From positions 1-52,133 of the forward strand of contig VBEQ01000154.1 in assembly GCA_005881235.1 (NCBI GenBank): a stretch of 52,133 bases of DNA, given 5' to 3'. The notes below the pieces were generated by a model that saw only the letters and a program-made list of their open reading frames with translations, was not told the DNA's origin and did no database searches. Positions 1-52,133 of this stretch are shown one piece after another. The translations under genes were made by a program, and so were the position numbers. Each line of letters begins with the position of its first letter. Positions within the stretch are counted from its first letter, which is position 1. This DNA comes from Chloroflexota bacterium. Its GTDB lineage: Bacteria > Chloroflexota > Dormibacteria > CF-121.

Positions 1-227
1 ACTCGATCCATGCCGCGCTTGCTCGCCGCGTCGCCGCGGATGATGTTGCCACCGCCGACCACGATCGCGAACTGGGTGTTGTACTTGGACTTCACCGCGA
101 TGATGTCCTCAGCGATGTCGTTGACGACATCGGGATCGATGCCGAAGGCCGCTTTGCCGGCGAGTCCCTCGCCTCCCAGCTTGAGGAGCACCCGATTGTA
201 GCGCGGCAGAGCCGACGGCTTGATCAC
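1..227 (-). CDS. pyrH: UMP kinase, N-terminal fragment (gene runs off the left edge)
   Basis: Own reverse-strand translation from GTG 227-225 gives [74 protein letters not shown]. This is an amino-acid-kinase N-terminus with the LKLGGE and VVGGGN motifs. It follows the canonical rpsB-tsf-pyrH order. It is absent from the ORF track because it is truncated. Confidence 0.85.
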
Positions 228-244
228 TGCATGACGTGGCTGGA

Positions 245-844
245 CTAGCTGGCTTCTCCGACCTTGAAACGCGCGAAACGGGAAATCGTTATGTTCTCGC
301 CAAGTTTCGCGATCGCCTCTTTGAGCATCTGGTCCACGGTCCGCTTGTCGTCCTTGGCCCAGGCCTGGTCGAGCAGGACCTCACGCTTGTAGAAGTCGTT
401 CATCTTGCCCTGGATGATCTTTTCGATCACCGCCTCCGGCTTTTTCTGATCCTTGGCCTGCGCCTCGAAGATGGCGCGCTCCCGGTCGAGCACATCCGCG
501 GGCACATCCTCTCGCCGCAGGTATTTCGGCTCCGCGGCGGCGATGTGGACGGCAATCTCATGCGCCAGGTGGCGGAACTCATCGTTACGGGCGACGAAGT
601 CGCTTTCACTGTTCAGCTCCAGGAGGACGCCCAGCTGGTGGTTGTGATGGACGTAGGTGGCAATGATGCCCTCCCGCGCAGTGCGGGTCGCTTTGGCACC
701 AGCCTTGGCCATGCCTTTCTGGCGCAGCCAGTCCTTGGCCTTCTCGAGGTCGCCGTTGGTGGCCTCCAGGGCGCGCTTCGAGTCCATCATCCCCGCGCCG
801 GTTGCGTCACGCAGCGCCTTGACCTGGTCTGCCGAAATGGCCAT
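245..844 (-). CDS. tsf: Elongation factor Ts (short form, 199 aa)
   Basis: N-terminal UBA-like EF-Ts signature [37 protein letters not shown]. It lies immediately downstream of rpsB. Confidence 0.95.
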
Positions 845-846
845 GG

Positions 847-1683
847 CTATTTCTCGTCGTCCAGGGCTTCGTCCTCGTAGAACTCAGCCTCGTTGACGGT
901 TGGCATTCCAGCAAAGCTCTTTTCCTCTTCTTCCTCTTCTTCCACACCAAATTCGAACTCGGTGACCGGAACCTCAGGTGCCACGGCGAGCTCCTCCGGG
1001 CTGATCAGCTGGCGCGCCTCCAGGGCCGCGTCGGCAATCTTCGAGGTGATCAGCTTGACGGCGCGGATGGCGTCGTCGTTTCCAGGGATGACGTGGTCGA
1101 TCTCGTCCGGGTCACAGTTGGAGTCCGTGATGGCCACGATCGGGATGCCGAGCTTGCGAGCCTCGGTGATGGCGATGTGCTCCTTGCGCGGGTCGACGAC
1201 GTAGACCGCACCAGGGAGACGCTTCATCTCCGCCATCCCGCCAAAGAAGCGCTCGAGCCGCTGGTACTCCTCTTCCAGCTGGGTAATCGCTTTCTTGCTG
1301 CCGGTGAATCCGCCGTTGTTGCGGATGGCCCGGAGGCTGTTGAGGCGTTCGATCTGGCGCCGCATGACCGTGAAGTTGGTGAGCATCCCGCCCATCCAGC
1401 GGTGATTCACGAACGGCATGCCCGAGCGCCGGGCCTCCAGTTCGATCGATTCCTGGGCCTGTTTCTTGGTGCCGATGAAGAGCACCAGCCGGCCACCGCC
1501 GACGACCTCCTTGACCCAGTTGGAGGCGTCGTCCAGCAGCTTGACCGTCTGCTGGAGGTCGATGATGTGGATCCCGTTGCGAGCGGTGAAGATGTACCGC
1601 TTCATCTTCGGATTCCAGCGGCTGGTCTGATGGCCGAAGTGGACACCAGCCTCGAGGAGTTGCTTGAGCGTCACGAGTGGCAT
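847..1683 (-). CDS. rpsB: 30S ribosomal protein S2 with acidic C-terminal tail
   Basis: S2 signatures [24 protein letters not shown] and [14 protein letters not shown] lies 11 nt upstream of the ATG (1695-1699). Confidence 0.97.
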
Positions 1684-1788
1684 GCGAAAACGAACCTCCT
1701 GTTTCTACTTCCGCCTCCGTCATCCGGCCCGCGGACCTGTGCTCAGGCAACCCGTGGCCGTCGAGAGGCGTGCTTATTTGCTCGCCAA

Positions 1789-1817
1789 AGTATAGCCGCT
1801 GCCCGCGAGTCTGAAAC
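1789..1817 (-). promoter_or_regulatory. Candidate sigma70-type promoter of rpsB-tsf-pyrH
   Basis: On the minus strand there is a TATACT -10 (1794-1789). A weak -35 (GTTTCA/TTCAGA) lies 15-17 nt upstream, within the 139-nt topA-rpsB spacer. This is a motif match only. Confidence 0.3.
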
Positions 1818-1822
1818 CCGGG

Positions 1823-4153
1823 TTAGGCCGCGGGAACGGTCGGCTTCCTGGTGCGGGGGCCCCGGGGTCGGGCGCTGGTGCGGGCGGCCCGCTCCGGTTT
1901 GCACGCCGGGTAGTCGGAGCAGCTCTTGAACTCCCCGTACCGTCCCTGGCGCAGCACCTGCGGCTTGCCGCACCGTGGGCAGGGATCGTCCATCAATAGT
2001 TCGCTGGCGGCGGGAGGCGCCACCGTTCGCTTGCCACCTTCGATGTAGCGGCAGTCGGGATAGCCGGAGCAGCCGACGAAGCTGCCGAATCGTCCCTTGC
2101 GGTTGAGCAGCGGCTTGCCGCAGGTGGGGCAGACGCGGCCTTCGACGACGTCGGCCGGGTTGATCTCGCGCTTCACGTAGCGGCATTTCGGATATCCGGA
2201 ACAGGCGACAAAGGGGCCGCGCTTTCCAGTGCGCGTCACCAGCGGCTTGCCGCATTTCGGGCACATCTCGCCGGTGGGCTCCGGTGGCGGCGCCTTCTCC
2301 TGGCCCTCGCGACCCTGGATGTAATCGCACTCGGGATACAGCGAGCAGCCGACGAACTCGCCGAGCTTGCTCATGCGGTAGACGAGACGGCCAGTGCGTC
2401 CCTCTTGCTTGCACTTGGGACAGTCCTCGCCGGTTTCCCGCATCGGGACCTTGACGCGCGCCGTGGCCTCGGCCTTGGTCAACGTCTTGGAGAAGGGCGC
2501 ATAGAACTCGCGAACGATCGGCACCCACTTGCGCCGCCCTTCCTCGACGTCGTCGAGCTCCTCCTCCATGCCGGCGGTGAAGGTGACGTCGACGATGTCC
2601 GGGAAATGCTCCACGAGCCACCCATTGACCGTCTTGCCAAGGTCGGTTGGGAAGAGCCGGCGCTCCTCTTGCTTGACGTAGTGGCGCGTCTGGATGACCT
2701 CGACGGTCGGCGCAAAGGTGCTCGGCCGGCCGACGCCGAGCTCTTCGAGCGCCTTGATCAAGGAAGCCTCCGTGTAGCGCGGCGGCGGCTGCGTGAAATG
2801 CTGCTCCGGCTTCAGCTCCCGCAGGTTGAGGCCTTCGTCGACGGCGAGCGCGGGCAGCTCCTTCTCCTCGTCGTTATCGCTGTCGCGCTCCCAGACGCGA
2901 TAGAAGCCGTCGAAGACCAACACCGAGCCGTTCGCGCGGAACACGTAGTCGGCGGCACCGATGTCAACGCGCGTCTGCGCGAAACGCGCCTGGGTCATCT
3001 GGCTGGCCGTGAAGCGCTGCCAGATCAGCCGATAGAGCCTGAGCAAGTCGGGCGTGAGAAAGTTGCGCAGGGAATCCGGCGTGCGTTCGACGTCGGTCGG
3101 CCGGATCGCCTCGTGGGCGTCCTGCACCGGGCCCTTGGCCTTGAACTCCACCTTGTCACGGCGGGCATAGGTCGGCCCGTACTGGTCGGTGATGAAGCGT
3201 CGCGCCGCCGTGCTCGCGTCGTCCGAGATGCGGAAGGAGTCGGTGCGCATATACGTGATCAGGCCCACCGGTCCCTGACTGCCGAGCTCGACCCCTTCGT
3301 AGAGCTGTTGCGCCAGGCTCATCGTCCGGTTCGGCTTCATCCGCAGCCGGTTCGACGCATCCTGCTGCAGCGTGCTGGTCTTGTATGGCGGCGGCGCATT
3401 CCGCGTGCTGTCCTTGGTCTCGATCGACAGGACCTTGTAGCTGGCGCCGTCGAGTTGCGCCACGATCTCATTGATCTGGCTTTCTTCTTTGAGCTCGAGC
3501 TTCTCGTCGCTGCCCTGCTTGCTGTACAGGCGGGCGGCGAAGATGCGCTGCGGGAGGTCGATCTTGGAGAGCATCGCGTCGAGCGTCCAGGATTCGACGG
3601 GAACGAACTTATCGATCTCTTCTTCCCGCTCGCAAACCAGCCGGACCGCAACAGATTGCACGCGGCCGGCACTGAGGCCCTTTCGAATCTTCTTCCAGAG
3701 CAAGGGGCTCAGCTTGTAGCCGACGAGCCGGTCGATCACGCGGCGAGCCTGCTGCGCATCGACGAGATCCTGATTCATCGGACGCAACGCGTTGAGCGCC
3801 TTTTCCACAGCGGTGGGCGTGATCTCATGCAACTCGATGCGGCGTGGGTCCTTCAGGTTGAGGACGTGCGCAAGATGCCAGGCGATCGCCTCGCCCTCAC
3901 GGTCCGGGTCGGATGCCAGGAGGATTTCAGAAGCGCCCTTGGCGGCGGCTTTCAAATCCTTGATCGTCGATTCCTTTCCCGGAATCGTCACGTATTCCGG
4001 CTTGAAGGAATGCTCGATATCGATCCCGAGCGTGCTCTTCGGCAGGTCGCGCACATGACCCATCGACGCGCGAATGTCGTACTTGGCACCAAGAAACCGG
4101 CCAAGCGTCTTGGCCTTCGCAGGGGATTCAACGATGATCAGTGGGTTTGCCAT
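1823..4153 (-). CDS. topA: DNA topoisomerase I with four C-terminal CxxC...CxxxxC zinc ribbons
   Basis: N-terminal Toprim IIVESPAKAKTLGRFLG...GHVRDLP. Four repeats of CPxCG...C(S)GYPxC sit at the C-terminus. Length 776 aa. Confidence 0.97.
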   Translation of the reverse strand: MANPLIIVESPAKAKTLGRFLGAKYDIRASMGHVRDLPKSTLGIDIEHSFKPEYVTIPGKESTIKDLKAAAKGASEILLASDPDREGEAIAWHLAHVLNLKDPRRIELHEITPTAVEKALNALRPMNQDLVDAQQARRVIDRLVGYKLSPLLWKKIRKGLSAGRVQSVAVRLVCEREEEIDKFVPVESWTLDAMLSKIDLPQRIFAARLYSKQGSDEKLELKEESQINEIVAQLDGASYKVLSIETKDSTRNAPPPYKTSTLQQDASNRLRMKPNRTMSLAQQLYEGVELGSQGPVGLITYMRTDSFRISDDASTAARRFITDQYGPTYARRDKVEFKAKGPVQDAHEAIRPTDVERTPDSLRNFLTPDLLRLYRLIWQRFTASQMTQARFAQTRVDIGAADYVFRANGSVLVFDGFYRVWERDSDNDEEKELPALAVDEGLNLRELKPEQHFTQPPPRYTEASLIKALEELGVGRPSTFAPTVEVIQTRHYVKQEERRLFPTDLGKTVNGWLVEHFPDIVDVTFTAGMEEELDDVEEGRRKWVPIVREFYAPFSKTLTKAEATARVKVPMRETGEDCPKCKQEGRTGRLVYRMSKLGEFVGCSLYPECDYIQGREGQEKAPPPEPTGEMCPKCGKPLVTRTGKRGPFVACSGYPKCRYVKREINPADVVEGRVCPTCGKPLLNRKGRFGSFVGCSGYPDCRYIEGGKRTVAPPAASELLMDDPCPRCGKPQVLRQGRYGEFKSCSDYPACKPERAARTSARPRGPRTRKPTVPAA

Positions 4154-4154
4154 G

Positions 4155-5048
4155 TCAGGCTGGAGAACAGCGGGTGACCGCCCCGCAGTCGCCGATTATA
4201 TAGCCGCTCATTTCCAACAATGTCAAGCGCCGACTCACTTCCTTGACGTCAAGGTTCATCATGACCGCCAATTCATCATGATGGCGCGGTTCTACCCAAT
4301 CAAGCAATTCCCAAACGGCAAAGAGTTCAGGTTCTTGCGGTCCCGAGTCCGCGCGCGTACGCGCACGCGTGTGCGCGTGTACACGCGCCTGCGCTCGCGC
4401 GCGTGCGCGCGCGAGGTCGGCAAATTCCTCCAGCACGTCCTCAACGGTCTGCACCAGTTTTGCGCCGTCTTTGATGAGCTGATGACCGCCGACCGCGAGT
4501 GGGTTCTCGATACTGCCCGGGACGCAGAACACCTCGCGTCCTTGCTCGCCCGCCATGCGCGCCGTGATCAGCGCGCCACTTCGCTGCGCCGCCTCAACCA
4601 CAACGACGCCGAGGCTGAGGCCGCTGATGATGCGATTGCGCACGGGAAACCGACCGGGCAGCGGCAGCGTCCCGTTCTCGGCCTCGGTGATGACAGCGCC
4701 CGACGCGGCAATCGCTTGCGCCAGCTCGGCATGTTCGGGTGGATAGATCCGGTCCAGTCCCGTGGCCATCACCGCGACTGTTGGACTCCTCCCTTCCAGG
4801 GCGCCCCGGTGCGCCGCGGCATCGATGCCACGGGCCAGCCCGCTGACCACCACCACCCCGGCGTCCGACAGGTCGCGTGCCAGCCGCTGGGCGGTGCGAC
4901 GACCGTAGGGGGTCGCGTGCCGCGAGCCGACGATGGCGATCATCGGCTCAGATGGCAGCTGCCCGTTGACGAAGAGCCGCGCCGGCGGGTCATGGATTTG
5001 CTTGAGCCGCGCCGGATAGTCCGGATCGCTGAGCCAAACGAGGTTCAT
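4155..5048 (-). CDS. dprA: DNA processing protein DprA/Smf
   Basis: Starts at the internal ATG 5048, which forms an ATGA overlap with the comM stop. The translation reads MNLVWLSDPDYPARLKQIHDPPARLF...IAIVGSRHATPYG...VVSGLARGIDAAAHRGAL...GRFPVRNRIISGLS, the DprA Rossmann-like core. The 450-aa track ORF is an artefactual N-terminal extension into comM. Confidence 0.9.
   Translation of the reverse strand: MNLVWLSDPDYPARLKQIHDPPARLFVNGQLPSEPMIAIVGSRHATPYGRRTAQRLARDLSDAGVVVVSGLARGIDAAAHRGALEGRSPTVAVMATGLDRIYPPEHAELAQAIAASGAVITEAENGTLPLPGRFPVRNRIISGLSLGVVVVEAAQRSGALITARMAGEQGREVFCVPGSIENPLAVGGHQLIKDGAKLVQTVEDVLEEFADLARARARAQARVHAHTRARTRADSGPQEPELFAVWELLDWVEPRHHDELAVMMNLDVKEVSRRLTLLEMSGYIIGDCGAVTRCSPA
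4350..4413. repeat. Alternating pyrimidine-purine (CG/CA/TG) low-complexity tract
   Basis: 4350-4388 is 39 nt of perfect Py-Pu alternation and 4396-4413 is a second 18-nt run. The tract encodes the ARARARAQARVHAHTRARTRA linker of DprA. Confidence 0.8.
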
Positions 5049-6550
5049 CCGCTTTCGCGGTACTGGAGCGCCTCGGCCACGTGCGCTTGCTCGATGTCGC
5101 TGCATCCCTCCAGGTCGGCGATGGTGCGGGCAACGCGTTGCACCCGGTGGACCGCGCGGCCGCTGAGCTGCAGCCGCTCGGCGGCGGCCTCCAGCAGCGC
5201 CTGACCCTGCGCGTCCAGGGGGGCGTCCCGTCGGAGCTGCGGACCCGTGAGCGCGCCATTCCAGGGACCCTGTGGCCGGCACTCCCGCTGGCGGGCGCGA
5301 GCACCGATCACTCGCTCCCGAACCGTGGCGCTCGACTCGGCCGCCGGCGCGGTCCGCAGCAGTTCGCCGGCCGCCTGCCGCGGCACCATCACCTGCAGAT
5401 CGATCCGGTCCCGAATCGGCCCGGAGAGCCGGGCGCGGTAGCGCTGGCGTTCCAGCGGCGTGCACTCGCACAGTTGGCGCGGGTCGCCCGCGAAGCCACA
5501 GGGGCACGGATTCGATGCCGCGACCAGGATGAAGCGAGCCGGGAGCACCGCGTGGCCGCGGGAGCGGGCCACCGCCAAACGTCCCTCTTCGAGCGGCTGG
5601 CGCAGCGCCTCGAGGGCGTCCCGTCGGAACTCGGTGATCTCATCCATGAACAACACCCCGCGGTGCGCGCGCGTGACCTCCCCAGGTCGCGGAGCCGCGC
5701 CGCCTCCGCCAACCAGGGCGGCCGGCGAGATGCTGTGGTGAGGAGCCCGAAACGGCGGGACCTCGAGCAATCCGGCGCCGGCGGGCAGCATCCCGACACA
5801 GGACGCGATCGAGGTCACCTCGACGGCGTCCCGCCGGTTGAGTGGGGGCATGATCCCCGGGAGGGCCCGGGCCAGGAGTGTCTTGCCGGTTCCCGGCGGA
5901 CCGACCAACAGGAGATGATGCGCGCCCGCGGCCGCGACCTCGAGCGCGCGCTTGGCGTACGGCTGACCGTGGATGTCGGCCAGGTCGACGTGAGCGGGTG
6001 GATTGGCGGATGACGACTGGGCGACCGACGATGCCTCCAGCGGCTCGCCCGACTCCCAGTGGGCTTTGAGCTGTCGAAGATGGTCGACGCCCACCACCGT
6101 CGCTGCCGTGGCGATTTTCGCCTCGGCCACATTGGCGCTTGGCACGTAGAAGCGCCGCACCCCGAGGCGGTCGAGGTGGGCAACGATCGCCAGCGTGCCG
6201 CGGATCGCGCGCAGCGTCCCGTCCAGGGCGAGCTCGCCCAGCCAGGCGGCATCGCCCGGCAGGCCACGCTCCTGGCAGGCGTTGACGATGGCCGCGGCCA
6301 TCGCCAGGTCGAAGCCACTCCCCTCTTTGGGAAGCTGTGCCGGCGCGAGGTTGATCGTCACTTTGCGGCCGGGAAACTCGAAGCCGCTGTTGTTGATCGC
6401 GATCTTCACGCGTTCGCGGGCTTCCTGAAGGGCGCGGTCGCCGAGTCCCACGATGTGGAACCCGGGGAGGCCGTCGGCAATGTTCGCCTCCACCTCAACC
6501 CGGACACCATCGAGGCCGAACACCGTCCCGGAGAGGGCCCTGGCGAGCAC
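5045..6550 (-). CDS. comM: Mg-chelatase-like AAA+ ATPase ComM/YifB
   Basis: N-terminal Lon-protease-like domain (VEVEANIADGLPGFHIVGLGD...INLAPA...KEGSGFDLAMA). Walker A LLLVGPPGTGKTLLA and Walker B VLFMDEITEF are present. GTG start at 6550. Confidence 0.93.
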   Translation of the reverse strand: MLARALSGTVFGLDGVRVEVEANIADGLPGFHIVGLGDRALQEARERVKIAINNSGFEFPGRKVTINLAPAQLPKEGSGFDLAMAAAIVNACQERGLPGDAAWLGELALDGTLRAIRGTLAIVAHLDRLGVRRFYVPSANVAEAKIATAATVVGVDHLRQLKAHWESGEPLEASSVAQSSSANPPAHVDLADIHGQPYAKRALEVAAAGAHHLLLVGPPGTGKTLLARALPGIMPPLNRRDAVEVTSIASCVGMLPAGAGLLEVPPFRAPHHSISPAALVGGGGAAPRPGEVTRAHRGVLFMDEITEFRRDALEALRQPLEEGRLAVARSRGHAVLPARFILVAASNPCPCGFAGDPRQLCECTPLERQRYRARLSGPIRDRIDLQVMVPRQAAGELLRTAPAAESSATVRERVIGARARQRECRPQGPWNGALTGPQLRRDAPLDAQGQALLEAAAERLQLSGRAVHRVQRVARTIADLEGCSDIEQAHVAEALQYRESG

Positions 6551-6584
6551 CAGCGCCGATATTACACTAGTTTGTCTATCTGCG

Positions 6585-6956
6585 CTAGCTAGTACCCGGC
6601 GTCGTTTCGCGGCGCTTCAACTCGCGCAAGGCGATCAAGCCCTGGATCAGGAAGTAGAGGATCAGCACCCGAATGACAATGCCCTGGTAGCTACCTGCCG
6701 CGGCGGTCAGCACGCCGTCGATGGCGTAGAGTCCGGTGGCGATCCCCAGCGCCAGCAACGACCCGCGCATCGTGAAGTATCCGAAGACGATCAGGATCGC
6801 CCCCTCGACGGCAAACACCTCTGGCAGGACCTGGGCCCGGGCCAATGCGGCGACGAGACCGAGCAGTATCGTCAAAGCGCCGATGACGTAGAGAGCGACG
6901 TAGGCGTTGCGATAGCGGCGCCGAAGTTTCGACTCGTCGAGCGCCTTCATCGTCAC
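6585..6956 (-). CDS. Hypothetical membrane protein (3-4 predicted TM helices)
   Basis: 123-aa ORF with hydrophobic stretches YVALYVIGALTILLGLVAAL, GAILIVFGYF and VIRVLILYFLIQGLIAL. I recognise no family. Confidence 0.55.
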   Translation of the reverse strand: MTMKALDESKLRRRYRNAYVALYVIGALTILLGLVAALARAQVLPEVFAVEGAILIVFGYFTMRGSLLALGIATGLYAIDGVLTAAAGSYQGIVIRVLILYFLIQGLIALRELKRRETTPGTS

Positions 6957-6973
6957 CCTCCCTTCCCCGATGA

Positions 6974-7597
6974 TTGGCCGATGACCGTCATCCTAGCGCC
7001 ATGCTTCGCCGGGTAGGCGCACATCCCATGCAGTGGAGGCACGTCGCCGCACGCGCTCTAGGATGGGTGACCACCCTGCCCTATCGGTGGCGCCGCAACG
7101 TCCACCTCGGACCGCGCCTCCTGGGGAATGGCCGGCTGCGGATTTCCGGTCCCGGGCGCGTGGAGGTGGGGGCTGACGTCAATGCCTGGTCACACGCCGA
7201 GGTCAATCGCCTCATCACCACCCGCCCGGAAGCGGTCATCCGCATCGGTCGCCACGCGCGGCTGAACGGCTGCACCATCGTCGCCGCCGAGCGGGTCGAG
7301 GTCGGGGCGGACTGCGTGCTGGGCTCCTGCGAGCTCCGGGACCATCTCCCCTATTCCGAGTCGCCGGTCGATCGCCGGCGCTCGGGGCCGGCCCAACCGG
7401 TGGTGATCGAGGACAACGTCTGGATCGGCGGACAGGTCTCGATCCTTCCCGGAGTCCGGATCGGGCGCGACACGGTCGTCGGCATCCACGCTGTCGTCTT
7501 CGGCGACGTTCCGCCCGGGGTCATCGTCGGCGGGAATCCCGCACGGGTGCTTCGGCGGCTTGATTCTCGCGCCAGCGGGGATAATCGAGACGAGTGA
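6974..7597 (+). CDS. Left-handed beta-helix (hexapeptide repeat) acyl/acetyltransferase
   Basis: C-terminal hexapeptide signature VIEDNVWIGGQVSILPGVRIGRDTVVGIHAVVFGDVPPGVIVGGNPARVL. The exact start is uncertain. Confidence 0.75.
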   Translation: MADDRHPSAMLRRVGAHPMQWRHVAARALGWVTTLPYRWRRNVHLGPRLLGNGRLRISGPGRVEVGADVNAWSHAEVNRLITTRPEAVIRIGRHARLNGCTIVAAERVEVGADCVLGSCELRDHLPYSESPVDRRRSGPAQPVVIEDNVWIGGQVSILPGVRIGRDTVVGIHAVVFGDVPPGVIVGGNPARVLRRLDSRASGDNRDE

Positions 7598-7779
7598 AGA
7601 CCAACCCACCGCCGCCGACCTGCGACCAGTGCAAGCACATGCCCCGCTGGGAGCGGATCAACGGGCCGGACCAGTCCGTCCGGCTCGACGACGGGCGGGA
7701 GGTGACGCGCCGAGGCCAGGTCTGGGTGTGCACCCATTGCGGCCACCAGGTACCGGTCTCGTTCGAGGCATGGACCTGA
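7594..7779 (+). CDS. 61-aa zinc-ribbon microprotein (CxxC ... CxxC)
   Basis: MKTNPPPPTCDQCKHMP...VWVCTHCGHQV. The GTG start overlaps the upstream stop as GTGA (7594-7597), and the 3' end overlaps the Nudix ATG by 10 nt. The two Cys pairs fit a zinc ribbon. Confidence 0.5.
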   Translation: MKTNPPPPTCDQCKHMPRWERINGPDQSVRLDDGREVTRRGQVWVCTHCGHQVPVSFEAWT

Positions 7780-8366
7780 CGACCGCCGCCAGCACCCGCC
7801 TCGAGCGGCTCCGCCAGGTGCTCGAGCATCGCGTCCGGCGCACCATCGACACGGCGCCACCGCTGATCCGCGCCGGGGTTCTGATTCCCCTGGTGTCGCG
7901 CGGCCACGACATCGAGGTGCTCTTCACGCGGCGCACGGACACGGTCTTGACGCACAAGGGCCAGATCTCTTTCCCGGGTGGGCAGCGCGAGGACTCCGAC
8001 GTGGAGACGGTCGAGACCGCCCTGCGCGAAAGCTACGAAGAGATCGGCCTCGAGCCATCGCGTGTGACCGTGCTCGGTGAGCTGGACGACGTCTTCACCG
8101 CGGTCAGCAGCTTTGTCATCACCCCTGTGGTCGGCCTGGTCGAGGGCGGCATCGATGACCTTGTGCCGGCGCCGGACGAGGTGAAGAGTCTGCTGGTGGT
8201 CCCGGTCGCCCAGCTACTGGATCCGCAGGTCCACACGACCGAGACGCGCAGCTTGGGCGAGCAGCGGTATCGAATTCATTACTACACCGTCGGCGACGAC
8301 GTCATCTGGGGCGCCACCGGCCGGATCGTCTACCAGTTCCTCAAGGCCTGGGAAGAAGCCGCCTGA
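7770..8366 (+). CDS. Nudix hydrolase, CoA-pyrophosphatase type
   Basis: Nudix box GGQREDSDVETVETALRESYEEIGL, preceded by the CoA-type motif LFTRRTDTVLTHKGQISFPGG. Starts at the internal ATG 7770 of the 268-aa track ORF. Confidence 0.85.
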   Translation: MDLTTAASTRLERLRQVLEHRVRRTIDTAPPLIRAGVLIPLVSRGHDIEVLFTRRTDTVLTHKGQISFPGGQREDSDVETVETALRESYEEIGLEPSRVTVLGELDDVFTAVSSFVITPVVGLVEGGIDDLVPAPDEVKSLLVVPVAQLLDPQVHTTETRSLGEQRYRIHYYTVGDDVIWGATGRIVYQFLKAWEEAA

Positions 8367-8413
8367 CCACCGCCGGCTCGTTTCTCGAAGCAACCATCGA
8401 ATCGCAACCGGAT

Positions 8414-9385
8414 GTGCTGGAGAGGCTTCTCCATGACCCACCGTCGGCCTCTGCCGTCGCACGGTTATCGGGCCGGTCGCGCATTTTCATCGTCGGCACC
8501 GGAACCAGCTACCACGGCGCGCTCGTCGGACAGTACCTGCTGCGGAGCGCGGGCATCGACGCCTGGGCGATTCCCGCGTTTGAGTTCGCGAAGTATCCAC
8601 CACGAATCACGGCGGATGACGGCCTTGTGCTGCTCAGTCATCGCGGCACCAAGCGTTTCAGTCAGGCGGCGCTCGAGAGCTTGGCCAGCCAGGATCACTG
8701 GCTGGCTGTCACGGGAGAGGGCTCCCCGCTGAGCGGCCTGGGCGTCCTCCACACCGTTCCGCAGGAGCGCTCGCCCGTGCACACCGCGAGCCACACCGGG
8801 GCGATGGTCCGACTCGCACAACTGGCCGTCGCCCTCGGATCGCCGCCGTGGAACACCGAGCTTGCTCGCGTACCCGACGCGATCCGGATGACGCTACCGC
8901 TCCGCGCTGCGGTCGTCCACGCTCTCGATCGGCTCCACCTCGCACGGGTCGTCCACTTTGTCGGCGGCGGGCCCGCTCACGCGACCGCACTCGAGGGAGC
9001 GCTGAAGCTACGGGAGGCGTCGTACGTGAGCGCTGAGGGTCATGAGCTGGAGAGCATCCTCCACGGGCCGTTGATCAGCCTCACCGCCGAGGACTCGGTC
9101 GTGATGGTGGCGCAGCCCGGGCCCGCCCTCGAGAGGACGACCGAGCTGGCCGAAGCCCTCCACGAGATCGGCATGTCGACCCTTGCCGTCGGTCCCTCGG
9201 CCGCGAGTCTCAAGGCGACGGTTGCGCTGGAAACGCCGGCGATCGACGAACGTCTGGCTCCGATCGTCAACGTCGTGCCCTTGCAATGGCTGGCGCTCGA
9301 GGTGTCCCGGCGGCTTGACGTCGATGCGGACAGCTTCAGAAAGCAAGGCCGATACGCGGCCGCGCAAAGCAAGTTCAGCTTGTAG
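8414..9385 (+). CDS. Double-SIS-domain sugar-phosphate isomerase/deglycase-like protein (GlmS-isomerase/AgaS/FrlB class)
   Basis: First SIS domain IFIVGTGTSYHGALVGQYLL...VLLSHRGTK, second SIS domain HFVGGGPAHATALEGALKLREASYV...HGP. The first canonical start is GTG 8414, but the conserved opening (FLEATIESQPDVL) lies upstream. The true start is probably CTG 8363 (see findings). Confidence 0.8.
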   Translation: MLERLLHDPPSASAVARLSGRSRIFIVGTGTSYHGALVGQYLLRSAGIDAWAIPAFEFAKYPPRITADDGLVLLSHRGTKRFSQAALESLASQDHWLAVTGEGSPLSGLGVLHTVPQERSPVHTASHTGAMVRLAQLAVALGSPPWNTELARVPDAIRMTLPLRAAVVHALDRLHLARVVHFVGGGPAHATALEGALKLREASYVSAEGHELESILHGPLISLTAEDSVVMVAQPGPALERTTELAEALHEIGMSTLAVGPSAASLKATVALETPAIDERLAPIVNVVPLQWLALEVSRRLDVDADSFRKQGRYAAAQSKFSL

Positions 9386-9438
9386 GATCCATTCGCGGTC
9401 TAATCCGATCGCGTGGTTGATGTTGTCCAAGCGCCGGA

Positions 9439-10035
9439 ATGGAACCAACTTCCGACGTCGGATGTAGTAGCTTCGGGATGGGCGCCTCCCAAAGATCCGC
9501 GGTCGCCCGAGACTGGCGATGGCTGACCCTCGTGGTGGTTCTGCTGCTGGCATCGTGTGGCCGAGCGGCTGATCGGGAGGCGACGGCACCTGCTGCCACC
9601 GCATCGGCCAGTGCGGCCGACCCGGACGGCTGCCCGATCACCAGACCCCCGAGTCGTCCGTTCGTGCCTCCCGTGCCTCCAGCGCCTCGGTCGGCGTCCC
9701 CACCGGCCGATGAATTCTGGTATGGGACGCAAGCGCTGTGGACCGCCCTCCGGCCGGACGGGACGTGGAATGGGCTTCCCTATCAGGACGGCGCCTATAC
9801 GCAGAAGGTCTTCTGGTGGAGCCGGGATTACAAGTGGGAGAGCCCACTGACCGTTACTGGTATGCGCATTGATGGAGCCGCCCCACCACTTCGCTCCTCG
9901 GCTGCTACCAACGCCTTTGCGGAGGACATCGGCTCCTCGATCCTCGTCGGGGTCGAGATCCCGGCAGCGGGCTGCTGGGAGATTACGGGGCACCTCAGGG
10001 GCGCAACGCTCAGTTTCGTCGTCCGGGTTGGTTGA
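9439..10035 (+). CDS. Hypothetical secreted lipoprotein
   Basis: Signal peptide with lipobox WLTLVVVLLLASC, followed by a Pro/Ala-rich linker. No family recognised. The start may be an internal ATG. Confidence 0.55.
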   Translation: MEPTSDVGCSSFGMGASQRSAVARDWRWLTLVVVLLLASCGRAADREATAPAATASASAADPDGCPITRPPSRPFVPPVPPAPRSASPPADEFWYGTQALWTALRPDGTWNGLPYQDGAYTQKVFWWSRDYKWESPLTVTGMRIDGAAPPLRSSAATNAFAEDIGSSILVGVEIPAAGCWEITGHLRGATLSFVVRVG

Positions 10036-10059
10036 ACGGATCCCGAGGAGTCGTTGGCT

Positions 10060-10419
10060 TTAGTCGATCGCGTTCTTGATGTGGTCGACGCGAACCAGGT
10101 GCCCGTCGCTGACGGTCAGGCCCACCACGTCGAAGCGGACCGGACCCCGATATGGCCGTATCTTTAAGTAGTACAGCGCGAGCTGGCGCAGCTTCCGGAT
10201 CTTCCGGGCGTCGACCGACTCCTGCGGCAGCCCGAAGCCGTGTCCGGCCCGCGTCTTGACCTCAACAAAAACCAGCGTGCGCCCGTCCTTCGCCACCAGG
10301 TCCAGCTGACCGAGCGGCGTCCGCACATCCCGCCCCACGATCTCGTAGCCGAGGCCACGCAGGTGGTCCTCGGCCAGCGCTTCTCCGCTAGTCCCGAGCG
10401 GTTTGACTGGCACTGGCAA
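10060..10419 (-). CDS. yraN: YraN-family (UPF0102) endonuclease-like protein
   Basis: GEALAEDHLRGLGYEIVGRDVRTPLGQLDLVAKDGRTLVFVEVKTR matches the YraN/PD-(D/E)xK core. It is in the usual position after rnhB. Confidence 0.85.
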   Translation of the reverse strand: MPVPVKPLGTSGEALAEDHLRGLGYEIVGRDVRTPLGQLDLVAKDGRTLVFVEVKTRAGHGFGLPQESVDARKIRKLRQLALYYLKIRPYRGPVRFDVVGLTVSDGHLVRVDHIKNAID

Positions 10420-11107
10420 TGGCGGCCGCTTCCAACTCGGCGCGCGTCCGGATCGAAATGAAGGAGCGCCGGTGCAACGGGCTCAAACCGTGCCGGTCCA
10501 TCGCGGTCAGATGGTCGGGCGTCGGGTATCCCTTGTGCATCTCGAAGCCATATCCGGGAAACTTCTCGGCCATCCGCATCATCAACCGGTCGCGCGTCAC
10601 CTTGGCGAGAATGCCGCCGCACATGATCGAGATCGAGCGGCGGTCGCCCTTGACGATGGGGAGTTGCGGCGTCAGGGCTTCGGGCAACAAAAAGCCGTCG
10701 ACCAGGAGGTAGTCGATCGATCGACCGAGCTGCTGGAGCGCGATGCCCATCGCCCAGCGGTTGGCCCGCGACACGCCCACCCGATCGATCTCGTCGACCT
10801 CGACGATGCCGACGCCCCAGGCTTCCGCGCCGTCCAGGATGCAGTCGTAATAGTGGTCGCGCTCCTCGGCCGTCAGCAGCTTGGAGTCGTCGATGCCCTC
10901 GCAGTGGAAGTAGGGACGCATGATCGCGGCACCCGCCACCACCGGCCCGGCCCAGGGGCCGCGACCTGCCTCATCGACGCCCGCAACCGTCGCGTAACCC
11001 AGGCCAAAGGCCTGCCGCTCGAAGACCCAGAGGTCCCGGTCAGCTTTCGGCCGTTTCGGGCGTTTCGGCTGCGACTTCGGTGTCGGCAGGGACGGCAGTT
11101 GTGGCAA
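10388..11107 (-). CDS. rnhB: Ribonuclease HII
   Basis: [18 protein letters not shown]...[11 protein letters not shown]...VDG...KGD....SI..ASILAKV-like motifs ([10 protein letters not shown]). The start is uncertain. The closest canonical initiator upstream of the catalytic DEAGRG motif is TTG 11107, which overlaps the rplS 3' end by 68 nt. The ATG 11260 of the track ORF lies deep inside rplS and is rejected. Confidence 0.85.
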
Positions 11108-11474
11108 CGGCTTGGCGCTTCTCCCGGATGCGGGCGCTTTTTCCGACTTTTCCTCGCAGGTAGTACAGCTTCGCCCGGCGCACCTTCCCGTGCCGGATGA
11201 CATCGATCTTGTCGATACGCGGCGAGTGAAGCAGGAAGCTGCGCTCCACTCCGACACCATGAGCGATGCGGCGAACGGTGAAGGCCTCCTTGGTACCGCT
11301 GCCCCGGCAGCCGATCACGATGCCTTCGAAGATCTGGATCCGTTCGCGGGTGCCCTCGACCACCTTGGCGTGAACCTTGACGGTGTCGCCGGGGATCAAG
11401 GTCGGAACGTTCTTGCGCTGGGACTCCGCTTCCAGCAGGCTGATGACGTTGGACACGGCGTACAAGGATATCAC
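11040..11474 (-). CDS. rplS: 50S ribosomal protein L19
   Basis: [37 protein letters not shown]...[27 protein letters not shown] is the L19 signature. It has an Ala/Thr/Glu-rich C-terminal extension. The alternative GTG 11456 is also possible. Confidence 0.95.
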
Positions 11475-11486
11475 CCCGACTCGCGG

Positions 11487-12161
11487 CTACCCCTGGTGGT
11501 CGAGCAAGTCCGGGCGGCGACGGCGAGTCCGTTCGGCAGCCTGGGCGCGGCGCCAGCGCTCGATCTCCGCATGGTGGCCCGAGCGCAACACCTCGGGAAC
11601 GGGATGCCCTTCGAATTCGGGGGGGCGGGTGTAGTGCGGATACTCGAGGAGATGCTGGTCGAAGGACTCGTCCTTCGGTGATTCTTCCGAGCCCAGCACG
11701 CCGGTCACGAGCCGGCTGACGGCATCGATCAGGACCATGGCGGGGAGCTCGCCTCCCGTCAGTACGTAGTCGCCGATCGAGATCTCCCGGTCCACCAGGT
11801 GGGTCGCGACGCGCTCATCGACCCCCTCGTAGCGGCCGCAGATCAGGTAGAGGTCATCGTGGCCCGCCAGCTCGCGCACCAGCCGCTGGTTCAGCAATTC
11901 GCCCTGCGGCGTGAGCAGGATGACCGGGCCTTTGCCGGTGCGCGCCCGTACGGCTTCGAAGATCGGCTCCGGCTTCAGGACCATGCCGGCGCCGCCGCCG
12001 TAAGGAACGTCGTCCACCTGCCGGTGGCGATCGTGCGTGTAGTCGCGCAGGTTATGAACCCGCAACGTGACCAGACTGCTGGCGAGCCCCCGTCCCGTGA
12101 CTCCCGCGCTCAGCGGGCCGGGGAACATCTCGGGAAAGAGTGTCAGGACCTCGATGATCAC
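11487..12161 (-). CDS. trmD: tRNA (guanine37-N1)-methyltransferase
   Basis: [11 protein letters not shown]...[18 protein letters not shown]...[13 protein letters not shown]...[21 protein letters not shown] is the TrmD SPOUT signature. Confidence 0.95.
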
Positions 12162-12163
12162 GC

Positions 12164-12667
12164 CTACGCTTCCTCGGGGAGGTCGACCGTGATCATCCCC
12201 TCGGCGGGCGCGATCGAACGAACGACGCTGCGGATCATCGGAATCAACACCTCGCGATCCCCGCCCGTCACGCGCAGCACGTCGTTCGCAGGATAGGTGA
12301 GCACCTCCGCGACCCGGCCGAGCTGGCGCGCCTGACGCGTATCGAAAACCGTGAGGCCGACCAGCTGGAAGTGGTAGTAGTGGTCGGCGGGCAGGGCCCG
12401 CGCCTCGGCCAAGGGGACGGTGACGTAGGAGCCGGCAAGCGGCTCGGCGGCGCTGCGATCGCTGATGCCCTCGAAGGTGACCAGCATGCTGCGGTCCAGT
12501 TCTTCCGAGCGCGCCACCCTCAGTGGACGCCCCCCGACCACCACCTCGCGGCCGGGAGCGAAACGATCAGGAAAATCGGTGAGGAGTTCCACCCGCAGCG
12601 CGCCTTTGACGCCGTGGGCCTTGAGCACGCGCCCAATCCGGAGATCGGGCTCCGGTTCGACCGTCAC
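12164..12667 (-). CDS. rimM: 16S rRNA processing protein RimM
   Basis: [24 protein letters not shown] plus a C-terminal PRC barrel ([12 protein letters not shown]). It follows the canonical rpsP-KH-rimM-trmD-rplS order. Confidence 0.9.
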
Positions 12668-12900
12668 ACGATCTCGACCATCACCCGATCGTGATTCTTG
12701 AGGGCGGCCGCCCGCACCACGGCGCGGATCGCGTCGATGTTGCGTCCGCCGCGCCCGATCACCTTGCCGACGTCATCGTTGGCGAGGGTCACTTCCACCC
12801 GGTTGGTGCGCTCACCCTCGACCATCGCGACTTTGACGTCCTCGGGCTTCGACACCATTGCCTTGATGATGTAGCTCACCAGGTCGGTGTAGTCGTGCAT
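12664..12900 (-). CDS. KH-domain RNA-binding protein (UPF0109/YlqC type)
   Basis: The 78 aa from the internal ATG 12900 read MHDYTDLVSYIIKAMVSKPEDVKV...VGKVIGRGGRNIDAIRAVV, with the GxxG KH motif. The rest of the 386-aa track ORF is a shadow frame across rpsP and ffh. Confidence 0.85.
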   Translation of the reverse strand: MHDYTDLVSYIIKAMVSKPEDVKVAMVEGERTNRVEVTLANDDVGKVIGRGGRNIDAIRAVVRAAALKNHDRVMVEIV

Positions 12901-12902
12901 TG

Positions 12903-13268
12903 TTACACCTCCTGGGTTGCGGCGGCCGGAGCGGGAGCGCCGGCTTCCGGCGCGGCGGCTTTGGCAGCCGCCGCGGCCGCCTCTGCTTTCGTCGGCTTGG
13001 TCGGCCGCTTCTTCGCCGATTCCTTGGGCAGCAGTCCTCGGCCGATCAAGAACGCCCGCGCCGTGTCGGAGGGGCGCGCCCCCTTTTGCAGCCAGGCCTT
13101 GATCTTCTCTTCGTCGATGTTGAGCTTGACCGGTTCCGTCATCGGGTCGTAGGTGCCGAGGATCTCGATGAACTTTCCGTCCCTCGGTGAGCGGGTGTCC
13201 GCCACCACCAGCCGGTAGAACGGGTGCTTCTTCGCGCCGATCCGCCGTAGTCGAATCTTTACTGACAA
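12903..13268 (-). CDS. rpsP: 30S ribosomal protein S16
   Basis: MSVKIRLRRIGAKKHPFYRLVVADTRSPRDGKFIEILGTYDP is the S16 signature. Ala-rich C-terminal tail. Confidence 0.95.
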   Translation of the reverse strand: MSVKIRLRRIGAKKHPFYRLVVADTRSPRDGKFIEILGTYDPMTEPVKLNIDEEKIKAWLQKGARPSDTARAFLIGRGLLPKESAKKRPTKPTKAEAAAAAAKAAAPEAGAPAPAAATQEV

Positions 13269-13277
13269 ATTGACCTC

Positions 13278-14624
13278 CTAGCCTTTCAAAAGTTGCGCGG
13301 GATCCATGGGTAATCCCTTGATTCGCTTTCCCTTCCCCATCTGTTTCATCATCTGCTGCATCTGCTGAAAACCCTTGAGCAGCCGGTTGACGGCCGCGAT
13401 GTCGGTGCCGGCGCCGCGGGCGATGCGGCGCCGACGACTGCCGTCCATCACCTCCGGTCGTTCCCGCTCCAGGGGTGTCATCGAAAGAATGATCGCCTCC
13501 ATCTCCTTGAGCTGGTCGTCGGTGGGCAGCGCACCGGCGAGGTTCTTGATCTTTCCCGCGCCCGGCAGCATGCCGATGATCCCTTCGAGCGGGCCCATCT
13601 TCTTCACCTGCTTCAGCTGCTCCATGAAGTCGGTGAGGGTGAGCCGGCCGGCGCGCAGCTTCTTCTCCATCTCCCGCGCTTGCGAGGCGTCGACCTGGTC
13701 CTGCGCCTTCTCGATCAGCGTCAGGACATCGCCCATCCCGAGAATGCGCGAGGCCATGCGATCGGGATAAAAGATCTCGAGATCGGTCAGCTTCTCGCCA
13801 ACGCCGACGAATTGGATGGGGCACTGCGTCACCGCCCGCAGCGAGAGCGCCGCCCCACCCCGCGCGTCGCCGTCCATCTTGGTCAGGATCGCGCCACTCA
13901 GTGAGATGGTCCGCTGGAAGCTGACCGTGACGTTGACCGCCTGCTGGCCGGTCATGGCATCGAGCACCAGCAGCCGGTGCTGTGCTGGCACCGCGTCCGT
14001 GATGCGCTTCAACTCGGCGAGCAGGTCCTCATCCACCTGGAGCCGGCCCGCCGTGTCGACGATGACGACGTCGGCGTTCACGCGTCGCGCCTCCGCGAGC
14101 GACTCGCGGGCGATCGCGACGATCGCGACCGGATCGGTGCCACGCGGCGCGTAGGCCGGCGCGTTGATGCTTTTGGCCAGGATCTCGAGCTGCTCCATAG
14201 CGGCCGGGCGGCGGACGTCGGTCGACACCAGCAGCGGCCGGTGCCCTTCACGACGAGTAAAGAGGGCGAGCTTGCCGGCGGTCGTCGTCTTGCCCGAGCC
14301 CTGCAGCCCGGCGAGCACGATCACCGTGGGCGGCGAGGGCGCGTATCCCATGGGCACCCGGTCGCCGAGCAAGCGAACCATTTCTTCGTCGACGATCTTG
14401 ACCAGCTGCTGTCCTGGGTTGAGGCTGTCCATCACCTCGGCGCCAACCGCCCGTGCGCGGATGCTCGCGACGAAGTCCTTGACCACCTTGTAGTTGACGT
14501 CGGCCTCGAGCAGTGCCAGCCGTACCTCCCGCAATCCCGCGTCGACATCGGCCTCACTCAGCTTGCCGCGGCCGGTCAGCGTCTTCAGCGCCTGGTCGAG
14601 ACGCTCGGTCAGGGACTCAAACAC
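13278..14624 (-). CDS. ffh: Signal recognition particle protein Ffh
   Basis: GTG 14624 gives VFESLTERLDQALKTLTGRGKLSE. G-domain motifs LAGLQGSGKTTT, DTAGRL and TKMDGDARGG are present, plus a Met-rich M domain. The start overlaps the ylxM stop (GTGTTTGA). Confidence 0.95.
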   Translation of the reverse strand: MFESLTERLDQALKTLTGRGKLSEADVDAGLREVRLALLEADVNYKVVKDFVASIRARAVGAEVMDSLNPGQQLVKIVDEEMVRLLGDRVPMGYAPSPPTVIVLAGLQGSGKTTTAGKLALFTRREGHRPLLVSTDVRRPAAMEQLEILAKSINAPAYAPRGTDPVAIVAIARESLAEARRVNADVVIVDTAGRLQVDEDLLAELKRITDAVPAQHRLLVLDAMTGQQAVNVTVSFQRTISLSGAILTKMDGDARGGAALSLRAVTQCPIQFVGVGEKLTDLEIFYPDRMASRILGMGDVLTLIEKAQDQVDASQAREMEKKLRAGRLTLTDFMEQLKQVKKMGPLEGIIGMLPGAGKIKNLAGALPTDDQLKEMEAIILSMTPLERERPEVMDGSRRRRIARGAGTDIAAVNRLLKGFQQMQQMMKQMGKGKRIKGLPMDPAQLLKG

Positions 14625-14859
14625 GTTGGGCCCGCTCCAGTCCGAGCTTGCGCTCGTAGTCGTCGAGGTTGGTCGTCGTCCGGCGCACCACGTCGTAGAC
14701 GGCGGTGCGCGTGACCCCTTCCCGCTGCGCGATCTCGCCGTAGGACCAGTCGAGCTCCCACGCAAAGTGCAGGATGCGGCGCTGATGGTCGGTCAGCAGC
14801 GAGCCGTAGAGGTCGAGGAGGCGCAGCTGGCGCTGGCGGCGTTGGGCACTGTCAAGCAT
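14617..14859 (-). CDS. ylxM: YlxM/p13-like helix-turn-helix protein (UPF0122)
   Basis: LLDLYGSLLTDHQRRILHFAWELDWSYGEIAQREGVTRTAVYDVVRRT...YERKLGL. It occupies the classic position immediately upstream of ffh. Confidence 0.8.
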   Translation of the reverse strand: MLDSAQRRQRQLRLLDLYGSLLTDHQRRILHFAWELDWSYGEIAQREGVTRTAVYDVVRRTTTNLDDYERKLGLERAQRV

Positions 14860-14883
14860 TTAGCCTTGACAGTATACGGATCC

Positions 14884-15015
14884 TCAGCCGCCCCGGGTGC
14901 GCTTCTCCTCGTTGCGCAGCACGAACTGCACCAGCCACAGCATGCCCAGCACGACGGCCGCCAGCGCGACCACGCCGATCGCACCGGCGACCACGGCGAG
15001 GATGATGAAGGTCAG
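14884..15015 (-). CDS. Possible 36-43 aa single-pass membrane microprotein
   Basis: The C-terminal part of the 134-aa track ORF reads LTFIILAVVAGAIGVVALAAVVLGMLWLVQFVLRNEEKRTRGG, a clean TM helix with a basic tail. Candidate starts are CTG 15015, which overlaps the upstream TGA as CTGA, or GTG 14994. The upstream part of that ORF is a shadow frame. Confidence 0.35.
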   Translation of the reverse strand: MTFIILAVVAGAIGVVALAAVVLGMLWLVQFVLRNEEKRTRGG

Positions 15016-15275
15016 AGCGGTTCGTCCTCGTCGACCGGCTCGACTCGCTCGTCCTGCAGGATCTGTAAGGCCTCCGCCGCCTGGTCGCGCGGGACCCAGA
15101 GGTCCACGGCGGCGATCTCTCCCGCCGTTTCGGGGATGACGGCCGCCATCGCCTCGTGCCGCAGAAAGACCTGGATGCCGGAGGCTTCCAGGACCGCCTT
15201 CCAGACGTCGGCCTCGGGTAGGCCGTTGGCCGTAACCAGCTTGGTGAACGCTTGCGAGTTCTCTTCGGGGTTCAT
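15012..15275 (-). CDS. DUF2007-like small protein (putative signal-transducing fold)
   Basis: 87 aa: AFTKLVTANGLPEADVWKAVLEASGIQVFLRHE...VDLWVPRDQAAEALQIL. This resembles the DUF2007 beta-alpha-beta pattern. It is overlap-coupled to the ftsY stop. Confidence 0.55.
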   Translation of the reverse strand: MNPEENSQAFTKLVTANGLPEADVWKAVLEASGIQVFLRHEAMAAVIPETAGEIAAVDLWVPRDQAAEALQILQDERVEPVDEDEPL

Positions 15276-16237
15276 CTGGCCTCCTCAATCCGCAATAGCG
15301 CGTCCAGGTACTGCCCGGGATCGAATCGGTTCAGGTCCTCGAGACCCTCGCCGATGCCGACCAACTTCACCGGTACCGAAAGCTCAGCCTCGATACTAAG
15401 CACAACGCCTGCTCGAGCGCTGCCGTCCATTTTCGTGAGGGCGAGCCCAGTCAGGCCGATCGCCTCCTGGAAGACCTTCACCTGCTGGGCGGAGTTCTGC
15501 CCGACGTGCGCATCGAGGACGGCGAGCACCTCCTGCGGGGACGCTGGATCGAGCCGCTGCAGCACCCGCCGGACTTTTCGCAACTCCTCCATCAAGTCGC
15601 TCCGAGTGTGCAGGCGGCCGGCCGTATCGATGATGACGGGACCAGCGCCCCGCGCGCGCGCCGCTTGCACGGCATCGAACGCGACCGCGCCCGGGTCGGC
15701 GCCGGGCTGATGGGCCACCACCTCGACCCCCGCCCGCTCCCCCCACAGCCGCAGCTGGTCGATGGCTGCGGCCCGAAAGGTGTCCCCGGCGGCCAGCAGC
15801 GGGCGGCGGCCTTCGCGCCGGAGCAGGTAGGCCAGCTTTCCGATCGTCGTCGTCTTGCCCGAGCCATTGACGCCGACCACGAGCACGACGGCCGGAGCGC
15901 CGTCGAGGTTGAGCGCGCGCGGACGCCCCTGCAGTTCTCCGACGAGGTCGGCCCTGAGATAGGCAAGCGCGTCAGCCGGCGAGCGCAGGTGCGCCCCAGC
16001 CGCCTGCCGGCGCAGGTCCTGGACGACTCGTTCCGTGGTGGGCACGCCGGCGTCGGCGGCGATCAACGTCGTTTCCAGGTCGTCCCAGAAGGCGGCATCG
16101 AGGGCAGGGCGGCCAAAGACCTCCTTGATGTCGGCGACGTAGCTCTGACGCCCTGCCTCGAGTGTTTTCGAAAAGCGTTTCCAGAATCCCTGGCGCTCGC
16201 CGGGCGCCGTGTCCTCTGGATTAGGCGGAGCGTTCAC
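15272..16237 (-). CDS. ftsY: Signal recognition particle receptor FtsY (NG domain only, short N-terminus)
   Basis: VVGVNGSGKTTTIGKLA, AAGDTFRAAA, DTAGRLH and TKMDGSARAG motifs. Confidence 0.95.
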   Translation of the reverse strand: MNAPPNPEDTAPGERQGFWKRFSKTLEAGRQSYVADIKEVFGRPALDAAFWDDLETTLIAADAGVPTTERVVQDLRRQAAGAHLRSPADALAYLRADLVGELQGRPRALNLDGAPAVVLVVGVNGSGKTTTIGKLAYLLRREGRRPLLAAGDTFRAAAIDQLRLWGERAGVEVVAHQPGADPGAVAFDAVQAARARGAGPVIIDTAGRLHTRSDLMEELRKVRRVLQRLDPASPQEVLAVLDAHVGQNSAQQVKVFQEAIGLTGLALTKMDGSARAGVVLSIEAELSVPVKLVGIGEGLEDLNRFDPGQYLDALLRIEEAR

Positions 16238-19200
16238 CGACCGGGACCAAGGCGTCCTGGTGCAGCCGGACCGACACCATGCGCGAGATCCCGTGCTCGC
16301 CGAGGGTCACGCCGTAGAGCACCTCAGCCTGCGCCATCGTGGAGTGGTTATGGGTGACGATCAGGAACTGCTGGTCCGCCGAAAGCCGCTTCAGCACCCG
16401 GTTGAAGCGAACCACGTTGGCGTCGTCGAGCGCCGCATCGACCTCGTCGAGCACGTAGAACGGGCTCGGGTTGACGGCCTGCAGCGCAAAGAGAAATGCG
16501 AGCGCCGTCAGTGCCCGCTCGCCGCCGGACAGCAGCGTCAGCGGCTGCAGCCGCTTGCCCGGTGTCTGCGCCAGGATCTCCACGCCCTCATCGAGCGGGT
16601 TGCCGTCCTCCTCCTGCGGCTCGACGCGTAACGTCGCGCGGCCGCCCTCGAACAGTTCGGCAAAGAATTCCTGGAAGTTGATGGCCACCGACTGGAAGAC
16701 CGTGCGGAAGCGGGTATCGATTTCGTCCTCGAGCCGTTGCCTGAGCTCGTTCAGTTGCGCCGACGCGGCTTCCAGATCGCCCAGCTGGGCGGCGAGGCTC
16801 TCGCAGCGGTCGCGCACCTGCGCATATTCTTCCGGCGCGAGCAGGTTGACCGCGCCCATTGCATCGAGGCGCCGCTGCAGGCGCGAGACCTCACGCTCCG
16901 TCTTTTGCCAGTCGACCTCCTCGATCGTTACGGTGTCATCTTCGATTTCCTGGCCGCCTTCGCGCAGCGCTTGCGTGCAGCGATCGACTTCGGCCTGCGC
17001 CGCCTCGCGGTCGGCGGCCGCGGCAGTCCAGGCGTCGTCCGCGTGGGCGAGCTCGACTTGCAGCGTGACATTGCGTTGTTCGTCCTCGCGGAGCTGCCCC
17101 TCCAAGGCGGTGAGCGTCTCTCCATCGGGAAGGTGGGCGGACTCGAGGGTACCGAGCTCCGCGCGCAGCCCCTCCGAGGTTTCGGTCCATTGCCGGCGTT
17201 CCTCATTGATGAGGGCCGGCTGCACCGCCAGCTCCGCCTCCGCCGCGCGACGCTGGGCGACCTCATCCCCGTGTGCTCGCAAGACCTGCTGGGCACGCTC
17301 CAGCTGGCGAACCAGGTCATCCGACCGCTGGCGCGCCAGCGCCGCGCGCAGTTCGGTTTCCTGCCGTCGCTCGACCAGCTCCGCGAGGCTGGACGCCGCT
17401 TCCTGGACCCGTGGTTCGAGTGCAGCCAGCTCCTGCTCGGCGACCAGCTCGGCATCGGCGAGCACGCGCTGGCGGTTCAGCGTTTCGGCCTGCAGTTGCT
17501 CGGCCTGGCCGAGCAGTCCGCCGATCCGGATCAGTTGCTGGCGCAGCTGCGCTTCTTGTGGGGCCTCACGCTGGACGGCCTCGGTCGCCGCCGCCAGCGC
17601 CCCCGCGGCCTGCGCTGCGGCCGTCCGCGCCACGTCAACCCGAGTGAGAATCACATGCCGCTTGGCGATGACATCGGCTCGCGCGATGGCGAGGCGCTCT
17701 ACCTCCTCGGCAGCGGTAAGGGCGGCCTGACGTTCGCGGTCGAGCGCCTCTTCCGCGTCCCGGATCCTGGCCTGGACCTCGAGCACCGGGTCCGCCGCTT
17801 TCCCACCGCGGTAGGAGACGGCGGTGATGATCTCCCCGGCCGCGGTGACCGCCCGCAGCTCCCCATGCTTCTCGACGATGCGAGCCGCTTCCGTCCGATC
17901 GGACACGAGCACGACGCCGTGGAGCAGGTGCGCGATGAGCCGCCGCACGTGGTCGGGCGCCTGCACCAGGTCGATGACCGACAGCAGCCCATCCGGCACC
18001 GGCGACGGCGCTCGGTCCTGTGGCGCATAGAGCAGCGTCTCGCGCGCATCCTCAGCGGCGGCCACCGCCGCGGCGGCACTGGCGATCCCATCGCGGCCGG
18101 TTGCCACCCACCCGTGCAGCCACCCCTCGAGTGCGGCCTCGACGGCGGCGCGATGGATGGGTTCGACCTCGATCAGCTCGAGCAGGCGTTCCCAGTTGCG
18201 ATCAACGCGCAGCGGCCCGCGACGCTGGGCGCCGTCCAGCAACGTCCGCAGTCCGACCAGCTCTGCCTCGAGCGCGCGCAGCGCCGCCTCGTGCTCCACG
18301 ATCCCCTTGCGGGCGGCGTCGAGGCAAGCGTCGGCCTCCGCCAGTCGCTGCTCGAGCATGCCCGACGCCTCGCTGGCGGCCTGGAACTCGCCGCTGGCCG
18401 CCTCGGCGGCGCGTGTCCGCCGATCGAACTCGTCGCCCAAGGCGCCGTGGCGCAACGACCACGACTCCAGTTGCGCGCGGGCCTGCTGCTGCTGCTCGGT
18501 CAGAAATTGACGGCGGCCCTCCAACTGGCGAAGCTCGGCCTCGATCGATGCGGTCTCTCGCTGTCCCTCGTGGCGTTGTTGCTGGCGAGCGAGACGGTCC
18601 GCCTCGAGCGTTGCCTGCCGCTCGCGAGCGCCACGCTCGGCATGCGCGGCTGCTTCGAGCGCGCTATTGGCCATCTCCAGATCCACGCGGGCACTCTCGG
18701 CCGCGCGAGCCAGCTCATCGACGACGCGGCTGCCGGCTCGCTCCGAGGCGTTGAGTCGTTGGAGTTCGCTCTGCAACGCTTCGAGCGCCTGAACGGCGGC
18801 GGCGTTGCGCTCCTGCGCGATACGCGCCTGGTGCTGGCTCTCGGCGAGTCGAAGGCGTACGTCCGCAACGGCTTCCTGGTGGCGCCAGCGTGCCTCGCGC
18901 GCGGCGAGTAATGCCGAGCGATGCTCGGCGTAGAGCGGTTCGAACTCGGCGACGGTCTGCGTCGCCGCGGTGCGCTTGTGGTCGGCCGTTTGCTGGCGGG
19001 CCACGGCCTTGCGCAGCTGCACCATCGCCTTACGCCAGCTGTCGCGGGCGAGGCTGCCCTGCAACGCCTTCAGCGCGTCCGCGACTTTCTTGTACTCCTC
19101 GGCCGAGGCCGCCTGCAGCCGCAGCTCCTCAGCGCGGGGACTGAGCTCGTTGAGAATGTCGCGCGCCCGACGCATGTCTCGATCCGCTTCGGCCAGCCGG

Positions 19201-19736
19201 TTGATGGCCTCCTGCCGCTGGTCGCGGAGCCGCCGCACGCCGGCTGCCTCCTCGATCAGCTCGCGGCGGAGCGCCGGCGCCGCCTGGATGACGAAGTCGA
19301 TGTCATTCTGCGCCGTCACGGCATAGCCGTCCTGCCGTAACCCGGTGCTGGCCAGCAGCGCGTCGATGTCCTTCAAGCGCGCGCGTGCCCCGTTGATCAG
19401 GTACTCACTCTCACCCGAGCGGTAGAGGCGGCGGGCCACCTCGATTTCATTGAACTCGACGTTGAGGCGCTGGTCGGCGTTGTCGATCGTCAGCATCACC
19501 TCGGCCATGCCGACGGCCGATTTGCCGGGACCGCCGGCATAGATGACGTCCTCCATCTTCTGACCGCGCAGCCCACGCGCGTTCCGCTCGCCGAGCGCCC
19601 AGCGGATGGCGTCGACGAGATTCGATTTGCCGCTGCCGTTGGGGCCGACGATGGCCGTGATGCCACGGCTGAAGGGCAGCTCGGTGCGGCGCGCAAAGGT
19701 CTTGAACCCCTGCAGCTGCAGCGACTTCAGATACAC
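16221..19736 (-). CDS. smc: Chromosome partition protein SMC
   Basis: 1171 aa. N-terminal Walker [35 protein letters not shown]. Long coiled coils flank a hinge. C-terminal [16 protein letters not shown] and [12 protein letters not shown]. Confidence 0.97.
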
Positions 19737-19832
19737 AGGCTATGCGGTGATAGGCATGGCTGGGCTTTCGCGCCCATCAGAAACGTATGCATGGACCACG
19801 GCGCGGGTCACGACGTGTATTAGAGCATGTCC

Positions 19833-19851
19833 CCGTTGCCGAAGGCAACGG
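19833..19851 (-). terminator. Hairpin after modC (8-bp stem, 3-nt loop, no U-tract)
   Basis: CCGTTGCC-GAA-GGCAACGG lies 5 nt beyond the modC stop codon. There is no following T/U run, so it could be a terminator or an RNA-stability element. Confidence 0.35.
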
Positions 19852-19855
19852 TGCG

Positions 19856-20908
19856 TTATGCCGGGTAGACGTTGACTTCGGTCGCTTTGACCGCGATCCA
19901 CACTCGATCCCCGCGGTCGAGCCCGAGCTCGCGCACCGCGACGGGTGTCACCTCGGCAACGATCGAGGGCAAGCCCGAGAGCCGAACGCGGACGCGGTCA
20001 CCCTCCAGGTCGAGATCGGCCGCGCGACCCTCCCAGATATTGCGTGGCGTGCCGTCAGGCCGCGTGCGATACAGCGCCACCGTGCGCGGATGAACGACGG
20101 CAAAGACGTCGCCATCTGGTCCAGCTACCGCCGTCAGCGATCCGCCGCCGGCCAGTGTAATCAGGCCGTTGCTCGCTCGCCCGCGAAAGAGGTTGACGCC
20201 GACCAGGTCGGCGACGTAACGCGAGCGGGGATGCTGCGTGACCTCAGATGGTGAACCGGACTGCAGCACCCGGCCCTCCTCCAGGATGACGAGACGATCG
20301 GCCATCGCCATCGCTTCCAGCGGGTCGTGAGTCACCAATAGGCGAACGCCGCGAAAGGATTCGAGGTGGCGCCGCAAGTCGCGACGAAACTCGGCCCGTG
20401 TGCTGGCGTCCAGCGCCGCCATCGGTTCGTCGAGCAACAGGAGCGCCGGATTCAAGGCGAGCACGCGCGCCAGCGCGACGCGCTGTGCCTGTCCACCGGA
20501 TAGCGACGCGGGCCTCCTCTCTCCTTCCGCCGACAGGCCAACGCGATCCAACCAGCGGCCGGCCTCGCGGTTGGCCGGCGTGCGCGCCATTCCCCTCGCG
20601 CGCAGGCCAAAGGCGACGTTCTCGAGAACGGATAAATGCGGAAACAAGAGATAGTCCTGGAACACGAGGCCAATCGGACGTTGCTCGGTTGGCACCCGGA
20701 TCCCCTGCGCCGGATCCTCCAGCACGGCGCCATCCAGGGTGACGCGTCCGCCGCTCAACGGAAGAAGACCGGCCAAGGCTCGCAGCAGCGAGGTCTTCCC
20801 TGCCCCGTTTGGGCCCAGCACCGCGACCAGCTCTCCAGCAGACAAGCCGAGCTCCATGTCGAGCTCAAAATCGCCCACGCGGGCCAGGATCCGCGCCTCG
20901 AGCGTCAC
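19856..20908 (-). CDS. modC: Molybdate ABC transporter ATP-binding protein with C-terminal TOBE/Mop domain
   Basis: Walker [12 protein letters not shown], signature [13 protein letters not shown], Walker [13 protein letters not shown]. The C-terminal roughly 120 aa is TOBE-like. It lies in a modA-modB-modC order. Confidence 0.9.
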
Positions 20909-21717
20909 GACGCCCCCAGCCAGCGATCACGAAGTCCGATCAGCACCGCCAGCGAGACCGCGAGGAGGACGAGACTGAGGACGATGGCCGCATCCGGGTT
21001 GCTCTCGAGCGCCAGGTAGACCGCCAGCGGCATCGTCTGTGTCGTCCCCGGGAAATTCCCGGCAAAGGTGATCGTCGCCCCGAACTCGCCCAGCGCCCGC
21101 GCCCAGCACAGCACGGCGCCGGCGATCAGCGAAGGCCGCACCAGCGGGAGGGTGACCCTCCAAAGAACGGTCCACCGGCTGGCGCCGAGCGTTCGGGCTG
21201 CGTCCTCGAAGCGTGTGTCCATCGAGCGAAGCCCGGCCTCGACGGTGATCACCAGGAACGGCATGGCGACGAAGGTCTCCGCGATGATGGCCCCCGCCGT
21301 CGTGAAAGGTAGATGGATCCCGAGGGTTGTCGCCAGCCAGCCGCCGACGAGGCCTCGGCGGCCGAAAGCGAGCAGCAGGGCGACTCCCCCGACCACTGGG
21401 GGAAGCACCATGGGCAGCACGGTCAATGCCCGTAAGACCGAGCGCCCAGGAAAGGCGAGCCGCGCAAACGTCCAGGCCAGCGGCACACCGAGGACCAGCG
21501 CGATCGCCGTCGCCGAGACGGACGCCAGCAACGACAGGCGCAAGGCCGCAAGCACCTCGGCTGAGCCGAATTGTTGCCAGGCGGAGGTCCAGGGCGTGCG
21601 GAGCAGCAAGCCGAGCAGCGGGATGATGAAGAAGGCGGCACCGGCGCCCGCCAGGATGACGATCAGAAAGGGCGCCGAAGATTGCAGTCGACGACGACTA
21701 CGGGTTAGTAAAGCCAT
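20905..21717 (-). CDS. modB: Molybdate ABC transporter permease
   Basis: 270-aa polytopic protein with an EAA-type loop (FEDAARTLGASRWTVLWRVTLP). It is overlap-coupled with modA and modC. Confidence 0.88.
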   Translation of the reverse strand: MALLTRSRRRLQSSAPFLIVILAGAGAAFFIIPLLGLLLRTPWTSAWQQFGSAEVLAALRLSLLASVSATAIALVLGVPLAWTFARLAFPGRSVLRALTVLPMVLPPVVGGVALLLAFGRRGLVGGWLATTLGIHLPFTTAGAIIAETFVAMPFLVITVEAGLRSMDTRFEDAARTLGASRWTVLWRVTLPLVRPSLIAGAVLCWARALGEFGATITFAGNFPGTTQTMPLAVYLALESNPDAAIVLSLVLLAVSLAVLIGLRDRWLGAS

Positions 21718-22477
21718 AGCGGGCTAGGGTCTGCCGGCCGTCGGTGAGGATGTAGCTGACGAACGCCCTGGCCAGCGCCCTGTTCTGGGAATCCTTCAGG
21801 ATGACGATTGGATACTCCGCCACCACGTTGAGCGCCGGTGGAATGGCGACGCCCTCAACGGCATTGCCGGCGGACTTCACGTCCGTGACGTAGACGAGGC
21901 CAGCGTCCGCCTCGCCCAGCGCCACCTTGCTGAGCACGGACTTCACGTCAGCCTCCTGGCTCGCCGGCTTCACGCTCACCCCGGCCTTCTGCAGCGTTTG
22001 GGCCGCGTAGTGCCCGCACGGAACCGCCGGCGCGCAGAGCACGACCACCAGCCCTGAGCGAGCCAGGTCGGCAAGGGCTTCGACGTGTTTCGGATTTCCC
22101 TTCGCGACCACGATCTCGAGATCGTTACGCGCGATCACAATCGGCATTTGCGAGGTGAGCCCGGCTTGAATGACCTTTTGCATGTTGGGCTGGTCCGCCG
22201 AGGCGAAGACGTCGCCGAGCGCACCCTGTTGGATCTGTGCGGCAAGGGACGATGATCCGGCAAAGCTGAACTTCACGATGGTCCCCGGATGACGCTTTTC
22301 GAAATCGGCACCAATCCTCGTGAAGGCGGCGTTCAGGGACGAGGCGGCAAATACCGTGATGGTCCCGTTGAGCCCGGATTGGCTGGCGCTCACTGGTGCC
22401 ATGGGGCCGCACGCGCTGACAAGGCCCACGGCAATGGCCACGAGCAGTGCGGCGACGAGTCGCGCGCGCATCAGCAC
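21698..22477 (-). CDS. modA: Molybdate-binding periplasmic protein (lipoprotein-type signal)
   Basis: Signal peptide ending in the lipobox VGLVSAC. TVFAASSLNAAF...F.FAGSS.LA.QI.QGA..DVFASAD is the ModA pattern. Confidence 0.88.
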   Translation of the reverse strand: MLMRARLVAALLVAIAVGLVSACGPMAPVSASQSGLNGTITVFAASSLNAAFTRIGADFEKRHPGTIVKFSFAGSSSLAAQIQQGALGDVFASADQPNMQKVIQAGLTSQMPIVIARNDLEIVVAKGNPKHVEALADLARSGLVVVLCAPAVPCGHYAAQTLQKAGVSVKPASQEADVKSVLSKVALGEADAGLVYVTDVKSAGNAVEGVAIPPALNVVAEYPIVILKDSQNRALARAFVSYILTDGRQTLARYGFTNP

Positions 22478-22478
22478 A

Positions 22479-22877
22479 TCAGCGCGCAGCCAACTCGATG
22501 ATCACGTTTGTTGCCTTGACCACCGCGACCGCGCGCACGCCGGGGGCGAGGCCGAGCTCGTCGGCCGCCTCGCGGGAAATCAGCGACACAATCCGATGTG
22601 GGCCGGCTTGCATCTCGACCTGCGCCATAACGCGATCCTTGACGACGCGCGTCACGATGCCCGGAAAGTGATTGCGCGCCGACCGTCCGATCGTCGTCTC
22701 CGATTTGATGTCGGCGGGTGCCGTCGCCATGAAGCGAGCTAGCTGCCGGCTATCGACAACGCGCTGGCCTCCGGTGGTTCGGACCGTCGCCAGCTTGCCA
22801 CTGTCGGCCAGCCGACGGACGCTGTCAACGCTGACGCCGAGCAGCTCCGCGACCTCACCGATCTTGTACGAAGCCAT
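22479..22877 (-). CDS. HTH (excisionase/MerR-like) plus Mop/TOBE-domain regulator, probable molybdate-responsive regulator
   Basis: From the internal ATG 22877: MASYKIGEVAELLGVSVDSVRRLADSGKL (HTH), then SARNHFPGIVTRVVKDRVMAQVEMQAG...VKATNVII (Mop/TOBE). It is the first gene of the modABC cluster. Confidence 0.8.
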   Translation of the reverse strand: MASYKIGEVAELLGVSVDSVRRLADSGKLATVRTTGGQRVVDSRQLARFMATAPADIKSETTIGRSARNHFPGIVTRVVKDRVMAQVEMQAGPHRIVSLISREAADELGLAPGVRAVAVVKATNVIIELAAR

Positions 22878-22974
22878 GCCGTGGACTCTAGCATTTGCGG
22901 TGTTTTTGCGCACAAAACCTCCTAAACCAGCAGGTTCCCTCCTCGCTTAGGACGGCCGTGTAGATTGACCTGGG

Positions 22975-23334
22975 ATGATCCGGATCGGCTCGATCGTGCT
23001 GCGTGTCGACGACCTGCCGCGCCAGCGGGCGTTCTGGACGGCGGCGCTCGATTACGTGCCCCGCGAGGGCGACGGCGATGATTTCGCGCTGCTCCGGCCG
23101 AAGAATGGCGCTGGACCGAATCTCTCGCTCGATCGGGTCCACTCGACGGTGCAAGTGCCGCCCCGCATCCACCTGGATCTCTACGCCAAGGATCAGGCCC
23201 GCGAGGTCCAACGTCTGAAGGCGTTAGGGGCGACCGATGTCCACTGGAGCAAGCGGCCAGCGGACGCCGACTACGTCATCCTCGCCGACCCCGAAGGCAA
23301 TCGCTTCTGCGTCGTGGATGCGAGCGGGTCATGA
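22975..23334 (+). CDS. VOC/glyoxalase-family protein
   Basis: 119 aa: IGSIVLRVDDLPRQRAFWTAAL.Y...HLDL...VILADPEGNRFCVV is a typical single VOC module. Confidence 0.8.
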   Translation: MIRIGSIVLRVDDLPRQRAFWTAALDYVPREGDGDDFALLRPKNGAGPNLSLDRVHSTVQVPPRIHLDLYAKDQAREVQRLKALGATDVHWSKRPADADYVILADPEGNRFCVVDASGS

Positions 23335-23681
23335 AGACCGTCGACGATTACCTGGCCAAGGCACCGAAGGAGAAGCGCGCCGCACTCGCGAAGCTTCGCC
23401 AGACGATCAAGGCGGCGGCACCGACGGCGACCGAATCGGTCAGCTACGGAATCGTGGGTTACAAGCTCAAACGCAAGCCGGTTGCTTACTTCGGCTACTG
23501 GAAGGCCCACTATTCACTGTACGGACTGGGCAACCGCGTCACGAAGGCCCACGCCGAGGACCTCAAGGATTACCTCAGGAGCAAGGGCACGATTCAGTTA
23601 CCCGCCGAGAAGCCCCTTCCCTACCGGCTCATCACCAGGATGGTGAAAGCCCGCGTCGCCGAAATCGAAAAGGACGGCTAA
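23331..23681 (+). CDS. DUF1801/YdhG-like protein
   Basis: MKTVDDYLAKAPKEKRAALAKLRQTIKAAAPTATESVSYGIVGYKLKRKPVAYF is the characteristic DUF1801 opening. ATGA overlap with the VOC gene. Confidence 0.75.
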   Translation: MKTVDDYLAKAPKEKRAALAKLRQTIKAAAPTATESVSYGIVGYKLKRKPVAYFGYWKAHYSLYGLGNRVTKAHAEDLKDYLRSKGTIQLPAEKPLPYRLITRMVKARVAEIEKDG

Positions 23682-23694
23682 CCGCGCGAGCCCG

Positions 23695-24435
23695 TCAGTT
23701 GCCGGGCTGGTTGGCCGGTGCGCGGCGCGCCTCGTGCGCCACGGCCTCCAGCACCTCGTCCTGCGCCGGCGGATGATCGAGGGCGCCCAGCGCGGCGAGC
23801 GCCTCGCGCGCCGCCATCTGCTCGGCGTCGCGTTTGGTTCGCCCGCGGCCTTTTCCACTGACGCCGTCGCCGAAGCTGACCTCGGCGGTGTATTCACGCC
23901 GGTGCCCGGGGCCGGAGGCGCCGACAATGTCGTACTGCGGGGTCGACAGGAAGCGCTCCTGCGTCACCTCCTGGAGACGGCCTTTGTAGTTGTCGTCCGG
24001 CCATGCCTGCACGTCGATCAGGCTGCGGCTGAACAGTTTGTAGGCGGCTCGGTAACCCTGGTCGAGGAAGATGGCGCCAATCACCGCTTCGAAGGTATTG
24101 GCCAGGATCGATTGCAGCGAGCGTGCACCGGTTTTGTGCGCGCCTTTGCCCAGCAGCAAGTAGTCGCCCAAACTCAGGCGCGAGGCCAGGCGGGCGAGGC
24201 TCTTGGTATTCACCACCGAAGCTCGCAGCCGGGTCAGCTCACCCTCATCGGAGGTGAGGTAGGTGTGATACAGGTGCTCGGCCGCGATCAGTTCGAGCAC
24301 GGCGTCGCCCAGGTACTCCAGCCGCTCGTTGTCGGCGGAGCCACTCTCCGGGTGCTCGTTGTTGTAGGAGCGATGCGTCAGAGCCTGGCGAAGCAGGGCA
24401 GGCTCGTGAAAGCGGACCCGAAGGGTCCGCTGCAG
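23695..24435 (-). CDS. rnc: Ribonuclease III
   Basis: Catalytic signature NERLEYLGDAVLELIAAEHLY plus a C-terminal dsRBD (GPGHRREYTAEVSF...GRGRTKRDAEQMAAREAL). The first canonical start (GTG 24300) lies inside the signature. The open frame continues upstream, and CTG 24435 is the provisional start (see findings). Confidence 0.88.
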   Translation of the reverse strand: MQRTLRVRFHEPALLRQALTHRSYNNEHPESGSADNERLEYLGDAVLELIAAEHLYHTYLTSDEGELTRLRASVVNTKSLARLASRLSLGDYLLLGKGAHKTGARSLQSILANTFEAVIGAIFLDQGYRAAYKLFSRSLIDVQAWPDDNYKGRLQEVTQERFLSTPQYDIVGASGPGHRREYTAEVSFGDGVSGKGRGRTKRDAEQMAAREALAALGALDHPPAQDEVLEAVAHEARRAPANQPGN

Positions 24436-24472
24436 TTTCTGTAAGGGCTCGTCCGGCTGAGCGAGCTTCGGC

Positions 24473-24721
24473 TCAGGTGGTAATGCCGAGCTTCTCCTGG
24501 ACGTAGTCCCAGGCGGCTCCGACGGTTTGAATCTTTTCCGCGTCTTCGTCAGGTATCTCCATCACGTATTCTTCCTCGAACGCCATGATCAGCTCGACCA
24601 GGTCGAGGGAATCGGCGTTGAGGTCGTCGACAAACGAGGCGTCGGGTGTGACTTGCTCGGGCTCCACTCCGAGCTGCTCGGCGATGATGCCCTTGAACTT
24701 CTCGTAACTGTTCCCGTCCAT
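24473..24721 (-). CDS. acpP: Acyl carrier protein
   Basis: 82 aa with the phosphopantetheine site [20 protein letters not shown]. Confidence 0.95.
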
Positions 24722-24783
24722 CCGAATCCCCTTTTGGCAGTGCGAGTGCGGTCAAATTCTAGACGAAGCGCGGGCCCATCGTC

Positions 24784-25533
24784 CTAGATTGGCAGACCGC
24801 CGTCAATGCCTAAAACCTGGCCGGTGATATAGCCGGCTGCCCGCGAGGCGAGGAAGACGATGGCCGGGGCGACGTCATCCGGCGTCCCGATCCGCGGGAT
24901 GGCCGCGGCCTGCCGGGCGCGCTCCAGGAGGTCGGCCGGCAAGCTGCTGGTGAGTTCGGTCGTGATGAAGCCCGGGGCGACCGCGTTGACCGTGATGTTG
25001 CGGGAGCCGACCTCCTTGGCCAACGCCTTGGTCAGACCGATCAATCCCGCCTTGGAGGCGCTGTAGTTGGCCTGCCCGGCATTCCCTGAGACACCGGCAA
25101 GCGACGACACGTTGACGATCCGGCCGTAACGCTGCTTGAGCATGGGCCGGAGCGCCGCCTTGCTCGCAAGAAAGGCGGCTTTCAGATTGGTCTGGATGAC
25201 GATATCCCAGTCGGCCTCACTCATCCGCATCACCAGCGTGTCCCGGGTGAGCCCGGCGTTGTTGACCAACACGTCCAGCCGGCCCCACTGTTTGACGACC
25301 GCCTCGACGGCGACGCCGGGGGCGGCGCTGTCGGCGAAGTCGGCCTGTACCGCCATGGCCTTAAGCCCTGCGTGGGAGAGTTGCTCGACCAGGGAGTCGG
25401 CCTCGGCCTTGCGGCTCTTGTAGCTGATCGCCACCTTTGCCCCGGCCTCGCCAAACAACAGCGCCGTGGCACGACCGATGCCGCGGCTGCCTCCGGTCAC
25501 GAGGACGACCTGCTCGGAAAAGCCGTCAGGCAT
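24784..25533 (-). CDS. fabG: 3-oxoacyl-ACP reductase
   Basis: SDR motifs VTGGSRGIGRA, NNAG and the catalytic YSASKAG. It lies between fabD and acpP. Confidence 0.93.
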   Translation of the reverse strand: MPDGFSEQVVLVTGGSRGIGRATALLFGEAGAKVAISYKSRKAEADSLVEQLSHAGLKAMAVQADFADSAAPGVAVEAVVKQWGRLDVLVNNAGLTRDTLVMRMSEADWDIVIQTNLKAAFLASKAALRPMLKQRYGRIVNVSSLAGVSGNAGQANYSASKAGLIGLTKALAKEVGSRNITVNAVAPGFITTELTSSLPADLLERARQAAAIPRIGTPDDVAPAIVFLASRAAGYITGQVLGIDGGLPI

Positions 25534-26449
25534 GATTGGTCTCGAGCAGGGTGTTCATGCTGGTCAGGTCCTCGACATTGTGGACCACCGCGCCGGGGAG
25601 AATCTTCTTGACCAGCCCGGTGAGCGTCCGCCGCGGACCAACCTCAATGTAGGTGTCCGCGCCCAGCTGCTGCAAGCGCTGGATCGACTGCGTCCAGCGC
25701 ACCGGGCCGGTCAGCTGGCCAACCATGAGGCGGCGGACCTCCAGCGGATCCTGATGAACGCGAGCATCGGCATTGAAGACCTGGGGGCGGCGCAAGACGC
25801 CAAGCGGAAGCTTCTCCCAGGCGGTGGCGAACACCCGGGCGGCGCGCGCCATCAGCGGCGAATGGAATGCCCCGCTGACGGGCAGCCGAACCAGGCGCTT
25901 TGCCCCCGCCGCCGCCAGCCGCGGGCTGACCGCGGTTAAGCCGGCCTCGCTTCCCGAGATCACCACCTGGCCCGGCGCATTGTAGTTGGCGACGACCACC
26001 TCTCCCCCGCTGTCCGCACACGCCTGTTCGATGGCGTCGTCCGGGAGACCGAGCACCGCGATCATGCCGCTCGCCATGGGAGCAGCGGCGGACATGGCGG
26101 CGCCGCGGGCGCGAACGGCCGCGAGCGCATCCAGGGGATCGAGTGCCTCGGCCGCCACCAGCCCCGCGAACTCGCCCATGCTGTGCCCCGCCACCAACGA
26201 CGGGAGAAAGCCGCGGGCGGTCATCAGTCGAAGCAGGGCCACGCTGTGAAAGAGGATGGCTGCCTGGGCATTTTCGGTCGCCTGCAGCTCAGCCTCGGGC
26301 CCGTCCAACATCAAGCGCTTCAACGGCATCTTGAGACGATCTTCAGCCTGGCGAAGAAGATCCTGCGACCCCTGGTCCCGCTCCAGCAGGTCGCGGGCCA
26401 TCCCGACGAATTGGGCGCCCTGGCCTGGAAACAGGAAGGCGACGGTGAT
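25526..26449 (-). CDS. fabD: Malonyl-CoA:ACP transacylase
   Basis: GHSMGEFAGLVAA active-site elbow. The conserved opening AFLFPGQGAQFVGM lies upstream of the first canonical start (ATG 26401). The provisional start is ATC 26449 (see findings). Confidence 0.88.
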   Translation of the reverse strand: MTVAFLFPGQGAQFVGMARDLLERDQGSQDLLRQAEDRLKMPLKRLMLDGPEAELQATENAQAAILFHSVALLRLMTARGFLPSLVAGHSMGEFAGLVAAEALDPLDALAAVRARGAAMSAAAPMASGMIAVLGLPDDAIEQACADSGGEVVVANYNAPGQVVISGSEAGLTAVSPRLAAAGAKRLVRLPVSGAFHSPLMARAARVFATAWEKLPLGVLRRPQVFNADARVHQDPLEVRRLMVGQLTGPVRWTQSIQRLQQLGADTYIEVGPRRTLTGLVKKILPGAVVHNVEDLTSMNTLLETNHA

Positions 26450-26457
26450 CGGTAAAC

Positions 26458-26634
26458 CTAGGCGGTCTTGATGACTTCGCGCCCGTCGTAGTAGCCGCAG
26501 TTACGGCAGATCGCGTGCGGCCGCTTCGGCTGGTGGCACTGCGAACACTCGACGAGCTGGATACGCTTTATGGCCAGGTGGGCACGCCGTTCGCCCTGGC
26601 GGGCATGGGCGTATCGGGTCTTTGGAAGAGCCAT
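26458..26634 (-). CDS. rpmF: 50S ribosomal protein L32
   Basis: Own translation (58 aa, below the ORF-track cutoff): MALPKTRYAHARQGERRAHLAIKRIQLVECSQCHQPKRPHAICRNCGYYDGREVIKTA. It carries the CxxC...CxxC zinc-ribbon form of L32. Confidence 0.9.
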   Translation of the reverse strand: MALPKTRYAHARQGERRAHLAIKRIQLVECSQCHQPKRPHAICRNCGYYDGREVIKTA

Positions 26635-26661
26635 GGGCAGCCCATTATACGGGGCCGGCGT

Positions 26662-27147
26662 CTAGCGCCCGCTGACGACCTCCACTTCCCTGCTTGCCTT
26701 AACCGGCGGCGTGCGTAACGCCTCGACCCCTTTCTTGACTGTGGCAACCGTCCGGAGCAGTTGGGTCTCAAGGTTCTGCATGACTTCCCAGGCGTAGCGG
26801 TCCGCCGCCCGGCGGGTCTCCTCGGCCTTCGCTGTGGCGTCCTTGAGCATGGCCTCGGCCTGCTTCTCGGCGCGCTTGACCAGGTCGTGTTGTCCGATCA
26901 TGGTCTGGGCCCGCTCGCCAGCCTTGCTGACCGTCCTGGCCGCCTCCGCCTGCGCTTCGGAGAGCAGGCGTTGCTGCTCCTGCAGCGTCCAGCGGGCCTG
27001 CTTGATCTCGTCCGGTAGGCTCAACCGCAGGTCGTCGATGCAGGCGAGCACCTCTTCCTGGTCGACGACGACGGTGCGGGTCAGCGGGATCTGACGGCTG
27101 TGGCCGATCAGGTATTCGAGGCGATCGATGGCTTCGTGGATGTTCAT
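26662..27147 (-). CDS. Coiled-coil protein of unknown function (ATP-synthase-b / V-ATPase-subunit-H-like composition)
   Basis: 161 aa. After an N-terminal roughly 45-aa domain (MNIHEAIDRLEYLIGHSRQIPLT) the rest is Ala/Glu/Gln/Lys/Arg-rich and helical. It sits between coaD and rpmF, where a DUF177/YceD gene is more usual. Confidence 0.55.
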   Translation of the reverse strand: MNIHEAIDRLEYLIGHSRQIPLTRTVVVDQEEVLACIDDLRLSLPDEIKQARWTLQEQQRLLSEAQAEAARTVSKAGERAQTMIGQHDLVKRAEKQAEAMLKDATAKAEETRRAADRYAWEVMQNLETQLLRTVATVKKGVEALRTPPVKASREVEVVSGR

Positions 27148-27635
27148 GCCTGTGCTCCCTTGCTGAGACGTTGCTTGAGTGGTCCGACGACGTTGGCCGG
27201 GACGAATTCTGCGATGTCGCCACCGAACTCGGCGAGCTCTTTGATCAAGCTGGAGCTGAGAAACAGATGGCGCAGGCTGGTCGGGATGAAGACGGTCGTG
27301 ACATCGGGCTCCAGCCGGCGGTTCATCAGCGCCATCTGGAACTCACTCTCGAAGTCTGACACGGCGCGGAGCCCGCGAACGATGACCCGGGCTCCGACCT
27401 GGCGGGCAAAGTCGATGGTGAGACCGCTGAAGGTGCTGACCTCGACGCCCGTGCGGTCTCCGAGACTGTCCTTGATCATGGCGACGCGCTCGTGGCTCGT
27501 GAAAAGCGGCCGCTTGTTTGGATTCTCCAGGACGGCGATGACGACCCGGTCGAAGATGCGGGCGGCCCGGTCGACGATATCCAGGTGACCATGGGTGAGG
27601 GGGTCGAAGCTGCCCGGGTAGAGGGCGGTGATCAC
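27144..27635 (-). CDS. coaD: Phosphopantetheine adenylyltransferase
   Basis: ALYPGSFDPLTHGHLDIVDRA (the HxGH nucleotidyltransferase motif) and ISSSLIKE-like LSSSLIKEL. Confidence 0.95.
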   Translation of the reverse strand: MITALYPGSFDPLTHGHLDIVDRAARIFDRVVIAVLENPNKRPLFTSHERVAMIKDSLGDRTGVEVSTFSGLTIDFARQVGARVIVRGLRAVSDFESEFQMALMNRRLEPDVTTVFIPTSLRHLFLSSSLIKELAEFGGDIAEFVPANVVGPLKQRLSKGAQA

Positions 27636-28195
27636 GCGTACCTCAAGAAGGTGAGCCGGGTGCTGCCGTAATCGCGCTCGCGCACCTGCGTCAGTCGGTT
27701 GAGCGGCGGCATTGGTTGGGAGCGATGGTGCTCGACCACGAGCAGCGCCTGGTCGCGCAGTGGGGCGCGGTCCAGGGCCTGGAGCACGGCGGTCACCGTC
27801 GCGGCCTCTCGGTAGGGCGGGTCAACAAGAAGAAGGTTGTAGGAGGTGAGGTCGCCGGTGGGCGCCCTCAACCACTCAATGGCGTCGGCGCTGACCACGT
27901 CGCCCTGCTGGGCGAAGCCGGTTGCGACCAAATTCTCGGCCACGATGTTAGCACAGCCTCGGTCGCGTTCCACAAATGTTGCCCACGCGGCGCCGCGAGA
28001 GAGTGCCTCGATGCCAAGCGTGCCTGCGCCGGCGAACAGATCCAGTACGCGCGCACCGCGTATGCTGTCGCCGATGATGTTGAACAAGGCCTCGCGCACC
28101 AATGACGTGGTGGGTCGCACCGAGCGGCCCGGCGGGGTCTTGAGGAGACGACCGCGACTGGTCCCCGCTGTTACGCGCGTAGCCGGTCCGGACAT
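27632..28195 (-). CDS. rsmD: 16S rRNA (guanine966-N2)-methyltransferase
   Basis: From the internal ATG 28195: RVTAGTSRGRLLKTPPG..VRPTTSLVREALFNII, the SAM motif VLDLFAGAGTLGIEALSRGA, and the catalytic DPPY. The upstream 61 codons of the track ORF are Arg/Ala-rich shadow sequence. Confidence 0.9.
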   Translation of the reverse strand: MSGPATRVTAGTSRGRLLKTPPGRSVRPTTSLVREALFNIIGDSIRGARVLDLFAGAGTLGIEALSRGAAWATFVERDRGCANIVAENLVATGFAQQGDVVSADAIEWLRAPTGDLTSYNLLLVDPPYREAATVTAVLQALDRAPLRDQALLVVEHHRSQPMPPLNRLTQVRERDYGSTRLTFLRYA

Positions 28196-28387
28196 GTCAT
28201 GAGTAAAGCAGGCCACGCCGGCGCGGCTGCTGGTCCTTGCAAAGGAGCCGCGACATAGTCGTCGTCGACGCCCTTCTCGGCATCGTCCTCGTCCTCGCGC
28301 TTCCGCTCGCCACCGGCATGGCCGTCGGTCGCGTCCTGACCATGCTGCTGCGGCGAAGGCCGCCCGCCGCGGCGCCACCGCCGAAGG

Positions 28388-30463
28388 TCAGTCCAGAGCG
28401 AACACCTGACGATACGCCGAAAGCTGGCGGTGGAGCGCCGGCTCGCCGTCCAAGGCCGGGTCGCGGTCCAAGAGGCGGACGGCCTCGCTCTGGGCGTCGC
28501 TGATCAACACGGCATCCAGCAGGCTCGCCATCTTGAAGTCCTTGCCATGTTGACGGTAACCAGCCAGGTCACCCCAACCGCGTAGCTCGAGGTCGATTTC
28601 CGCGAGATCGAAGCCACTCTGATTGGTGACCACGGCCTGCAGGCGCTTGAGCGACTGCGGATCCTCGGCATCCGTGAAGAGGAAGCACCACGACTCTTCC
28701 GTTCCTCGTCCCACCCGGCCGCGGAATTGATGCAGCTGCGCCAGGCCGAAGCGATCAGCGCCCTCGATCATCATCACGGTCGCGTTGGGAATGTCGATGC
28801 CGACTTCAACTACCGAGGTGGAGACGAGGATGGCCACATCGCCACGCTGGAATCCGGCCATCACCGCCTCCTTCTCGGCCGATTTCAGCCGCCCGTGGAG
28901 GAGCGCGATCCGAGACGCCAGCTCGGGAAAGACGTCACGCTGTAGCTTCTCGAGCTCCTGCGTGGCCGACCGAACCCCCAGCTTGTCGGACTCCTGGATC
29001 AGCGGGCAGATCACAAACACCTGCCGGCCGGCAAACACCTGCTTGCGAATGAAGCCGTAGGCGTCGGGCCGCTTCTCGGGCGGCACCATCCGGGTTTTGA
29101 CCGGCTGGCGCCCGGGCGGCATCTCGCCAAGGATCGAGATGTCGAGATCACCGAAGAGCGTCAGCCCGAGGGTGCGCGGAATCGGCGTAGCGGTCATCGA
29201 CAGAAAGTGCGGGGTGCGCTCCGCCTTCTGCCGGACCGCCAGGCGCTGACCAACCCCGAAACGATGCTGCTCGTCGACGACGGTCAGCGCGAGGTTCTTG
29301 AACTGGACGCCTTCCTCGATGAGCGCGTGCGTCCCGATGAGGACCGGGAGGTCTCCCTCGGCCAGGGACCCGAGCATCGGTCTTCGTGCCGCGGCTGGCG
29401 TGCTCCCCACCAGGAGCCCCACATCGATCTGGAACGGTCCGAGCAGCGATTGGATGACATCGGCGTGCTGGCGCGCGAGCACCTCCGTCGGGGCCAGCAG
29501 CACGGACTGGAAGCCGGCACGCGCGACGTGATGCATGGTCATCGCCGCGACCACGGTTTTCCCCGATCCGACATCGCCCTCGAGCAGCCGATTCATCGGC
29601 TGGGGGCGGGCGATATCCTGCAGGATCTGCCAGGCGGCGATCCGCTGCGCGTTGGTGAGCTGGAAGGGCAGGGCTTTGACGAAGCCGCGTGCGGTCGGCT
29701 CATCGAAGGGAACCGGCTGCGCGGTCAGCGCCTTCCGCGCCCGCTTGGCGAGTTGCGCGGCCAGCTGCAAGACGAACATCTCCTCGAAGGCGAGCCGCTC
29801 CCGGGCGCGCTCGAGCGACTGCGGCGAGTCTGGAAAGTGCACCTGCCGCACGGCCGCCGCGCGAGAAAGAAAGCCACGCCGTGCCAGCAGTTCCGATGGA
29901 AGGAACTCTTCGAGCTCGTCGGCGTAGTGGAGAAGTGGCTGGATCTTCGCTCGCAGCCATTTCGAGGTCAGCCCCTCGGTCTCCGGGTAAATCGGGACCA
30001 GCCGCGCTGCGTGTTGCGGGCGAAGCGACACCTTTTCGTGATCGGGGTTCTTCATCACCAGCCCGCCGTTGAGGTCGGCTTCGCCGGCGACAAAGATCTC
30101 ATCGCCTTTCTGCAAGCTCTTGGCCAGCCATGGTTGGTTGAACCAGACGACGCGCAACGTCGTCCCGGAATCGTCGCCGAGGACCGCTTCCGTCAGTCCC
30201 ATACGCTTGTATTTGGTTTGGCGGGCGCCGATGTCGTAGATCCGGCCGCGAACCGTTGTCTTCACCCCCGGACGCACGAAGGCGATCGGCGTGATGCTCG
30301 AGAAATCCTCGTAGCGACGCGGGAAGAACAAGAGGAGGTCACGGATGGACACGACGCCGAGTCGTGCCAGCTTGGCCTCGGTCTTGTCGCTGACGCCCGC
30401 AAGGACACCGACGGAATCGTCCAGGGACGGGCCCCGCACCACCCGAAGCCGCGCTGGGCTCAC
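28388..30463 (-). CDS. recG: ATP-dependent DNA helicase RecG
   Basis: 691 aa with a wedge/OB domain. Helicase motifs LLEGDVGSGKTVVA, DEQHRFGV and QLHQFRGRVGRG are present. Confidence 0.95.
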   Translation of the reverse strand: MSPARLRVVRGPSLDDSVGVLAGVSDKTEAKLARLGVVSIRDLLLFFPRRYEDFSSITPIAFVRPGVKTTVRGRIYDIGARQTKYKRMGLTEAVLGDDSGTTLRVVWFNQPWLAKSLQKGDEIFVAGEADLNGGLVMKNPDHEKVSLRPQHAARLVPIYPETEGLTSKWLRAKIQPLLHYADELEEFLPSELLARRGFLSRAAAVRQVHFPDSPQSLERARERLAFEEMFVLQLAAQLAKRARKALTAQPVPFDEPTARGFVKALPFQLTNAQRIAAWQILQDIARPQPMNRLLEGDVGSGKTVVAAMTMHHVARAGFQSVLLAPTEVLARQHADVIQSLLGPFQIDVGLLVGSTPAAARRPMLGSLAEGDLPVLIGTHALIEEGVQFKNLALTVVDEQHRFGVGQRLAVRQKAERTPHFLSMTATPIPRTLGLTLFGDLDISILGEMPPGRQPVKTRMVPPEKRPDAYGFIRKQVFAGRQVFVICPLIQESDKLGVRSATQELEKLQRDVFPELASRIALLHGRLKSAEKEAVMAGFQRGDVAILVSTSVVEVGIDIPNATVMMIEGADRFGLAQLHQFRGRVGRGTEESWCFLFTDAEDPQSLKRLQAVVTNQSGFDLAEIDLELRGWGDLAGYRQHGKDFKMASLLDAVLISDAQSEAVRLLDRDPALDGEPALHRQLSAYRQVFALD

Positions 30464-31293
30464 GCGACCAGGTAGGTGAAGCCGATCACGCCTGGACCGG
30501 TGTGCGTCCCGAGGACGGCACCGATCTCGGTCAGCAGGATGTCCAGGCCGGGATAACTCGCGGCGACTCGTTCCCGGAGCTGCTCCGCGTCGGCCGGCGC
30601 AGCGCCATGCATGATGGCGAGTTGACTGACGTGGCCGTCCCGCTCGAGCAGCTCAACCAACCGGGTCAACGCCTGCGGCCGGCCGCGCGCCCTTCCGAGG
30701 GGAACGACCTCGCCGTCCTTGAGCTGCAGGATGGGCTTGACGTTGAGCAGTGATCCGAGCAGGGCCCGTGCACGCCCGATCCGGCCACCGCGCTCGAGGT
30801 AGGTCAAGGTGTCGACGACGCAGATGACGCGCGCCTTGGGGACGAGCGCGCGCAGGCGCTCCGTGATGGTGGCCCGGTCCTTTCCGGCCCGCGCCAGTTT
30901 CGCCGCCTCGAGCGCCATGAAGCCCAGCGCCATCGAGGTGCTGAGGGAATCGACGACGTCGATCGCCTTCTCATCGATGCCTTTGGCCGCCATCAAGGCT
31001 GAGTTGTAGGTCCCCGAGACTTTGCTAGAAAGGTGAACCGACACGATCTCGTCGCCGTTCTCGCGGAGGGTGCGATAGGCCTCTTCGAAGACACCGACGG
31101 CCGGCTGTGACGTGCGAGGCAGCTGGGGCGAGGCTTTGAGGCGGCGGAAAAACTCGTCCGCGGTCAGATCCACGTGGTCGCGGAAGACCTGGTCGCCGAA
31201 ATGGACGTTGAGCGGCACGACGGTGATGCCGGCGGCCTGCTGTTGCTCCTGGGTCAGGTCCGCGGTGGAATCCGTGACGATCCGGACCACCAC
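30460..31293 (-). CDS. DegV-family fatty-acid-binding protein
   Basis: VRIVTDSTADL...VPL.V.F....RD...L....F......PRTSQP is the DegV signature. ATGA-type overlap with recG. Confidence 0.9.
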   Translation of the reverse strand: MVVRIVTDSTADLTQEQQQAAGITVVPLNVHFGDQVFRDHVDLTADEFFRRLKASPQLPRTSQPAVGVFEEAYRTLRENGDEIVSVHLSSKVSGTYNSALMAAKGIDEKAIDVVDSLSTSMALGFMALEAAKLARAGKDRATITERLRALVPKARVICVVDTLTYLERGGRIGRARALLGSLLNVKPILQLKDGEVVPLGRARGRPQALTRLVELLERDGHVSQLAIMHGAAPADAEQLRERVAASYPGLDILLTEIGAVLGTHTGPGVIGFTYLVA

Positions 31294-31352
31294 TGGAGTA
31301 TAGCCAGCACTTCGCGCCGATCACGGCCGGGCAACGGGCGCGTTTCGTTAGG

Positions 31353-31730
31353 TTGCGCGCACCAAAGCTTGGTACACCTATAACTGCGATGTCGCTCCCA
31401 GGACAAATCGCGCTAAGCTCACGCCTCAACTCCCGGCTGAGCCAAGCCCTCATCCTCGGTGGGTTGATCGGCTTCCAGGCGCTCGACTCCCTCACCACCC
31501 ACCTGGGGCTCGCCCTCGAGCACCAGGAGCTCAACCGCCTCATGGCCCCCATCATGGCCACCCGAGGCGAGCTTGTCGCCTACGCGGTCAAAGGCACTGC
31601 CCTGGCCGTCCTCCTCGCTGTCCTGATGCTGATGCATCGGCGTCAGCCACGAGTCTGGCAGGCGTACCTCGTCGCCGGATGGCTCAGCGCCGCTGCCGTG
31701 GTCGCGAACGTCGTCCAGCTGCTGCTCTAG
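31353..31730 (+). CDS. Hypothetical membrane protein (3 TM)
   Basis: Hydrophobic segments LILGGLIGFQALDSLTT, ALAVLLAVLMLM and LVAGWLSAAAVVANVV. The start may be the internal ATG (MSLPGQ). Confidence 0.5.
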   Translation: MRAPKLGTPITAMSLPGQIALSSRLNSRLSQALILGGLIGFQALDSLTTHLGLALEHQELNRLMAPIMATRGELVAYAVKGTALAVLLAVLMLMHRRQPRVWQAYLVAGWLSAAAVVANVVQLLL

Positions 31731-32542
31731 TCGTGGAGCACCTCGCGCAGCCTGACCGCAAACTCCGGGGCATGGCTTTCGAAGCCACCATGCGCCCCTG
31801 GGAAGACGACGGCTTCGGTTCCAAGCCGCGCGGCCAGTCGCAACCCGCCATCGTGCGCCAGCTCGCCCCGCGACGCGTCGCCGACCGCCGGGACGATCCG
31901 CGACGGACCGGCCTTCAATGCGTCGAAGTCGGGTTCGTAGGCGGCGATGGCGAGAAAGTAGCGTCCGAGCCAGAACTCCATGTTTCGCTGAAACTGCGCC
32001 ATCGCTTCGCGCATTTCCGGCGTTGGCTCGCCGGGCGGAGGCGGGGGCGGACCGCCGCGAATGCGGGTTTGCACCATGAACTTCTGCATGGCCGGGCCGA
32101 TTCCGGCGGTGCGGAACGTCTGAACGATCTCTGCCATCGTCGCCCGCTCGCGCGCCGGGTCAGCGAGGAGCGCTGGCGCGGGCGGCTCGTGGGCTATCAG
32201 CGTCCGAACCTGCTCTGGATGGCGAGCCGCCAGCTCGAGCCCGATGACGGCGCCGCCGCTGCTGGCGAAGACGTCCGCGGGTTCCTTTGCGGTCGCCAAC
32301 AGTAGGCGGTGAACGTCGTCGGCGAAGATTTCCACGATCCGTTCGTCCTGGAGCGGACCGTCGAGCGTGCTATGGGAGAGGCCGCGCGGGTCATAGGTCA
32401 CCACGGTGTAGTGCGATGCCAGCGGCTCGGCGATTTTCCGGAATGCCCCAGCGTCGGCCGGCCCGCCCGGCATCATCAGCAGCACCGGACCCGATCCGCG
32501 AACCTCGTAATACAGCGTCGCGCCCGGGACGTTGAGCTTCAC
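31727..32542 (-). CDS. Alpha/beta-fold hydrolase
   Basis: YYEVRGSGPVLLMMPGGP..., a nucleophile elbow FASSGGA, and a C-terminal FPGAHGGF with a His motif. Confidence 0.8.
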   Translation of the reverse strand: MKLNVPGATLYYEVRGSGPVLLMMPGGPADAGAFRKIAEPLASHYTVVTYDPRGLSHSTLDGPLQDERIVEIFADDVHRLLLATAKEPADVFASSGGAVIGLELAARHPEQVRTLIAHEPPAPALLADPARERATMAEIVQTFRTAGIGPAMQKFMVQTRIRGGPPPPPPGEPTPEMREAMAQFQRNMEFWLGRYFLAIAAYEPDFDALKAGPSRIVPAVGDASRGELAHDGGLRLAARLGTEAVVFPGAHGGFESHAPEFAVRLREVLHD

Positions 32543-34146
32543 TCGACGGCCACGATATACGGGTAGAGCGCCTGCTCGCCCGATTGAAGCTCAACCGACG
32601 CCTTGGGGAACTGTTTGGCCACGGCAGTGACCAGCGCCTCCCGTTCGGCATCCGGCGCGTCCACGCCGGCGTAGATCGTGACGGTCCCGACCTTGGCAGC
32701 GTCGATGCGCGTGAGGACATCTTTTACGACCTTGTCCGGCGATTCACCGGCGACCACGATGCGATCGTTGAGCAAGCCGATGACATCGTTTTCGGCGATC
32801 TTCAGGCCGTTGACCTCGGTTGCCCGCACCGCACGGGTCACTTCGATCGTCTGGACCTGGCTGAGCGCATGCGACATCGCACTGGCGTTGGCTTCCAGGT
32901 CGGCACTGAAGTCGAAGGCGAAAAGGGCCGCGATACCCTGCGGCAGGCTGCGCGACGGCACCACCCGGACGCGCTTGCGGCTCAGCTCCGCCACCTGTTG
33001 CGCGGTCATAACCACATTGCCGTTGTTGGGCAACAGGAGGACATCATTGGAGGGAACCGATTCGACCGCGGCCAGGATGTCCTCGGTTGAGGGATTGACG
33101 GTCGGGCCGCCGCCCACGACGGAGTCAACGCCGAGGCTCTCGAGGATGCGGCGGAAGCCGTCGCCGCTCGCCACCGCGACGAGTGCCAGGTGCTTGGTGC
33201 TGGCCGGCCGGCGGATGCTGTCGCCCTGCAGCCGGTGGTGCTGCGACGACATGTCGTCGACCTTGAGCCGGCTGAGCCGCCCCACCCCGCTCGCGTAACT
33301 GATCACGACCGCCGGCTCCTGGGTGTGGACGTGGACTTTGATCGCCGATTCGTCACCGACGACCAGCGCCGATTCGCCGTGCCGCTGGATTTCGGCGCGC
33401 ACGTCATCCACGGCGAGCCCGTCGCCGTTGATGATGAACTCGGTGCAATATCCCCAGCCCGCGGCCGGCGCCTCCACCGCTTTCGGCCGGGCGCGCTGGG
33501 TCGCGGGGCGCTCGAAGCTCTGCAGGGCTTCACCACTCATGCGCTTGAGGAACCCTTCCAGGATCAACTGCAGCCCGAATCCCCCGGCATCGATCACGCC
33601 CGCCTGCTTGAGGATGGGTAGCTGATCGGGTGTCCGCTCCACTGCGGCGGCCGCGGCGGTGCAGGCGGCGCGAACGACGTCGGTCAGGTTGGTGGTTTTG
33701 GCTGCCTCCGCCTCCGCGCCCGCAGCGGCCTCTCGGGCTACGGTCAGCATGGTGCCCTCGGTCGGCTTGATCACGGCCCGGTAGGCAACCTCCGCCCCTT
33801 CGCGAAACGCTTCGGCCAGGCCGCGCGCGTCAACCGCCGGCTTGGTTCCGATACCGACGCAGAAGCCGCGCAAAATTTGCGAGAGAATGACCCCCGAGTT
33901 TCCCCGCGCGCCCATGAGCGCGCCATGCGACGCCCGCCGGGCGGTCCGCGAAAGGTCGGCATCGTCGACATCCCGGATGTCTTCGACCGCTGACTGCAAG
34001 GTGAGGAGCATGTTGGTGCCGGTATCGCCATCCGGAACCGGAAAGACGTTCAGGGAATCGACCTCGTCGCGGTTGACCGTCAGCCAGGCGAGCGAGCCAA
34101 GCAGAGCCTCCTTGAACAGACGTCCGTCGCATTCGGTGATGGGCAT
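32539..34146 (-). CDS. yloV: DAK2-domain fusion protein YloV
   Basis: From the internal ATG 34146: MPITECDGRLFKEALLGSLAWL...LNVFPVPDGDTGTNM (DhaL/DAK2 motif), with a C-terminal DegV-like/uncharacterised domain. It follows asp23 as in Firmicutes (yloU-yloV-recG). Confidence 0.9.
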   Translation of the reverse strand: MPITECDGRLFKEALLGSLAWLTVNRDEVDSLNVFPVPDGDTGTNMLLTLQSAVEDIRDVDDADLSRTARRASHGALMGARGNSGVILSQILRGFCVGIGTKPAVDARGLAEAFREGAEVAYRAVIKPTEGTMLTVAREAAAGAEAEAAKTTNLTDVVRAACTAAAAAVERTPDQLPILKQAGVIDAGGFGLQLILEGFLKRMSGEALQSFERPATQRARPKAVEAPAAGWGYCTEFIINGDGLAVDDVRAEIQRHGESALVVGDESAIKVHVHTQEPAVVISYASGVGRLSRLKVDDMSSQHHRLQGDSIRRPASTKHLALVAVASGDGFRRILESLGVDSVVGGGPTVNPSTEDILAAVESVPSNDVLLLPNNGNVVMTAQQVAELSRKRVRVVPSRSLPQGIAALFAFDFSADLEANASAMSHALSQVQTIEVTRAVRATEVNGLKIAENDVIGLLNDRIVVAGESPDKVVKDVLTRIDAAKVGTVTIYAGVDAPDAEREALVTAVAKQFPKASVELQSGEQALYPYIVAVE

Positions 34147-34174
34147 GGTCGCGGCGACGGTCAGGCTCGGGATT

Positions 34175-34591
34175 TCAGCTGCCGCCACTCCCGCTGACGT
34201 GGATTCCCTGGACGTTGACGTTGACTTCCACGACCGGGAGCCCGAGGGTACGCTCCACCGAATAGCGGACCGCGTTCGAGAGGTTGTTCGCGACCTCCGA
34301 TACCCGGGTGCCGTACTCCACGACGACGTAGAGCGAGACCGCCATCCCATCCTCGCGCACTTCGACCTCGACGCCGCGATGCAGTTTGTCGCGATGCAGG
34401 CGCTCCGCCAAACCGTCTCGTAGGCCGCGGGCGGCCATGGCGACGACACCGTAGCAGCCGGCTGCCGCATGCCCGGCGATGGTGGCGACGACATGGCGCG
34501 ACACCTCGATCCGCCCGAGGTCTCTGGCCTGGATCAGCGTCCTCGGCGGCTTCCCGGCGCGTGAGGGGTGAGCCTTCGTCTTTGAGTCCAT
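34175..34591 (-). CDS. Asp23/Gls24-family alkaline shock protein (YloU-like)
   Basis: [25 protein letters not shown]...[10 protein letters not shown] is the Asp23 pattern. It is divergent from rpmB. Confidence 0.88.
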
Positions 34592-34595
34592 CGTG

Positions 34596-34604
34596 TGCTA
34601 CTAT
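34596..34604 (+). promoter_or_regulatory. Candidate extended -10 promoter element for rpmB
   Basis: TGcTACTAT (TGn plus TACTAT) lies 64 nt upstream of the rpmB ATG, in the divergent asp23/rpmB spacer. There is no convincing -35. Motif match only. Confidence 0.3.
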
Positions 34605-34667
34605 GTGACGCTGATTTCGCCTCAATCATACGCGATGTTCGGGGAGGCGCCGAAGAGAACCAACACC

Positions 34668-34853
34668 ATGGCACAACGCTGCGCGATCTGCGGAAAGGGG
34701 CCCCAATACGGGCACAACGTGAGTCACTCGAAGGTGCACACGAAGCGCCGCTTCATGCCTAATTTGCACAAGGCCCGGGTCACGATCGACGGCCGCACTC
34801 AGACGGCGCTGGTCTGCACCCGCTGCCTTCGCACCCAGGCCAAGTCGGCCTAG
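34668..34853 (+). CDS. rpmB: 50S ribosomal protein L28
   Basis: From the internal ATG 34668: [38 protein letters not shown] is the L28 signature. Confidence 0.93.
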
Positions 34854-34904
34854 TCGCCAGCGCATCGCCGGCAGTCGCCGGTTCTGGCGGCCAATCGAGT
34901 TGCA

Positions 34905-35618
34905 GTGAGTGCGAGGATGCAAAAACCGCCGCAGCTTCTTCCCACCAAGCTCGAGGATGCACAGGCGCCTGGCATCCGATACCGCATCGACGGCGAGTTG
35001 GTGCCCGTGCTCCATACCTGGCTCGATGGGACGGTGCCGGTGTACTTTGAGCACCACGTCGTGCTCTGGAAGGATCCAGCCCTGAATGTCGGCATTCGCG
35101 CCATGAAAGGCGCCTTCAAGCGGATGGTTGCAGGCATGCCGATCTTCCTCACCGAGGCACAGGGTCCGGGTGAGATCGCCTTCTCGCGTGATGGCGCGGG
35201 CCATCTCTTTCCCCTCCACCTGATGCCTGGTACCGCCGTGCTCGTTCGGGAGCATCAGTTCCTGGCGGCAACGGGAAATCTTGATTACACCTTCAACCGG
35301 GTGAAGGGCGTCAGCAACATGCTCCTGGGCTCGACGGGATTCTTCGTCGATCGCTTCAGCGCGAGCCACCAGGAAGGTGTCCTCTGGCTGCACGGCTACG
35401 GCAACGTTTTCCAGAAGGAACTGGCCCAGAACGAGCAGATCGACATCGAACCAGGCGGCTGGGTCTACCGCGATGAAAGCGTCCGCATGGAAGTGCAGAT
35501 GTTCGGGCTGAAAACCGGCATCTTCGGCGGCGGCGGCAACATGATCTGGAACCGCTTCACCGGTCCGGGACGGGTTGGCATCCAGTCGATGTACCTGCAC
35601 ATGCCCACCAGCGAGTAG
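34905..35618 (+). CDS. AIM24/TIGR00266-family protein (DUF124)
   Basis: 237 aa. The run L..GE.V....G.MV.M...V.....MKGAFKRMVAGMPIFLTEAQGPGEIAF...PG...L...G...L.....FLA..... ..GFFV.RFSG.G.V.L...G is the characteristic AIM24 pattern. Confidence 0.78.
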   Translation: MSARMQKPPQLLPTKLEDAQAPGIRYRIDGELVPVLHTWLDGTVPVYFEHHVVLWKDPALNVGIRAMKGAFKRMVAGMPIFLTEAQGPGEIAFSRDGAGHLFPLHLMPGTAVLVREHQFLAATGNLDYTFNRVKGVSNMLLGSTGFFVDRFSASHQEGVLWLHGYGNVFQKELAQNEQIDIEPGGWVYRDESVRMEVQMFGLKTGIFGGGGNMIWNRFTGPGRVGIQSMYLHMPTSE

Positions 35619-35626
35619 CGTTCGCC

Positions 35627-36268
35627 CTAGCGCAATTCCTGGATCGCGGCCTTCTTACCCTGCGGGTGGCTGAAGACGAAGCTCCCCGCGACCAGAACCG
35701 TGGCACCGTTGGCGACCGACTGCGGCCCAGTCTCCGCATTGACGCCACCGTCCACCTCGATGTCCAGCTTGGAATTGAGCCGGTCGCGTAAGGCGCGCGC
35801 GGCCTTGATCCGCTCGAGGCTCCCGTCGATGAACTTCTGCCCGCCCCAGCCGGGGTTGACACACATGACGACCAGCAGGTCGGCGTTCTTGAGGACCGGT
35901 TCGACGAGTGCCAGTGGACTCCCGGGGTTGAGGCAAACACCGGCCCGCAGGCCGGCCGTGCGAATGCTCTCGAGCACCCGGTGAATGTGCCGCGTCGCTT
36001 CGACATGCACCGAGAGCGTGGTGGCGCCCGCGTCGCGAAAGGCCTCGATGGTGCGCTCCGGGTGCTCGATCATGAGGTGGACGTCGAAGGGAATCTTGGC
36101 GTAGCGCCGGCAGTGCTCCACGGTGCGCGGGCCGATGGTGATCGGCGGCACGAAATGCCCGTCCATGACATCGAAGTGCACCCAATCGGCACCCGCCTGC
36201 TCGAGGGCGGCGACCTCCTCACCCAGCCGGCTGAAGTCGGCCGACAGCAGCGAGGGGGCGATCAGCAC
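35627..36268 (-). CDS. rpe: Ribulose-phosphate 3-epimerase
   Basis: IAPSLLSADFSRLGEEV...GADW.HFDVMDGHFVP..T.G....DVHLM, followed by the C-terminal VDGG and AGS motifs. GTG start at 36268. Confidence 0.95.
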   Translation of the reverse strand: MLIAPSLLSADFSRLGEEVAALEQAGADWVHFDVMDGHFVPPITIGPRTVEHCRRYAKIPFDVHLMIEHPERTIEAFRDAGATTLSVHVEATRHIHRVLESIRTAGLRAGVCLNPGSPLALVEPVLKNADLLVVMCVNPGWGGQKFIDGSLERIKAARALRDRLNSKLDIEVDGGVNAETGPQSVANGATVLVAGSFVFSHPQGKKAAIQELR

Positions 36269-36449
36269 TAGGGGTGCTGACCCCGGGGTGGCGACGACGA
36301 TTCGCGGCCCAGGCCGTCGAGGCCCGGGCCGGCCGGCCCACGCGAGCCGCGCGAAACGTGCGATGCGAGCGTTTGAGGCGTTCCGCCACGACGAGCACCG
36401 ACCGCATTGGGCCGATGAAACGTCAAGCCATCCTCCGGGGTCAGCACCC
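36262..36449 (-). promoter_or_regulatory. Structured rpe leader with mutually exclusive pairings around the start codon
   Basis: The mRNA-sense segments are A = GGGUGCUGACCCCGG (36449-36435), B = CCGGGGUCAGCACCC (36286-36272) and C = GUGCUGA (36268-62, including the GUG start). A:B is a perfect 15-bp helix. B:C is a perfect 7-bp hairpin with a 5-nt loop that buries the start codon. Function is inferred only. Confidence 0.3.
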
Positions 36450-36450
36450 T

Positions 36451-37290
36451 TCAGACAGTCGGGATGCTGATGGTCACCGGTGCGTCGAAGTCGTGATAGT
36501 TGACCTGGATGTGCGCCGTGGCGTGAATCGTCGATCCGGCCGGCGCCCCGCTGCTCGAGTTACTCGGCGCGCCGAGCGCACCCATCAACTGGCTGAGATC
36601 CACGGTGTAGTCGGCGTCCGTGGTGACACGACGAACCAGGTGGTCGTCCTTGCCAAACCACACCTCGACCGTCATGGTGCCGCTGTTCAAGACCTGCTCG
36701 ATGGCCGCCTTGGCCTGCGGGTTCTTGACCGCCGCCTTGTCGAAGCTGGCGATCAGCTTGTCCTTGTCGGGGATCAGCTGGTAGTGATGCACCGCGGTGC
36801 CCGCCAGGGTGGTATCGCCCAGGTCCTTGATCGACTTCACGTTCCGCAGGAGCTGCTCGTAGGAGAGCGGGTCTGGCTGACTGAGCTGCCCGCTCAGGCC
36901 GCCCTGTGCGGAGCTTTCCCACTTTCCCGTCATCGGGTTCTTCACGTACGCCTTGCCGTTGGCGACGACGACCTCAGTAGCCACCGAGAGGCCGGCCAGC
37001 TTGGCGTTGATGGTCGCGTGGTAGCGATCGGGAAACTGGGCCTCGCCGGTTCCGGTCATGTCGAGCGCGAGTGAGCCCGCGCTGGTGCCGCTCTGACCGA
37101 ACATCGCGCCCAGCTGCGGCGGGAACGTCATCTTGACGTTGCCGGTGAGGTCGAACTTCGCCGAGTGCAGTTGGCCGGCGCGCTGCGCCGCGGCGCCCAG
37201 CGCCTGTTCCGGGGTTTCCGCCTTCGCCAGCGGAGAGGCGCAGGCGGCCACGGCCACCATCGTCAGCAAGCTCGCAAGTACGCGCTTCAT
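36451..37290 (-). CDS. Secreted lipoprotein, LppX/LprAFG/LolA-like (DUF1396-like)
   Basis: From the internal ATG 37290: MKRVLASLLTMVAVAAC (lipobox). The rest follows the pattern HSAKFDLTGNVKM...TGTGEAQFPDRYHATINAKLAGL...VVVANGKAYVKNPMTGKW, typical of LppX_LprAFG-type half-barrel lipoproteins. The family call is tentative. Confidence 0.6.
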   Translation of the reverse strand: MKRVLASLLTMVAVAACASPLAKAETPEQALGAAAQRAGQLHSAKFDLTGNVKMTFPPQLGAMFGQSGTSAGSLALDMTGTGEAQFPDRYHATINAKLAGLSVATEVVVANGKAYVKNPMTGKWESSAQGGLSGQLSQPDPLSYEQLLRNVKSIKDLGDTTLAGTAVHHYQLIPDKDKLIASFDKAAVKNPQAKAAIEQVLNSGTMTVEVWFGKDDHLVRRVTTDADYTVDLSQLMGALGAPSNSSSGAPAGSTIHATAHIQVNYHDFDAPVTISIPTV

Positions 37291-37316
37291 CGGACTCTTT
37301 GAGTATATCGGCGGCG

Positions 37317-37823
37317 TCAGTCCGTTCCCTTCGGCGGATAGGTCGCATCCAGCCATCCGGGCAGCTCCCCCAGGCGATCGATGACGTGGGTCGGCGCAAT
37401 TCCCGGGATCGGGATTGCCCCCGCGTGGCGAAGCCACACCGCCGGGATGCCCGCCCGCAGCGCTCCAGCAACATCCGTATCCAAGCGGTCCCCGACCATC
37501 AAGGTCGCAGCCAGCGGGACACCGAGGCGGCGCGCGCCCTCGGCATAGATCGCGGGATCCGGCTTGGCCACGCCGAAGTCCCGCGACGTGACCAGCGCAT
37601 CGATCAAGGGGCGGATCCCCGCTTTTTCCAGAGCCTCCACGAGTTCGGCGTCACCCGAGCCGACGGTGTTGGAGATGACACCCAGCCGGTAGCGCGGCTT
37701 GAGTGCCGTCAATACCTCCAGCGCATCCGGGATCGGGGTGATCGCCATCTCCCACAGATGTTTGCCTGGCTCCTCGACGACGAGGGTGTTGCCGGCGTCG
37801 AAGAAGATGCCGCGAATGGGCAT
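37317..37823 (-). CDS. HAD-superfamily hydrolase (subfamily IA-like)
   Basis: From the internal ATG 37823: IFFDAGNTL (motif I variant), VISNT (II), AKPDP (III) and GDRLDTDV (IV). The start shares one nucleotide with the rlmN stop (TGATG). Confidence 0.82.
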   Translation of the reverse strand: MPIRGIFFDAGNTLVVEEPGKHLWEMAITPIPDALEVLTALKPRYRLGVISNTVGSGDAELVEALEKAGIRPLIDALVTSRDFGVAKPDPAIYAEGARRLGVPLAATLMVGDRLDTDVAGALRAGIPAVWLRHAGAIPIPGIAPTHVIDRLGELPGWLDATYPPKGTD

Positions 37824-38935
37824 CAGGTTGGTGAGGTCGCCGCCTGCAGCTGGCGAGCGCGCAACTGGCCGCAGGCGGCATCGATGTCGAGCCCCCGCGT
37901 GGCACGGATCGTGGTCGAGATGCCGGCGGTCTGCAGGATGGACTGGAATGCCTGGGCGCGTGACTTCGACGGTGGCGCCATCGAGCTGCCATCGATCGGG
38001 TTCATCGGGATCAGGTTGATGTGGCTCAGATGGCGACCCACGACCGTCGCCAGGCGTTGGGCCTGCTCGGGACTGTCGTTGATGCCCTGCAGCAGGACGT
38101 ATTCGTAGCTCGTGCGCCGGCCGGTTCGTTCGGCGTGAGCCCTCGCGGCGCCGACGATCGCGGCGATCGGGTACTTGCGGTTGACCGGGATCATGCTGCT
38201 GCGCAAGGCATCGTCGGGGGCGTGCAGGGAAATCGCCAGGTTGACCGGCAATCCCTCGGCACTGAGCCGCTCGATGAAGGGCACCAACCCGATGGTCGAC
38301 ACGGTGACCCGGCGCGGGCTGAAGTTGAGGGTGTCCGGGCGCGCCCAGCGCCGGATCGCCCCCACGACGGCGGCGTAATTGTTGAGCGGCTCCCCCATTC
38401 CCATGAAGACGACGTTCGTCAGCGAGCGCTGCGTCTCCCCCAGGTCGCGGCTGGCCGCCAGGAACTGATCGACGATCTCCGCTTCGCTCAGGTTTCGATC
38501 GAAGCCGGATTGACCGGTGGCGCAGAAACTGCATCCGATCGGGCATCCCACCTGCGAGCTGACGCAGATCGTGGTCCGCGCCCGCGAACGGGGGGTTGCC
38601 TCGTAGTGCATGACCACCGTCTCGATGGTTTTCGCGTCGGCCAGCTTGAACAGGTACTTGACGGTCTGCCCGCGATCCGCCGCGCGCTTCAACTGGGGCG
38701 CGACGCTGCTGAACACGAAAGCCTCGGCCAGACGGCGTCGCGCCGATGGCGGCAGCGTTCGCATGGCCTCGAATGACCCAACCAGCCGTTGCCAGAACCA
38801 TTGCCGCGCCTGCTCGGCGCGGTAGGGGGCCTCGCCCGTTGCCGTTAAGCGGGTCAGAACCTCCGCGGGATCGGCGGTGGCGAAGGCCGCGGGCTCAGTC
38901 GCTACGGCGGTTTCCGAACACGAGCGAGGCGTAAT
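37823..38935 (-). CDS. rlmN: 23S rRNA/tRNA (adenine-C2)-methyltransferase RlmN (radical SAM)
   Basis: Radical-SAM cluster VSSQVGCPIGCSFCATGQ, followed by the C-terminal GIDIDAACGQL. The conserved N-terminal helix GEAPYRAEQARQWFW lies upstream of the first canonical start (ATG 38764). The 5' end shown is the in-frame ATT 38935; CTG 38857 is an alternative (see findings). Confidence 0.85.
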   Translation of the reverse strand: MTPRSCSETAVATEPAAFATADPAEVLTRLTATGEAPYRAEQARQWFWQRLVGSFEAMRTLPPSARRRLAEAFVFSSVAPQLKRAADRGQTVKYLFKLADAKTIETVVMHYEATPRSRARTTICVSSQVGCPIGCSFCATGQSGFDRNLSEAEIVDQFLAASRDLGETQRSLTNVVFMGMGEPLNNYAAVVGAIRRWARPDTLNFSPRRVTVSTIGLVPFIERLSAEGLPVNLAISLHAPDDALRSSMIPVNRKYPIAAIVGAARAHAERTGRRTSYEYVLLQGINDSPEQAQRLATVVGRHLSHINLIPMNPIDGSSMAPPSKSRAQAFQSILQTAGISTTIRATRGLDIDAACGQLRARQLQAATSPT

Positions 38936-39587
38936 ACAGCAGGGTCAGGTAGGTGAAGGCGGCGGCGCGCAACATCCGTCGCGCGCCCTCCTGTTCCTCG
39001 GGAACGATCACGCCATTTTCGGCGAGCAAGCGCAATGCCCGGCGGCTCGCGTCGAGCTCGACCGGGGTCGTCACCAACTGGAAGAGGACGACCGCCGCGA
39101 AGAGGAACAATCCGGCGAGGGCAACGTAGAAGCCGAAGCCGCTGCCCGTAAAGATGGACAGCAAGAGACCGGCGATCACAATCAGGGGGCCAGCCTGCGA
39201 CCCCAGGTTGGCGGCCGGTATCAGGCCGGACCGAATCCGCATCGCGAAGAAGCCCTGGTGATCCTGAAGGGCATGGCCGATTTCGTGGGCGACCACTGCC
39301 TCCGCCGCGACGGAGGTGCCGCCCGCGACACCCCGCGAGAGATTCAGGGTCTTGTTGCGGGGGTCGTAGTTATCGCTCAACTCGCCGTCGACCACCTGGA
39401 CCGTGACATCGCTCAGGCCAGCTCCGGCGAGGATCCGCCGCGCCACGTCGACGCCGGGGAGCCCGCTGGCGTTGCGAACCTGGGAATAGCGCTGGTAGGT
39501 TTGCTTGACCCAGCTGCTGGCAATGAAGCCCAGCACCATGATGGGGAGAGCGACGTAGAGGAAGTAGGGCCAGTTCCACAAGAGCAT
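38895..39587 (-). CDS. Membrane zinc metallopeptidase, YugP-like (Zn_peptidase_2)
   Basis: N-terminal TM helix, then YDPRNKTLNLS...VAAEAVVAHEIGHALQ (HExxH), with two C-terminal TM helices. Confidence 0.82.
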   Translation of the reverse strand: MLLWNWPYFLYVALPIMVLGFIASSWVKQTYQRYSQVRNASGLPGVDVARRILAGAGLSDVTVQVVDGELSDNYDPRNKTLNLSRGVAGGTSVAAEAVVAHEIGHALQDHQGFFAMRIRSGLIPAANLGSQAGPLIVIAGLLLSIFTGSGFGFYVALAGLFLFAAVVLFQLVTTPVELDASRRALRLLAENGVIVPEEQEGARRMLRAAAFTYLTLLYYASLVFGNRRSD

Positions 39588-39733
39588 GCGCCAGAAATTC
39601 TACCCAGCGGCATCGAGTTCGACCCGTCTCGTTGTCGCCGGACCGCAGCCGACCTGTGGCGATTTTTTCACGCAGCGTGAAAGGGATCCCGAACGGCGGC
39701 TCGTTTCACCCTCGTCGGGGCTTCCCCGGAACC

Positions 39734-39883
39734 ATGCTGGAAGAGCCACAACGACTCACCATGTCGGACGTGTTCAGCCTCTTCGGCCGCCACGCGGAGG
39801 ACACGCGCTGGGTTGCTTCCGCGGATTCGCAAGAATACCTGGCCGTCGTCCTTTACCTGGTACAGCGGAACAACGCCCGCTGA
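39734..39883 (+). CDS. Small ORF, copy 1 of a tandem paralogue pair (49 aa)
   Basis: MLEEPQRLTMSDVFSLFGRHAEDTRWVASADSQEYLAVVLYLVQRNNAR. It is about 69% identical to copy 2 over 42 aligned residues. At least 10 of the differences are synonymous third-position changes, which indicates selection on this frame. No clear Shine-Dalgarno sequence. Confidence 0.5.
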   Translation: MLEEPQRLTMSDVFSLFGRHAEDTRWVASADSQEYLAVVLYLVQRNNAR

Positions 39884-39949
39884 GGCTGGCCGCGCACCCG
39901 CCTCTTATGATAGTATCTCTGTTAAGTTAAGTACGGGTTAGGTATCAAG

Positions 39950-40090
39950 ATGTCCGAGAAGCTGACGCTGAGCGAACTCTTCGCCCTCTTCGGGCGGACC
40001 ACCGACGAAACCCGCTGGGTCGGGTCCGCCGATTCTGAGGAATACCTGGCGGTCGTCACCTACCTCGTCCAGCGCTCGAGCGCCCGCTAG
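39950..40090 (+). CDS. Small ORF, copy 2 of a tandem paralogue pair (46 aa)
   Basis: Own translation (below the ORF-track cutoff): MSEKLTLSELFALFGRTTDETRWVGSADSEEYLAVVTYLVQRSSAR. It is preceded by a roughly 45-nt AT-rich (about 33% GC) spacer containing TGATAGTAT. Confidence 0.5.
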   Translation: MSEKLTLSELFALFGRTTDETRWVGSADSEEYLAVVTYLVQRSSAR

Positions 40091-40230
40091 CGCGATCTCG
40101 AGCCCGGGCGGCGCGAGCAACGCGCCCGACGCGGCCCATAACGAAGTAGACACGATCGAGCCACGACCCGTCTGAAAGCGCGGGGTCGGTGCGTTATGGA
40201 CTCATACTCGAGCTACGGCCACCAATCGCC

Positions 40231-40437
40231 ATGAACATCACACCATTCATCACTCGCCTCGCGACGTGGATCCGGATCCGACTGGGCTGGAAGGACCGTG
40301 AAAACGGCCAGGCCCTGATCGAATACTCCTTGATCATGGTCCTCGTGGTGTGCGTCATCCTGGTGACCTTGATCGTGCTGGGCAACCAGGTCAGAAACAC
40401 CTACTGCAACATCGCCGGCGCCGTCGTCAACCCTTAG
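40231..40437 (+). CDS. flp: Flp/Fap-family type IVb prepilin
   Basis: From the internal ATG 40231: a 26-aa leader, then the processing motif G/QALIEYSLIMVLVVCVILVTLIVLG (the Flp G-x-x-x-x-EY signature plus hydrophobic helix). Total 68 aa. Confidence 0.7.
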   Translation: MNITPFITRLATWIRIRLGWKDRENGQALIEYSLIMVLVVCVILVTLIVLGNQVRNTYCNIAGAVVNP

Positions 40438-40945
40438 GGCTGCGTACGGCCACCGCCGGGTTTCCCATCACGACGGCGCCTGCCGCGACGTCGTGAGCGA
40501 CCAAGGCGCCCCAGCGAACCACTGCCCCCTCCCCCACCGACACGCCCTTGAGAATGGTGGACTTGCCCTGGATCCAGGTGTTGCGACCGATGCGGATCGG
40601 GCGCCGCGTCACCGGTTCGCCGTCCCGGCGGCGCTCCCGCCCAACGGCGTGAAAGTCCGTATCCACCAGCAGGCACGGACCGAGGATGGCGTCGTCGCCC
40701 ACGACGATGGCGCTGGCCGACATCAATCCGGCGCCGTCGATCTCCACCCGGTCGCCAATATCGATGCGCGCCTCCCGACCAAAGGTGAGCAGAGCGGTAC
40801 GCCCGGAGGCGTTGTGCACCTGGACGTCACGACCGAAGGTAACCCGGCCGCGGCCTCGGATGCGCAGCCGCCACGGGCCGGCAAAGCCGGGTCCGAAGGT
40901 GTGGCGCGGATACCGTAGGCGCAGGTACAGGGTGCTGAGGCTCAC
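40427..40945 (-). CDS. Left-handed beta-helix (hexapeptide repeat) acetyltransferase
   Basis: IRIGRNTWIQGKSTILKGVSVGEGAVVRWGALVAHDVAAGAVVMGNPAV. GTG start. It is distantly similar to the 6974-7597 gene. Confidence 0.75.
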   Translation of the reverse strand: MSLSTLYLRLRYPRHTFGPGFAGPWRLRIRGRGRVTFGRDVQVHNASGRTALLTFGREARIDIGDRVEIDGAGLMSASAIVVGDDAILGPCLLVDTDFHAVGRERRRDGEPVTRRPIRIGRNTWIQGKSTILKGVSVGEGAVVRWGALVAHDVAAGAVVMGNPAVAVRSPKG

Positions 40946-40959
40946 GCTGGTTGAGGCTC

Positions 40960-41043
40960 TGCCCGGGAAGGGAGTTGAACCCTTACAAGCTTGCGCTCAC
41001 AGCCCCCTCAAAGCTGCGTGTCTACCAATTCCACCACCCGGGC
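40960..41043 (-). tRNA. tRNA-Leu (anticodon GAG), long variable arm, no encoded CCA
   Basis: The reverse complement is GCCCGGGTGGTGGAATTGGTAGACACGCAGCTTTGAGGGGGCTGTGAGCGCAAGCTTGTAAGGGTTCAACTCCCTTCCCGGGCA. It has a 7-bp acceptor stem (GCCCGGG/CCCGGGC) with discriminator A. The anticodon stem is CAGCT/GGCTG with loop TTGAGGG. The T-arm is AAGGG-TTCAACT-CCCTT, and the variable arm is class II. Confidence 0.9.
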
Positions 41044-41055
41044 GAGGGCGATGCG

Positions 41056-41082
41056 ATTTTAACAGCCACGAGCCTGTAACAA
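41056..41082 (-). promoter_or_regulatory. Candidate promoter of tRNA-Leu
   Basis: On the minus strand: TTGTTA (41082-41077), a 15-nt spacer, then TAAAAT (41061-41056), ending 12 nt before the mature tRNA 5' end. Motif match only, and the spacer is short. Confidence 0.35.
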
Positions 41083-41191
41083 GCGCTGTAATCCTGCCTC
41101 TTTATGGTGGGACCAAGTCCCAGCCACGCCGCGGGTGATGTGACCCTGACGCGACAAGAGTCATCACATCGTAAAGAGGAATCGTAAGGAA

Positions 41192-42058
41192 ATGAATGAC
41201 GAGGGCCATATATCTTTGCCGGCTCTCCAGTCGGACCTGAGCCAGCAGCCGCAGGTCCAAATCCATGGCGGCCGGTCCGCAGCGCGACGCGCGATGGCGG
41301 CCGGAAGAGAGGGGTTAAATATCGTCAACCGCTACCGGATTCTGATCGTCGACGATGATGCCATGGCGCGCGAGATCCTCAAGCGGATTCTCGAGCACGC
41401 GGGCTACGAGGTCATGACCGCCGGCAGTGGCCCCGAAGCTTTGCGCAAACTCCATGAAGGCATCCCCCATCTGGTCGTCGTTGACTTGATGATGCCGGAA
41501 ATGGATGGCTTCGAACTCTGCCGCCGCATCAAGAGCCACCTCGACGTTCCCATCGTCATCCTCAGCGCCGTCGCCGCCATCGAGAGCAAGGTCGAAGGCC
41601 TGCAGATGTACGCCGAGGACTACATCGTCAAGCCGTTCGAAAAGGAAGAGCTGGTCGCGCGGGTGCAGCGTGTGTTGCGCCGTTACGGTGAATCCGCCGG
41701 CGTCGAGCAGCCCGAGGTCGTCATCGACCAGGAGCTCCAGATTAACTTCGTACAGCACTGGGCACGCGTGAAGGGCCAGCAGGTGACCCTCACCCCGACC
41801 GAGTCCAAGCTCCTCTTTCTCCTCGTCCGGAATGCCGGCCGGGTCGTCACCAACGAAACCCTGCTCGCCAAGGCCTGGGCCGGCGACGAGGAAGCCTACG
41901 AGGAAGGGCTGCGCGTTCATATCTCGCGGCTGCGCAGCAAGATCGAGTCGAATCCCAGCAAGCCAACCTACATCCAGACCAAGCGTGGTGTCGGCTACCG
42001 CTTCAGCGCCAAGGTCAACTATCCCGCCGGACAAGAACCGATGGCGCTGGCGGGATGA
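41192..42058 (+). CDS. OmpR/PhoB-family response regulator (REC plus winged-helix)
   Basis: RILIVDDD...VVVDLMMPEMDG...ILSA...YIVKPF, followed by the Trans_reg_C motifs LTPTESKLLFLL...RVHISRLRSKIE...IQTKRGVGYRF. The start may be ATG 41294 instead of 41192. Confidence 0.9.
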   Translation: MNDEGHISLPALQSDLSQQPQVQIHGGRSAARRAMAAGREGLNIVNRYRILIVDDDAMAREILKRILEHAGYEVMTAGSGPEALRKLHEGIPHLVVVDLMMPEMDGFELCRRIKSHLDVPIVILSAVAAIESKVEGLQMYAEDYIVKPFEKEELVARVQRVLRRYGESAGVEQPEVVIDQELQINFVQHWARVKGQQVTLTPTESKLLFLLVRNAGRVVTNETLLAKAWAGDEEAYEEGLRVHISRLRSKIESNPSKPTYIQTKRGVGYRFSAKVNYPAGQEPMALAG

Positions 42059-42158
42059 GCATGCGCACCCTCGCCCTCGGCGTGCTGGTCTTCGTCCTCT
42101 CCTTCCCGCTCTGGCTCCGCTGAGCGACGACGCGGTCCGCGCTTAGACTTCCTCCCCA

Positions 42159-42752
42159 GTGACGCACGCACTGGGTCTCGGGTTCACCGTCTTCACGGTC
42201 ATCTTCCTGCTCGAGCTGCCCGACAAGACGGCGCTGGCCGCCCTGCTGCTGGCGACGCGCCATCGCGCCCTGCCCGTCTTTCTCGGTGCGGCGGCCGCGT
42301 TCGTCATTCAGAGCCTGGTCGCGGTGGTGGCCGGCTCACTCTTGAGCCTGCTTCCCCGCGAACCGATTCGGATTGGGGCAGGGATTCTCTTCCTCGGCAT
42401 GGCGGCGCTCCTGGTTCGCCGCAACCTCCGCAAGGACGAGGCCGACGAGGCGCGGGCGGTCAAGCAGGAGGAGGGTCGACACCGCCAACCGTTCATCACC
42501 GCGTTCACCGTGGTCTTCGTCGCCGAGTGGGGCGACCTCACGCAACTCGCGACGGCGGCGCTCCAGGCCCGCTATCAGCAGCCGGTGGTCGTCTTTGTCG
42601 CCGCTACCCTTGCCCTCTGGGCCGTCTCTGCGATTGCGGTCGCGCTCGGCAATCGTCTCGGTGCCTGGATTCCGGAGCGGCCATTGCAGTTCGCCGCAGC
42701 CGGCGTGATGGTGCTCGTCGCCATCGCGCTCATCACCGGCTTGCTGGGCTAG
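42159..42752 (+). CDS. UPF0016 (GDT1/TMEM165/MneA-type) cation transporter
   Basis: Two copies of the family motif are present: LLELPDKTALAAL and VAEWGDLTQLATA. About 6 TM helices. GTG start. Confidence 0.85.
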   Translation: MTHALGLGFTVFTVIFLLELPDKTALAALLLATRHRALPVFLGAAAAFVIQSLVAVVAGSLLSLLPREPIRIGAGILFLGMAALLVRRNLRKDEADEARAVKQEEGRHRQPFITAFTVVFVAEWGDLTQLATAALQARYQQPVVVFVAATLALWAVSAIAVALGNRLGAWIPERPLQFAAAGVMVLVAIALITGLLG

Positions 42753-42763
42753 GCTTCGACTTT

Positions 42764-42787
42764 CCCTCCCCCGTTTACGGGGGAGGG
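42764..42787. terminator. Strong GC hairpin between convergent genes (10-bp stem, 4-nt loop)
   Basis: CCCTCCCCCG-TTTA-CGGGGGAGGG lies midway between the UPF0016 stop (42752) and the histidine kinase stop (42801). It is probably a bidirectional terminator, although neither side has a U-tract. Confidence 0.55.
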
Positions 42788-42800
42788 CACGGTGGGGGCA

Positions 42801-45065
42801 TCAGGCAGCGGTGCTGAGGTCGATGACTTCGGGAACCGCCCGCTGGGGGATCGTGAAGGTAAACGTGCTGCCCTGGCCGGGCGTGCTCTTCACCCAGATC
42901 CGTCCGCCATGCATCTCCACCAACCGGCGGGAGATCGCCAGGCCCAACCCGGTGCCCTGGTACTTGCCGCTGATCCCGCTCTGACCCTGCTGAAAACTTT
43001 CGAAGATCCGCTCGGCGTCGTCGAACGGCACACCGATGCCGGTATCGCGGACGCTGATCAACAACTCCGCACCCTGGCGCTCGGCCGTGACACGCACGCT
43101 GCCCGTCTCCGTGAACTTGATGGCGTTGCCCAGCAAGTTCAGGAGGACCTGCTTGAGCTTGGGGCCATCCGCAAAGACGCGGCCGACCTCGGCGGAGACG
43201 GTGGCGCTCAGTTCGAGCTTCTTGTTCTTGGCCAGCGAGCTGACACTCTCCACGCACTCTGAAATTAGTGGCTCGACCTCGACCTCGCCGCGGTGGAGCT
43301 GCGCTTTTCCCGCCTCGAGCTTGGAGATATCCAGGAGATCGTTGATCAGAACCAGCAGGTGCTGTCCGTTCTGGCCAATGATGTCCACGTCCTGGCGCTG
43401 GTCGGGGGTCAAGATGCCGCCGTCGCCCTCGAGCAGCAACTGGGAGAAGCCGAGGATCGAGTTGAGCGGTGTGCGCAGCTCGTGGCTCATGTTCGCCAGG
43501 AATTCCGCCTTGTGCTGGTTGGCGCGTTCAAGTTCGGCGTTGACCGCCCCCAGACGCGCCGTCTGCTCGGTGGCGAGGTGGAACAGGTGCGCTTCCTGGA
43601 TGGCCGTCGCGGCGTGCTGCGCGAAGAGCGTGAGGAGCTCGATGGTGTTGCGATCCAGCGGGCGGCGGTGGTAGATGGCGAGCACGCCCAGCAACTGCTC
43701 ACCGACCACCATGGGGAAGCCGGCAAAGGCGTGGATGCCTTCTTCCGACATCCAGGGATTGAGCGAGAGCTGGCGGCGGTTGGCCGGATCGTTGGTAACG
43801 ATCGGCACGCGCAGCTCGGCCACCTGGCCGATCTCCCCCATGCCGCGCTCCACCCGTCCGGGAACCGGCGGCGCGTTGCGCGTCGTGTGATGACCGGCCC
43901 GCCGCCAGAGCGCGCCGTCGCTCTGCTCCAGCAGCCAGATCTGGGCTGCCGCGAAACCGAGGTTGCCGGTCAGCGCGGTGGCCATGATATCGAGCAGCTC
44001 CGGCTCGAAAAGTTTCTGGTTCATCTGGTCGATCGATCGGTTGAGCAGCTCCAGGCGGCGGGCGCGCTTCTCCGTCTCTTCGAACAGGCGCACGTTGCGC
44101 AGCGCTACCGCCAATTGCTGCGCGAGGACCTCCAGCGCCTCCTTCTCCCAGCGCGTGAGACGCCGCTCGGTTTCACGCGTCTGCAGATGCAGCACGCCGG
44201 AGACCTTGCCTTCGAGCAGTACCGGGGTACCGAAGACCCAGGAGTAGCCGGCGTTATTGAGCGCCGGCAGGTCGAAGAGTGGCGACTCGTCCAGCGTCAC
44301 GAAGCCCCGCTCCCGGACCACCCGTCCCACGATCCCGTCGCCCGCCGAGATCGCCGTGCCTTCGATCGCTTCCGGGAGATGAACCGCCGCACGGAGCGTA
44401 AAGACTCCACGGTCTTCGTCGAGCAGAACAATCGCCCCCGAGTCCATTTGCAGAATTTCGAGTCCGCAACGGATGACCGTATAGAGCATGCGCGACACGT
44501 CGAGCTGGCCGACCAGCTCGCCCAGCACGTTGCGCAACTGCTCGGTCTGATCGAGCCGCCGCCGGGTCCCACGAATCTCGGTATTCATCGCCCGCACGGC
44601 GGCGCCCAATCCGGTGATGACGGCCACGGTCGGGATCGCCCGCAGGATCGAGTCCCGCACCGAGATGGCGAGGCCCAGATCGCTGGTCTGGAAGAGAACG
44701 ATGCCGACCGTGAAGAAGAGGCTGGTCCCGATTCCGCCCCAGAGGTCGAAGCGGAAGACGGCTTCGGCGGCGACCAGCGCGTAGAGCAGGTAAGGAAGGC
44801 TGGACGACGGCGTCGCGAACAAGAGGATCCAGCCGCTGACGACCAGGTGATCCAGCACCAGCAGCAGGACGGCCATCGGCCGTGTGAAGCGTGGAACAGA
44901 TTTCTTCCGAATGGCAAGTGTCGCCACCCCGTTGTAGGCCGCGAGCAACCCGGCAAGCAGGATGGTGACCGGCGCCGAGGCCGAATTGAGCCAGAAGAGC
45001 AGGCCGATTGGGATGGCGAGGGCGCCGAAGCGGAGCCGGACGAACTGGCGGTCGAGGGCAGTCAT
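42801..45065 (-). CDS. Membrane sensor histidine kinase (multi-TM N-terminus, two GAF domains, HisKA, HATPase_c)
   Basis: About 6 TM helices in the first 170 aa and GAF-like regions. H-box [22 protein letters not shown]-box [12 protein letters not shown] and G-box [21 protein letters not shown]. Confidence 0.9.
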
Positions 45066-45080
45066 GCCAGCCCTTTAGTC

Positions 45081-47672
45081 CTAAGCGGCCTGGCTGGTTT
45101 GAAGGTTGTTGATCATCTCCAGGAAGCGGTCTTTGCCGAAGTCCCCTTTCTGGATGATCGACTGGATGTTGCCCTGCAGACGCTCCCGATCTTCGCTGCT
45201 GATGTTTTTCGCCGTATAGATAAGGATGGGGATCTGGCTCGCCGCGGGGTCCTCCCGCAGCTTGGAGACGACCTCAAAGCCGTCGACGTCGGGCATCATC
45301 AGGTCGAGGATGATCATGTCGGGCTTCTTCTTGAGGGCCAGTTCCAGGCCCGCCTTGCCGCCATCGGCGACCATGATCTCCATGTTGAACGGCTTCAGCA
45401 TGGCCTTGACCAGCCGGATGTTCTGCGGGTCGTCGTCCACGATCAGAATCGACGACGGCGTCTTCTTGCCCTTCTTACCGTCGGCCAACAGGTCGAACTT
45501 CACCATCATCTGGAGCAACTGCTGCCGGTCGATTGGCTTGGTGAGGAAATCGGCCTGACCGATATCGAACGGCAGTGATTCCTTGTTGACCTTGGAGGTC
45601 AGCACGATCGGGATGTCTTTCGTCTTCGATTCGCGGCGCAGGTCGTAGACGAGGCCACTGCCGCCGTTGGGCGGGAGCTGGGTGTCGATCAGGACGGCGA
45701 GCGGCTGGAGCTGTACCGCTTTGCGCAACGCCTCCTGGGCGCTGGCGGCGATCACCACCTCGTAGCCCGCATGGCTGAGGAAGGGCTCGATGCGCTCCTT
45801 GACCGCCGGGTCATTGTCGGCGACGAGGATCACCGGCGCTTTGGTCCCGGCGCCCACCGGCGGCATGATCTGCACCGGCCGCTCCTGGATGCCGGCTTCC
45901 TGCTTGGCGAACTCGATCAGCTCGCGGATGTGCTCCACCAGCCGCTTGCCGCTTTCGTTGATATGGGCGACAAACTCGCGCCGCTCTTCGGGCGTCGTCT
46001 TGTTCGCCTTCTCGTCGAGCAGGATCTCGGAGAAGCCGATGATCGCGTTGAGCGGTGAGTTGAGGTCGTGGCTCTGGTCGTAGATGACGCGGAACTTGGC
46101 TTCGAAGTCGCGCTTGGCCTGGCTCAGTGCCGGCGCCGCGTCCTTGTTCTTGCCGCTGGCACTCAACTCCACCTTGAGGCCCTCCAGCTGCGCCTGCATG
46201 GCGCGCTTCTCCGCTTCATAGCGCGCCAGCACCTGGCTCGTCGGCGGGCCGCTGCCGGCCGCCTTGCGCGCCTCCTCGAGCTGCACCTTGAGAGAGGCCT
46301 TCTCCCGCTGCCACGCCAGCTCCAGCTCCTTGGTCTCGCCGGCGCGCCGGCTGTGGAGCTCGTTGGTCTCCGACATCATGTCGGAGAGCTGGGCCTGGAT
46401 CCGCTCCAGGTCGACCTTGAGCTGGTTCTTCTCGGCCGTGAGCCGCTGCTCGCGGCCGGTCCATTCCTGGGCTTTGCGGCCGCTCTCGCCGGCGAGGTCG
46501 GCGTGCAGCGCTTTGATCTTTTCGTAGTCCTGCTGGGTCGCGGCCAGGCGGGCCGACGATTCGGCGGCCTGCTTCTTGAGGGTCGCCTTCTCCTCGGCGA
46601 AAGACGCCTCGCGGCTTTGCCAGTCCTTCTCCAGCGCCTTGACTTTGGTCAGGAGCGCCGAGCGCTCGTCACTCAGCCGCTGGAACTCAGCCTCGGCCTT
46701 GTCGAGGTCGGCCCCCTTCCTGCGCGCCTCTTCCAATTGCGTCTGGAGCAGCTTGCGATCGGCTTTGTACTGGCCTTCAGCGGCCTGCGCGCCCTGCTCC
46801 AGCCGGGCGACATCCGCGATCAGCCGCTGCCGCTCGGCCTGCCACTTCTCGCGGGCGGCCTTGAGTGGCTCGACCTCGCCCTGGACGGCCTTCAACTGCT
46901 CCTGCAACTGCGACGTCAGGCTCTGCAGCCGCGCCTTCTCCTGGGTGAGCTCGACCCGCGACTTCTGCCATTCCTGCTCCAGCTGCGCCTGCTTGGCGAC
47001 CGCGGTGTCGCGATCCTTCAGTAAGGTCTCGCGATCGACGGCCCACTGGAGCTGCGCCGTCTGCAGGTTGTTGAGGTCGTCCTCCGCGGTCTTGAGGTCG
47101 CTGCGCAGCTTCTTCTGGTCCGCTTCATACTTCTGCGCGAGCTGGATCCGTTCCTGCTCGAGCTGCCGGAGCTGTCCGCGGCGCTCCTCATCGCGGGTCT
47201 TGGCGCGAGCGACGTCATCCCTGAGGCGAGCCAGTTCAACCTGGGACCGATCGTGGCCCTGCTGAAGATCCAGGTGACCCTGCTTGAGCGACTCGTGCTG
47301 GTCGAGCAGCGCCTGCCGCTCCATCGCGTGCTCACCGTCACGCGCCTTGGCACGGGCGAGCTCATCCTTGACGCGACCGAGGTCCACCTGGGCCCGGTCG
47401 TGGGTCTGCTGCAGACTCGCCTGGCCCTTCTTGAGCGATTCGTGCTGCTCGAGCAGGGCTTGCCGGTCCATGGCCCATTGCAGCTGGGCGTTCTGCAGCT
47501 CGTCGAGCTCCTCTTGTTTGGCCTCGAGCTGCTGCTTGACCAGCGCCAGTTCCCTGCCGGTCTGGGCAAGCTGCGCGCCCATGTCGTCCTGCAGCGTCTG
47601 GAGGTGCGCGACGAATTCCTGGTTCTGCTGCAGGATGTCGGCGAACGACTTCGCCTTGGGGGCCTCGGGCAT
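45081..47672 (-). CDS. Coiled-coil (about 500 aa) plus DHp/HisKA-only module plus two receiver domains; no ATPase (CA) domain
   Basis: Residues 1-520 are heptad-like and rich in Gln/Glu/Leu/Ala/Lys/Arg, with internal repeats. The H-box YDQSHDLNSPLNAIIGFSEILL has His535 at 46070-46068, and the second DHp helix is EFVAHINESGKRLVEHIRELIEFAK. REC-A follows directly (VILVADND...VLIDTQLP...VLTSK...FLTKP), then REC-B (ILIVDDD...IILDLMMPDVDG...IYTAK...QKG). I see no N/G1/F/G2 boxes. Confidence 0.85.
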   Translation of the reverse strand: MPEAPKAKSFADILQQNQEFVAHLQTLQDDMGAQLAQTGRELALVKQQLEAKQEELDELQNAQLQWAMDRQALLEQHESLKKGQASLQQTHDRAQVDLGRVKDELARAKARDGEHAMERQALLDQHESLKQGHLDLQQGHDRSQVELARLRDDVARAKTRDEERRGQLRQLEQERIQLAQKYEADQKKLRSDLKTAEDDLNNLQTAQLQWAVDRETLLKDRDTAVAKQAQLEQEWQKSRVELTQEKARLQSLTSQLQEQLKAVQGEVEPLKAAREKWQAERQRLIADVARLEQGAQAAEGQYKADRKLLQTQLEEARRKGADLDKAEAEFQRLSDERSALLTKVKALEKDWQSREASFAEEKATLKKQAAESSARLAATQQDYEKIKALHADLAGESGRKAQEWTGREQRLTAEKNQLKVDLERIQAQLSDMMSETNELHSRRAGETKELELAWQREKASLKVQLEEARKAAGSGPPTSQVLARYEAEKRAMQAQLEGLKVELSASGKNKDAAPALSQAKRDFEAKFRVIYDQSHDLNSPLNAIIGFSEILLDEKANKTTPEERREFVAHINESGKRLVEHIRELIEFAKQEAGIQERPVQIMPPVGAGTKAPVILVADNDPAVKERIEPFLSHAGYEVVIAASAQEALRKAVQLQPLAVLIDTQLPPNGGSGLVYDLRRESKTKDIPIVLTSKVNKESLPFDIGQADFLTKPIDRQQLLQMMVKFDLLADGKKGKKTPSSILIVDDDPQNIRLVKAMLKPFNMEIMVADGGKAGLELALKKKPDMIILDLMMPDVDGFEVVSKLREDPAASQIPILIYTAKNISSEDRERLQGNIQSIIQKGDFGKDRFLEMINNLQTSQAA
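47175..47468 (-). repeat. Tandem 147-nt (49-aa) coding repeat in the coiled-coil gene
   Basis: Residues 69-117 read DRQALLEQHESLKKGQASLQQTHDRAQVDLGRVKDELARAKARDGEHAM. Residues 118-166 read ERQALLDQHESLKQGHLDLQQGHDRSQVELARLRDDVARAKTRDEERRG. A third, degenerate copy follows AQLQWAVDRETLL at residue 206. Confidence 0.8.
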
Positions 47673-48040
47673 CAGGCCGCCCTCCGTCCTTGCTGCATGT
47701 AACGCTCGACCGCCGACCGCATGGCGTCGAGGTGCGCACTCATGGCGCCCAGCTGGTCGACGCGCTCCTGTTCCAGCTGACTGAGCTCTTCCGCGCGGTC
47801 GGCTTCCCGTTCGATCGACTGGCGGAGCTCGCGCTCCAGCCGGGCAATCTCGGCTTGCGCCATCTCGTAGGCATTTTTCGTGTCGAGAAGGTCCTTCTTG
47901 CGCGCCTCATCCTCATCGATCAGCCCCTGCAGATTCTTGAACAGCTCCTGGTTGAGCTGCAGGATCTCCGGGTAGGAGCGGCTCGCTTTGGACGCCGCCT
48001 CATCGGTTCGGACTGGCTTGCCTGGCTGTTCGCTCATCAC
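47672..48040 (-). CDS. 122-aa coiled-coil protein, paralogous at its N-terminus to the 863-aa protein
   Basis: SRSYPEILQLNQELFKNLQGLIDEDE aligns with KSFADILQQNQEFVAHLQTLQDDM of the next gene. The rest is predicted helical. It is overlap-coupled on both sides (GTGA at 48037-40, TGATG at 47670-74). Confidence 0.55.
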   Translation of the reverse strand: MMSEQPGKPVRTDEAASKASRSYPEILQLNQELFKNLQGLIDEDEARKKDLLDTKNAYEMAQAEIARLERELRQSIEREADRAEELSQLEQERVDQLGAMSAHLDAMRSAVERYMQQGRRAA

Positions 48041-48426
48041 GCCGTCTTCAGCCGCCCCTGCTGCAGGTAGCGGGCGACCTCCCCGGGCAGGCCTTGCGGA
48101 TCAACCGGCTTGGGAATGTAGCCGTCGCAACCAGCGCCCAGGATCTTCTCCCGGTCTCCGGCCATCGCGTGGGCGGTGAGGGCGACGACGACGACGCCCG
48201 CCATCCGGGCATCGGAACGGATCTTGCGGGTGATCGCCAGCCCATCTTCCCCCGGCAGCTGGATGTCCATCAGGACGATGTCGGGCAGCTCGCGCGTCAT
48301 CTCCGCCAGGCACTCGGCGCCGCTCCCCGCTTTGCGCACGGTGAAGCCTTTCTTCTCCAGGAGGAACTGGGCCAACCGGAGGTTGACCGGGTTATCTTCG
48401 ACGATCAATACCTTGCCGGCGGTCAC
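48037..48426 (-). CDS. Single-domain CheY-like response regulator
   Basis: From GTG 48426 (TTG 48408 is an alternative): KVLIVEDNPVNLRLAQFLLEKKGF...IVLMDIQLPGEDG...VVALTAHAMAGD...GCDGYIPKP has all canonical receiver residues. The rest of the 273-aa track ORF is a shadow of the upstream kinase. Confidence 0.85.
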   Translation of the reverse strand: MTAGKVLIVEDNPVNLRLAQFLLEKKGFTVRKAGSGAECLAEMTRELPDIVLMDIQLPGEDGLAITRKIRSDARMAGVVVVALTAHAMAGDREKILGAGCDGYIPKPVDPQGLPGEVARYLQQGRLKTA

Positions 48427-50821
48427 GCCCTGTTCTCCTTCGCCTCTGCACGATGTCCAAAGCCTTGATGGCGCGCAATACGACATCTGGCTCGGAGAGG
48501 CCAGAGGGTATAACGGCGCTCCATGCCGTCGCTGGCACCCTCGGTGAAACTTCACCCAGGGCCAGCAGGGCCGGCTGGCCGGGGAGGCCGCGGAGCCCGA
48601 CCACCCATTCCGGCTCGGCAGGCGCCAGCACGACCACGTCCGGGGCGGCCGCGCGGGCCTTCTCCAGGGCCTCCTGCAGCCCGGGCGCCCGGAAGACCTC
48701 GAAGCCCTCCTCGACCAGGGTGGCGGCCAGCGTCGCCAGCGCCCGCCGGTCGCGATGGACCAGCAGGACGCGGACCCGATCGCGCCGGCGGTTGATCCCC
48801 TGGCCGATTCGGCGCAATTCGTCCTGCATCGTTTTCGTAGCCCACGGCTTGGCGACATACCCGGCGACGCCGAACTGGTCCATCAGCGACTGATTGCGCG
48901 TCACCGAGCAGACCAGCACCGGGACGTCCGCGGTGGCAGCCCGGGCCCGCAACTCCTGGAGGACCTGCCAGCCATCCTTAACCGGAAGGACGGTCTCCAT
49001 CACCAGGAGGTCGGGCAAAATTTCCATCGCCTTGCGCACCGCCTGCTCGCCATCGGAGGCATGGGCGACCCGGAACCCCACGCCCTGGATCTCCGCCGTC
49101 ATCCGCTGGCTGCTCGCGGGATCGTCCTCGATCACCAGCGCCAGCGGGAGTTCCATGGTCTCCAGCGTCGGCGCCGCCTCCTCCACCGGTGACACGGCCG
49201 CCGGCCTGGGCTCGCGGGGAATGGTGAAGGTGAAAATCGAGCCTTTGCCGAATTGGCTCTCCGCCCAGATCCGGCCGCCGTGCATCTCGACGAAGCGGCG
49301 GCAGAGGGCCAGGCCCAGGCCGGTCCCCTGGTAGCGTCGGGTGTAGGAGCCGTCGATCTGCTCGAACTCGCGGAACAGCTTGGGCAAGTCTTCCGGCTTC
49401 ATCCCGATGCCGGTGTCCTCGACGGAGACCGTCAGCTGCTCCGGCGAATCCTTAACCGACACCGTGATCGTCCCGGGCGCCGGTGTGAACTTCACGGCGT
49501 TCGAGAGGAGGTTGTACAGCACCTGCTTGAACTTGCTGCGGTCGGCTTTGATGACCCCGGCGTCGACCGCGCCCACCGTCCGCAGCTGCAGGCCTTGCTG
49601 GCGGGCCATGGGATCGAGGATGGCGGTGATCTCCTGGAGCGCCGCCATCACCGGCATCTCCTCCGGGTGGAGGTCCATTTTGCCCGCCTCGATCTTCGCC
49701 AGGTCGAGGATGTCGTTGATCAGGCCGAGCAGGTGCTGCCCGCTGCTGTGGATGTTGCGCAGGAACTCGGTGCGCTCGCCTGCCGTCAGGTTCATGGTCA
49801 GGTCCAGCAGGATCTCGCTGAAACCCATGATGGCGTTGAGTGGCGTGCGCAGCTCGTGCGACATGTTCGCGAGGAATTCCGACTTGTACCGGCTGGACTG
49901 TTCGAGCTGGCGGTTGACCTGCAGGATCTCCTCGTCCGCGCGCCGCAGCGCCGCGTGCTGGCGCATCAAGTAGCGGTTCGAATCCTTCAGCCGCGCGACC
50001 AGGCTCTGCCGCTCCGCTCGCAGCCGCTGCTTCTCCAGGTTGCGTTCCAGGAGCTCCCGGAGCCGATGCAGGTCGATCGGTTTGGCGATGTAGTCGTCGG
50101 CGCCGCCACGCAGCGCCTCCGCCGCGACCTGCTCCGAGCCGTAGGCGGTCATCATCACGACCACGGATTCGGGAAAATCGCGGAGCATCTGGGGTAGGAG
50201 GCTCAAGCCGCTCTCCTCCGGCATCTGCACGTCGAGGAAGATCAGGGCCGGGCGGCGACCGTCGAGTTGCCGGCGGGCCTGGGTCGCGTTGGGGGCCGTC
50301 ACGACGTCGAAGCCCTGTCTTTGGACCGCCTTGGTGAGGAACGCCCGGTTGTCAGGATCGTCATCGATGGCGAGCAAGACCGGCCGTTCCTCCTGTTCCG
50401 GCTCCGCTCCAAGCAGCCCGCGCACCGCCTGGACCAGGTCCTGGTCTGAGCCCAGCTCGCGGCCGGAGCCCGTCGACAGCGGCCCCAGGTCGGTCAGGAA
50501 GCGGTCCGCACCCGCGGCCAGGGCCCGCTTGCCTTCGTCGGCATCCACGTGCACTCCGGCCATGAGCAGCACCGGGATGTTCGTCGTCGCCGGGTTGCTC
50601 TTCAGGATCTCGCAGACGCGAAGTCCGTCGATGCGGCGGAGCAGAAGGTTGAGGATGATGGCGTCCGGCACGTCCTCACGGGCCCGGTCCAGCGCCTCGA
50701 GCCCGTCCTGCGCCGAGAGGACGTCGAACCCCTCGCGCTGAAGTCGCCCGACGAGCGCCTGCAAGCGCTCGGGATCGTCGTCGGCGACGAGAATCCGCCG
50801 GGTGCTGCTCAGCTCGCTCAT
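48392..50821 (-). CDS. Hybrid histidine kinase: pseudo-REC, REC, HisKA, HATPase_c, REC(D->E), degenerate REC
   Basis: REC1 has ILNLLL (N58 at the phospho-acceptor position). REC2 has FLDVQMP (D197), MMTAYG and IAKP. H-box [22 protein letters not shown] (H322). N-box NLLSNAVKFT and G-box [24 protein letters not shown]3 has LLVMETVLPVKDG (E609). REC4-like has VVVLAPAEP (A733). Arg-rich tail RRRRTGRDRRQGIDRRR. Confidence 0.9.
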   Translation of the reverse strand: MSELSSTRRILVADDDPERLQALVGRLQREGFDVLSAQDGLEALDRAREDVPDAIILNLLLRRIDGLRVCEILKSNPATTNIPVLLMAGVHVDADEGKRALAAGADRFLTDLGPLSTGSGRELGSDQDLVQAVRGLLGAEPEQEERPVLLAIDDDPDNRAFLTKAVQRQGFDVVTAPNATQARRQLDGRRPALIFLDVQMPEESGLSLLPQMLRDFPESVVVMMTAYGSEQVAAEALRGGADDYIAKPIDLHRLRELLERNLEKQRLRAERQSLVARLKDSNRYLMRQHAALRRADEEILQVNRQLEQSSRYKSEFLANMSHELRTPLNAIMGFSEILLDLTMNLTAGERTEFLRNIHSSGQHLLGLINDILDLAKIEAGKMDLHPEEMPVMAALQEITAILDPMARQQGLQLRTVGAVDAGVIKADRSKFKQVLYNLLSNAVKFTPAPGTITVSVKDSPEQLTVSVEDTGIGMKPEDLPKLFREFEQIDGSYTRRYQGTGLGLALCRRFVEMHGGRIWAESQFGKGSIFTFTIPREPRPAAVSPVEEAAPTLETMELPLALVIEDDPASSQRMTAEIQGVGFRVAHASDGEQAVRKAMEILPDLLVMETVLPVKDGWQVLQELRARAATADVPVLVCSVTRNQSLMDQFGVAGYVAKPWATKTMQDELRRIGQGINRRRDRVRVLLVHRDRRALATLAATLVEEGFEVFRAPGLQEALEKARAAAPDVVVLAPAEPEWVVGLRGLPGQPALLALGEVSPRVPATAWSAVIPSGLSEPDVVLRAIKALDIVQRRRRTGRDRRQGIDRRR

Positions 50822-52095
50822 CCGGCCCTCCGAAGGGGGGCGCGCCCGGCCGGTTCGTGGAGGGCGACCAGCGGCCGCCGCGGGATCAGGAAGCGGAAGG
50901 CACTGCCTCGACCGGGGACACTCTCCACCCAGATCTGGCCACCCTGCAGTTCCACCAGCCGCTTGGAGAGCGCCAGGCCGAGCCCGATGCCCTCGTACCC
51001 GCGCGAGGTGGAGCCGTCGACCTGGCGAAATTCCTCGAAGAGGCGTGGCTGATCTTCCGGTTTGATGCCGATACCCGTGTCCCGGACCTCGACCACCGTT
51101 CCGGTGGGGCTCTCTATCGCGCTGATCGTGACGCTGCCATGGTGCGAGGTGAATTTCACCGCGTTGTTGACCAGGTTGTGGACGATGTGGCGGAGGCTTC
51201 GCGCATCGAAGACCACCTGCAGGGTGCGGTCCACCTGCGAAGTGACCGTCAGCTCCTTCTGACTCGCCGCCGCCGCGTTCTCCGACAGCGCGGCGTCCAC
51301 GGCGTCGGCCACCAGGCAGGGCGCCGGATGGAGCTCGAGCCGGCCGGCCTGGATATGGGTCAGGTCGAGGATGTCATTGATCAGGGTGAGAAGCTGGCGG
51401 CCACTGTTGTGGATCGTCTCGGCAAATTCGGCGCGTTCCGCCTCCGACAGCTCCGGGGTCGTCTGGATGATCTCCGAGAAGCCGATGATCGCGTTCAGCG
51501 GTGTGCGCAGCTCGTGCGACATGTTGGTGAGGAACTCCGACTTCATCCGGTCGGCTTCCTGCAACTCGAGGTTGGCGCGCTGCAACATCTCGATGGTCTG
51601 CCGCTCCCGCTGGAATCGCCGCGCATTGTCGAGGGCAACCGCGGCCTGGTTGGCGAGGATCTGCAGGACCTGCATCAGGGTCGGATCGAAGGCGCGGACG
51701 TCGTGGAAGTAGACCGATACCGTGCCGACGAACTCCCGCTCGAGGAACATCGGCAGACCCAGCGCCGCCCGCCAGCCGTACTGCTGGGCCAGTGGATCGA
51801 GCGGGAATCGGCCGTCGAGTTGAATGTCCTCGGAGAAGACTGGACGCTGCTCGATGACGACCTGGGTGATGAGACCCGGCGCGAGGCGAGCCAGCTTGTC
51901 TTGGGGGACGCGCGGCTGCACGCCGTCCCTCACCTCAACGGCCTGTTCGGCGGGGTTGCCGGACTGGGTCAGGGTGATGAGGCAGGAGGCGGCGCCCGAG
52001 ACGCCGATCAACGCCTGGGCGACGCCTTGCAGCAGCGCGGTCGGCCCGACCGTGGTCGCGGTCAGCGCCTGGGACACCTGGCGGAGCATCTCCAT
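50818..52095 (-). CDS. Cytoplasmic GAF-domain histidine kinase (possibly 5'-truncated by the window edge)
   Basis: GAF-like N-terminal half. H-box [22 protein letters not shown]-box NLVNNAVKFT and G-box GIGLGLALSKRLVELQGGQIW. The frame remains open upstream of ATG 52095 to the end of the window (..QTRQQALRLDAS), so the true start may lie outside. ATGA overlap with the next gene. Confidence 0.88.
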   Translation of the reverse strand: MEMLRQVSQALTATTVGPTALLQGVAQALIGVSGAASCLITLTQSGNPAEQAVEVRDGVQPRVPQDKLARLAPGLITQVVIEQRPVFSEDIQLDGRFPLDPLAQQYGWRAALGLPMFLEREFVGTVSVYFHDVRAFDPTLMQVLQILANQAAVALDNARRFQRERQTIEMLQRANLELQEADRMKSEFLTNMSHELRTPLNAIIGFSEIIQTTPELSEAERAEFAETIHNSGRQLLTLINDILDLTHIQAGRLELHPAPCLVADAVDAALSENAAAASQKELTVTSQVDRTLQVVFDARSLRHIVHNLVNNAVKFTSHHGSVTISAIESPTGTVVEVRDTGIGIKPEDQPRLFEEFRQVDGSTSRGYEGIGLGLALSKRLVELQGGQIWVESVPGRGSAFRFLIPRRPLVALHEPAGRAPLRRAG

Positions 52096-52133
52096 CGAGG
52101 CGTCCAGCCGCAGGGCTTGCTGGCGGGTCTGCT

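Follow-up and report, generated by a model that had tools for sequence, protein, structure and literature searches.

A six-gene operon of Candidatus Dormibacterota, at the end of the 52,133-nucleotide window (the whole stretch of DNA that was analysed), appears to encode a multi-kinase His-Asp phosphorelay. Its working would resemble that of the RedCDEF or Spo0 systems, with the ATPase-less protein G5 as a transfer or phosphatase node and with the output outside the operon; this reading is given a probability of about 0.5. The parts of a multi-input phosphorelay, as suggested in the first-pass annotation of this DNA, are indeed present: three kinases, four phosphorylatable receivers and an ATPase-less DHp with an invariant His. 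The operon genes (G1 to G6) and the neighbouring features are:

50818..52133, minus strand: G1, 3' part only, sensor histidine kinase (Pfam; frame open to the window end; aligned within the gene of relative L008)
48392..50821, minus strand: G2, 809 aa, soluble receiver-gated kinase (Pfam; alignment to the CheY active site; codons verified)
48037..48426, minus strand: G3, 129 aa, single-domain CheY-like response regulator (Pfam; active site)
47672..48040, minus strand: G4, 121/122 aa, all-helical coiled-coil protein (BLASTP and hhalign against G5)
45081..47672, minus strand: G5, 863 aa, head, helical rod, ATPase-less DHp, REC1 and REC2 (Pfam; AF2; ortholog alignment)
47199..47471, minus strand: tandem repeat in the G5 coiled coil, 147 bp (49 aa, seven heptads), 1.9 copies (Tandem Repeats Finder, 78% matches)
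42801..45065, minus strand: G6, 754 aa, polytopic membrane kinase (Pfam; hydropathy scan)
42764..42787, no strand assigned: G+C-rich hairpin CCCTCCCCCG-nnnn-CGGGGGAGGG (sequence, fold, ortholog comparison)
42159..42752, plus strand: GDT1/UPF0016-family membrane protein, neighbour outside the operon (Pfam PF01169; conserved position)
41192..42058, plus strand: orphan OmpR/PhoB-family response regulator, 288 aa, neighbour (Pfam PF00072 and PF00486; NCBIfam)

The ORF check returned the six minus-strand reading frames at the coordinates first assigned to them, and the junctions between them were read from the sequence as originally described: ATGA for G1/G2 (50818-50821), a 35-nt overlap for G2/G3 (48392-48426), GTGA for G3/G4 (48037-48040), TGATG for G4/G5 (47670-47674) and a 15-nt gap for G5/G6 (45066-45080). 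The G3/G4 junction can alternatively be read as TGATG with the ATG at 48037 as start. Shine-Dalgarno sequences of the operon genes are embedded in the preceding genes; G3 starts with GTG at 48426, 35 nt inside G2 and behind an AAGGAG. The junction spacings (-4, -35, -4, -1/+2 and +15) recur in ~33 GTDB species-level loci and 52 metagenome loci, far beyond chance, and the junctions are kept down to 59-64% protein identity. Conservation of the six-gene block, proposed earlier as a check, was thereby confirmed: gene order and junctions are common to ~85 related loci (Candidatus Dormibacterota MAGs and soil metagenomes), with G4 missing in one lineage. No terminator-like site was found within the block by a terminator scan of the operon strand. 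Conserved overlaps, a divergent gene upstream of G1 and a convergent one downstream of G6 support the proposal of a single translationally coupled six-gene operon. The 20-kb neighbourhood is syntenic throughout among relatives carrying the operon, so that the adjacency of the OmpR-type gene and part of the conservation of the block may mirror shared descent and not selection. The surroundings of the operon are a housekeeping chromosomal region, with TopA, Ffh, SMC and RecG nearby, and no mobile island. The arrangement had not been recognized as a described system, and in NCBIfam, the PDB and the literature no characterised orthologue was found.

A Pfam domain search on the six products agreed with the predicted inventory: three kinases with HisKA and HATPase_c, a single-domain receiver, and a HisKA protein with two receivers and no HATPase. 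G1, G2 and G6 are HisKA-type sensor kinases, in which an H-box His (SHELRTPL in all three) is followed by a complete HATPase_c (HisKA E = 1e-21 to 3e-22; HATPase_c E = 1e-30 to 7e-34, profile positions 2-110/111), as had been read from the motifs. The reading frame of G1 is open to base 52133 and the gene is therefore cut by the window end; GAF-2, HisKA (His codon 51514-51516) and HATPase_c lie inside the window (Pfam). Full-length G1 was read from a 95%-identical relative (L008). In relatives the protein is ~695-710 aa long, with one or two N-terminal hydrophobic, predicted transmembrane segments and two GAF domains (L008 domains, TM scan), and its N-terminal 285 aa are 72-96% identical across 31 loci. 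The description of G1 as a cytoplasmic GAF kinase is thus not tenable: its full-length relatives are GAF-GAF kinases of ~700 aa with a predicted membrane anchor. G6 has ~5-6 transmembrane segments, two GAF domains, HisKA (His528, 43482-43484) and HATPase_c, and the exact G6 protein was found on 19 metagenome contigs.

G2 had been described as a four-receiver hybrid kinase. Its kinase core was recovered by Pfam, but three of the four receivers do not hold up. Its order is a pseudo-receiver (Asn58), a canonical receiver (Asp197), HisKA (His322), HATPase_c, a second pseudo-receiver (Glu609) and a degenerate receiver remnant with a marginal Pfam match (E = 0.011); N58, D197, H322 and E609 are invariant in 33/33 sequences. 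A classical hybrid kinase with intramolecular His-to-Asp relay was ruled out, the C-terminal REC3 having Glu609 in all 33 sequences and REC4 being a remnant. The sole canonical receiver lies N-terminal to the kinase core. G3 has a canonical active site (the E-D / D54 / T / K set); D54 is present in 36/36 sequences, and the protein is 129 aa long in all orthologues and likewise in metagenome gene calls. Seven receiver or receiver-like domains were counted, as before, but only four (G2-REC2, G3, G5-REC1 and G5-REC2) keep the phospho-acceptor Asp, the acceptor position being Asn in G2-REC1 and Glu in G2-REC3 in every one of the 33 sequences. None of the domains of a Che cluster (CheA Hpt/P2/CheW-like, CheW, MCP, CheB/CheR) was found in the six products or the two neighbours; a chemotaxis-like cluster was therefore ruled out, and the 'CheY' is a single-domain receiver only.

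G5 starts with a conserved head, followed by a predicted helical rod of ~500 aa, a HisKA/DHp domain (~45894-46136, Pfam E = 2e-13) and two receivers. The DHp carries His535 (codon 46068-46070), and the acceptors are Asp663 in REC1 (45684-45686) and Asp790 in REC2 (45303-45305); all three residues are present in 34/34 sequences. No HATPase_c was matched in G5 by Pfam, and only ~20 residues separate DHp helix 2 from the first receiver. The earlier reading of a DHp-only module was thus upheld, and G5 as a histidine kinase was ruled out because no HATPase_c follows the DHp. The DHp domains of G1, G2, G5 and G6 align without gaps and agree in length and loop. Below the His, helix 1 is near-identical in G1, G2 and G5 (PLNAI[IM]GFSEI), but overall the DHp of G5 is only 28-38% identical to those of the kinases. 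At H+4 G5 has Ser and not the canonical Thr/Asn; the D/E-x-x-T/N motif of HisKA has been described as crucial to phosphatase activity (PMC12963549).

Helix is predicted for the ~500 residues of the G5 rod and for almost the whole of G4, with A/L/Q/E/K/R abundant and prolines few (composition, proline map). In an AF2 model of G5 residues 10-505 are helical; the model is of low confidence (pLDDT 59.6), and its secondary structure alone was used. Orthologs of G5 fall in length classes of 814, 822, 825, 840, 853 and 863 aa, and the difference between the 863-aa and 814-aa forms is a matter of copy number of the 49-aa repeat. G4 has no Pfam family and no receiver. It matches the N-terminus of G5 (by BLASTP, and by hhalign at a probability of 99% and E = 2e-18), sharing the head motif S-[YF]-x-[ED]-I-L-Q-x-N-Q-E and one repeat end and, judging from these alignments, is a truncated paralog of that N-terminus. 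In relatives it measures 111-170 aa (the 170-aa form in L039), and it is absent in one lineage (L136) that keeps the rest of the operon; it is an accessory gene.

By its domain make-up G5 is a member of a small unnamed Dormibacterota family combining a coiled coil, an invariant-His DHp without ATPase and two receivers. Some 14 clusters (50% identity) have this order of coiled coil, DHp, REC and REC and lack the G1 box of the ATPase. A D-x-G-x-G box was found in none of the 13 clearest clusters, while such a pattern does occur in one borderline member (P0133). Besides the conserved head motif, there is a motif Q-x-x-W-A-x-[DE]-R. The His is invariant in all clusters down to ~35% identity and H+4 is always S/T, whereas H+1, a position linked to autokinase chemistry, varies (E/D/T/A/H/R/L). 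Paralogs of G5 also stand alone with no kinase nearby, which indicates that the family does not need this operon. With no ATPase domain G5 could not autophosphorylate, and the lack of an ATPase together with the invariant His and the Ser/Thr at H+4 suggests a dimeric phosphotransfer or phosphatase node. The invariance of its His and Asp residues argues for signalling by phosphotransfer and against a passive scaffold. In Pfam no match of G5 to a Spo0B or Hpt family was found.

Downstream of G6 the first-pass annotation had the operon closed by a strong hairpin. The hairpin exists, in the 48-nt spacer between the convergent G6 and GDT1 genes, with a stem of 10 bp G+C, and a 61-nt stretch folds at -24.4 kcal/mol (z = -2.6). 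However, no U-tract lies beside it on either strand, it was not called by the terminator scan and it is present in only a minority of the orthologous loci. The GDT1 gene is co-oriented with that of the OmpR-type regulator, which is convergent to the operon and lies 743 bp past G6. The six products indeed hold no output domain, as had been claimed (no DNA-binding, GGDEF/EAL/HD, Che or PP2C domain in Pfam), but a gene for an OmpR-family regulator adjoins the operon. This protein belongs to the OmpR/PhoB family, with a canonical receiver (DD/D/S/K) and Trans_reg_C. Full-length NCBIfam alignments to RpaB (206 bits) and MtrA (197 bits), the best matches, and to PhoB all score below the equivalog cutoffs, and it is therefore regarded as a family member with no named orthologue. 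It is 83-100% identical among relatives, the most conserved protein of the neighbourhood, and its gene lies beside the operon in all checked relatives that have the full operon and a contig reaching far enough. The adjacency persists down to 62-64% G5 identity, even with a peptidase gene inserted between. In the more distant L055, whose G5 is 52% identical, an isochorismatase gene comes after the G5-G6 pair in place of GDT1/OmpR. A search of positions 1-41000 of the window turned up no further kinase or receiver gene. The OmpR-type regulator is a candidate for the terminal output.

In RedCDEF of Myxococcus xanthus phosphate moves from a dual-receiver protein to an HK-like protein that does not autophosphorylate and that in turn dephosphorylates a single-domain regulator; the red genes share a transcript, and this 'four-component' system is an output-less two-component operon (PMC2755868). 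It would seem a better precedent for such an operon than FrzS/AglZ, being likewise a gene set of transmitter and receiver domains only, whose roles (membrane kinase, dual receiver, non-autophosphorylating His protein, single-domain regulator) can be found here by domain content. RedCDEF, however, has one kinase and the Dormibacterota operon three; the dual receiver and the HK-like protein are separate there and fused in G5 here; RedE keeps HATPase_c while G5 has none; and G5 adds a coiled coil of ~500 aa and a small paralog, G4. The host of RedCDEF is from a phylum unrelated to Dormibacterota, and the likeness is one of domain content.

In the Spo0F-Spo0B-Spo0A relay of Bacillus and the ChpT-type relay of Caulobacter, several kinases feed a single-domain receiver, from which phosphate passes through a dimeric four-helix-bundle His protein to a DNA-binding regulator. 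The DHp of G5 could similarly shuttle phosphate to the neighbouring OmpR-type regulator. It is a bona fide HisKA, though, and not of the Spo0B or ChpT family, shows no remnant of an ATPase-like domain and shares its polypeptide with two receivers and a long coiled coil, and the putative terminal regulator is encoded outside the operon on the other strand. RetS consists of a transmitter followed by two tandem receivers, as does the C-terminal half of G5, but it differs from G5 in possessing an ATPase domain together with a sensor in the periplasm. The sensor kinases of the RetS/GacS multikinase network of Pseudomonas aeruginosa are not wired as linear pairs; several of them act on each other (PMC8498467). 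These kinases are not encoded in one operon and their output is GacA with the Rsm small RNAs.

In FrzS and AglZ of Myxococcus the receiver is N-terminal, a coiled coil comes after it and a DHp is lacking. The analogy drawn earlier with these proteins breaks down over domain order and content: G5 is arranged the other way round, with an N-terminal coiled coil, a HisKA-type DHp and two receivers, and G4 has no receiver. In Streptomyces the HK-like pseudokinase PsmA tunes a coiled-coil polar organelle with DivIVA (PMC12963549). PsmA lost its H-box His and kept a degenerate ATPase, and G5 is the reverse, with an invariant His and no ATPase. As two-component-like proteins with ties to coiled-coil or polar assemblies, PsmA and FrzS/AglZ would serve as models if the output were structural.

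In the proposed phosphorelay the input side, by domain content, comprises the membrane-anchored GAF-GAF HisKA kinases G1 and G6 and the soluble G2, whose core is preceded by one canonical receiver and surrounded by three pseudo-receivers. G1 and G6 would autophosphorylate on GAF or membrane cues and pass phosphate to G3, to the gating receiver of G2 and to both receivers of G5. Held on its coiled-coil stalk, with the conserved head that is common to G4, G5 may transfer phosphate from Asp to His to Asp or act as a sink for G3~P, following the logic of RedD plus RedE or of Spo0B. The output would lie outside the operon, through protein-protein contacts of G3 or through the adjacent orphan OmpR-type regulator.

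A strictly linear relay of the Spo0 type is a tentative possibility. G1, G2 and G6 would then feed G3 (the Spo0F role), and phosphate would pass through His535 of G5 (Spo0B/ChpT) to the OmpR-type regulator (Spo0A/CtrA), which would alter transcription, perhaps that of the operon it forms with the GDT1 transporter. The parts present could fill all four roles. The regulator has a canonical receiver, 41 kb of sequence offer no dedicated kinase gene for it, and its place beside the operon outlasts the inserted peptidase gene. Its gene is, however, on the opposite strand in a separate transcription unit, adjacency is weak evidence where the whole neighbourhood is syntenic, and L055 has G5-G6 without it; moreover, two receivers would be superfluous for a simple Spo0B-like shuttle, and G5 matches neither the Spo0B nor the Hpt family. 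Cross-regulation between DHp domains, as between RetS and GacS, is judged very unlikely. The DHp of G5 would heterodimerise with that of G1, G2 or G6 and block or redirect autophosphorylation, its receivers being phosphate sinks. RetS disrupts the DHp dimerisation interface of GacS (PMC8498467), G5 from the DHp onwards resembles RetS minus the ATPase domain, and the four DHps share length, loop and near-identical helix-1 residues. Their low overall identity and the stand-alone G5 paralogs without a nearby kinase speak against heterodimers, which would also leave the invariant His unexplained.

The first-pass annotation had preferred an output that is structural and not transcriptional. This claim rested only on the missing output domain and is not supported: the conserved orphan OmpR-type neighbour and the unchanging His and Asp residues of the G5 family speak against it. 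A scaffold or filament of G4 and G5, polar or cytoskeletal, in which receiver phosphorylation sets assembly or recruitment with no transcription factor, is considered unlikely. The extent of predicted helix in both proteins, a coiled-coil length that varies by a heptad-preserving unit of 49 aa, the head and Q-x-x-W-A-x-[DE]-R motifs, which suggest specific contacts, and the precedent of PsmA with DivIVA (PMC12963549) are in its favour. Nevertheless, G4 is absent in a lineage that keeps the remaining operon, a DNA-binding regulator is encoded next door, and where PsmA lost its His the G5 family keeps the His and both Asp residues, which favours phosphoryl chemistry over pure scaffolding. It is doubtful, but conceivable, that the G5 family forms a hitherto undescribed class of phosphotransfer proteins, kinase-less and mounted on a stalk, found to date only in MAGs of or near Dormibacterota. 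In the operon studied here G5 would then couple the phosphorylation of the three-kinase network to a supramolecular coiled-coil assembly, with G4 as cap or decoy for the shared head and an output that is spatial or mechanical besides or instead of transcriptional.

No principle of two-component signalling is overturned by the phosphorelay reading. By its domain content the operon is a variant of multi-kinase phosphorelays already known, the new and unusual element being a protein with a long coiled-coil stalk, kinase-less and putatively active in phosphotransfer. It forms a compact natural multikinase network, in which a dual receiver and a His protein that does not autophosphorylate, usually separate parts, are joined in one protein whose coiled coil varies in length. 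If this DHp without an ATPase proves to transfer phosphate or to take it away, bacterial His-phosphotransfer proteins, so far a short list, would gain a new architectural class. Dormibacterota abound in soil and have, to our knowledge, no cultured member. The operon is strongly conserved signalling hardware in one clade of this phylum and, if the DHp of G5 does act in this way, its parts, all soluble or truncatable and so accessible in vitro, would offer a handle on regulation in an uncultured phylum.

From the window edge at base 52133 down to 42801, six signalling genes (G1 to G6, in that order) lie on the minus strand. A mechanical ORF list and inspection of the minus-strand sequence at each start reproduced the six reading frames and junctions of the first-pass annotation.

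50818-52095+, minus strand: G1 frame (kinase), open to the window end
48392-50821, minus strand: G2 (kinase)
48037-48858, minus strand: G3 frame (single-domain CheY-like protein), longest form; start used is GTG 48426
47672-48040, minus strand: G4 (small coiled-coil protein)
45081-47672, minus strand: G5 (863-aa protein)
47199-47471, minus strand: tandem repeat inside G5 (147 bp, 49 aa, seven heptads)
42801-45065, minus strand: G6 (kinase)
42159-42752, plus strand: GDT1-family membrane protein gene (Mn/Ca transporter-like), convergent to the operon
41192-42058, plus strand: OmpR/PhoB-family response regulator gene with a canonical receiver
16221-19736, minus strand: full-length SMC protein (1171 aa)

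G1 and G2 are joined by ATGA, and G3 starts at a GTG (48426) located 35 nt within G2, with AAGGAG nine bases ahead. The G3/G4 junction is GTGATG, allowing G4 to start at GTG 48040 or ATG 48037 (metagenome gene callers give a G4 of 121 aa). G4 and G5 meet in TGATG, preceded by GGAGGG, and a spacer of 15 nt separates G5 from G6. A terminator scan found no terminator-like sites on the operon strand within the six-gene block; seven pattern matches, all on the opposite strand, were at the level expected from shuffling and are attributed to chance. A sigma-70 promoter scan gave no match, nor did an Rfam search of the window. A small ORF upstream of G1 in the related locus L008 (4968-5369, plus strand) was considered as a seventh operon gene and rejected, as the 156-aa ORF on the opposite strand reads like a real protein. 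This ORF is divergent, which makes G1 the first gene and the operon exactly six genes long. The same L008 region (4357-5363, 5' of G1 and outside the window) harbours a low-molecular-weight phosphotyrosine phosphatase gene on the operon strand, and the divergent 156-aa ORF has no Pfam match. The phosphatase gene is found upstream of the operon, at variable distance, in most but not all relatives.

Pfam searches with the six products showed that the earlier motif reading of their domain content was essentially right. G1, as far as it lies in the window, is GAF-HisKA-HATPase_c; G2 has three significant receivers with HisKA-HATPase_c; G3 is one receiver; G4 gave nothing above threshold; G5 has HisKA (E = 2e-13) and two receivers without HATPase_c; and G6 has two GAF domains with HisKA-HATPase_c. 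DNA-binding, GGDEF/EAL/HD-GYP, Che and PP2C domains were absent from all six products. G1 had been taken for a cytoplasmic GAF kinase, which does not hold. Its frame runs open as far as base 52133, and relatives have a longer gene within which it aligns; exact sequence look-up of G1 gave no match because the window edge cuts the gene. In L008, from a 95%-identical relative, the G1 ORF encodes as many as 710 aa; hydrophobic segments at the N-terminus and two GAF domains come ahead of the kinase core. The 285 additional residues show 72-96% identity across 31 loci. The longer forms identify G1 as a predicted membrane-anchored GAF-GAF kinase, an architectural sibling of G6.

Seven receiver or receiver-like domains had been counted. 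Alignment to E. coli CheY and 33-36 orthologues confirmed a canonical acceptor Asp in four of these (G2-REC2 D197, G3 D54, G5-REC1 D663 and G5-REC2 D790), but the acceptor position is without exception Asn58 in G2-REC1 and Glu609 in G2-REC3, and the fourth receiver-like stretch of G2 matched the receiver profile with an E-value of only 0.011. Since the only phosphorylatable receiver of G2 precedes the kinase core, G2 is not a classical hybrid kinase.

The operon is conserved as a block, as had been asked of related genomes. Scanning a single genome for each GTDB species yielded 39 related loci, and wherever contigs were long enough the six genes were present in identical order every time, with junction spacings of -4, -35, -4, -1/+2 and +15. 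A metagenome scan with the family alignment yielded 80 loci: the operon was present at 52/52 loci with a G5 at least 63% identical and absent at roughly 28 loci with a G5 of at most 51% identity. Exact copies of G5 and G6 were found on soil metagenome contigs. The nearest relatives with a name belong to MAGs that carry the label Candidatus Dormibacteraeota or, where the record is older, Chloroflexi. Most of the flanking 20 kb is syntenic among these relatives too, so gene order by itself is partly a matter of descent; the stronger argument is that the overlaps and every active-site residue are strictly conserved. The remaining window carries housekeeping genes (TopA, DprA, Ffh, SMC, RecG, FakA) and its composition is uniform; the region is core chromosome, not an island. 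At four loci (L009, L038, L040, L041) the operon occurs at 64-92% identity in MAGs labelled Binatus, Eisenbacteria, Gemmatimonadaceae or Acidoferrum, and these contigs are probably binning contaminants.

When 1.84 billion cluster representatives were searched exhaustively with HMMER, about 14 clusters showed the G5 plan and lacked the ATPase G1 box; the plan runs from a helical N-terminal region outside Pfam (200-600 aa) through a HisKA-like phosphotransfer domain (DHp) to two receivers. Beyond these clusters the list consisted of ordinary hybrid kinases. Members share an N-terminal head motif (P-S-F-x-[ED]-[IL]-L-x-Q-x-Q), one or more copies of Q-x-x-W-A-x-[DE]-R, the H-box H-x-[LI]-x-[ST]-x-L-N-[AT]-[IV]-x-G-F and the linker K-P-I-D-R-Q-Q-L. 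In HisKA domains the H+1 residue is autokinase-specific. In the G5 family the His is invariant and H+4 is always Ser or Thr, while H+1 varies (E, D, T, A, H, R, L). This residue pattern fits a DHp in which autokinase chemistry would no longer be needed and the His would still be used. The D/E-x-x-T/N motif is important for HisKA phosphatase activity (PMC12963549). All named members come from Dormibacteraeota or 'Chloroflexi' MAGs, with one Limnocylindrales label in addition. Distant members are stand-alone genes in unrelated contexts; one of these, P0127, shares assembly GCA_030157205.1 with a complete operon, indicating that, binning permitting, the distant members are within-genome paralogs. 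A 52%-identical member has a G6-like kinase after it, but not GDT1 and the OmpR-type gene.

Residues 1-520 of G5 consist for 69% of A/L/Q/E/K/R, with only four internal prolines (269, 476, 477, 514). The AF2 model of full-length G5 is of low confidence (pLDDT 59.6, pTM 0.23) and only its secondary structure was used; it predicts four long helices over residues 10-505, then a helical hairpin where the DHp lies, and lastly two alpha/beta domains. Orthologues come in lengths of 814, 822, 825, 840, 853 and 863 aa, showing that the length of the coiled-coil stalk is polymorphic between species, and the 147-bp tandem repeat accounts for the 814-aa versus 863-aa forms. On L003 (3881-5812; same species, ENA contig CRIT18-1 scaffold_6155) the G5 region was called as two minus-strand ORFs and the match covers no more than 75% of G5; the probable cause is a frameshift or faulty assembly in the repetitive coiled-coil DNA.

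BLASTP matches G4 to the G5 N-terminus in two places, the head motif and the stretch where the repeat region ends; profile-profile comparison gave 99% probability (E = 2e-18) for the repeat-end segment. It is 170 aa long in the most divergent clade, W motif included, and is missing in another lineage (G5 62% identical), where G3 abuts G5. The match, the varied length and the loss together indicate that G4 is an accessory gene, a truncated copy of the head of the G5 stalk. The 3' ends of G3 (48040-48070) and G4 (47672-47700) encode a shared C-terminal motif, R-Y-[LM]-Q-Q-G-R, slightly altered (YLHQGR, FLQQGR) in the most divergent clade. Its interpretation as a docking peptide was dropped, as its codons in G4 overlap GGAGGG, the Shine-Dalgarno sequence for the gene that follows. 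This overlap may explain the shared motif, at least for G4; a functional C-terminal tag is possible.

The analysis establishes which parts are present, how the operon is built and that catalytic and acceptor residues are conserved; beyond this, a route for the phosphate can be proposed. The three kinases (G1, G2, G6) would feed four receivers, and the nearly identical DHp helix 1 below the His in G1, G2 and G5 suggests common receiver partners. Kinase activity of G2 may be gated when the receiver in front of its own kinase core is phosphorylated. Since it cannot autophosphorylate, G5 would receive phosphate on His535 from a receiver and then either hand it on or dephosphorylate G3~P via its DHp. 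The same phosphate logic was shown experimentally for RedD, RedE and RedF of Myxococcus, where the red genes are co-transcribed, as the genes proposed here would be, and the output is RedF, a single-domain receiver (PMC2755868).

The main alternative, not exclusive of the Red-like route, is a Spo0-like chain that would end at the neighbouring OmpR-type regulator. The six genes indeed lack an output domain, as had been noted, but this regulator lies 743 bp beyond G6, in a two-gene unit with GDT1 (41192-42752, plus strand) convergent to the operon. It has a 48-aa N-terminal extension ahead of its receiver and, at 83-100% identity against 59-96% for the kinases, no protein in the region is better conserved; tblastn with kinase core, receiver and GAF found no further such genes in the remaining 41 kb of the window. 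Adjacency as strong evidence of partnership was downgraded, however, as the whole 20-kb neighbourhood is syntenic and one relative lacks the adjacency. The only RNA gene identified in the window, a tRNA-Leu (GAG) gene (40960-41043, minus strand), is located a short distance 5' of the regulator gene. The hairpin at 42764-42787, thought to close the operon, is a real fold (-24.4 kcal/mol over the folded stretch of 61 nt, z = -2.6), but it has no U-tract on either strand and only a few orthologous loci carry it; at many loci G6 directly adjoins or almost overlaps the convergent gene. In one lineage (L136, 11636-13570) a Peptidase_M3 gene separates GDT1 from G6, G4 is missing and the spacer between G5 and G6 has widened to about 230 nt, so some remodelling of the operon is tolerated. 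The DHp domains may heterodimerise as those of RetS/GacS do (PMC8498467), and a structural role like that of PsmA (PMC12963549) is possible; the earlier proposal of a structural and not transcriptional output received no positive support.

NCBIfam gave no family above cutoff and no named equivalog for any of the six proteins, G4 having no match at all, and a PDB sequence search with the C-terminal module of G5 returned generic receiver domains only. No characterised orthologue or solved structure was found in NCBIfam, PDB or the literature; literature searches on Dormibacterota two-component systems or DHp domains without a CA domain gave nothing relevant. Already known kinds are operons of two-component proteins that lack an output, multikinase networks, and His proteins that do not autophosphorylate. 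New are the fusion of a long coiled coil with an ATPase-less HisKA and two receivers, its truncated paralog G4, and the constant arrangement of the six genes within an uncultured phylum.

Follow-up and report, generated by a model that had tools for sequence, protein, structure and literature searches.

Proteins that carry a HisKA domain with a conserved histidine and no HATPase domain are listed in P2CS as "possible incomplete histidine kinases" and include archaeal REC-PAS/GAF-HisKA proteins such as AF_1472 (Galperin et al. 2018, PMC5847659). For this "HisKA, no HATPase" class a role as phospho-acceptor or in phosphotransfer, as phosphatase or as heterodimer partner has been proposed, and none of its members had been characterised as of the 2018 census (PMC5847659). 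ChpT of Caulobacter and Spo0B of Bacillus are histidine kinase-like hairpins forming a dimeric four-helix bundle, with a shuttling His that stands between a receiver and a terminal regulator (PMC3433190). In the hybrid kinase ShkA of Caulobacter (PDB 6qrj), Rec1 binds c-di-GMP via Y338, R324, R344, S347, and Q351, and the linker that follows it carries the motif DDR (PMC6969517). RetS of Pseudomonas and DivL of Caulobacter belong to the HisKA lineage and signal through protein contacts instead of phosphorylating themselves; RetS, a membrane sensor, heterodimerises with GacS through its DHp domain, and DivL has Tyr in place of the His. PsmA, a pseudokinase of the Streptomyces polarisome, has kept the CA domain but neither the His nor the phosphatase motif, and functions independently of its phosphorylation sites (PMC12963549).

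The window analysed here is a stretch of 52,133 bp from a Chloroflexota bacterium (contig VBEQ01000154.1, assembly GCA_005881235.1). Its open reading frame at positions 45081 to 47672 on the minus strand encodes, in agreement with the original prediction, a protein of 863 aa, for which Pfam and orthologues with 79-95% identity support the domain order coiled coil, DHp, degenerate receiver (REC1), and second receiver (REC2). The gene is real, being represented by more than 120 related protein clusters (79-89% identity) and by about 40 species-level genomes; the position of the start Met is identical among the orthologues. A fusion or frameshift joining the gene to the upstream 122-aa open reading frame was rejected: the two are read in separate frames, stop and start overlap by 1 nt, and GGAGG precedes the ATG. 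At the orthologous locus L001 the upstream small gene and the 863-aa orthologue are two separate gene calls. The protein ends in Ala-Ala (45084 to 45089, minus strand), an AA or AS ending being present in 70 of the 74 family members, and its database name is "response regulator."

The HisKA hairpin that had been predicted from the DNA was confirmed by a Pfam match (PF00512, E=2e-13) at residues 530-594 with 50.6 bits (cut-off 26.9), and by two helices at residues 512-551 and 561-592 in an AlphaFold prediction of the monomer. Together with PDB matches, these data place the DHp domain at residues 512-594 (45891 to 46139, minus strand). The predicted phospho-acceptor His535 is located on helix 1 within IYDQSHDLNSPL in an H-box reading H-D-L-N-S-P, and its codon lies at 46068 to 46070 (minus strand), as claimed. 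In the family alignment His occupies this position in 69 of 71 members; it is invariant in the 40 orthologues and present in 29 of 31 paralogues, two paralogues having Tyr. The H+4 position is Ser or Thr in all 71 aligned members (Ser in 65 of them), and position H+1 is Asp in 40/40 operon orthologues and non-acidic in 30/31 paralogues. In HisKA proteins an acidic residue at H+1 is required only for autokinase activity, and H+4 is the single position needed exclusively for phosphatase activity (PMC3510030). At H+3 the 863-aa protein has Asn, where the canonical HELRTP box has Arg. The best PDB sequence matches to this DHp domain were those of GacS, RetS, SrrB, DivL, and ShkA; ChpT and Spo0B were absent from these matches, and the Spo0B helical domain (PF14689) gave no Pfam match in the protein.

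The absence of a CA domain was also borne out. No HATPase_c match was obtained in the 863-aa protein with Pfam even at E≤0.1, nor in any of 16 divergent family members scanned, and there is no space for such a domain between DHp and REC1, as the first strand of REC1 begins at residue 614 in the AlphaFold model, leaving a linker of only 18-20 residues. When the model of the C-terminal part was compared with the PDB by Foldseek, only receiver and tandem-receiver structures were matched. A hidden or divergent CA domain, between DHp and REC1 or elsewhere, was thus ruled out by the Pfam search at E≤0.1, by NCBIfam, by the domain boundaries in two AlphaFold runs, and by the fold search. Since the DHp domain has a conserved His but no ATP-binding domain, autophosphorylation in cis is impossible, and the 863-aa protein, having HisKA and the conserved His and lacking HATPase, is a member of the "HisKA, no HATPase" class.

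The protein had been proposed to carry two canonical receivers, which is correct for REC2 and not for REC1. REC1 (residues 613-725; 45498 to 45836, minus strand) stands in the place of the CA domain and is supported by Pfam, by alignment with CheY and Spo0F, which served to assign the receiver residues throughout, and by a pLDDT of 85-91. It retains Asp663 (codon 45684-45686), Thr692, and Lys712, but Asn620 (codon 45813-45815) replaces the Mg-binding Asp, the pair Asp619-Asn620 being aligned with Asp12-Asp13 of CheY. All 40 orthologues have Asn at position 620, and of 32 paralogues only one has Asp there; position 692 is Leu or Met in 22 of 33 paralogues, and 4 of 16 divergent representatives carry Glu at the acceptor position. 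A linker of residues 726-740 (45453 to 45497, minus strand) with the invariant residues D727, A730, and D731 (FDLLADGKR; alignments A2 and A4) leads to REC2 at residues 741-858 (45099 to 45452, minus strand; Pfam match at 742-854, invariant in 73/74 members). REC2 has the full acidic pocket, with D746, D747, D790 (codon 45303-45305), T820, and K842 conserved in at least 73 of 74 members. As read from the sequence, it lacks the aromatic switch residue, having Ile839 at K-3, and no output domain is attached to it.

The part preceding the DHp domain forms a coiled-coil rod at residues ~10-506 (46155 to 47645, minus strand). In the N-terminal 525 residues the main hydrophobic period is 3.52 residues, with a heptad score 8.7 z units above that of shuffled sequences, and AlphaFold predicted an all-helical structure with five short breaks; the helices of the rod (residues 10-108, 121-292, 299-393, 399-471, and 478-506) are separated by short Gly/Pro breaks. 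The full-length model, with a mean pLDDT of 59.8 and a pTM of 0.25, was taken for secondary structure alone. The heptad-rich stretch described originally is therefore a coiled coil of about 500 residues, whose length we estimate from this number of helical residues at some tens of nanometres. The designation "SMC-like," however, does not apply: Pfam found neither an SMC_N nor a hinge match, and a PDB search with residues 1-520 gave no significant relative, the sole match, a centrosomal coiled-coil protein, being marginal. With head, hinge, and PDB relatives missing, a relationship to SMC proteins was ruled out, and the rod is a generic segmented coiled coil. Its most conserved part is an N-terminal head motif, SFADILQQNQEFVAHLQTLQDD, at residues 9-30 (47583 to 47648, minus strand), identified from invariant columns of alignment A1 and a motif listing; relatives of this motif are present in the paralogues and, according to BLASTP, in the upstream 122-aa protein. 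A tandem duplication of 147 bp (49 aa, 1.9 copies) within the rod (47199 to 47471, minus strand), detected by Tandem Repeats Finder and visible in the gap pattern of alignment A1, accounts for the occurrence of two length classes among the orthologues, 863/864 aa versus 814/815 aa.

The gene is the fifth in a six-gene cluster that is kept in about 40 Dormibacterota species and has the order GAF kinase, hybrid kinase, stand-alone receiver, small coiled-coil protein, 863-aa protein, GAF kinase, all on the minus strand in the window. The first kinase, HK-A (GAF-HisKA-HATPase_c; 50818 to 52095), has an orthologue of 675 aa at locus L001, and its reading frame is probably cut by the window end. The hybrid kinase HK-B (48392 to 50821) was assigned the order REC(Asn)-REC-HisKA-HATPase_c-REC(Glu)-REC-like from Pfam, a local HMM scan, and the acceptor residues in the translation. 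It is followed by a 129-aa receiver (48037 to 48426) with the canonical E-D, D, T, and K residues, which was recognised by Pfam on a longer open reading frame, by alignment, and by the 129-aa gene at L001. The small coiled-coil gene (47672 to 48040; 122 aa), whose stop codon overlaps the start of the 863-aa gene by 1 nt (TGATG), is present in most orthologue loci, and L001 has in the same place a 111-aa gene without a Pfam domain. HK-C (GAF-GAF-HisKA-HATPase_c; 42801 to 45065) begins 15 nt downstream of the 863-aa gene, a conserved position, and its N-terminal ~190 residues read as hydrophobic and membrane-segment-like. A divergently oriented gene for an OmpR-type response regulator (41192 to 42058, plus strand) adjoins the cluster in most loci having enough flank; this regulator is a candidate for the terminal output of the system. 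Neither an HPt domain (PF01627; Pfam scan of the 863-aa protein and six neighbouring proteins) nor, within the window, an open reading frame for a stand-alone HATPase_c was found. HK-B cannot itself supply the Asp of a relay, because its only C-terminal receiver has Glu at the acceptor position, and this leaves the stand-alone receiver or REC2 as source.

The DHp domain of the 863-aa protein shares 44-45% identity with the corresponding domains of HK-A and HK-B, between which the identity is 64%. At the helix-1 positions H+7, +8, +11, +12, and +15, which we take to be receiver contacts, all three have N, A, G, F, and I; REC2 and the stand-alone receiver have in common the helix-1 pattern P-x-N-x-R-L. 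The residues shared by the DHp domains and by the receivers are compatible with common partners. The putative contact positions are weak evidence for this, as they recur throughout the hybrid-type HisKA subfamily.

Relatives in other genomes, which the original prediction had proposed to search for, proved to be essentially confined to Dormibacterota in a search with a family-specific pattern; other CA-less DHp-REC fusions could lie outside the reach of this pattern. The family consists of two main orthologous groups, and none of its members has a CA domain. The second large group is located in a uvrC-whiA housekeeping cluster (uvrC-whiA-gap-pgk-tpiA) with no adjoining kinase. Among the orthologues the part comprising DHp, REC1, and REC2 is almost invariant. 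As one contiguous stretch, DHp-REC-REC occurred in only ~15 clusters of a representative search of 1.84 billion proteins, five of which were 92-99.8% identical to loci from metagenome-assembled genomes labelled Dormibacterota or mislabelled synonyms. Four loci of the genome scan from outside the phylum (L075-L078) were judged to be ordinary hybrid kinases with a CA insert, as the match span was overlong by 160-300 residues.

The 863-aa protein resembles the described "HisKA, no HATPase" proteins in having HisKA with the conserved His and no ATPase domain, REC being present in some of them. These carry PAS/GAF sensors and a REC N-terminal to HisKA, whereas our protein has no sensor and a coiled coil of ~500 residues, its DHp domain is followed directly by a degenerate and a canonical receiver, and its family is Dormibacterota specific. 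With ChpT and Spo0B it has in common the histidine kinase-like hairpin with a His, the lack of autophosphorylation, and a multi-kinase setting, transfer being putative in our case; in those two the hairpin is followed by a CA-like alpha/beta domain, at the place of which the 863-aa protein has a receiver fold, and a coiled-coil rod and fused receivers are absent. ShkA is similar in DHp sequence, in the tandem-receiver fold (Foldseek), and in the arrangement of a DHp domain with, further downstream, a Rec1 with incomplete pocket and retained Asp, an acidic linker, and a canonical Rec2 (PMC6969517). It has, however, a functional CA domain and no coiled coil, and its Rec1 lacks both acidic residues whereas REC1 lacks only one. 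Given the absent CA domain and the linker motif DLLAD instead of DDR, the 863-aa protein is not a ShkA-type c-di-GMP hybrid kinase; by analogy with ShkA, the idea that REC1 might bind c-di-GMP can nevertheless be put forward. RetS and DivL retain the CA domain and have neither a direct DHp-receiver fusion nor a long rod; the Tyr of DivL recurs in the two Tyr-bearing paralogues. PsmA is comparable in being hybrid-kinase-like and in its cell-biological role together with coiled-coil proteins. It was rejected as a relative, as the present family is the reverse case, with the His and the receiver Asp retained and CA lost.

Most likely, the 863-aa protein passes on or removes phosphate rather than making it. 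The original prediction had offered phosphotransferase, phosphatase, and heterodimerisation partner as options, and our data do not decide among these but favour a dimeric centre of His phosphotransfer in the manner of Spo0B or ChpT, which would exchange phosphate with receivers and possibly also act as a phosphatase, a reading to which we assign a probability of roughly 0.45. It is supported by the CA-less architecture with His in 69/71 and Ser/Thr at H+4 in 71/71 members, by the conserved six-gene cluster with its OmpR regulator and the lack of HPt in the seven proteins scanned, and by the precedent of ChpT and Spo0B, which are histidine kinase-like phosphotransferases unable to autophosphorylate (PMC3433190). 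The loss of the H+1 acid in 30/31 paralogues is expected of a DHp domain that is past autophosphorylation and yet uses its His. Several observations argue against it: Spo0B and ChpT keep a CA-like domain, and sequence similarity to either is absent; Asp at H+1 in 40/40 operon orthologues may point to phosphorylation of the His from ATP by a CA domain in trans; the universal Ser/Thr at H+4 is a hallmark of phosphatase activity rather than transfer (PMC3510030); and two paralogues have Tyr for His. For the second orthologous group a relay role is not readable from the context, as no kinase adjoins it.

In such a transfer centre, two chains would pair via the DHp four-helix bundle, and the N-terminal helices of ~500 residues would extend DHp helix 1 into a rod of parallel coiled coil. 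A receiver, either the Spo0F-like stand-alone REC of 129 aa or the protein's own REC2, would obtain phosphate from at least one of the three kinases encoded nearby. From the Asp the phosphate would reach His535 in a reversible step like that of Spo0B or ChpT, and His535 would hand it on to a terminal receiver, which could be Asp790 of REC2 or the adjacent OmpR-type regulator. When no phosphate arrives, the Ser/Thr at H+4 would also allow the DHp domain to drain receivers as a phosphatase. REC1, which has taken the position of the missing CA domain and lacks one metal-binding Asp, probably serves in regulation or docking as a pseudo-receiver, comparable to Rec1 of ShkA, and not as a relay station. 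Rod and head motif probably position or assemble the module, in which the small upstream coiled-coil protein sharing the motif may take part; the placement on a filament or scaffold put forward in the original prediction would be a conjecture from the presence of the coiled coil.

Alternatively, the protein could be a dedicated phosphatase or sink, its DHp domain hydrolysing the Asp-phosphate of the stand-alone receiver or the OmpR regulator via H+4, with REC2 as an extra sink and the His kept for geometry. EnvZ His243 mutants retain phosphatase activity, and measured against this the conservation of His in 69/71 members is more than a phosphatase usually needs; in addition, a cluster that has three kinases but lacks an HPt protein is more suggestive of a relay than of a drain alone. 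The Ser/Thr in 71/71 members at a position exclusive to HisKA phosphatase activity (PMC3510030) speaks for this function, although the canonical residue is Thr or Asn whereas Ser prevails here (65/71). Galperin et al. raised the same possibility for "HisKA, no HATPase" proteins (PMC5847659), and a REC2 with no output domain and Ile839 in place of the aromatic switch residue would suit a sink. We rate a dedicated phosphatase as rather unlikely. The fully canonical and invariant REC2 and the database name would also fit a structural response regulator, in which REC2 receives the input from the neighbouring kinases, the coiled coil provides the output through assembly, localisation, or partner binding, and the DHp domain serves for dimerisation and as a dock for REC2, as in closed ShkA. 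Coiled-coil receiver proteins exist, for example FrzS and AglZ, and one group of the family lies in the uvrC-whiA housekeeping cluster without kinases. The series of degenerate REC1, acidic linker, and REC2 parallels ShkA as well (PMC6969517; Foldseek match 6qrj). Since the near-absolute conservation of His and of Ser/Thr at H+4 would be left unexplained, REC2 is located at the chain end opposite the rod with DHp and REC1 in between, and the aromatic switch residue used for allosteric output is missing, such a regulator is in our view unlikely.

The Asp at H+1 in 40/40 operon orthologues, a residue needed for autokinase chemistry (PMC3510030), and the 44-45% identity to the DHp domains of HK-A and HK-B would be in line with a split-kinase half, whose His535 is phosphorylated in trans by the CA domain of HK-A, HK-B, or HK-C, or with a DHp heterodimer that modulates a neighbouring kinase in the style of RetS-GacS. 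GacS and RetS were in fact among the best matches with solved structures. A split kinase of comparable sort is formed by Rv0600c/Rv0601c of M. tuberculosis. A coiled coil of ~500 residues running into DHp helix 1 should, however, enforce homodimers, and HK-A and HK-B (64% identity) form a much closer pair than the 863-aa protein does with either of them; furthermore, the H+3 Arg of the canonical HELRTP box is Asn, and the paralogues have neither the H+1 acid nor a neighbouring kinase. Trans-phosphorylation or heterodimerisation thus appears quite improbable. A decayed hybrid kinase, in which a pseudogene, assembly error, or frameshift deleted the CA domain, would explain why the DHp domain is clearly derived from hybrid-type HisKA kinases. 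The same intact frame in more than 120 protein clusters and ~40 species with an almost invariant DHp-REC1-REC2 part, the absence of HATPase_c from 16/16 divergent members, and the lack of a stand-alone HATPase_c open reading frame in the window leave practically no room for this explanation, which is effectively refuted by conservation.

The reading as a His-phosphotransfer centre can be extended to a speculative and, as a whole, doubtful picture of a phylum-specific, spatially organised phosphorelay, in which the rod would fix the kinase-less centre of His-Asp exchange at one particular site in the cell, REC1 would gate the access of REC2 to the His, and ClpXP would degrade the protein by way of its conserved C-terminal Ala-Ala. 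CtrA is a ClpXP substrate via its C-terminal Ala-Ala. Together with the uvrC-whiA group, such a system would correspond in Dormibacterota, with other components, to the CckA-ChpT-CtrA and DivL-DivK circuits of cell cycle and polarity.

CA-less HisKA proteins turn up in every two-component census and are usually mis-annotated as kinases or generic response regulators; to those already known from the censuses the present family adds a variant with rod and receivers. It offers an unusually clean test case: the His, one receiver, and the residue of phosphatase type are almost absolutely constrained, a degenerate receiver stands where the CA domain was, and the partners, namely three kinases, an OmpR regulator, and a receiver resembling Spo0F, are encoded in one conserved operon. 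The direction of phosphate flow would show whether a bare DHp domain serves in a relay without the CA-like domain of Spo0B and ChpT, and, with a long coiled coil attached, a further question is whether phosphotransfer is organised in space. To our knowledge Dormibacterota are an abundant soil phylum without cultured members, and we found no relevant literature on their two-component signalling; an answer on phosphate flow in this system would give a first view of the signalling logic of the phylum.

The open reading frame at 45081-47672 (-) encodes a protein of 863 aa. Its ATG, at 47672, follows a GGAGG sequence and shares one base with the stop codon of the ORF upstream (TGATG). Pfam searches matched HisKA at residues 530-594 (E = 2e-13, 50.6 bits versus a cut-off of 26.9) and Response_reg twice; HATPase_c families gave no match even at E <= 0.1. 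NCBIfam yielded sub-threshold receiver-type matches only. The acceptor histidine of the DHp domain, His535, is encoded at 46070-46068 (-), as read from the translation. The AlphaFold model of the full-length protein was poor (mean pLDDT 59.8), and secondary structure alone was taken from it: helix is unbroken over residues 10-592 save for short breaks near 109-120, 293-298, 394-398, 472-477 and 507-511, and is followed by two alpha/beta receiver folds. A second model of residues 505-863, built from a more diverse alignment, had a mean pLDDT of 75 (85-91 in the receivers) and put the two DHp helices at 513-552 and 561-592, with REC1's first strand beginning at residue 614. When this model was compared with the PDB by Foldseek, PleD-type tandem receivers and single receivers were found, with ShkA lower in the list, and no Bergerat fold was among the matches. 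Together with the heptad periodicity of the N-terminal part, these results bear out the domain anatomy of the original prediction apart from two points. REC1 had been described as canonical; in an alignment with CheY and Spo0F, Asp619-Asn620 stands at the position of CheY Asp12-Asp13. The rod had been called SMC-like; it is without an SMC head or hinge, and no relative was detected among solved structures.

The strongest hydrophobic period in positions 1-525 is 3.52 residues, and the best-register heptad score of this region lies 8.7 standard deviations above that of shuffled sequences. Since DHp helix 1 runs on as part of the rod, one would naturally expect the coiled coil to be parallel and homodimeric. 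Within the coiled-coil region, a tandem duplication of 147 bp (49 aa; 1.9 copies, 78% match) is located at 47199-47471. It accounts for most of the difference between the orthologue length classes of 814/815, 854 and 863/864 aa, so that rod length differs among lineages by whole repeat units. The gene upstream (47672-48040 (-)), which is translationally coupled through the TGATG overlap and kept at the same position in most orthologue loci, encodes a small coiled-coil protein of 122 aa in which no Pfam domain was found. It shares an N-terminal motif with the 863-aa protein (SYPEILQLNQELF versus SFADILQQNQEFV) and a 57-residue stretch of 37% identity, and related head motifs are carried by the paralogues. 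The small protein could cap the rod, compete with it or co-assemble with it; a part for the rod in positioning, assembly or partner binding via the head motif is our conjecture. The last ~10 codons of the small coiled-coil gene (…YMQQGRRAA*) resemble those of the stand-alone receiver gene preceding it (…YLQQGRLKTA*) at both the protein and the DNA level (47675-47705 and 48040-48075 (-)), which may reflect a duplicated gene junction; the GGAGG Shine-Dalgarno sequence of the 863-aa protein lies inside the small gene's copy.

The gene is the fifth of a co-directional, tightly packed set. The first encodes the kinase HK-A (50818-52095 (-); GAF-HisKA-HATPase_c), whose ORF of 425 aa is probably truncated by the window end, as the open frame reaches the edge (to 52133); its orthologue at the orthologous locus L001 has 675 aa and two GAF domains. 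It is followed by the hybrid kinase HK-B (48392-50821 (-)), a stand-alone receiver of 129 aa with a GTG start (48037-48426 (-)), the small coiled-coil gene, the gene studied here, and the kinase HK-C (42801-45065 (-); GAF-GAF-HisKA-HATPase_c). An OmpR-type regulator (41192-42058) and a GDT1-family gene are divergent and adjoin the set. This order recurs in L001 and, where the flanks are long enough, at essentially all orthologue loci, and Pfam found no HPt domain in the cluster. The stand-alone receiver is canonical, and its gene overlaps the HK-B gene by 35 nt, likewise in L001; a 273-aa ORF called at 48037-48858 (-) reaches into the end of the HK-B gene and was rejected as an ORF-caller artefact. 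Of the four receiver-like domains in HK-B, only the second N-terminal one is canonical. The acceptor Asp is replaced by Asn in the first (IILNLLL) and by Glu in the domain that follows CA (LVMETVLP); the fourth is degenerate and matched as a partial REC. Pseudo-receivers are unusually frequent in this cluster.

More than 120 clusters (90% identity) of full-length proteins, 79-89% identical to the 863-aa protein, were found, all with PF00512 plus PF00072 and no other domain; their database names are 'response regulator' or 'CheY-like', and their sources are MAGs of Candidatus Dormibacteraeota or 'Chloroflexi'. Across 20 aligned orthologues, a moderately variable rod is followed by a nearly invariant DHp-REC1-REC2 part, surface positions included. 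The gene is real and strongly constrained; its being a pseudogene is ruled out by this conservation for practical purposes. An exhaustive HMMER search with residues 505-863 against 1.84 billion representative proteins gave ~15 clusters that match DHp-REC1-REC2 as a single uninterrupted stretch (43-83% identity, 546-935 aa, 200-580 residues before the DHp domain); the remaining top matches were ordinary hybrid kinases aligned in two or more pieces. None of the 16 family members scanned has HATPase_c, and their N-terminal parts gave weak coiled-coil-type matches only. When one genome for each GTDB species was scanned, 78 loci were detected. Nearly all belong to Dormibacterota MAGs, some of which evidently carry the wrong phylum label, and a genome typically has two or three copies. 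Four matches outside Dormibacterota were discarded, as their match spans imply an inserted CA domain.

Clustering resolved two main orthologous groups. The operon group comprises 40 loci, including the one described here. The second (21 loci) lies within uvrA-uvrC-[paralogue]-lgt-whiA-gap-pgk-tpiA, with no kinase near the paralogue at these loci; in its members the rod is shorter, at about 260-290 aa, and the H+1 residue is non-acidic. The position between uvrC and whiA is seen in L046 (4990-18078) and about 20 others (L043, L047-L050, L052-L054, L057-L060, L062, L065-L069, L071, L074); in Firmicutes and Actinobacteria this interval is the site of rapZ/yvcK.

Diagnostic residues were read over 74 family members. 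The DHp histidine is present in 40/40 operon orthologues and in 29 of 31 paralogues, the other two having Tyr, as does the Caulobacter pseudokinase DivL. H+1 is Asp in all 40 operon orthologues and non-acidic in 30/31 paralogues, whereas H+4 is Ser in the former (40/40) and Ser or Thr in all 31 of the latter. In HisKA kinases an acidic H+1 is needed for autokinase activity only and Thr/Asn at H+4 for phosphatase activity only (Willett and Kirby, PMC3510030); by these roles, the kinase residue has been given up across the family, the operon group excepted, and the histidine and the H+4 hydroxyl have been retained. The second acidic position of REC1 (CheY D13) is Asn in 40/40 operon orthologues and Asp in only 1 of 32 paralogues. 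Asp663 of REC1 is kept in 73/74 members, its equivalent being Glu in 4 of 16 more divergent representatives, and at Thr692 22 of 33 paralogues have Leu or Met. All members have a canonical REC2 (DD, Asp790, Thr820, Lys842). The C-terminus is Ala-Ala in 62 and Ala-Ser in 8 of the 74 members (70/74 together; codons at 45084-45089 (-) in the present gene), and many paralogues have a basic KRGERRxR tail directly ahead of it. CtrA carries a C-terminal AA degradation signal for ClpXP, which the family's putative signal resembles.

The 863-aa protein thus has a genuine DHp domain with a conserved phospho-acceptor histidine, cannot autophosphorylate, has one intact receiver, and is encoded alongside three complete kinases and a single-domain receiver. 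Most likely, with a probability of roughly 45%, it provides His-phosphotransfer in a relay of Bacillus-like topology, in which several kinases would feed a Spo0F-like receiver or REC2. The phosphate would next pass to His535 and thence to REC2 or the OmpR regulator, and the same surface may also drain receivers as a phosphatase. Conservation of the histidine, loss of the kinase-only residue in the paralogues, the lack of an HPt domain in a cluster containing a hybrid kinase, and the ChpT and Spo0B precedents (PMC3433190) support this assignment. Further, weak support comes from five DHp helix-1 positions, which we take to be receiver contacts and which are identical in the 863-aa protein, HK-A and HK-B; it is weak because this pattern is common in the HisKA subfamily concerned. 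REC1 occupies the place of the CA domain and is without one metal ligand; we take it for a pseudo-receiver that probably serves in docking or regulation. The analogy is with Rec1 of ShkA, which likewise retains its Asp although its acidic pocket is incomplete, and which governs whether Rec2 can reach the DHp domain (PMC6969517).

The absolutely conserved Ser/Thr at H+4 would fit a dedicated phosphatase or a phosphate sink, a reading we consider unlikely. Still more doubtful is a structural response regulator with the rod as its output. That the protein is trans-phosphorylated by, or heterodimerises with, a partner kinase agrees with the Asp that operon-group members still have at H+1 and with the similarity of its DHp domain to GacS and RetS, but the rod would enforce homodimers and paralogues occur in kinase-less surroundings, and we regard this as quite improbable.

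The protein did not classify as a functional kinase, Spo0B/ChpT, HPt, SMC or ShkA. It belongs to 'HisKA, no HATPase', a recognised census category with no experimentally studied member (PMC5847659), for which three candidate roles matching those weighed here have been discussed (PMC5847659; also PMC1183210 and the 'iHK' class of bioRxiv 10.64898/2026.02.27.708494). Several features set the protein apart: DHp is fused directly to a receiver, and the receiver that occupies the CA position is degenerate; the rod of ~500 residues has a conserved head; the multi-kinase operon is conserved; and the family is essentially confined to a single uncultured phylum, where another orthologous group lies within a housekeeping cluster. 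Its role is addressable by standard phosphotransfer biochemistry.
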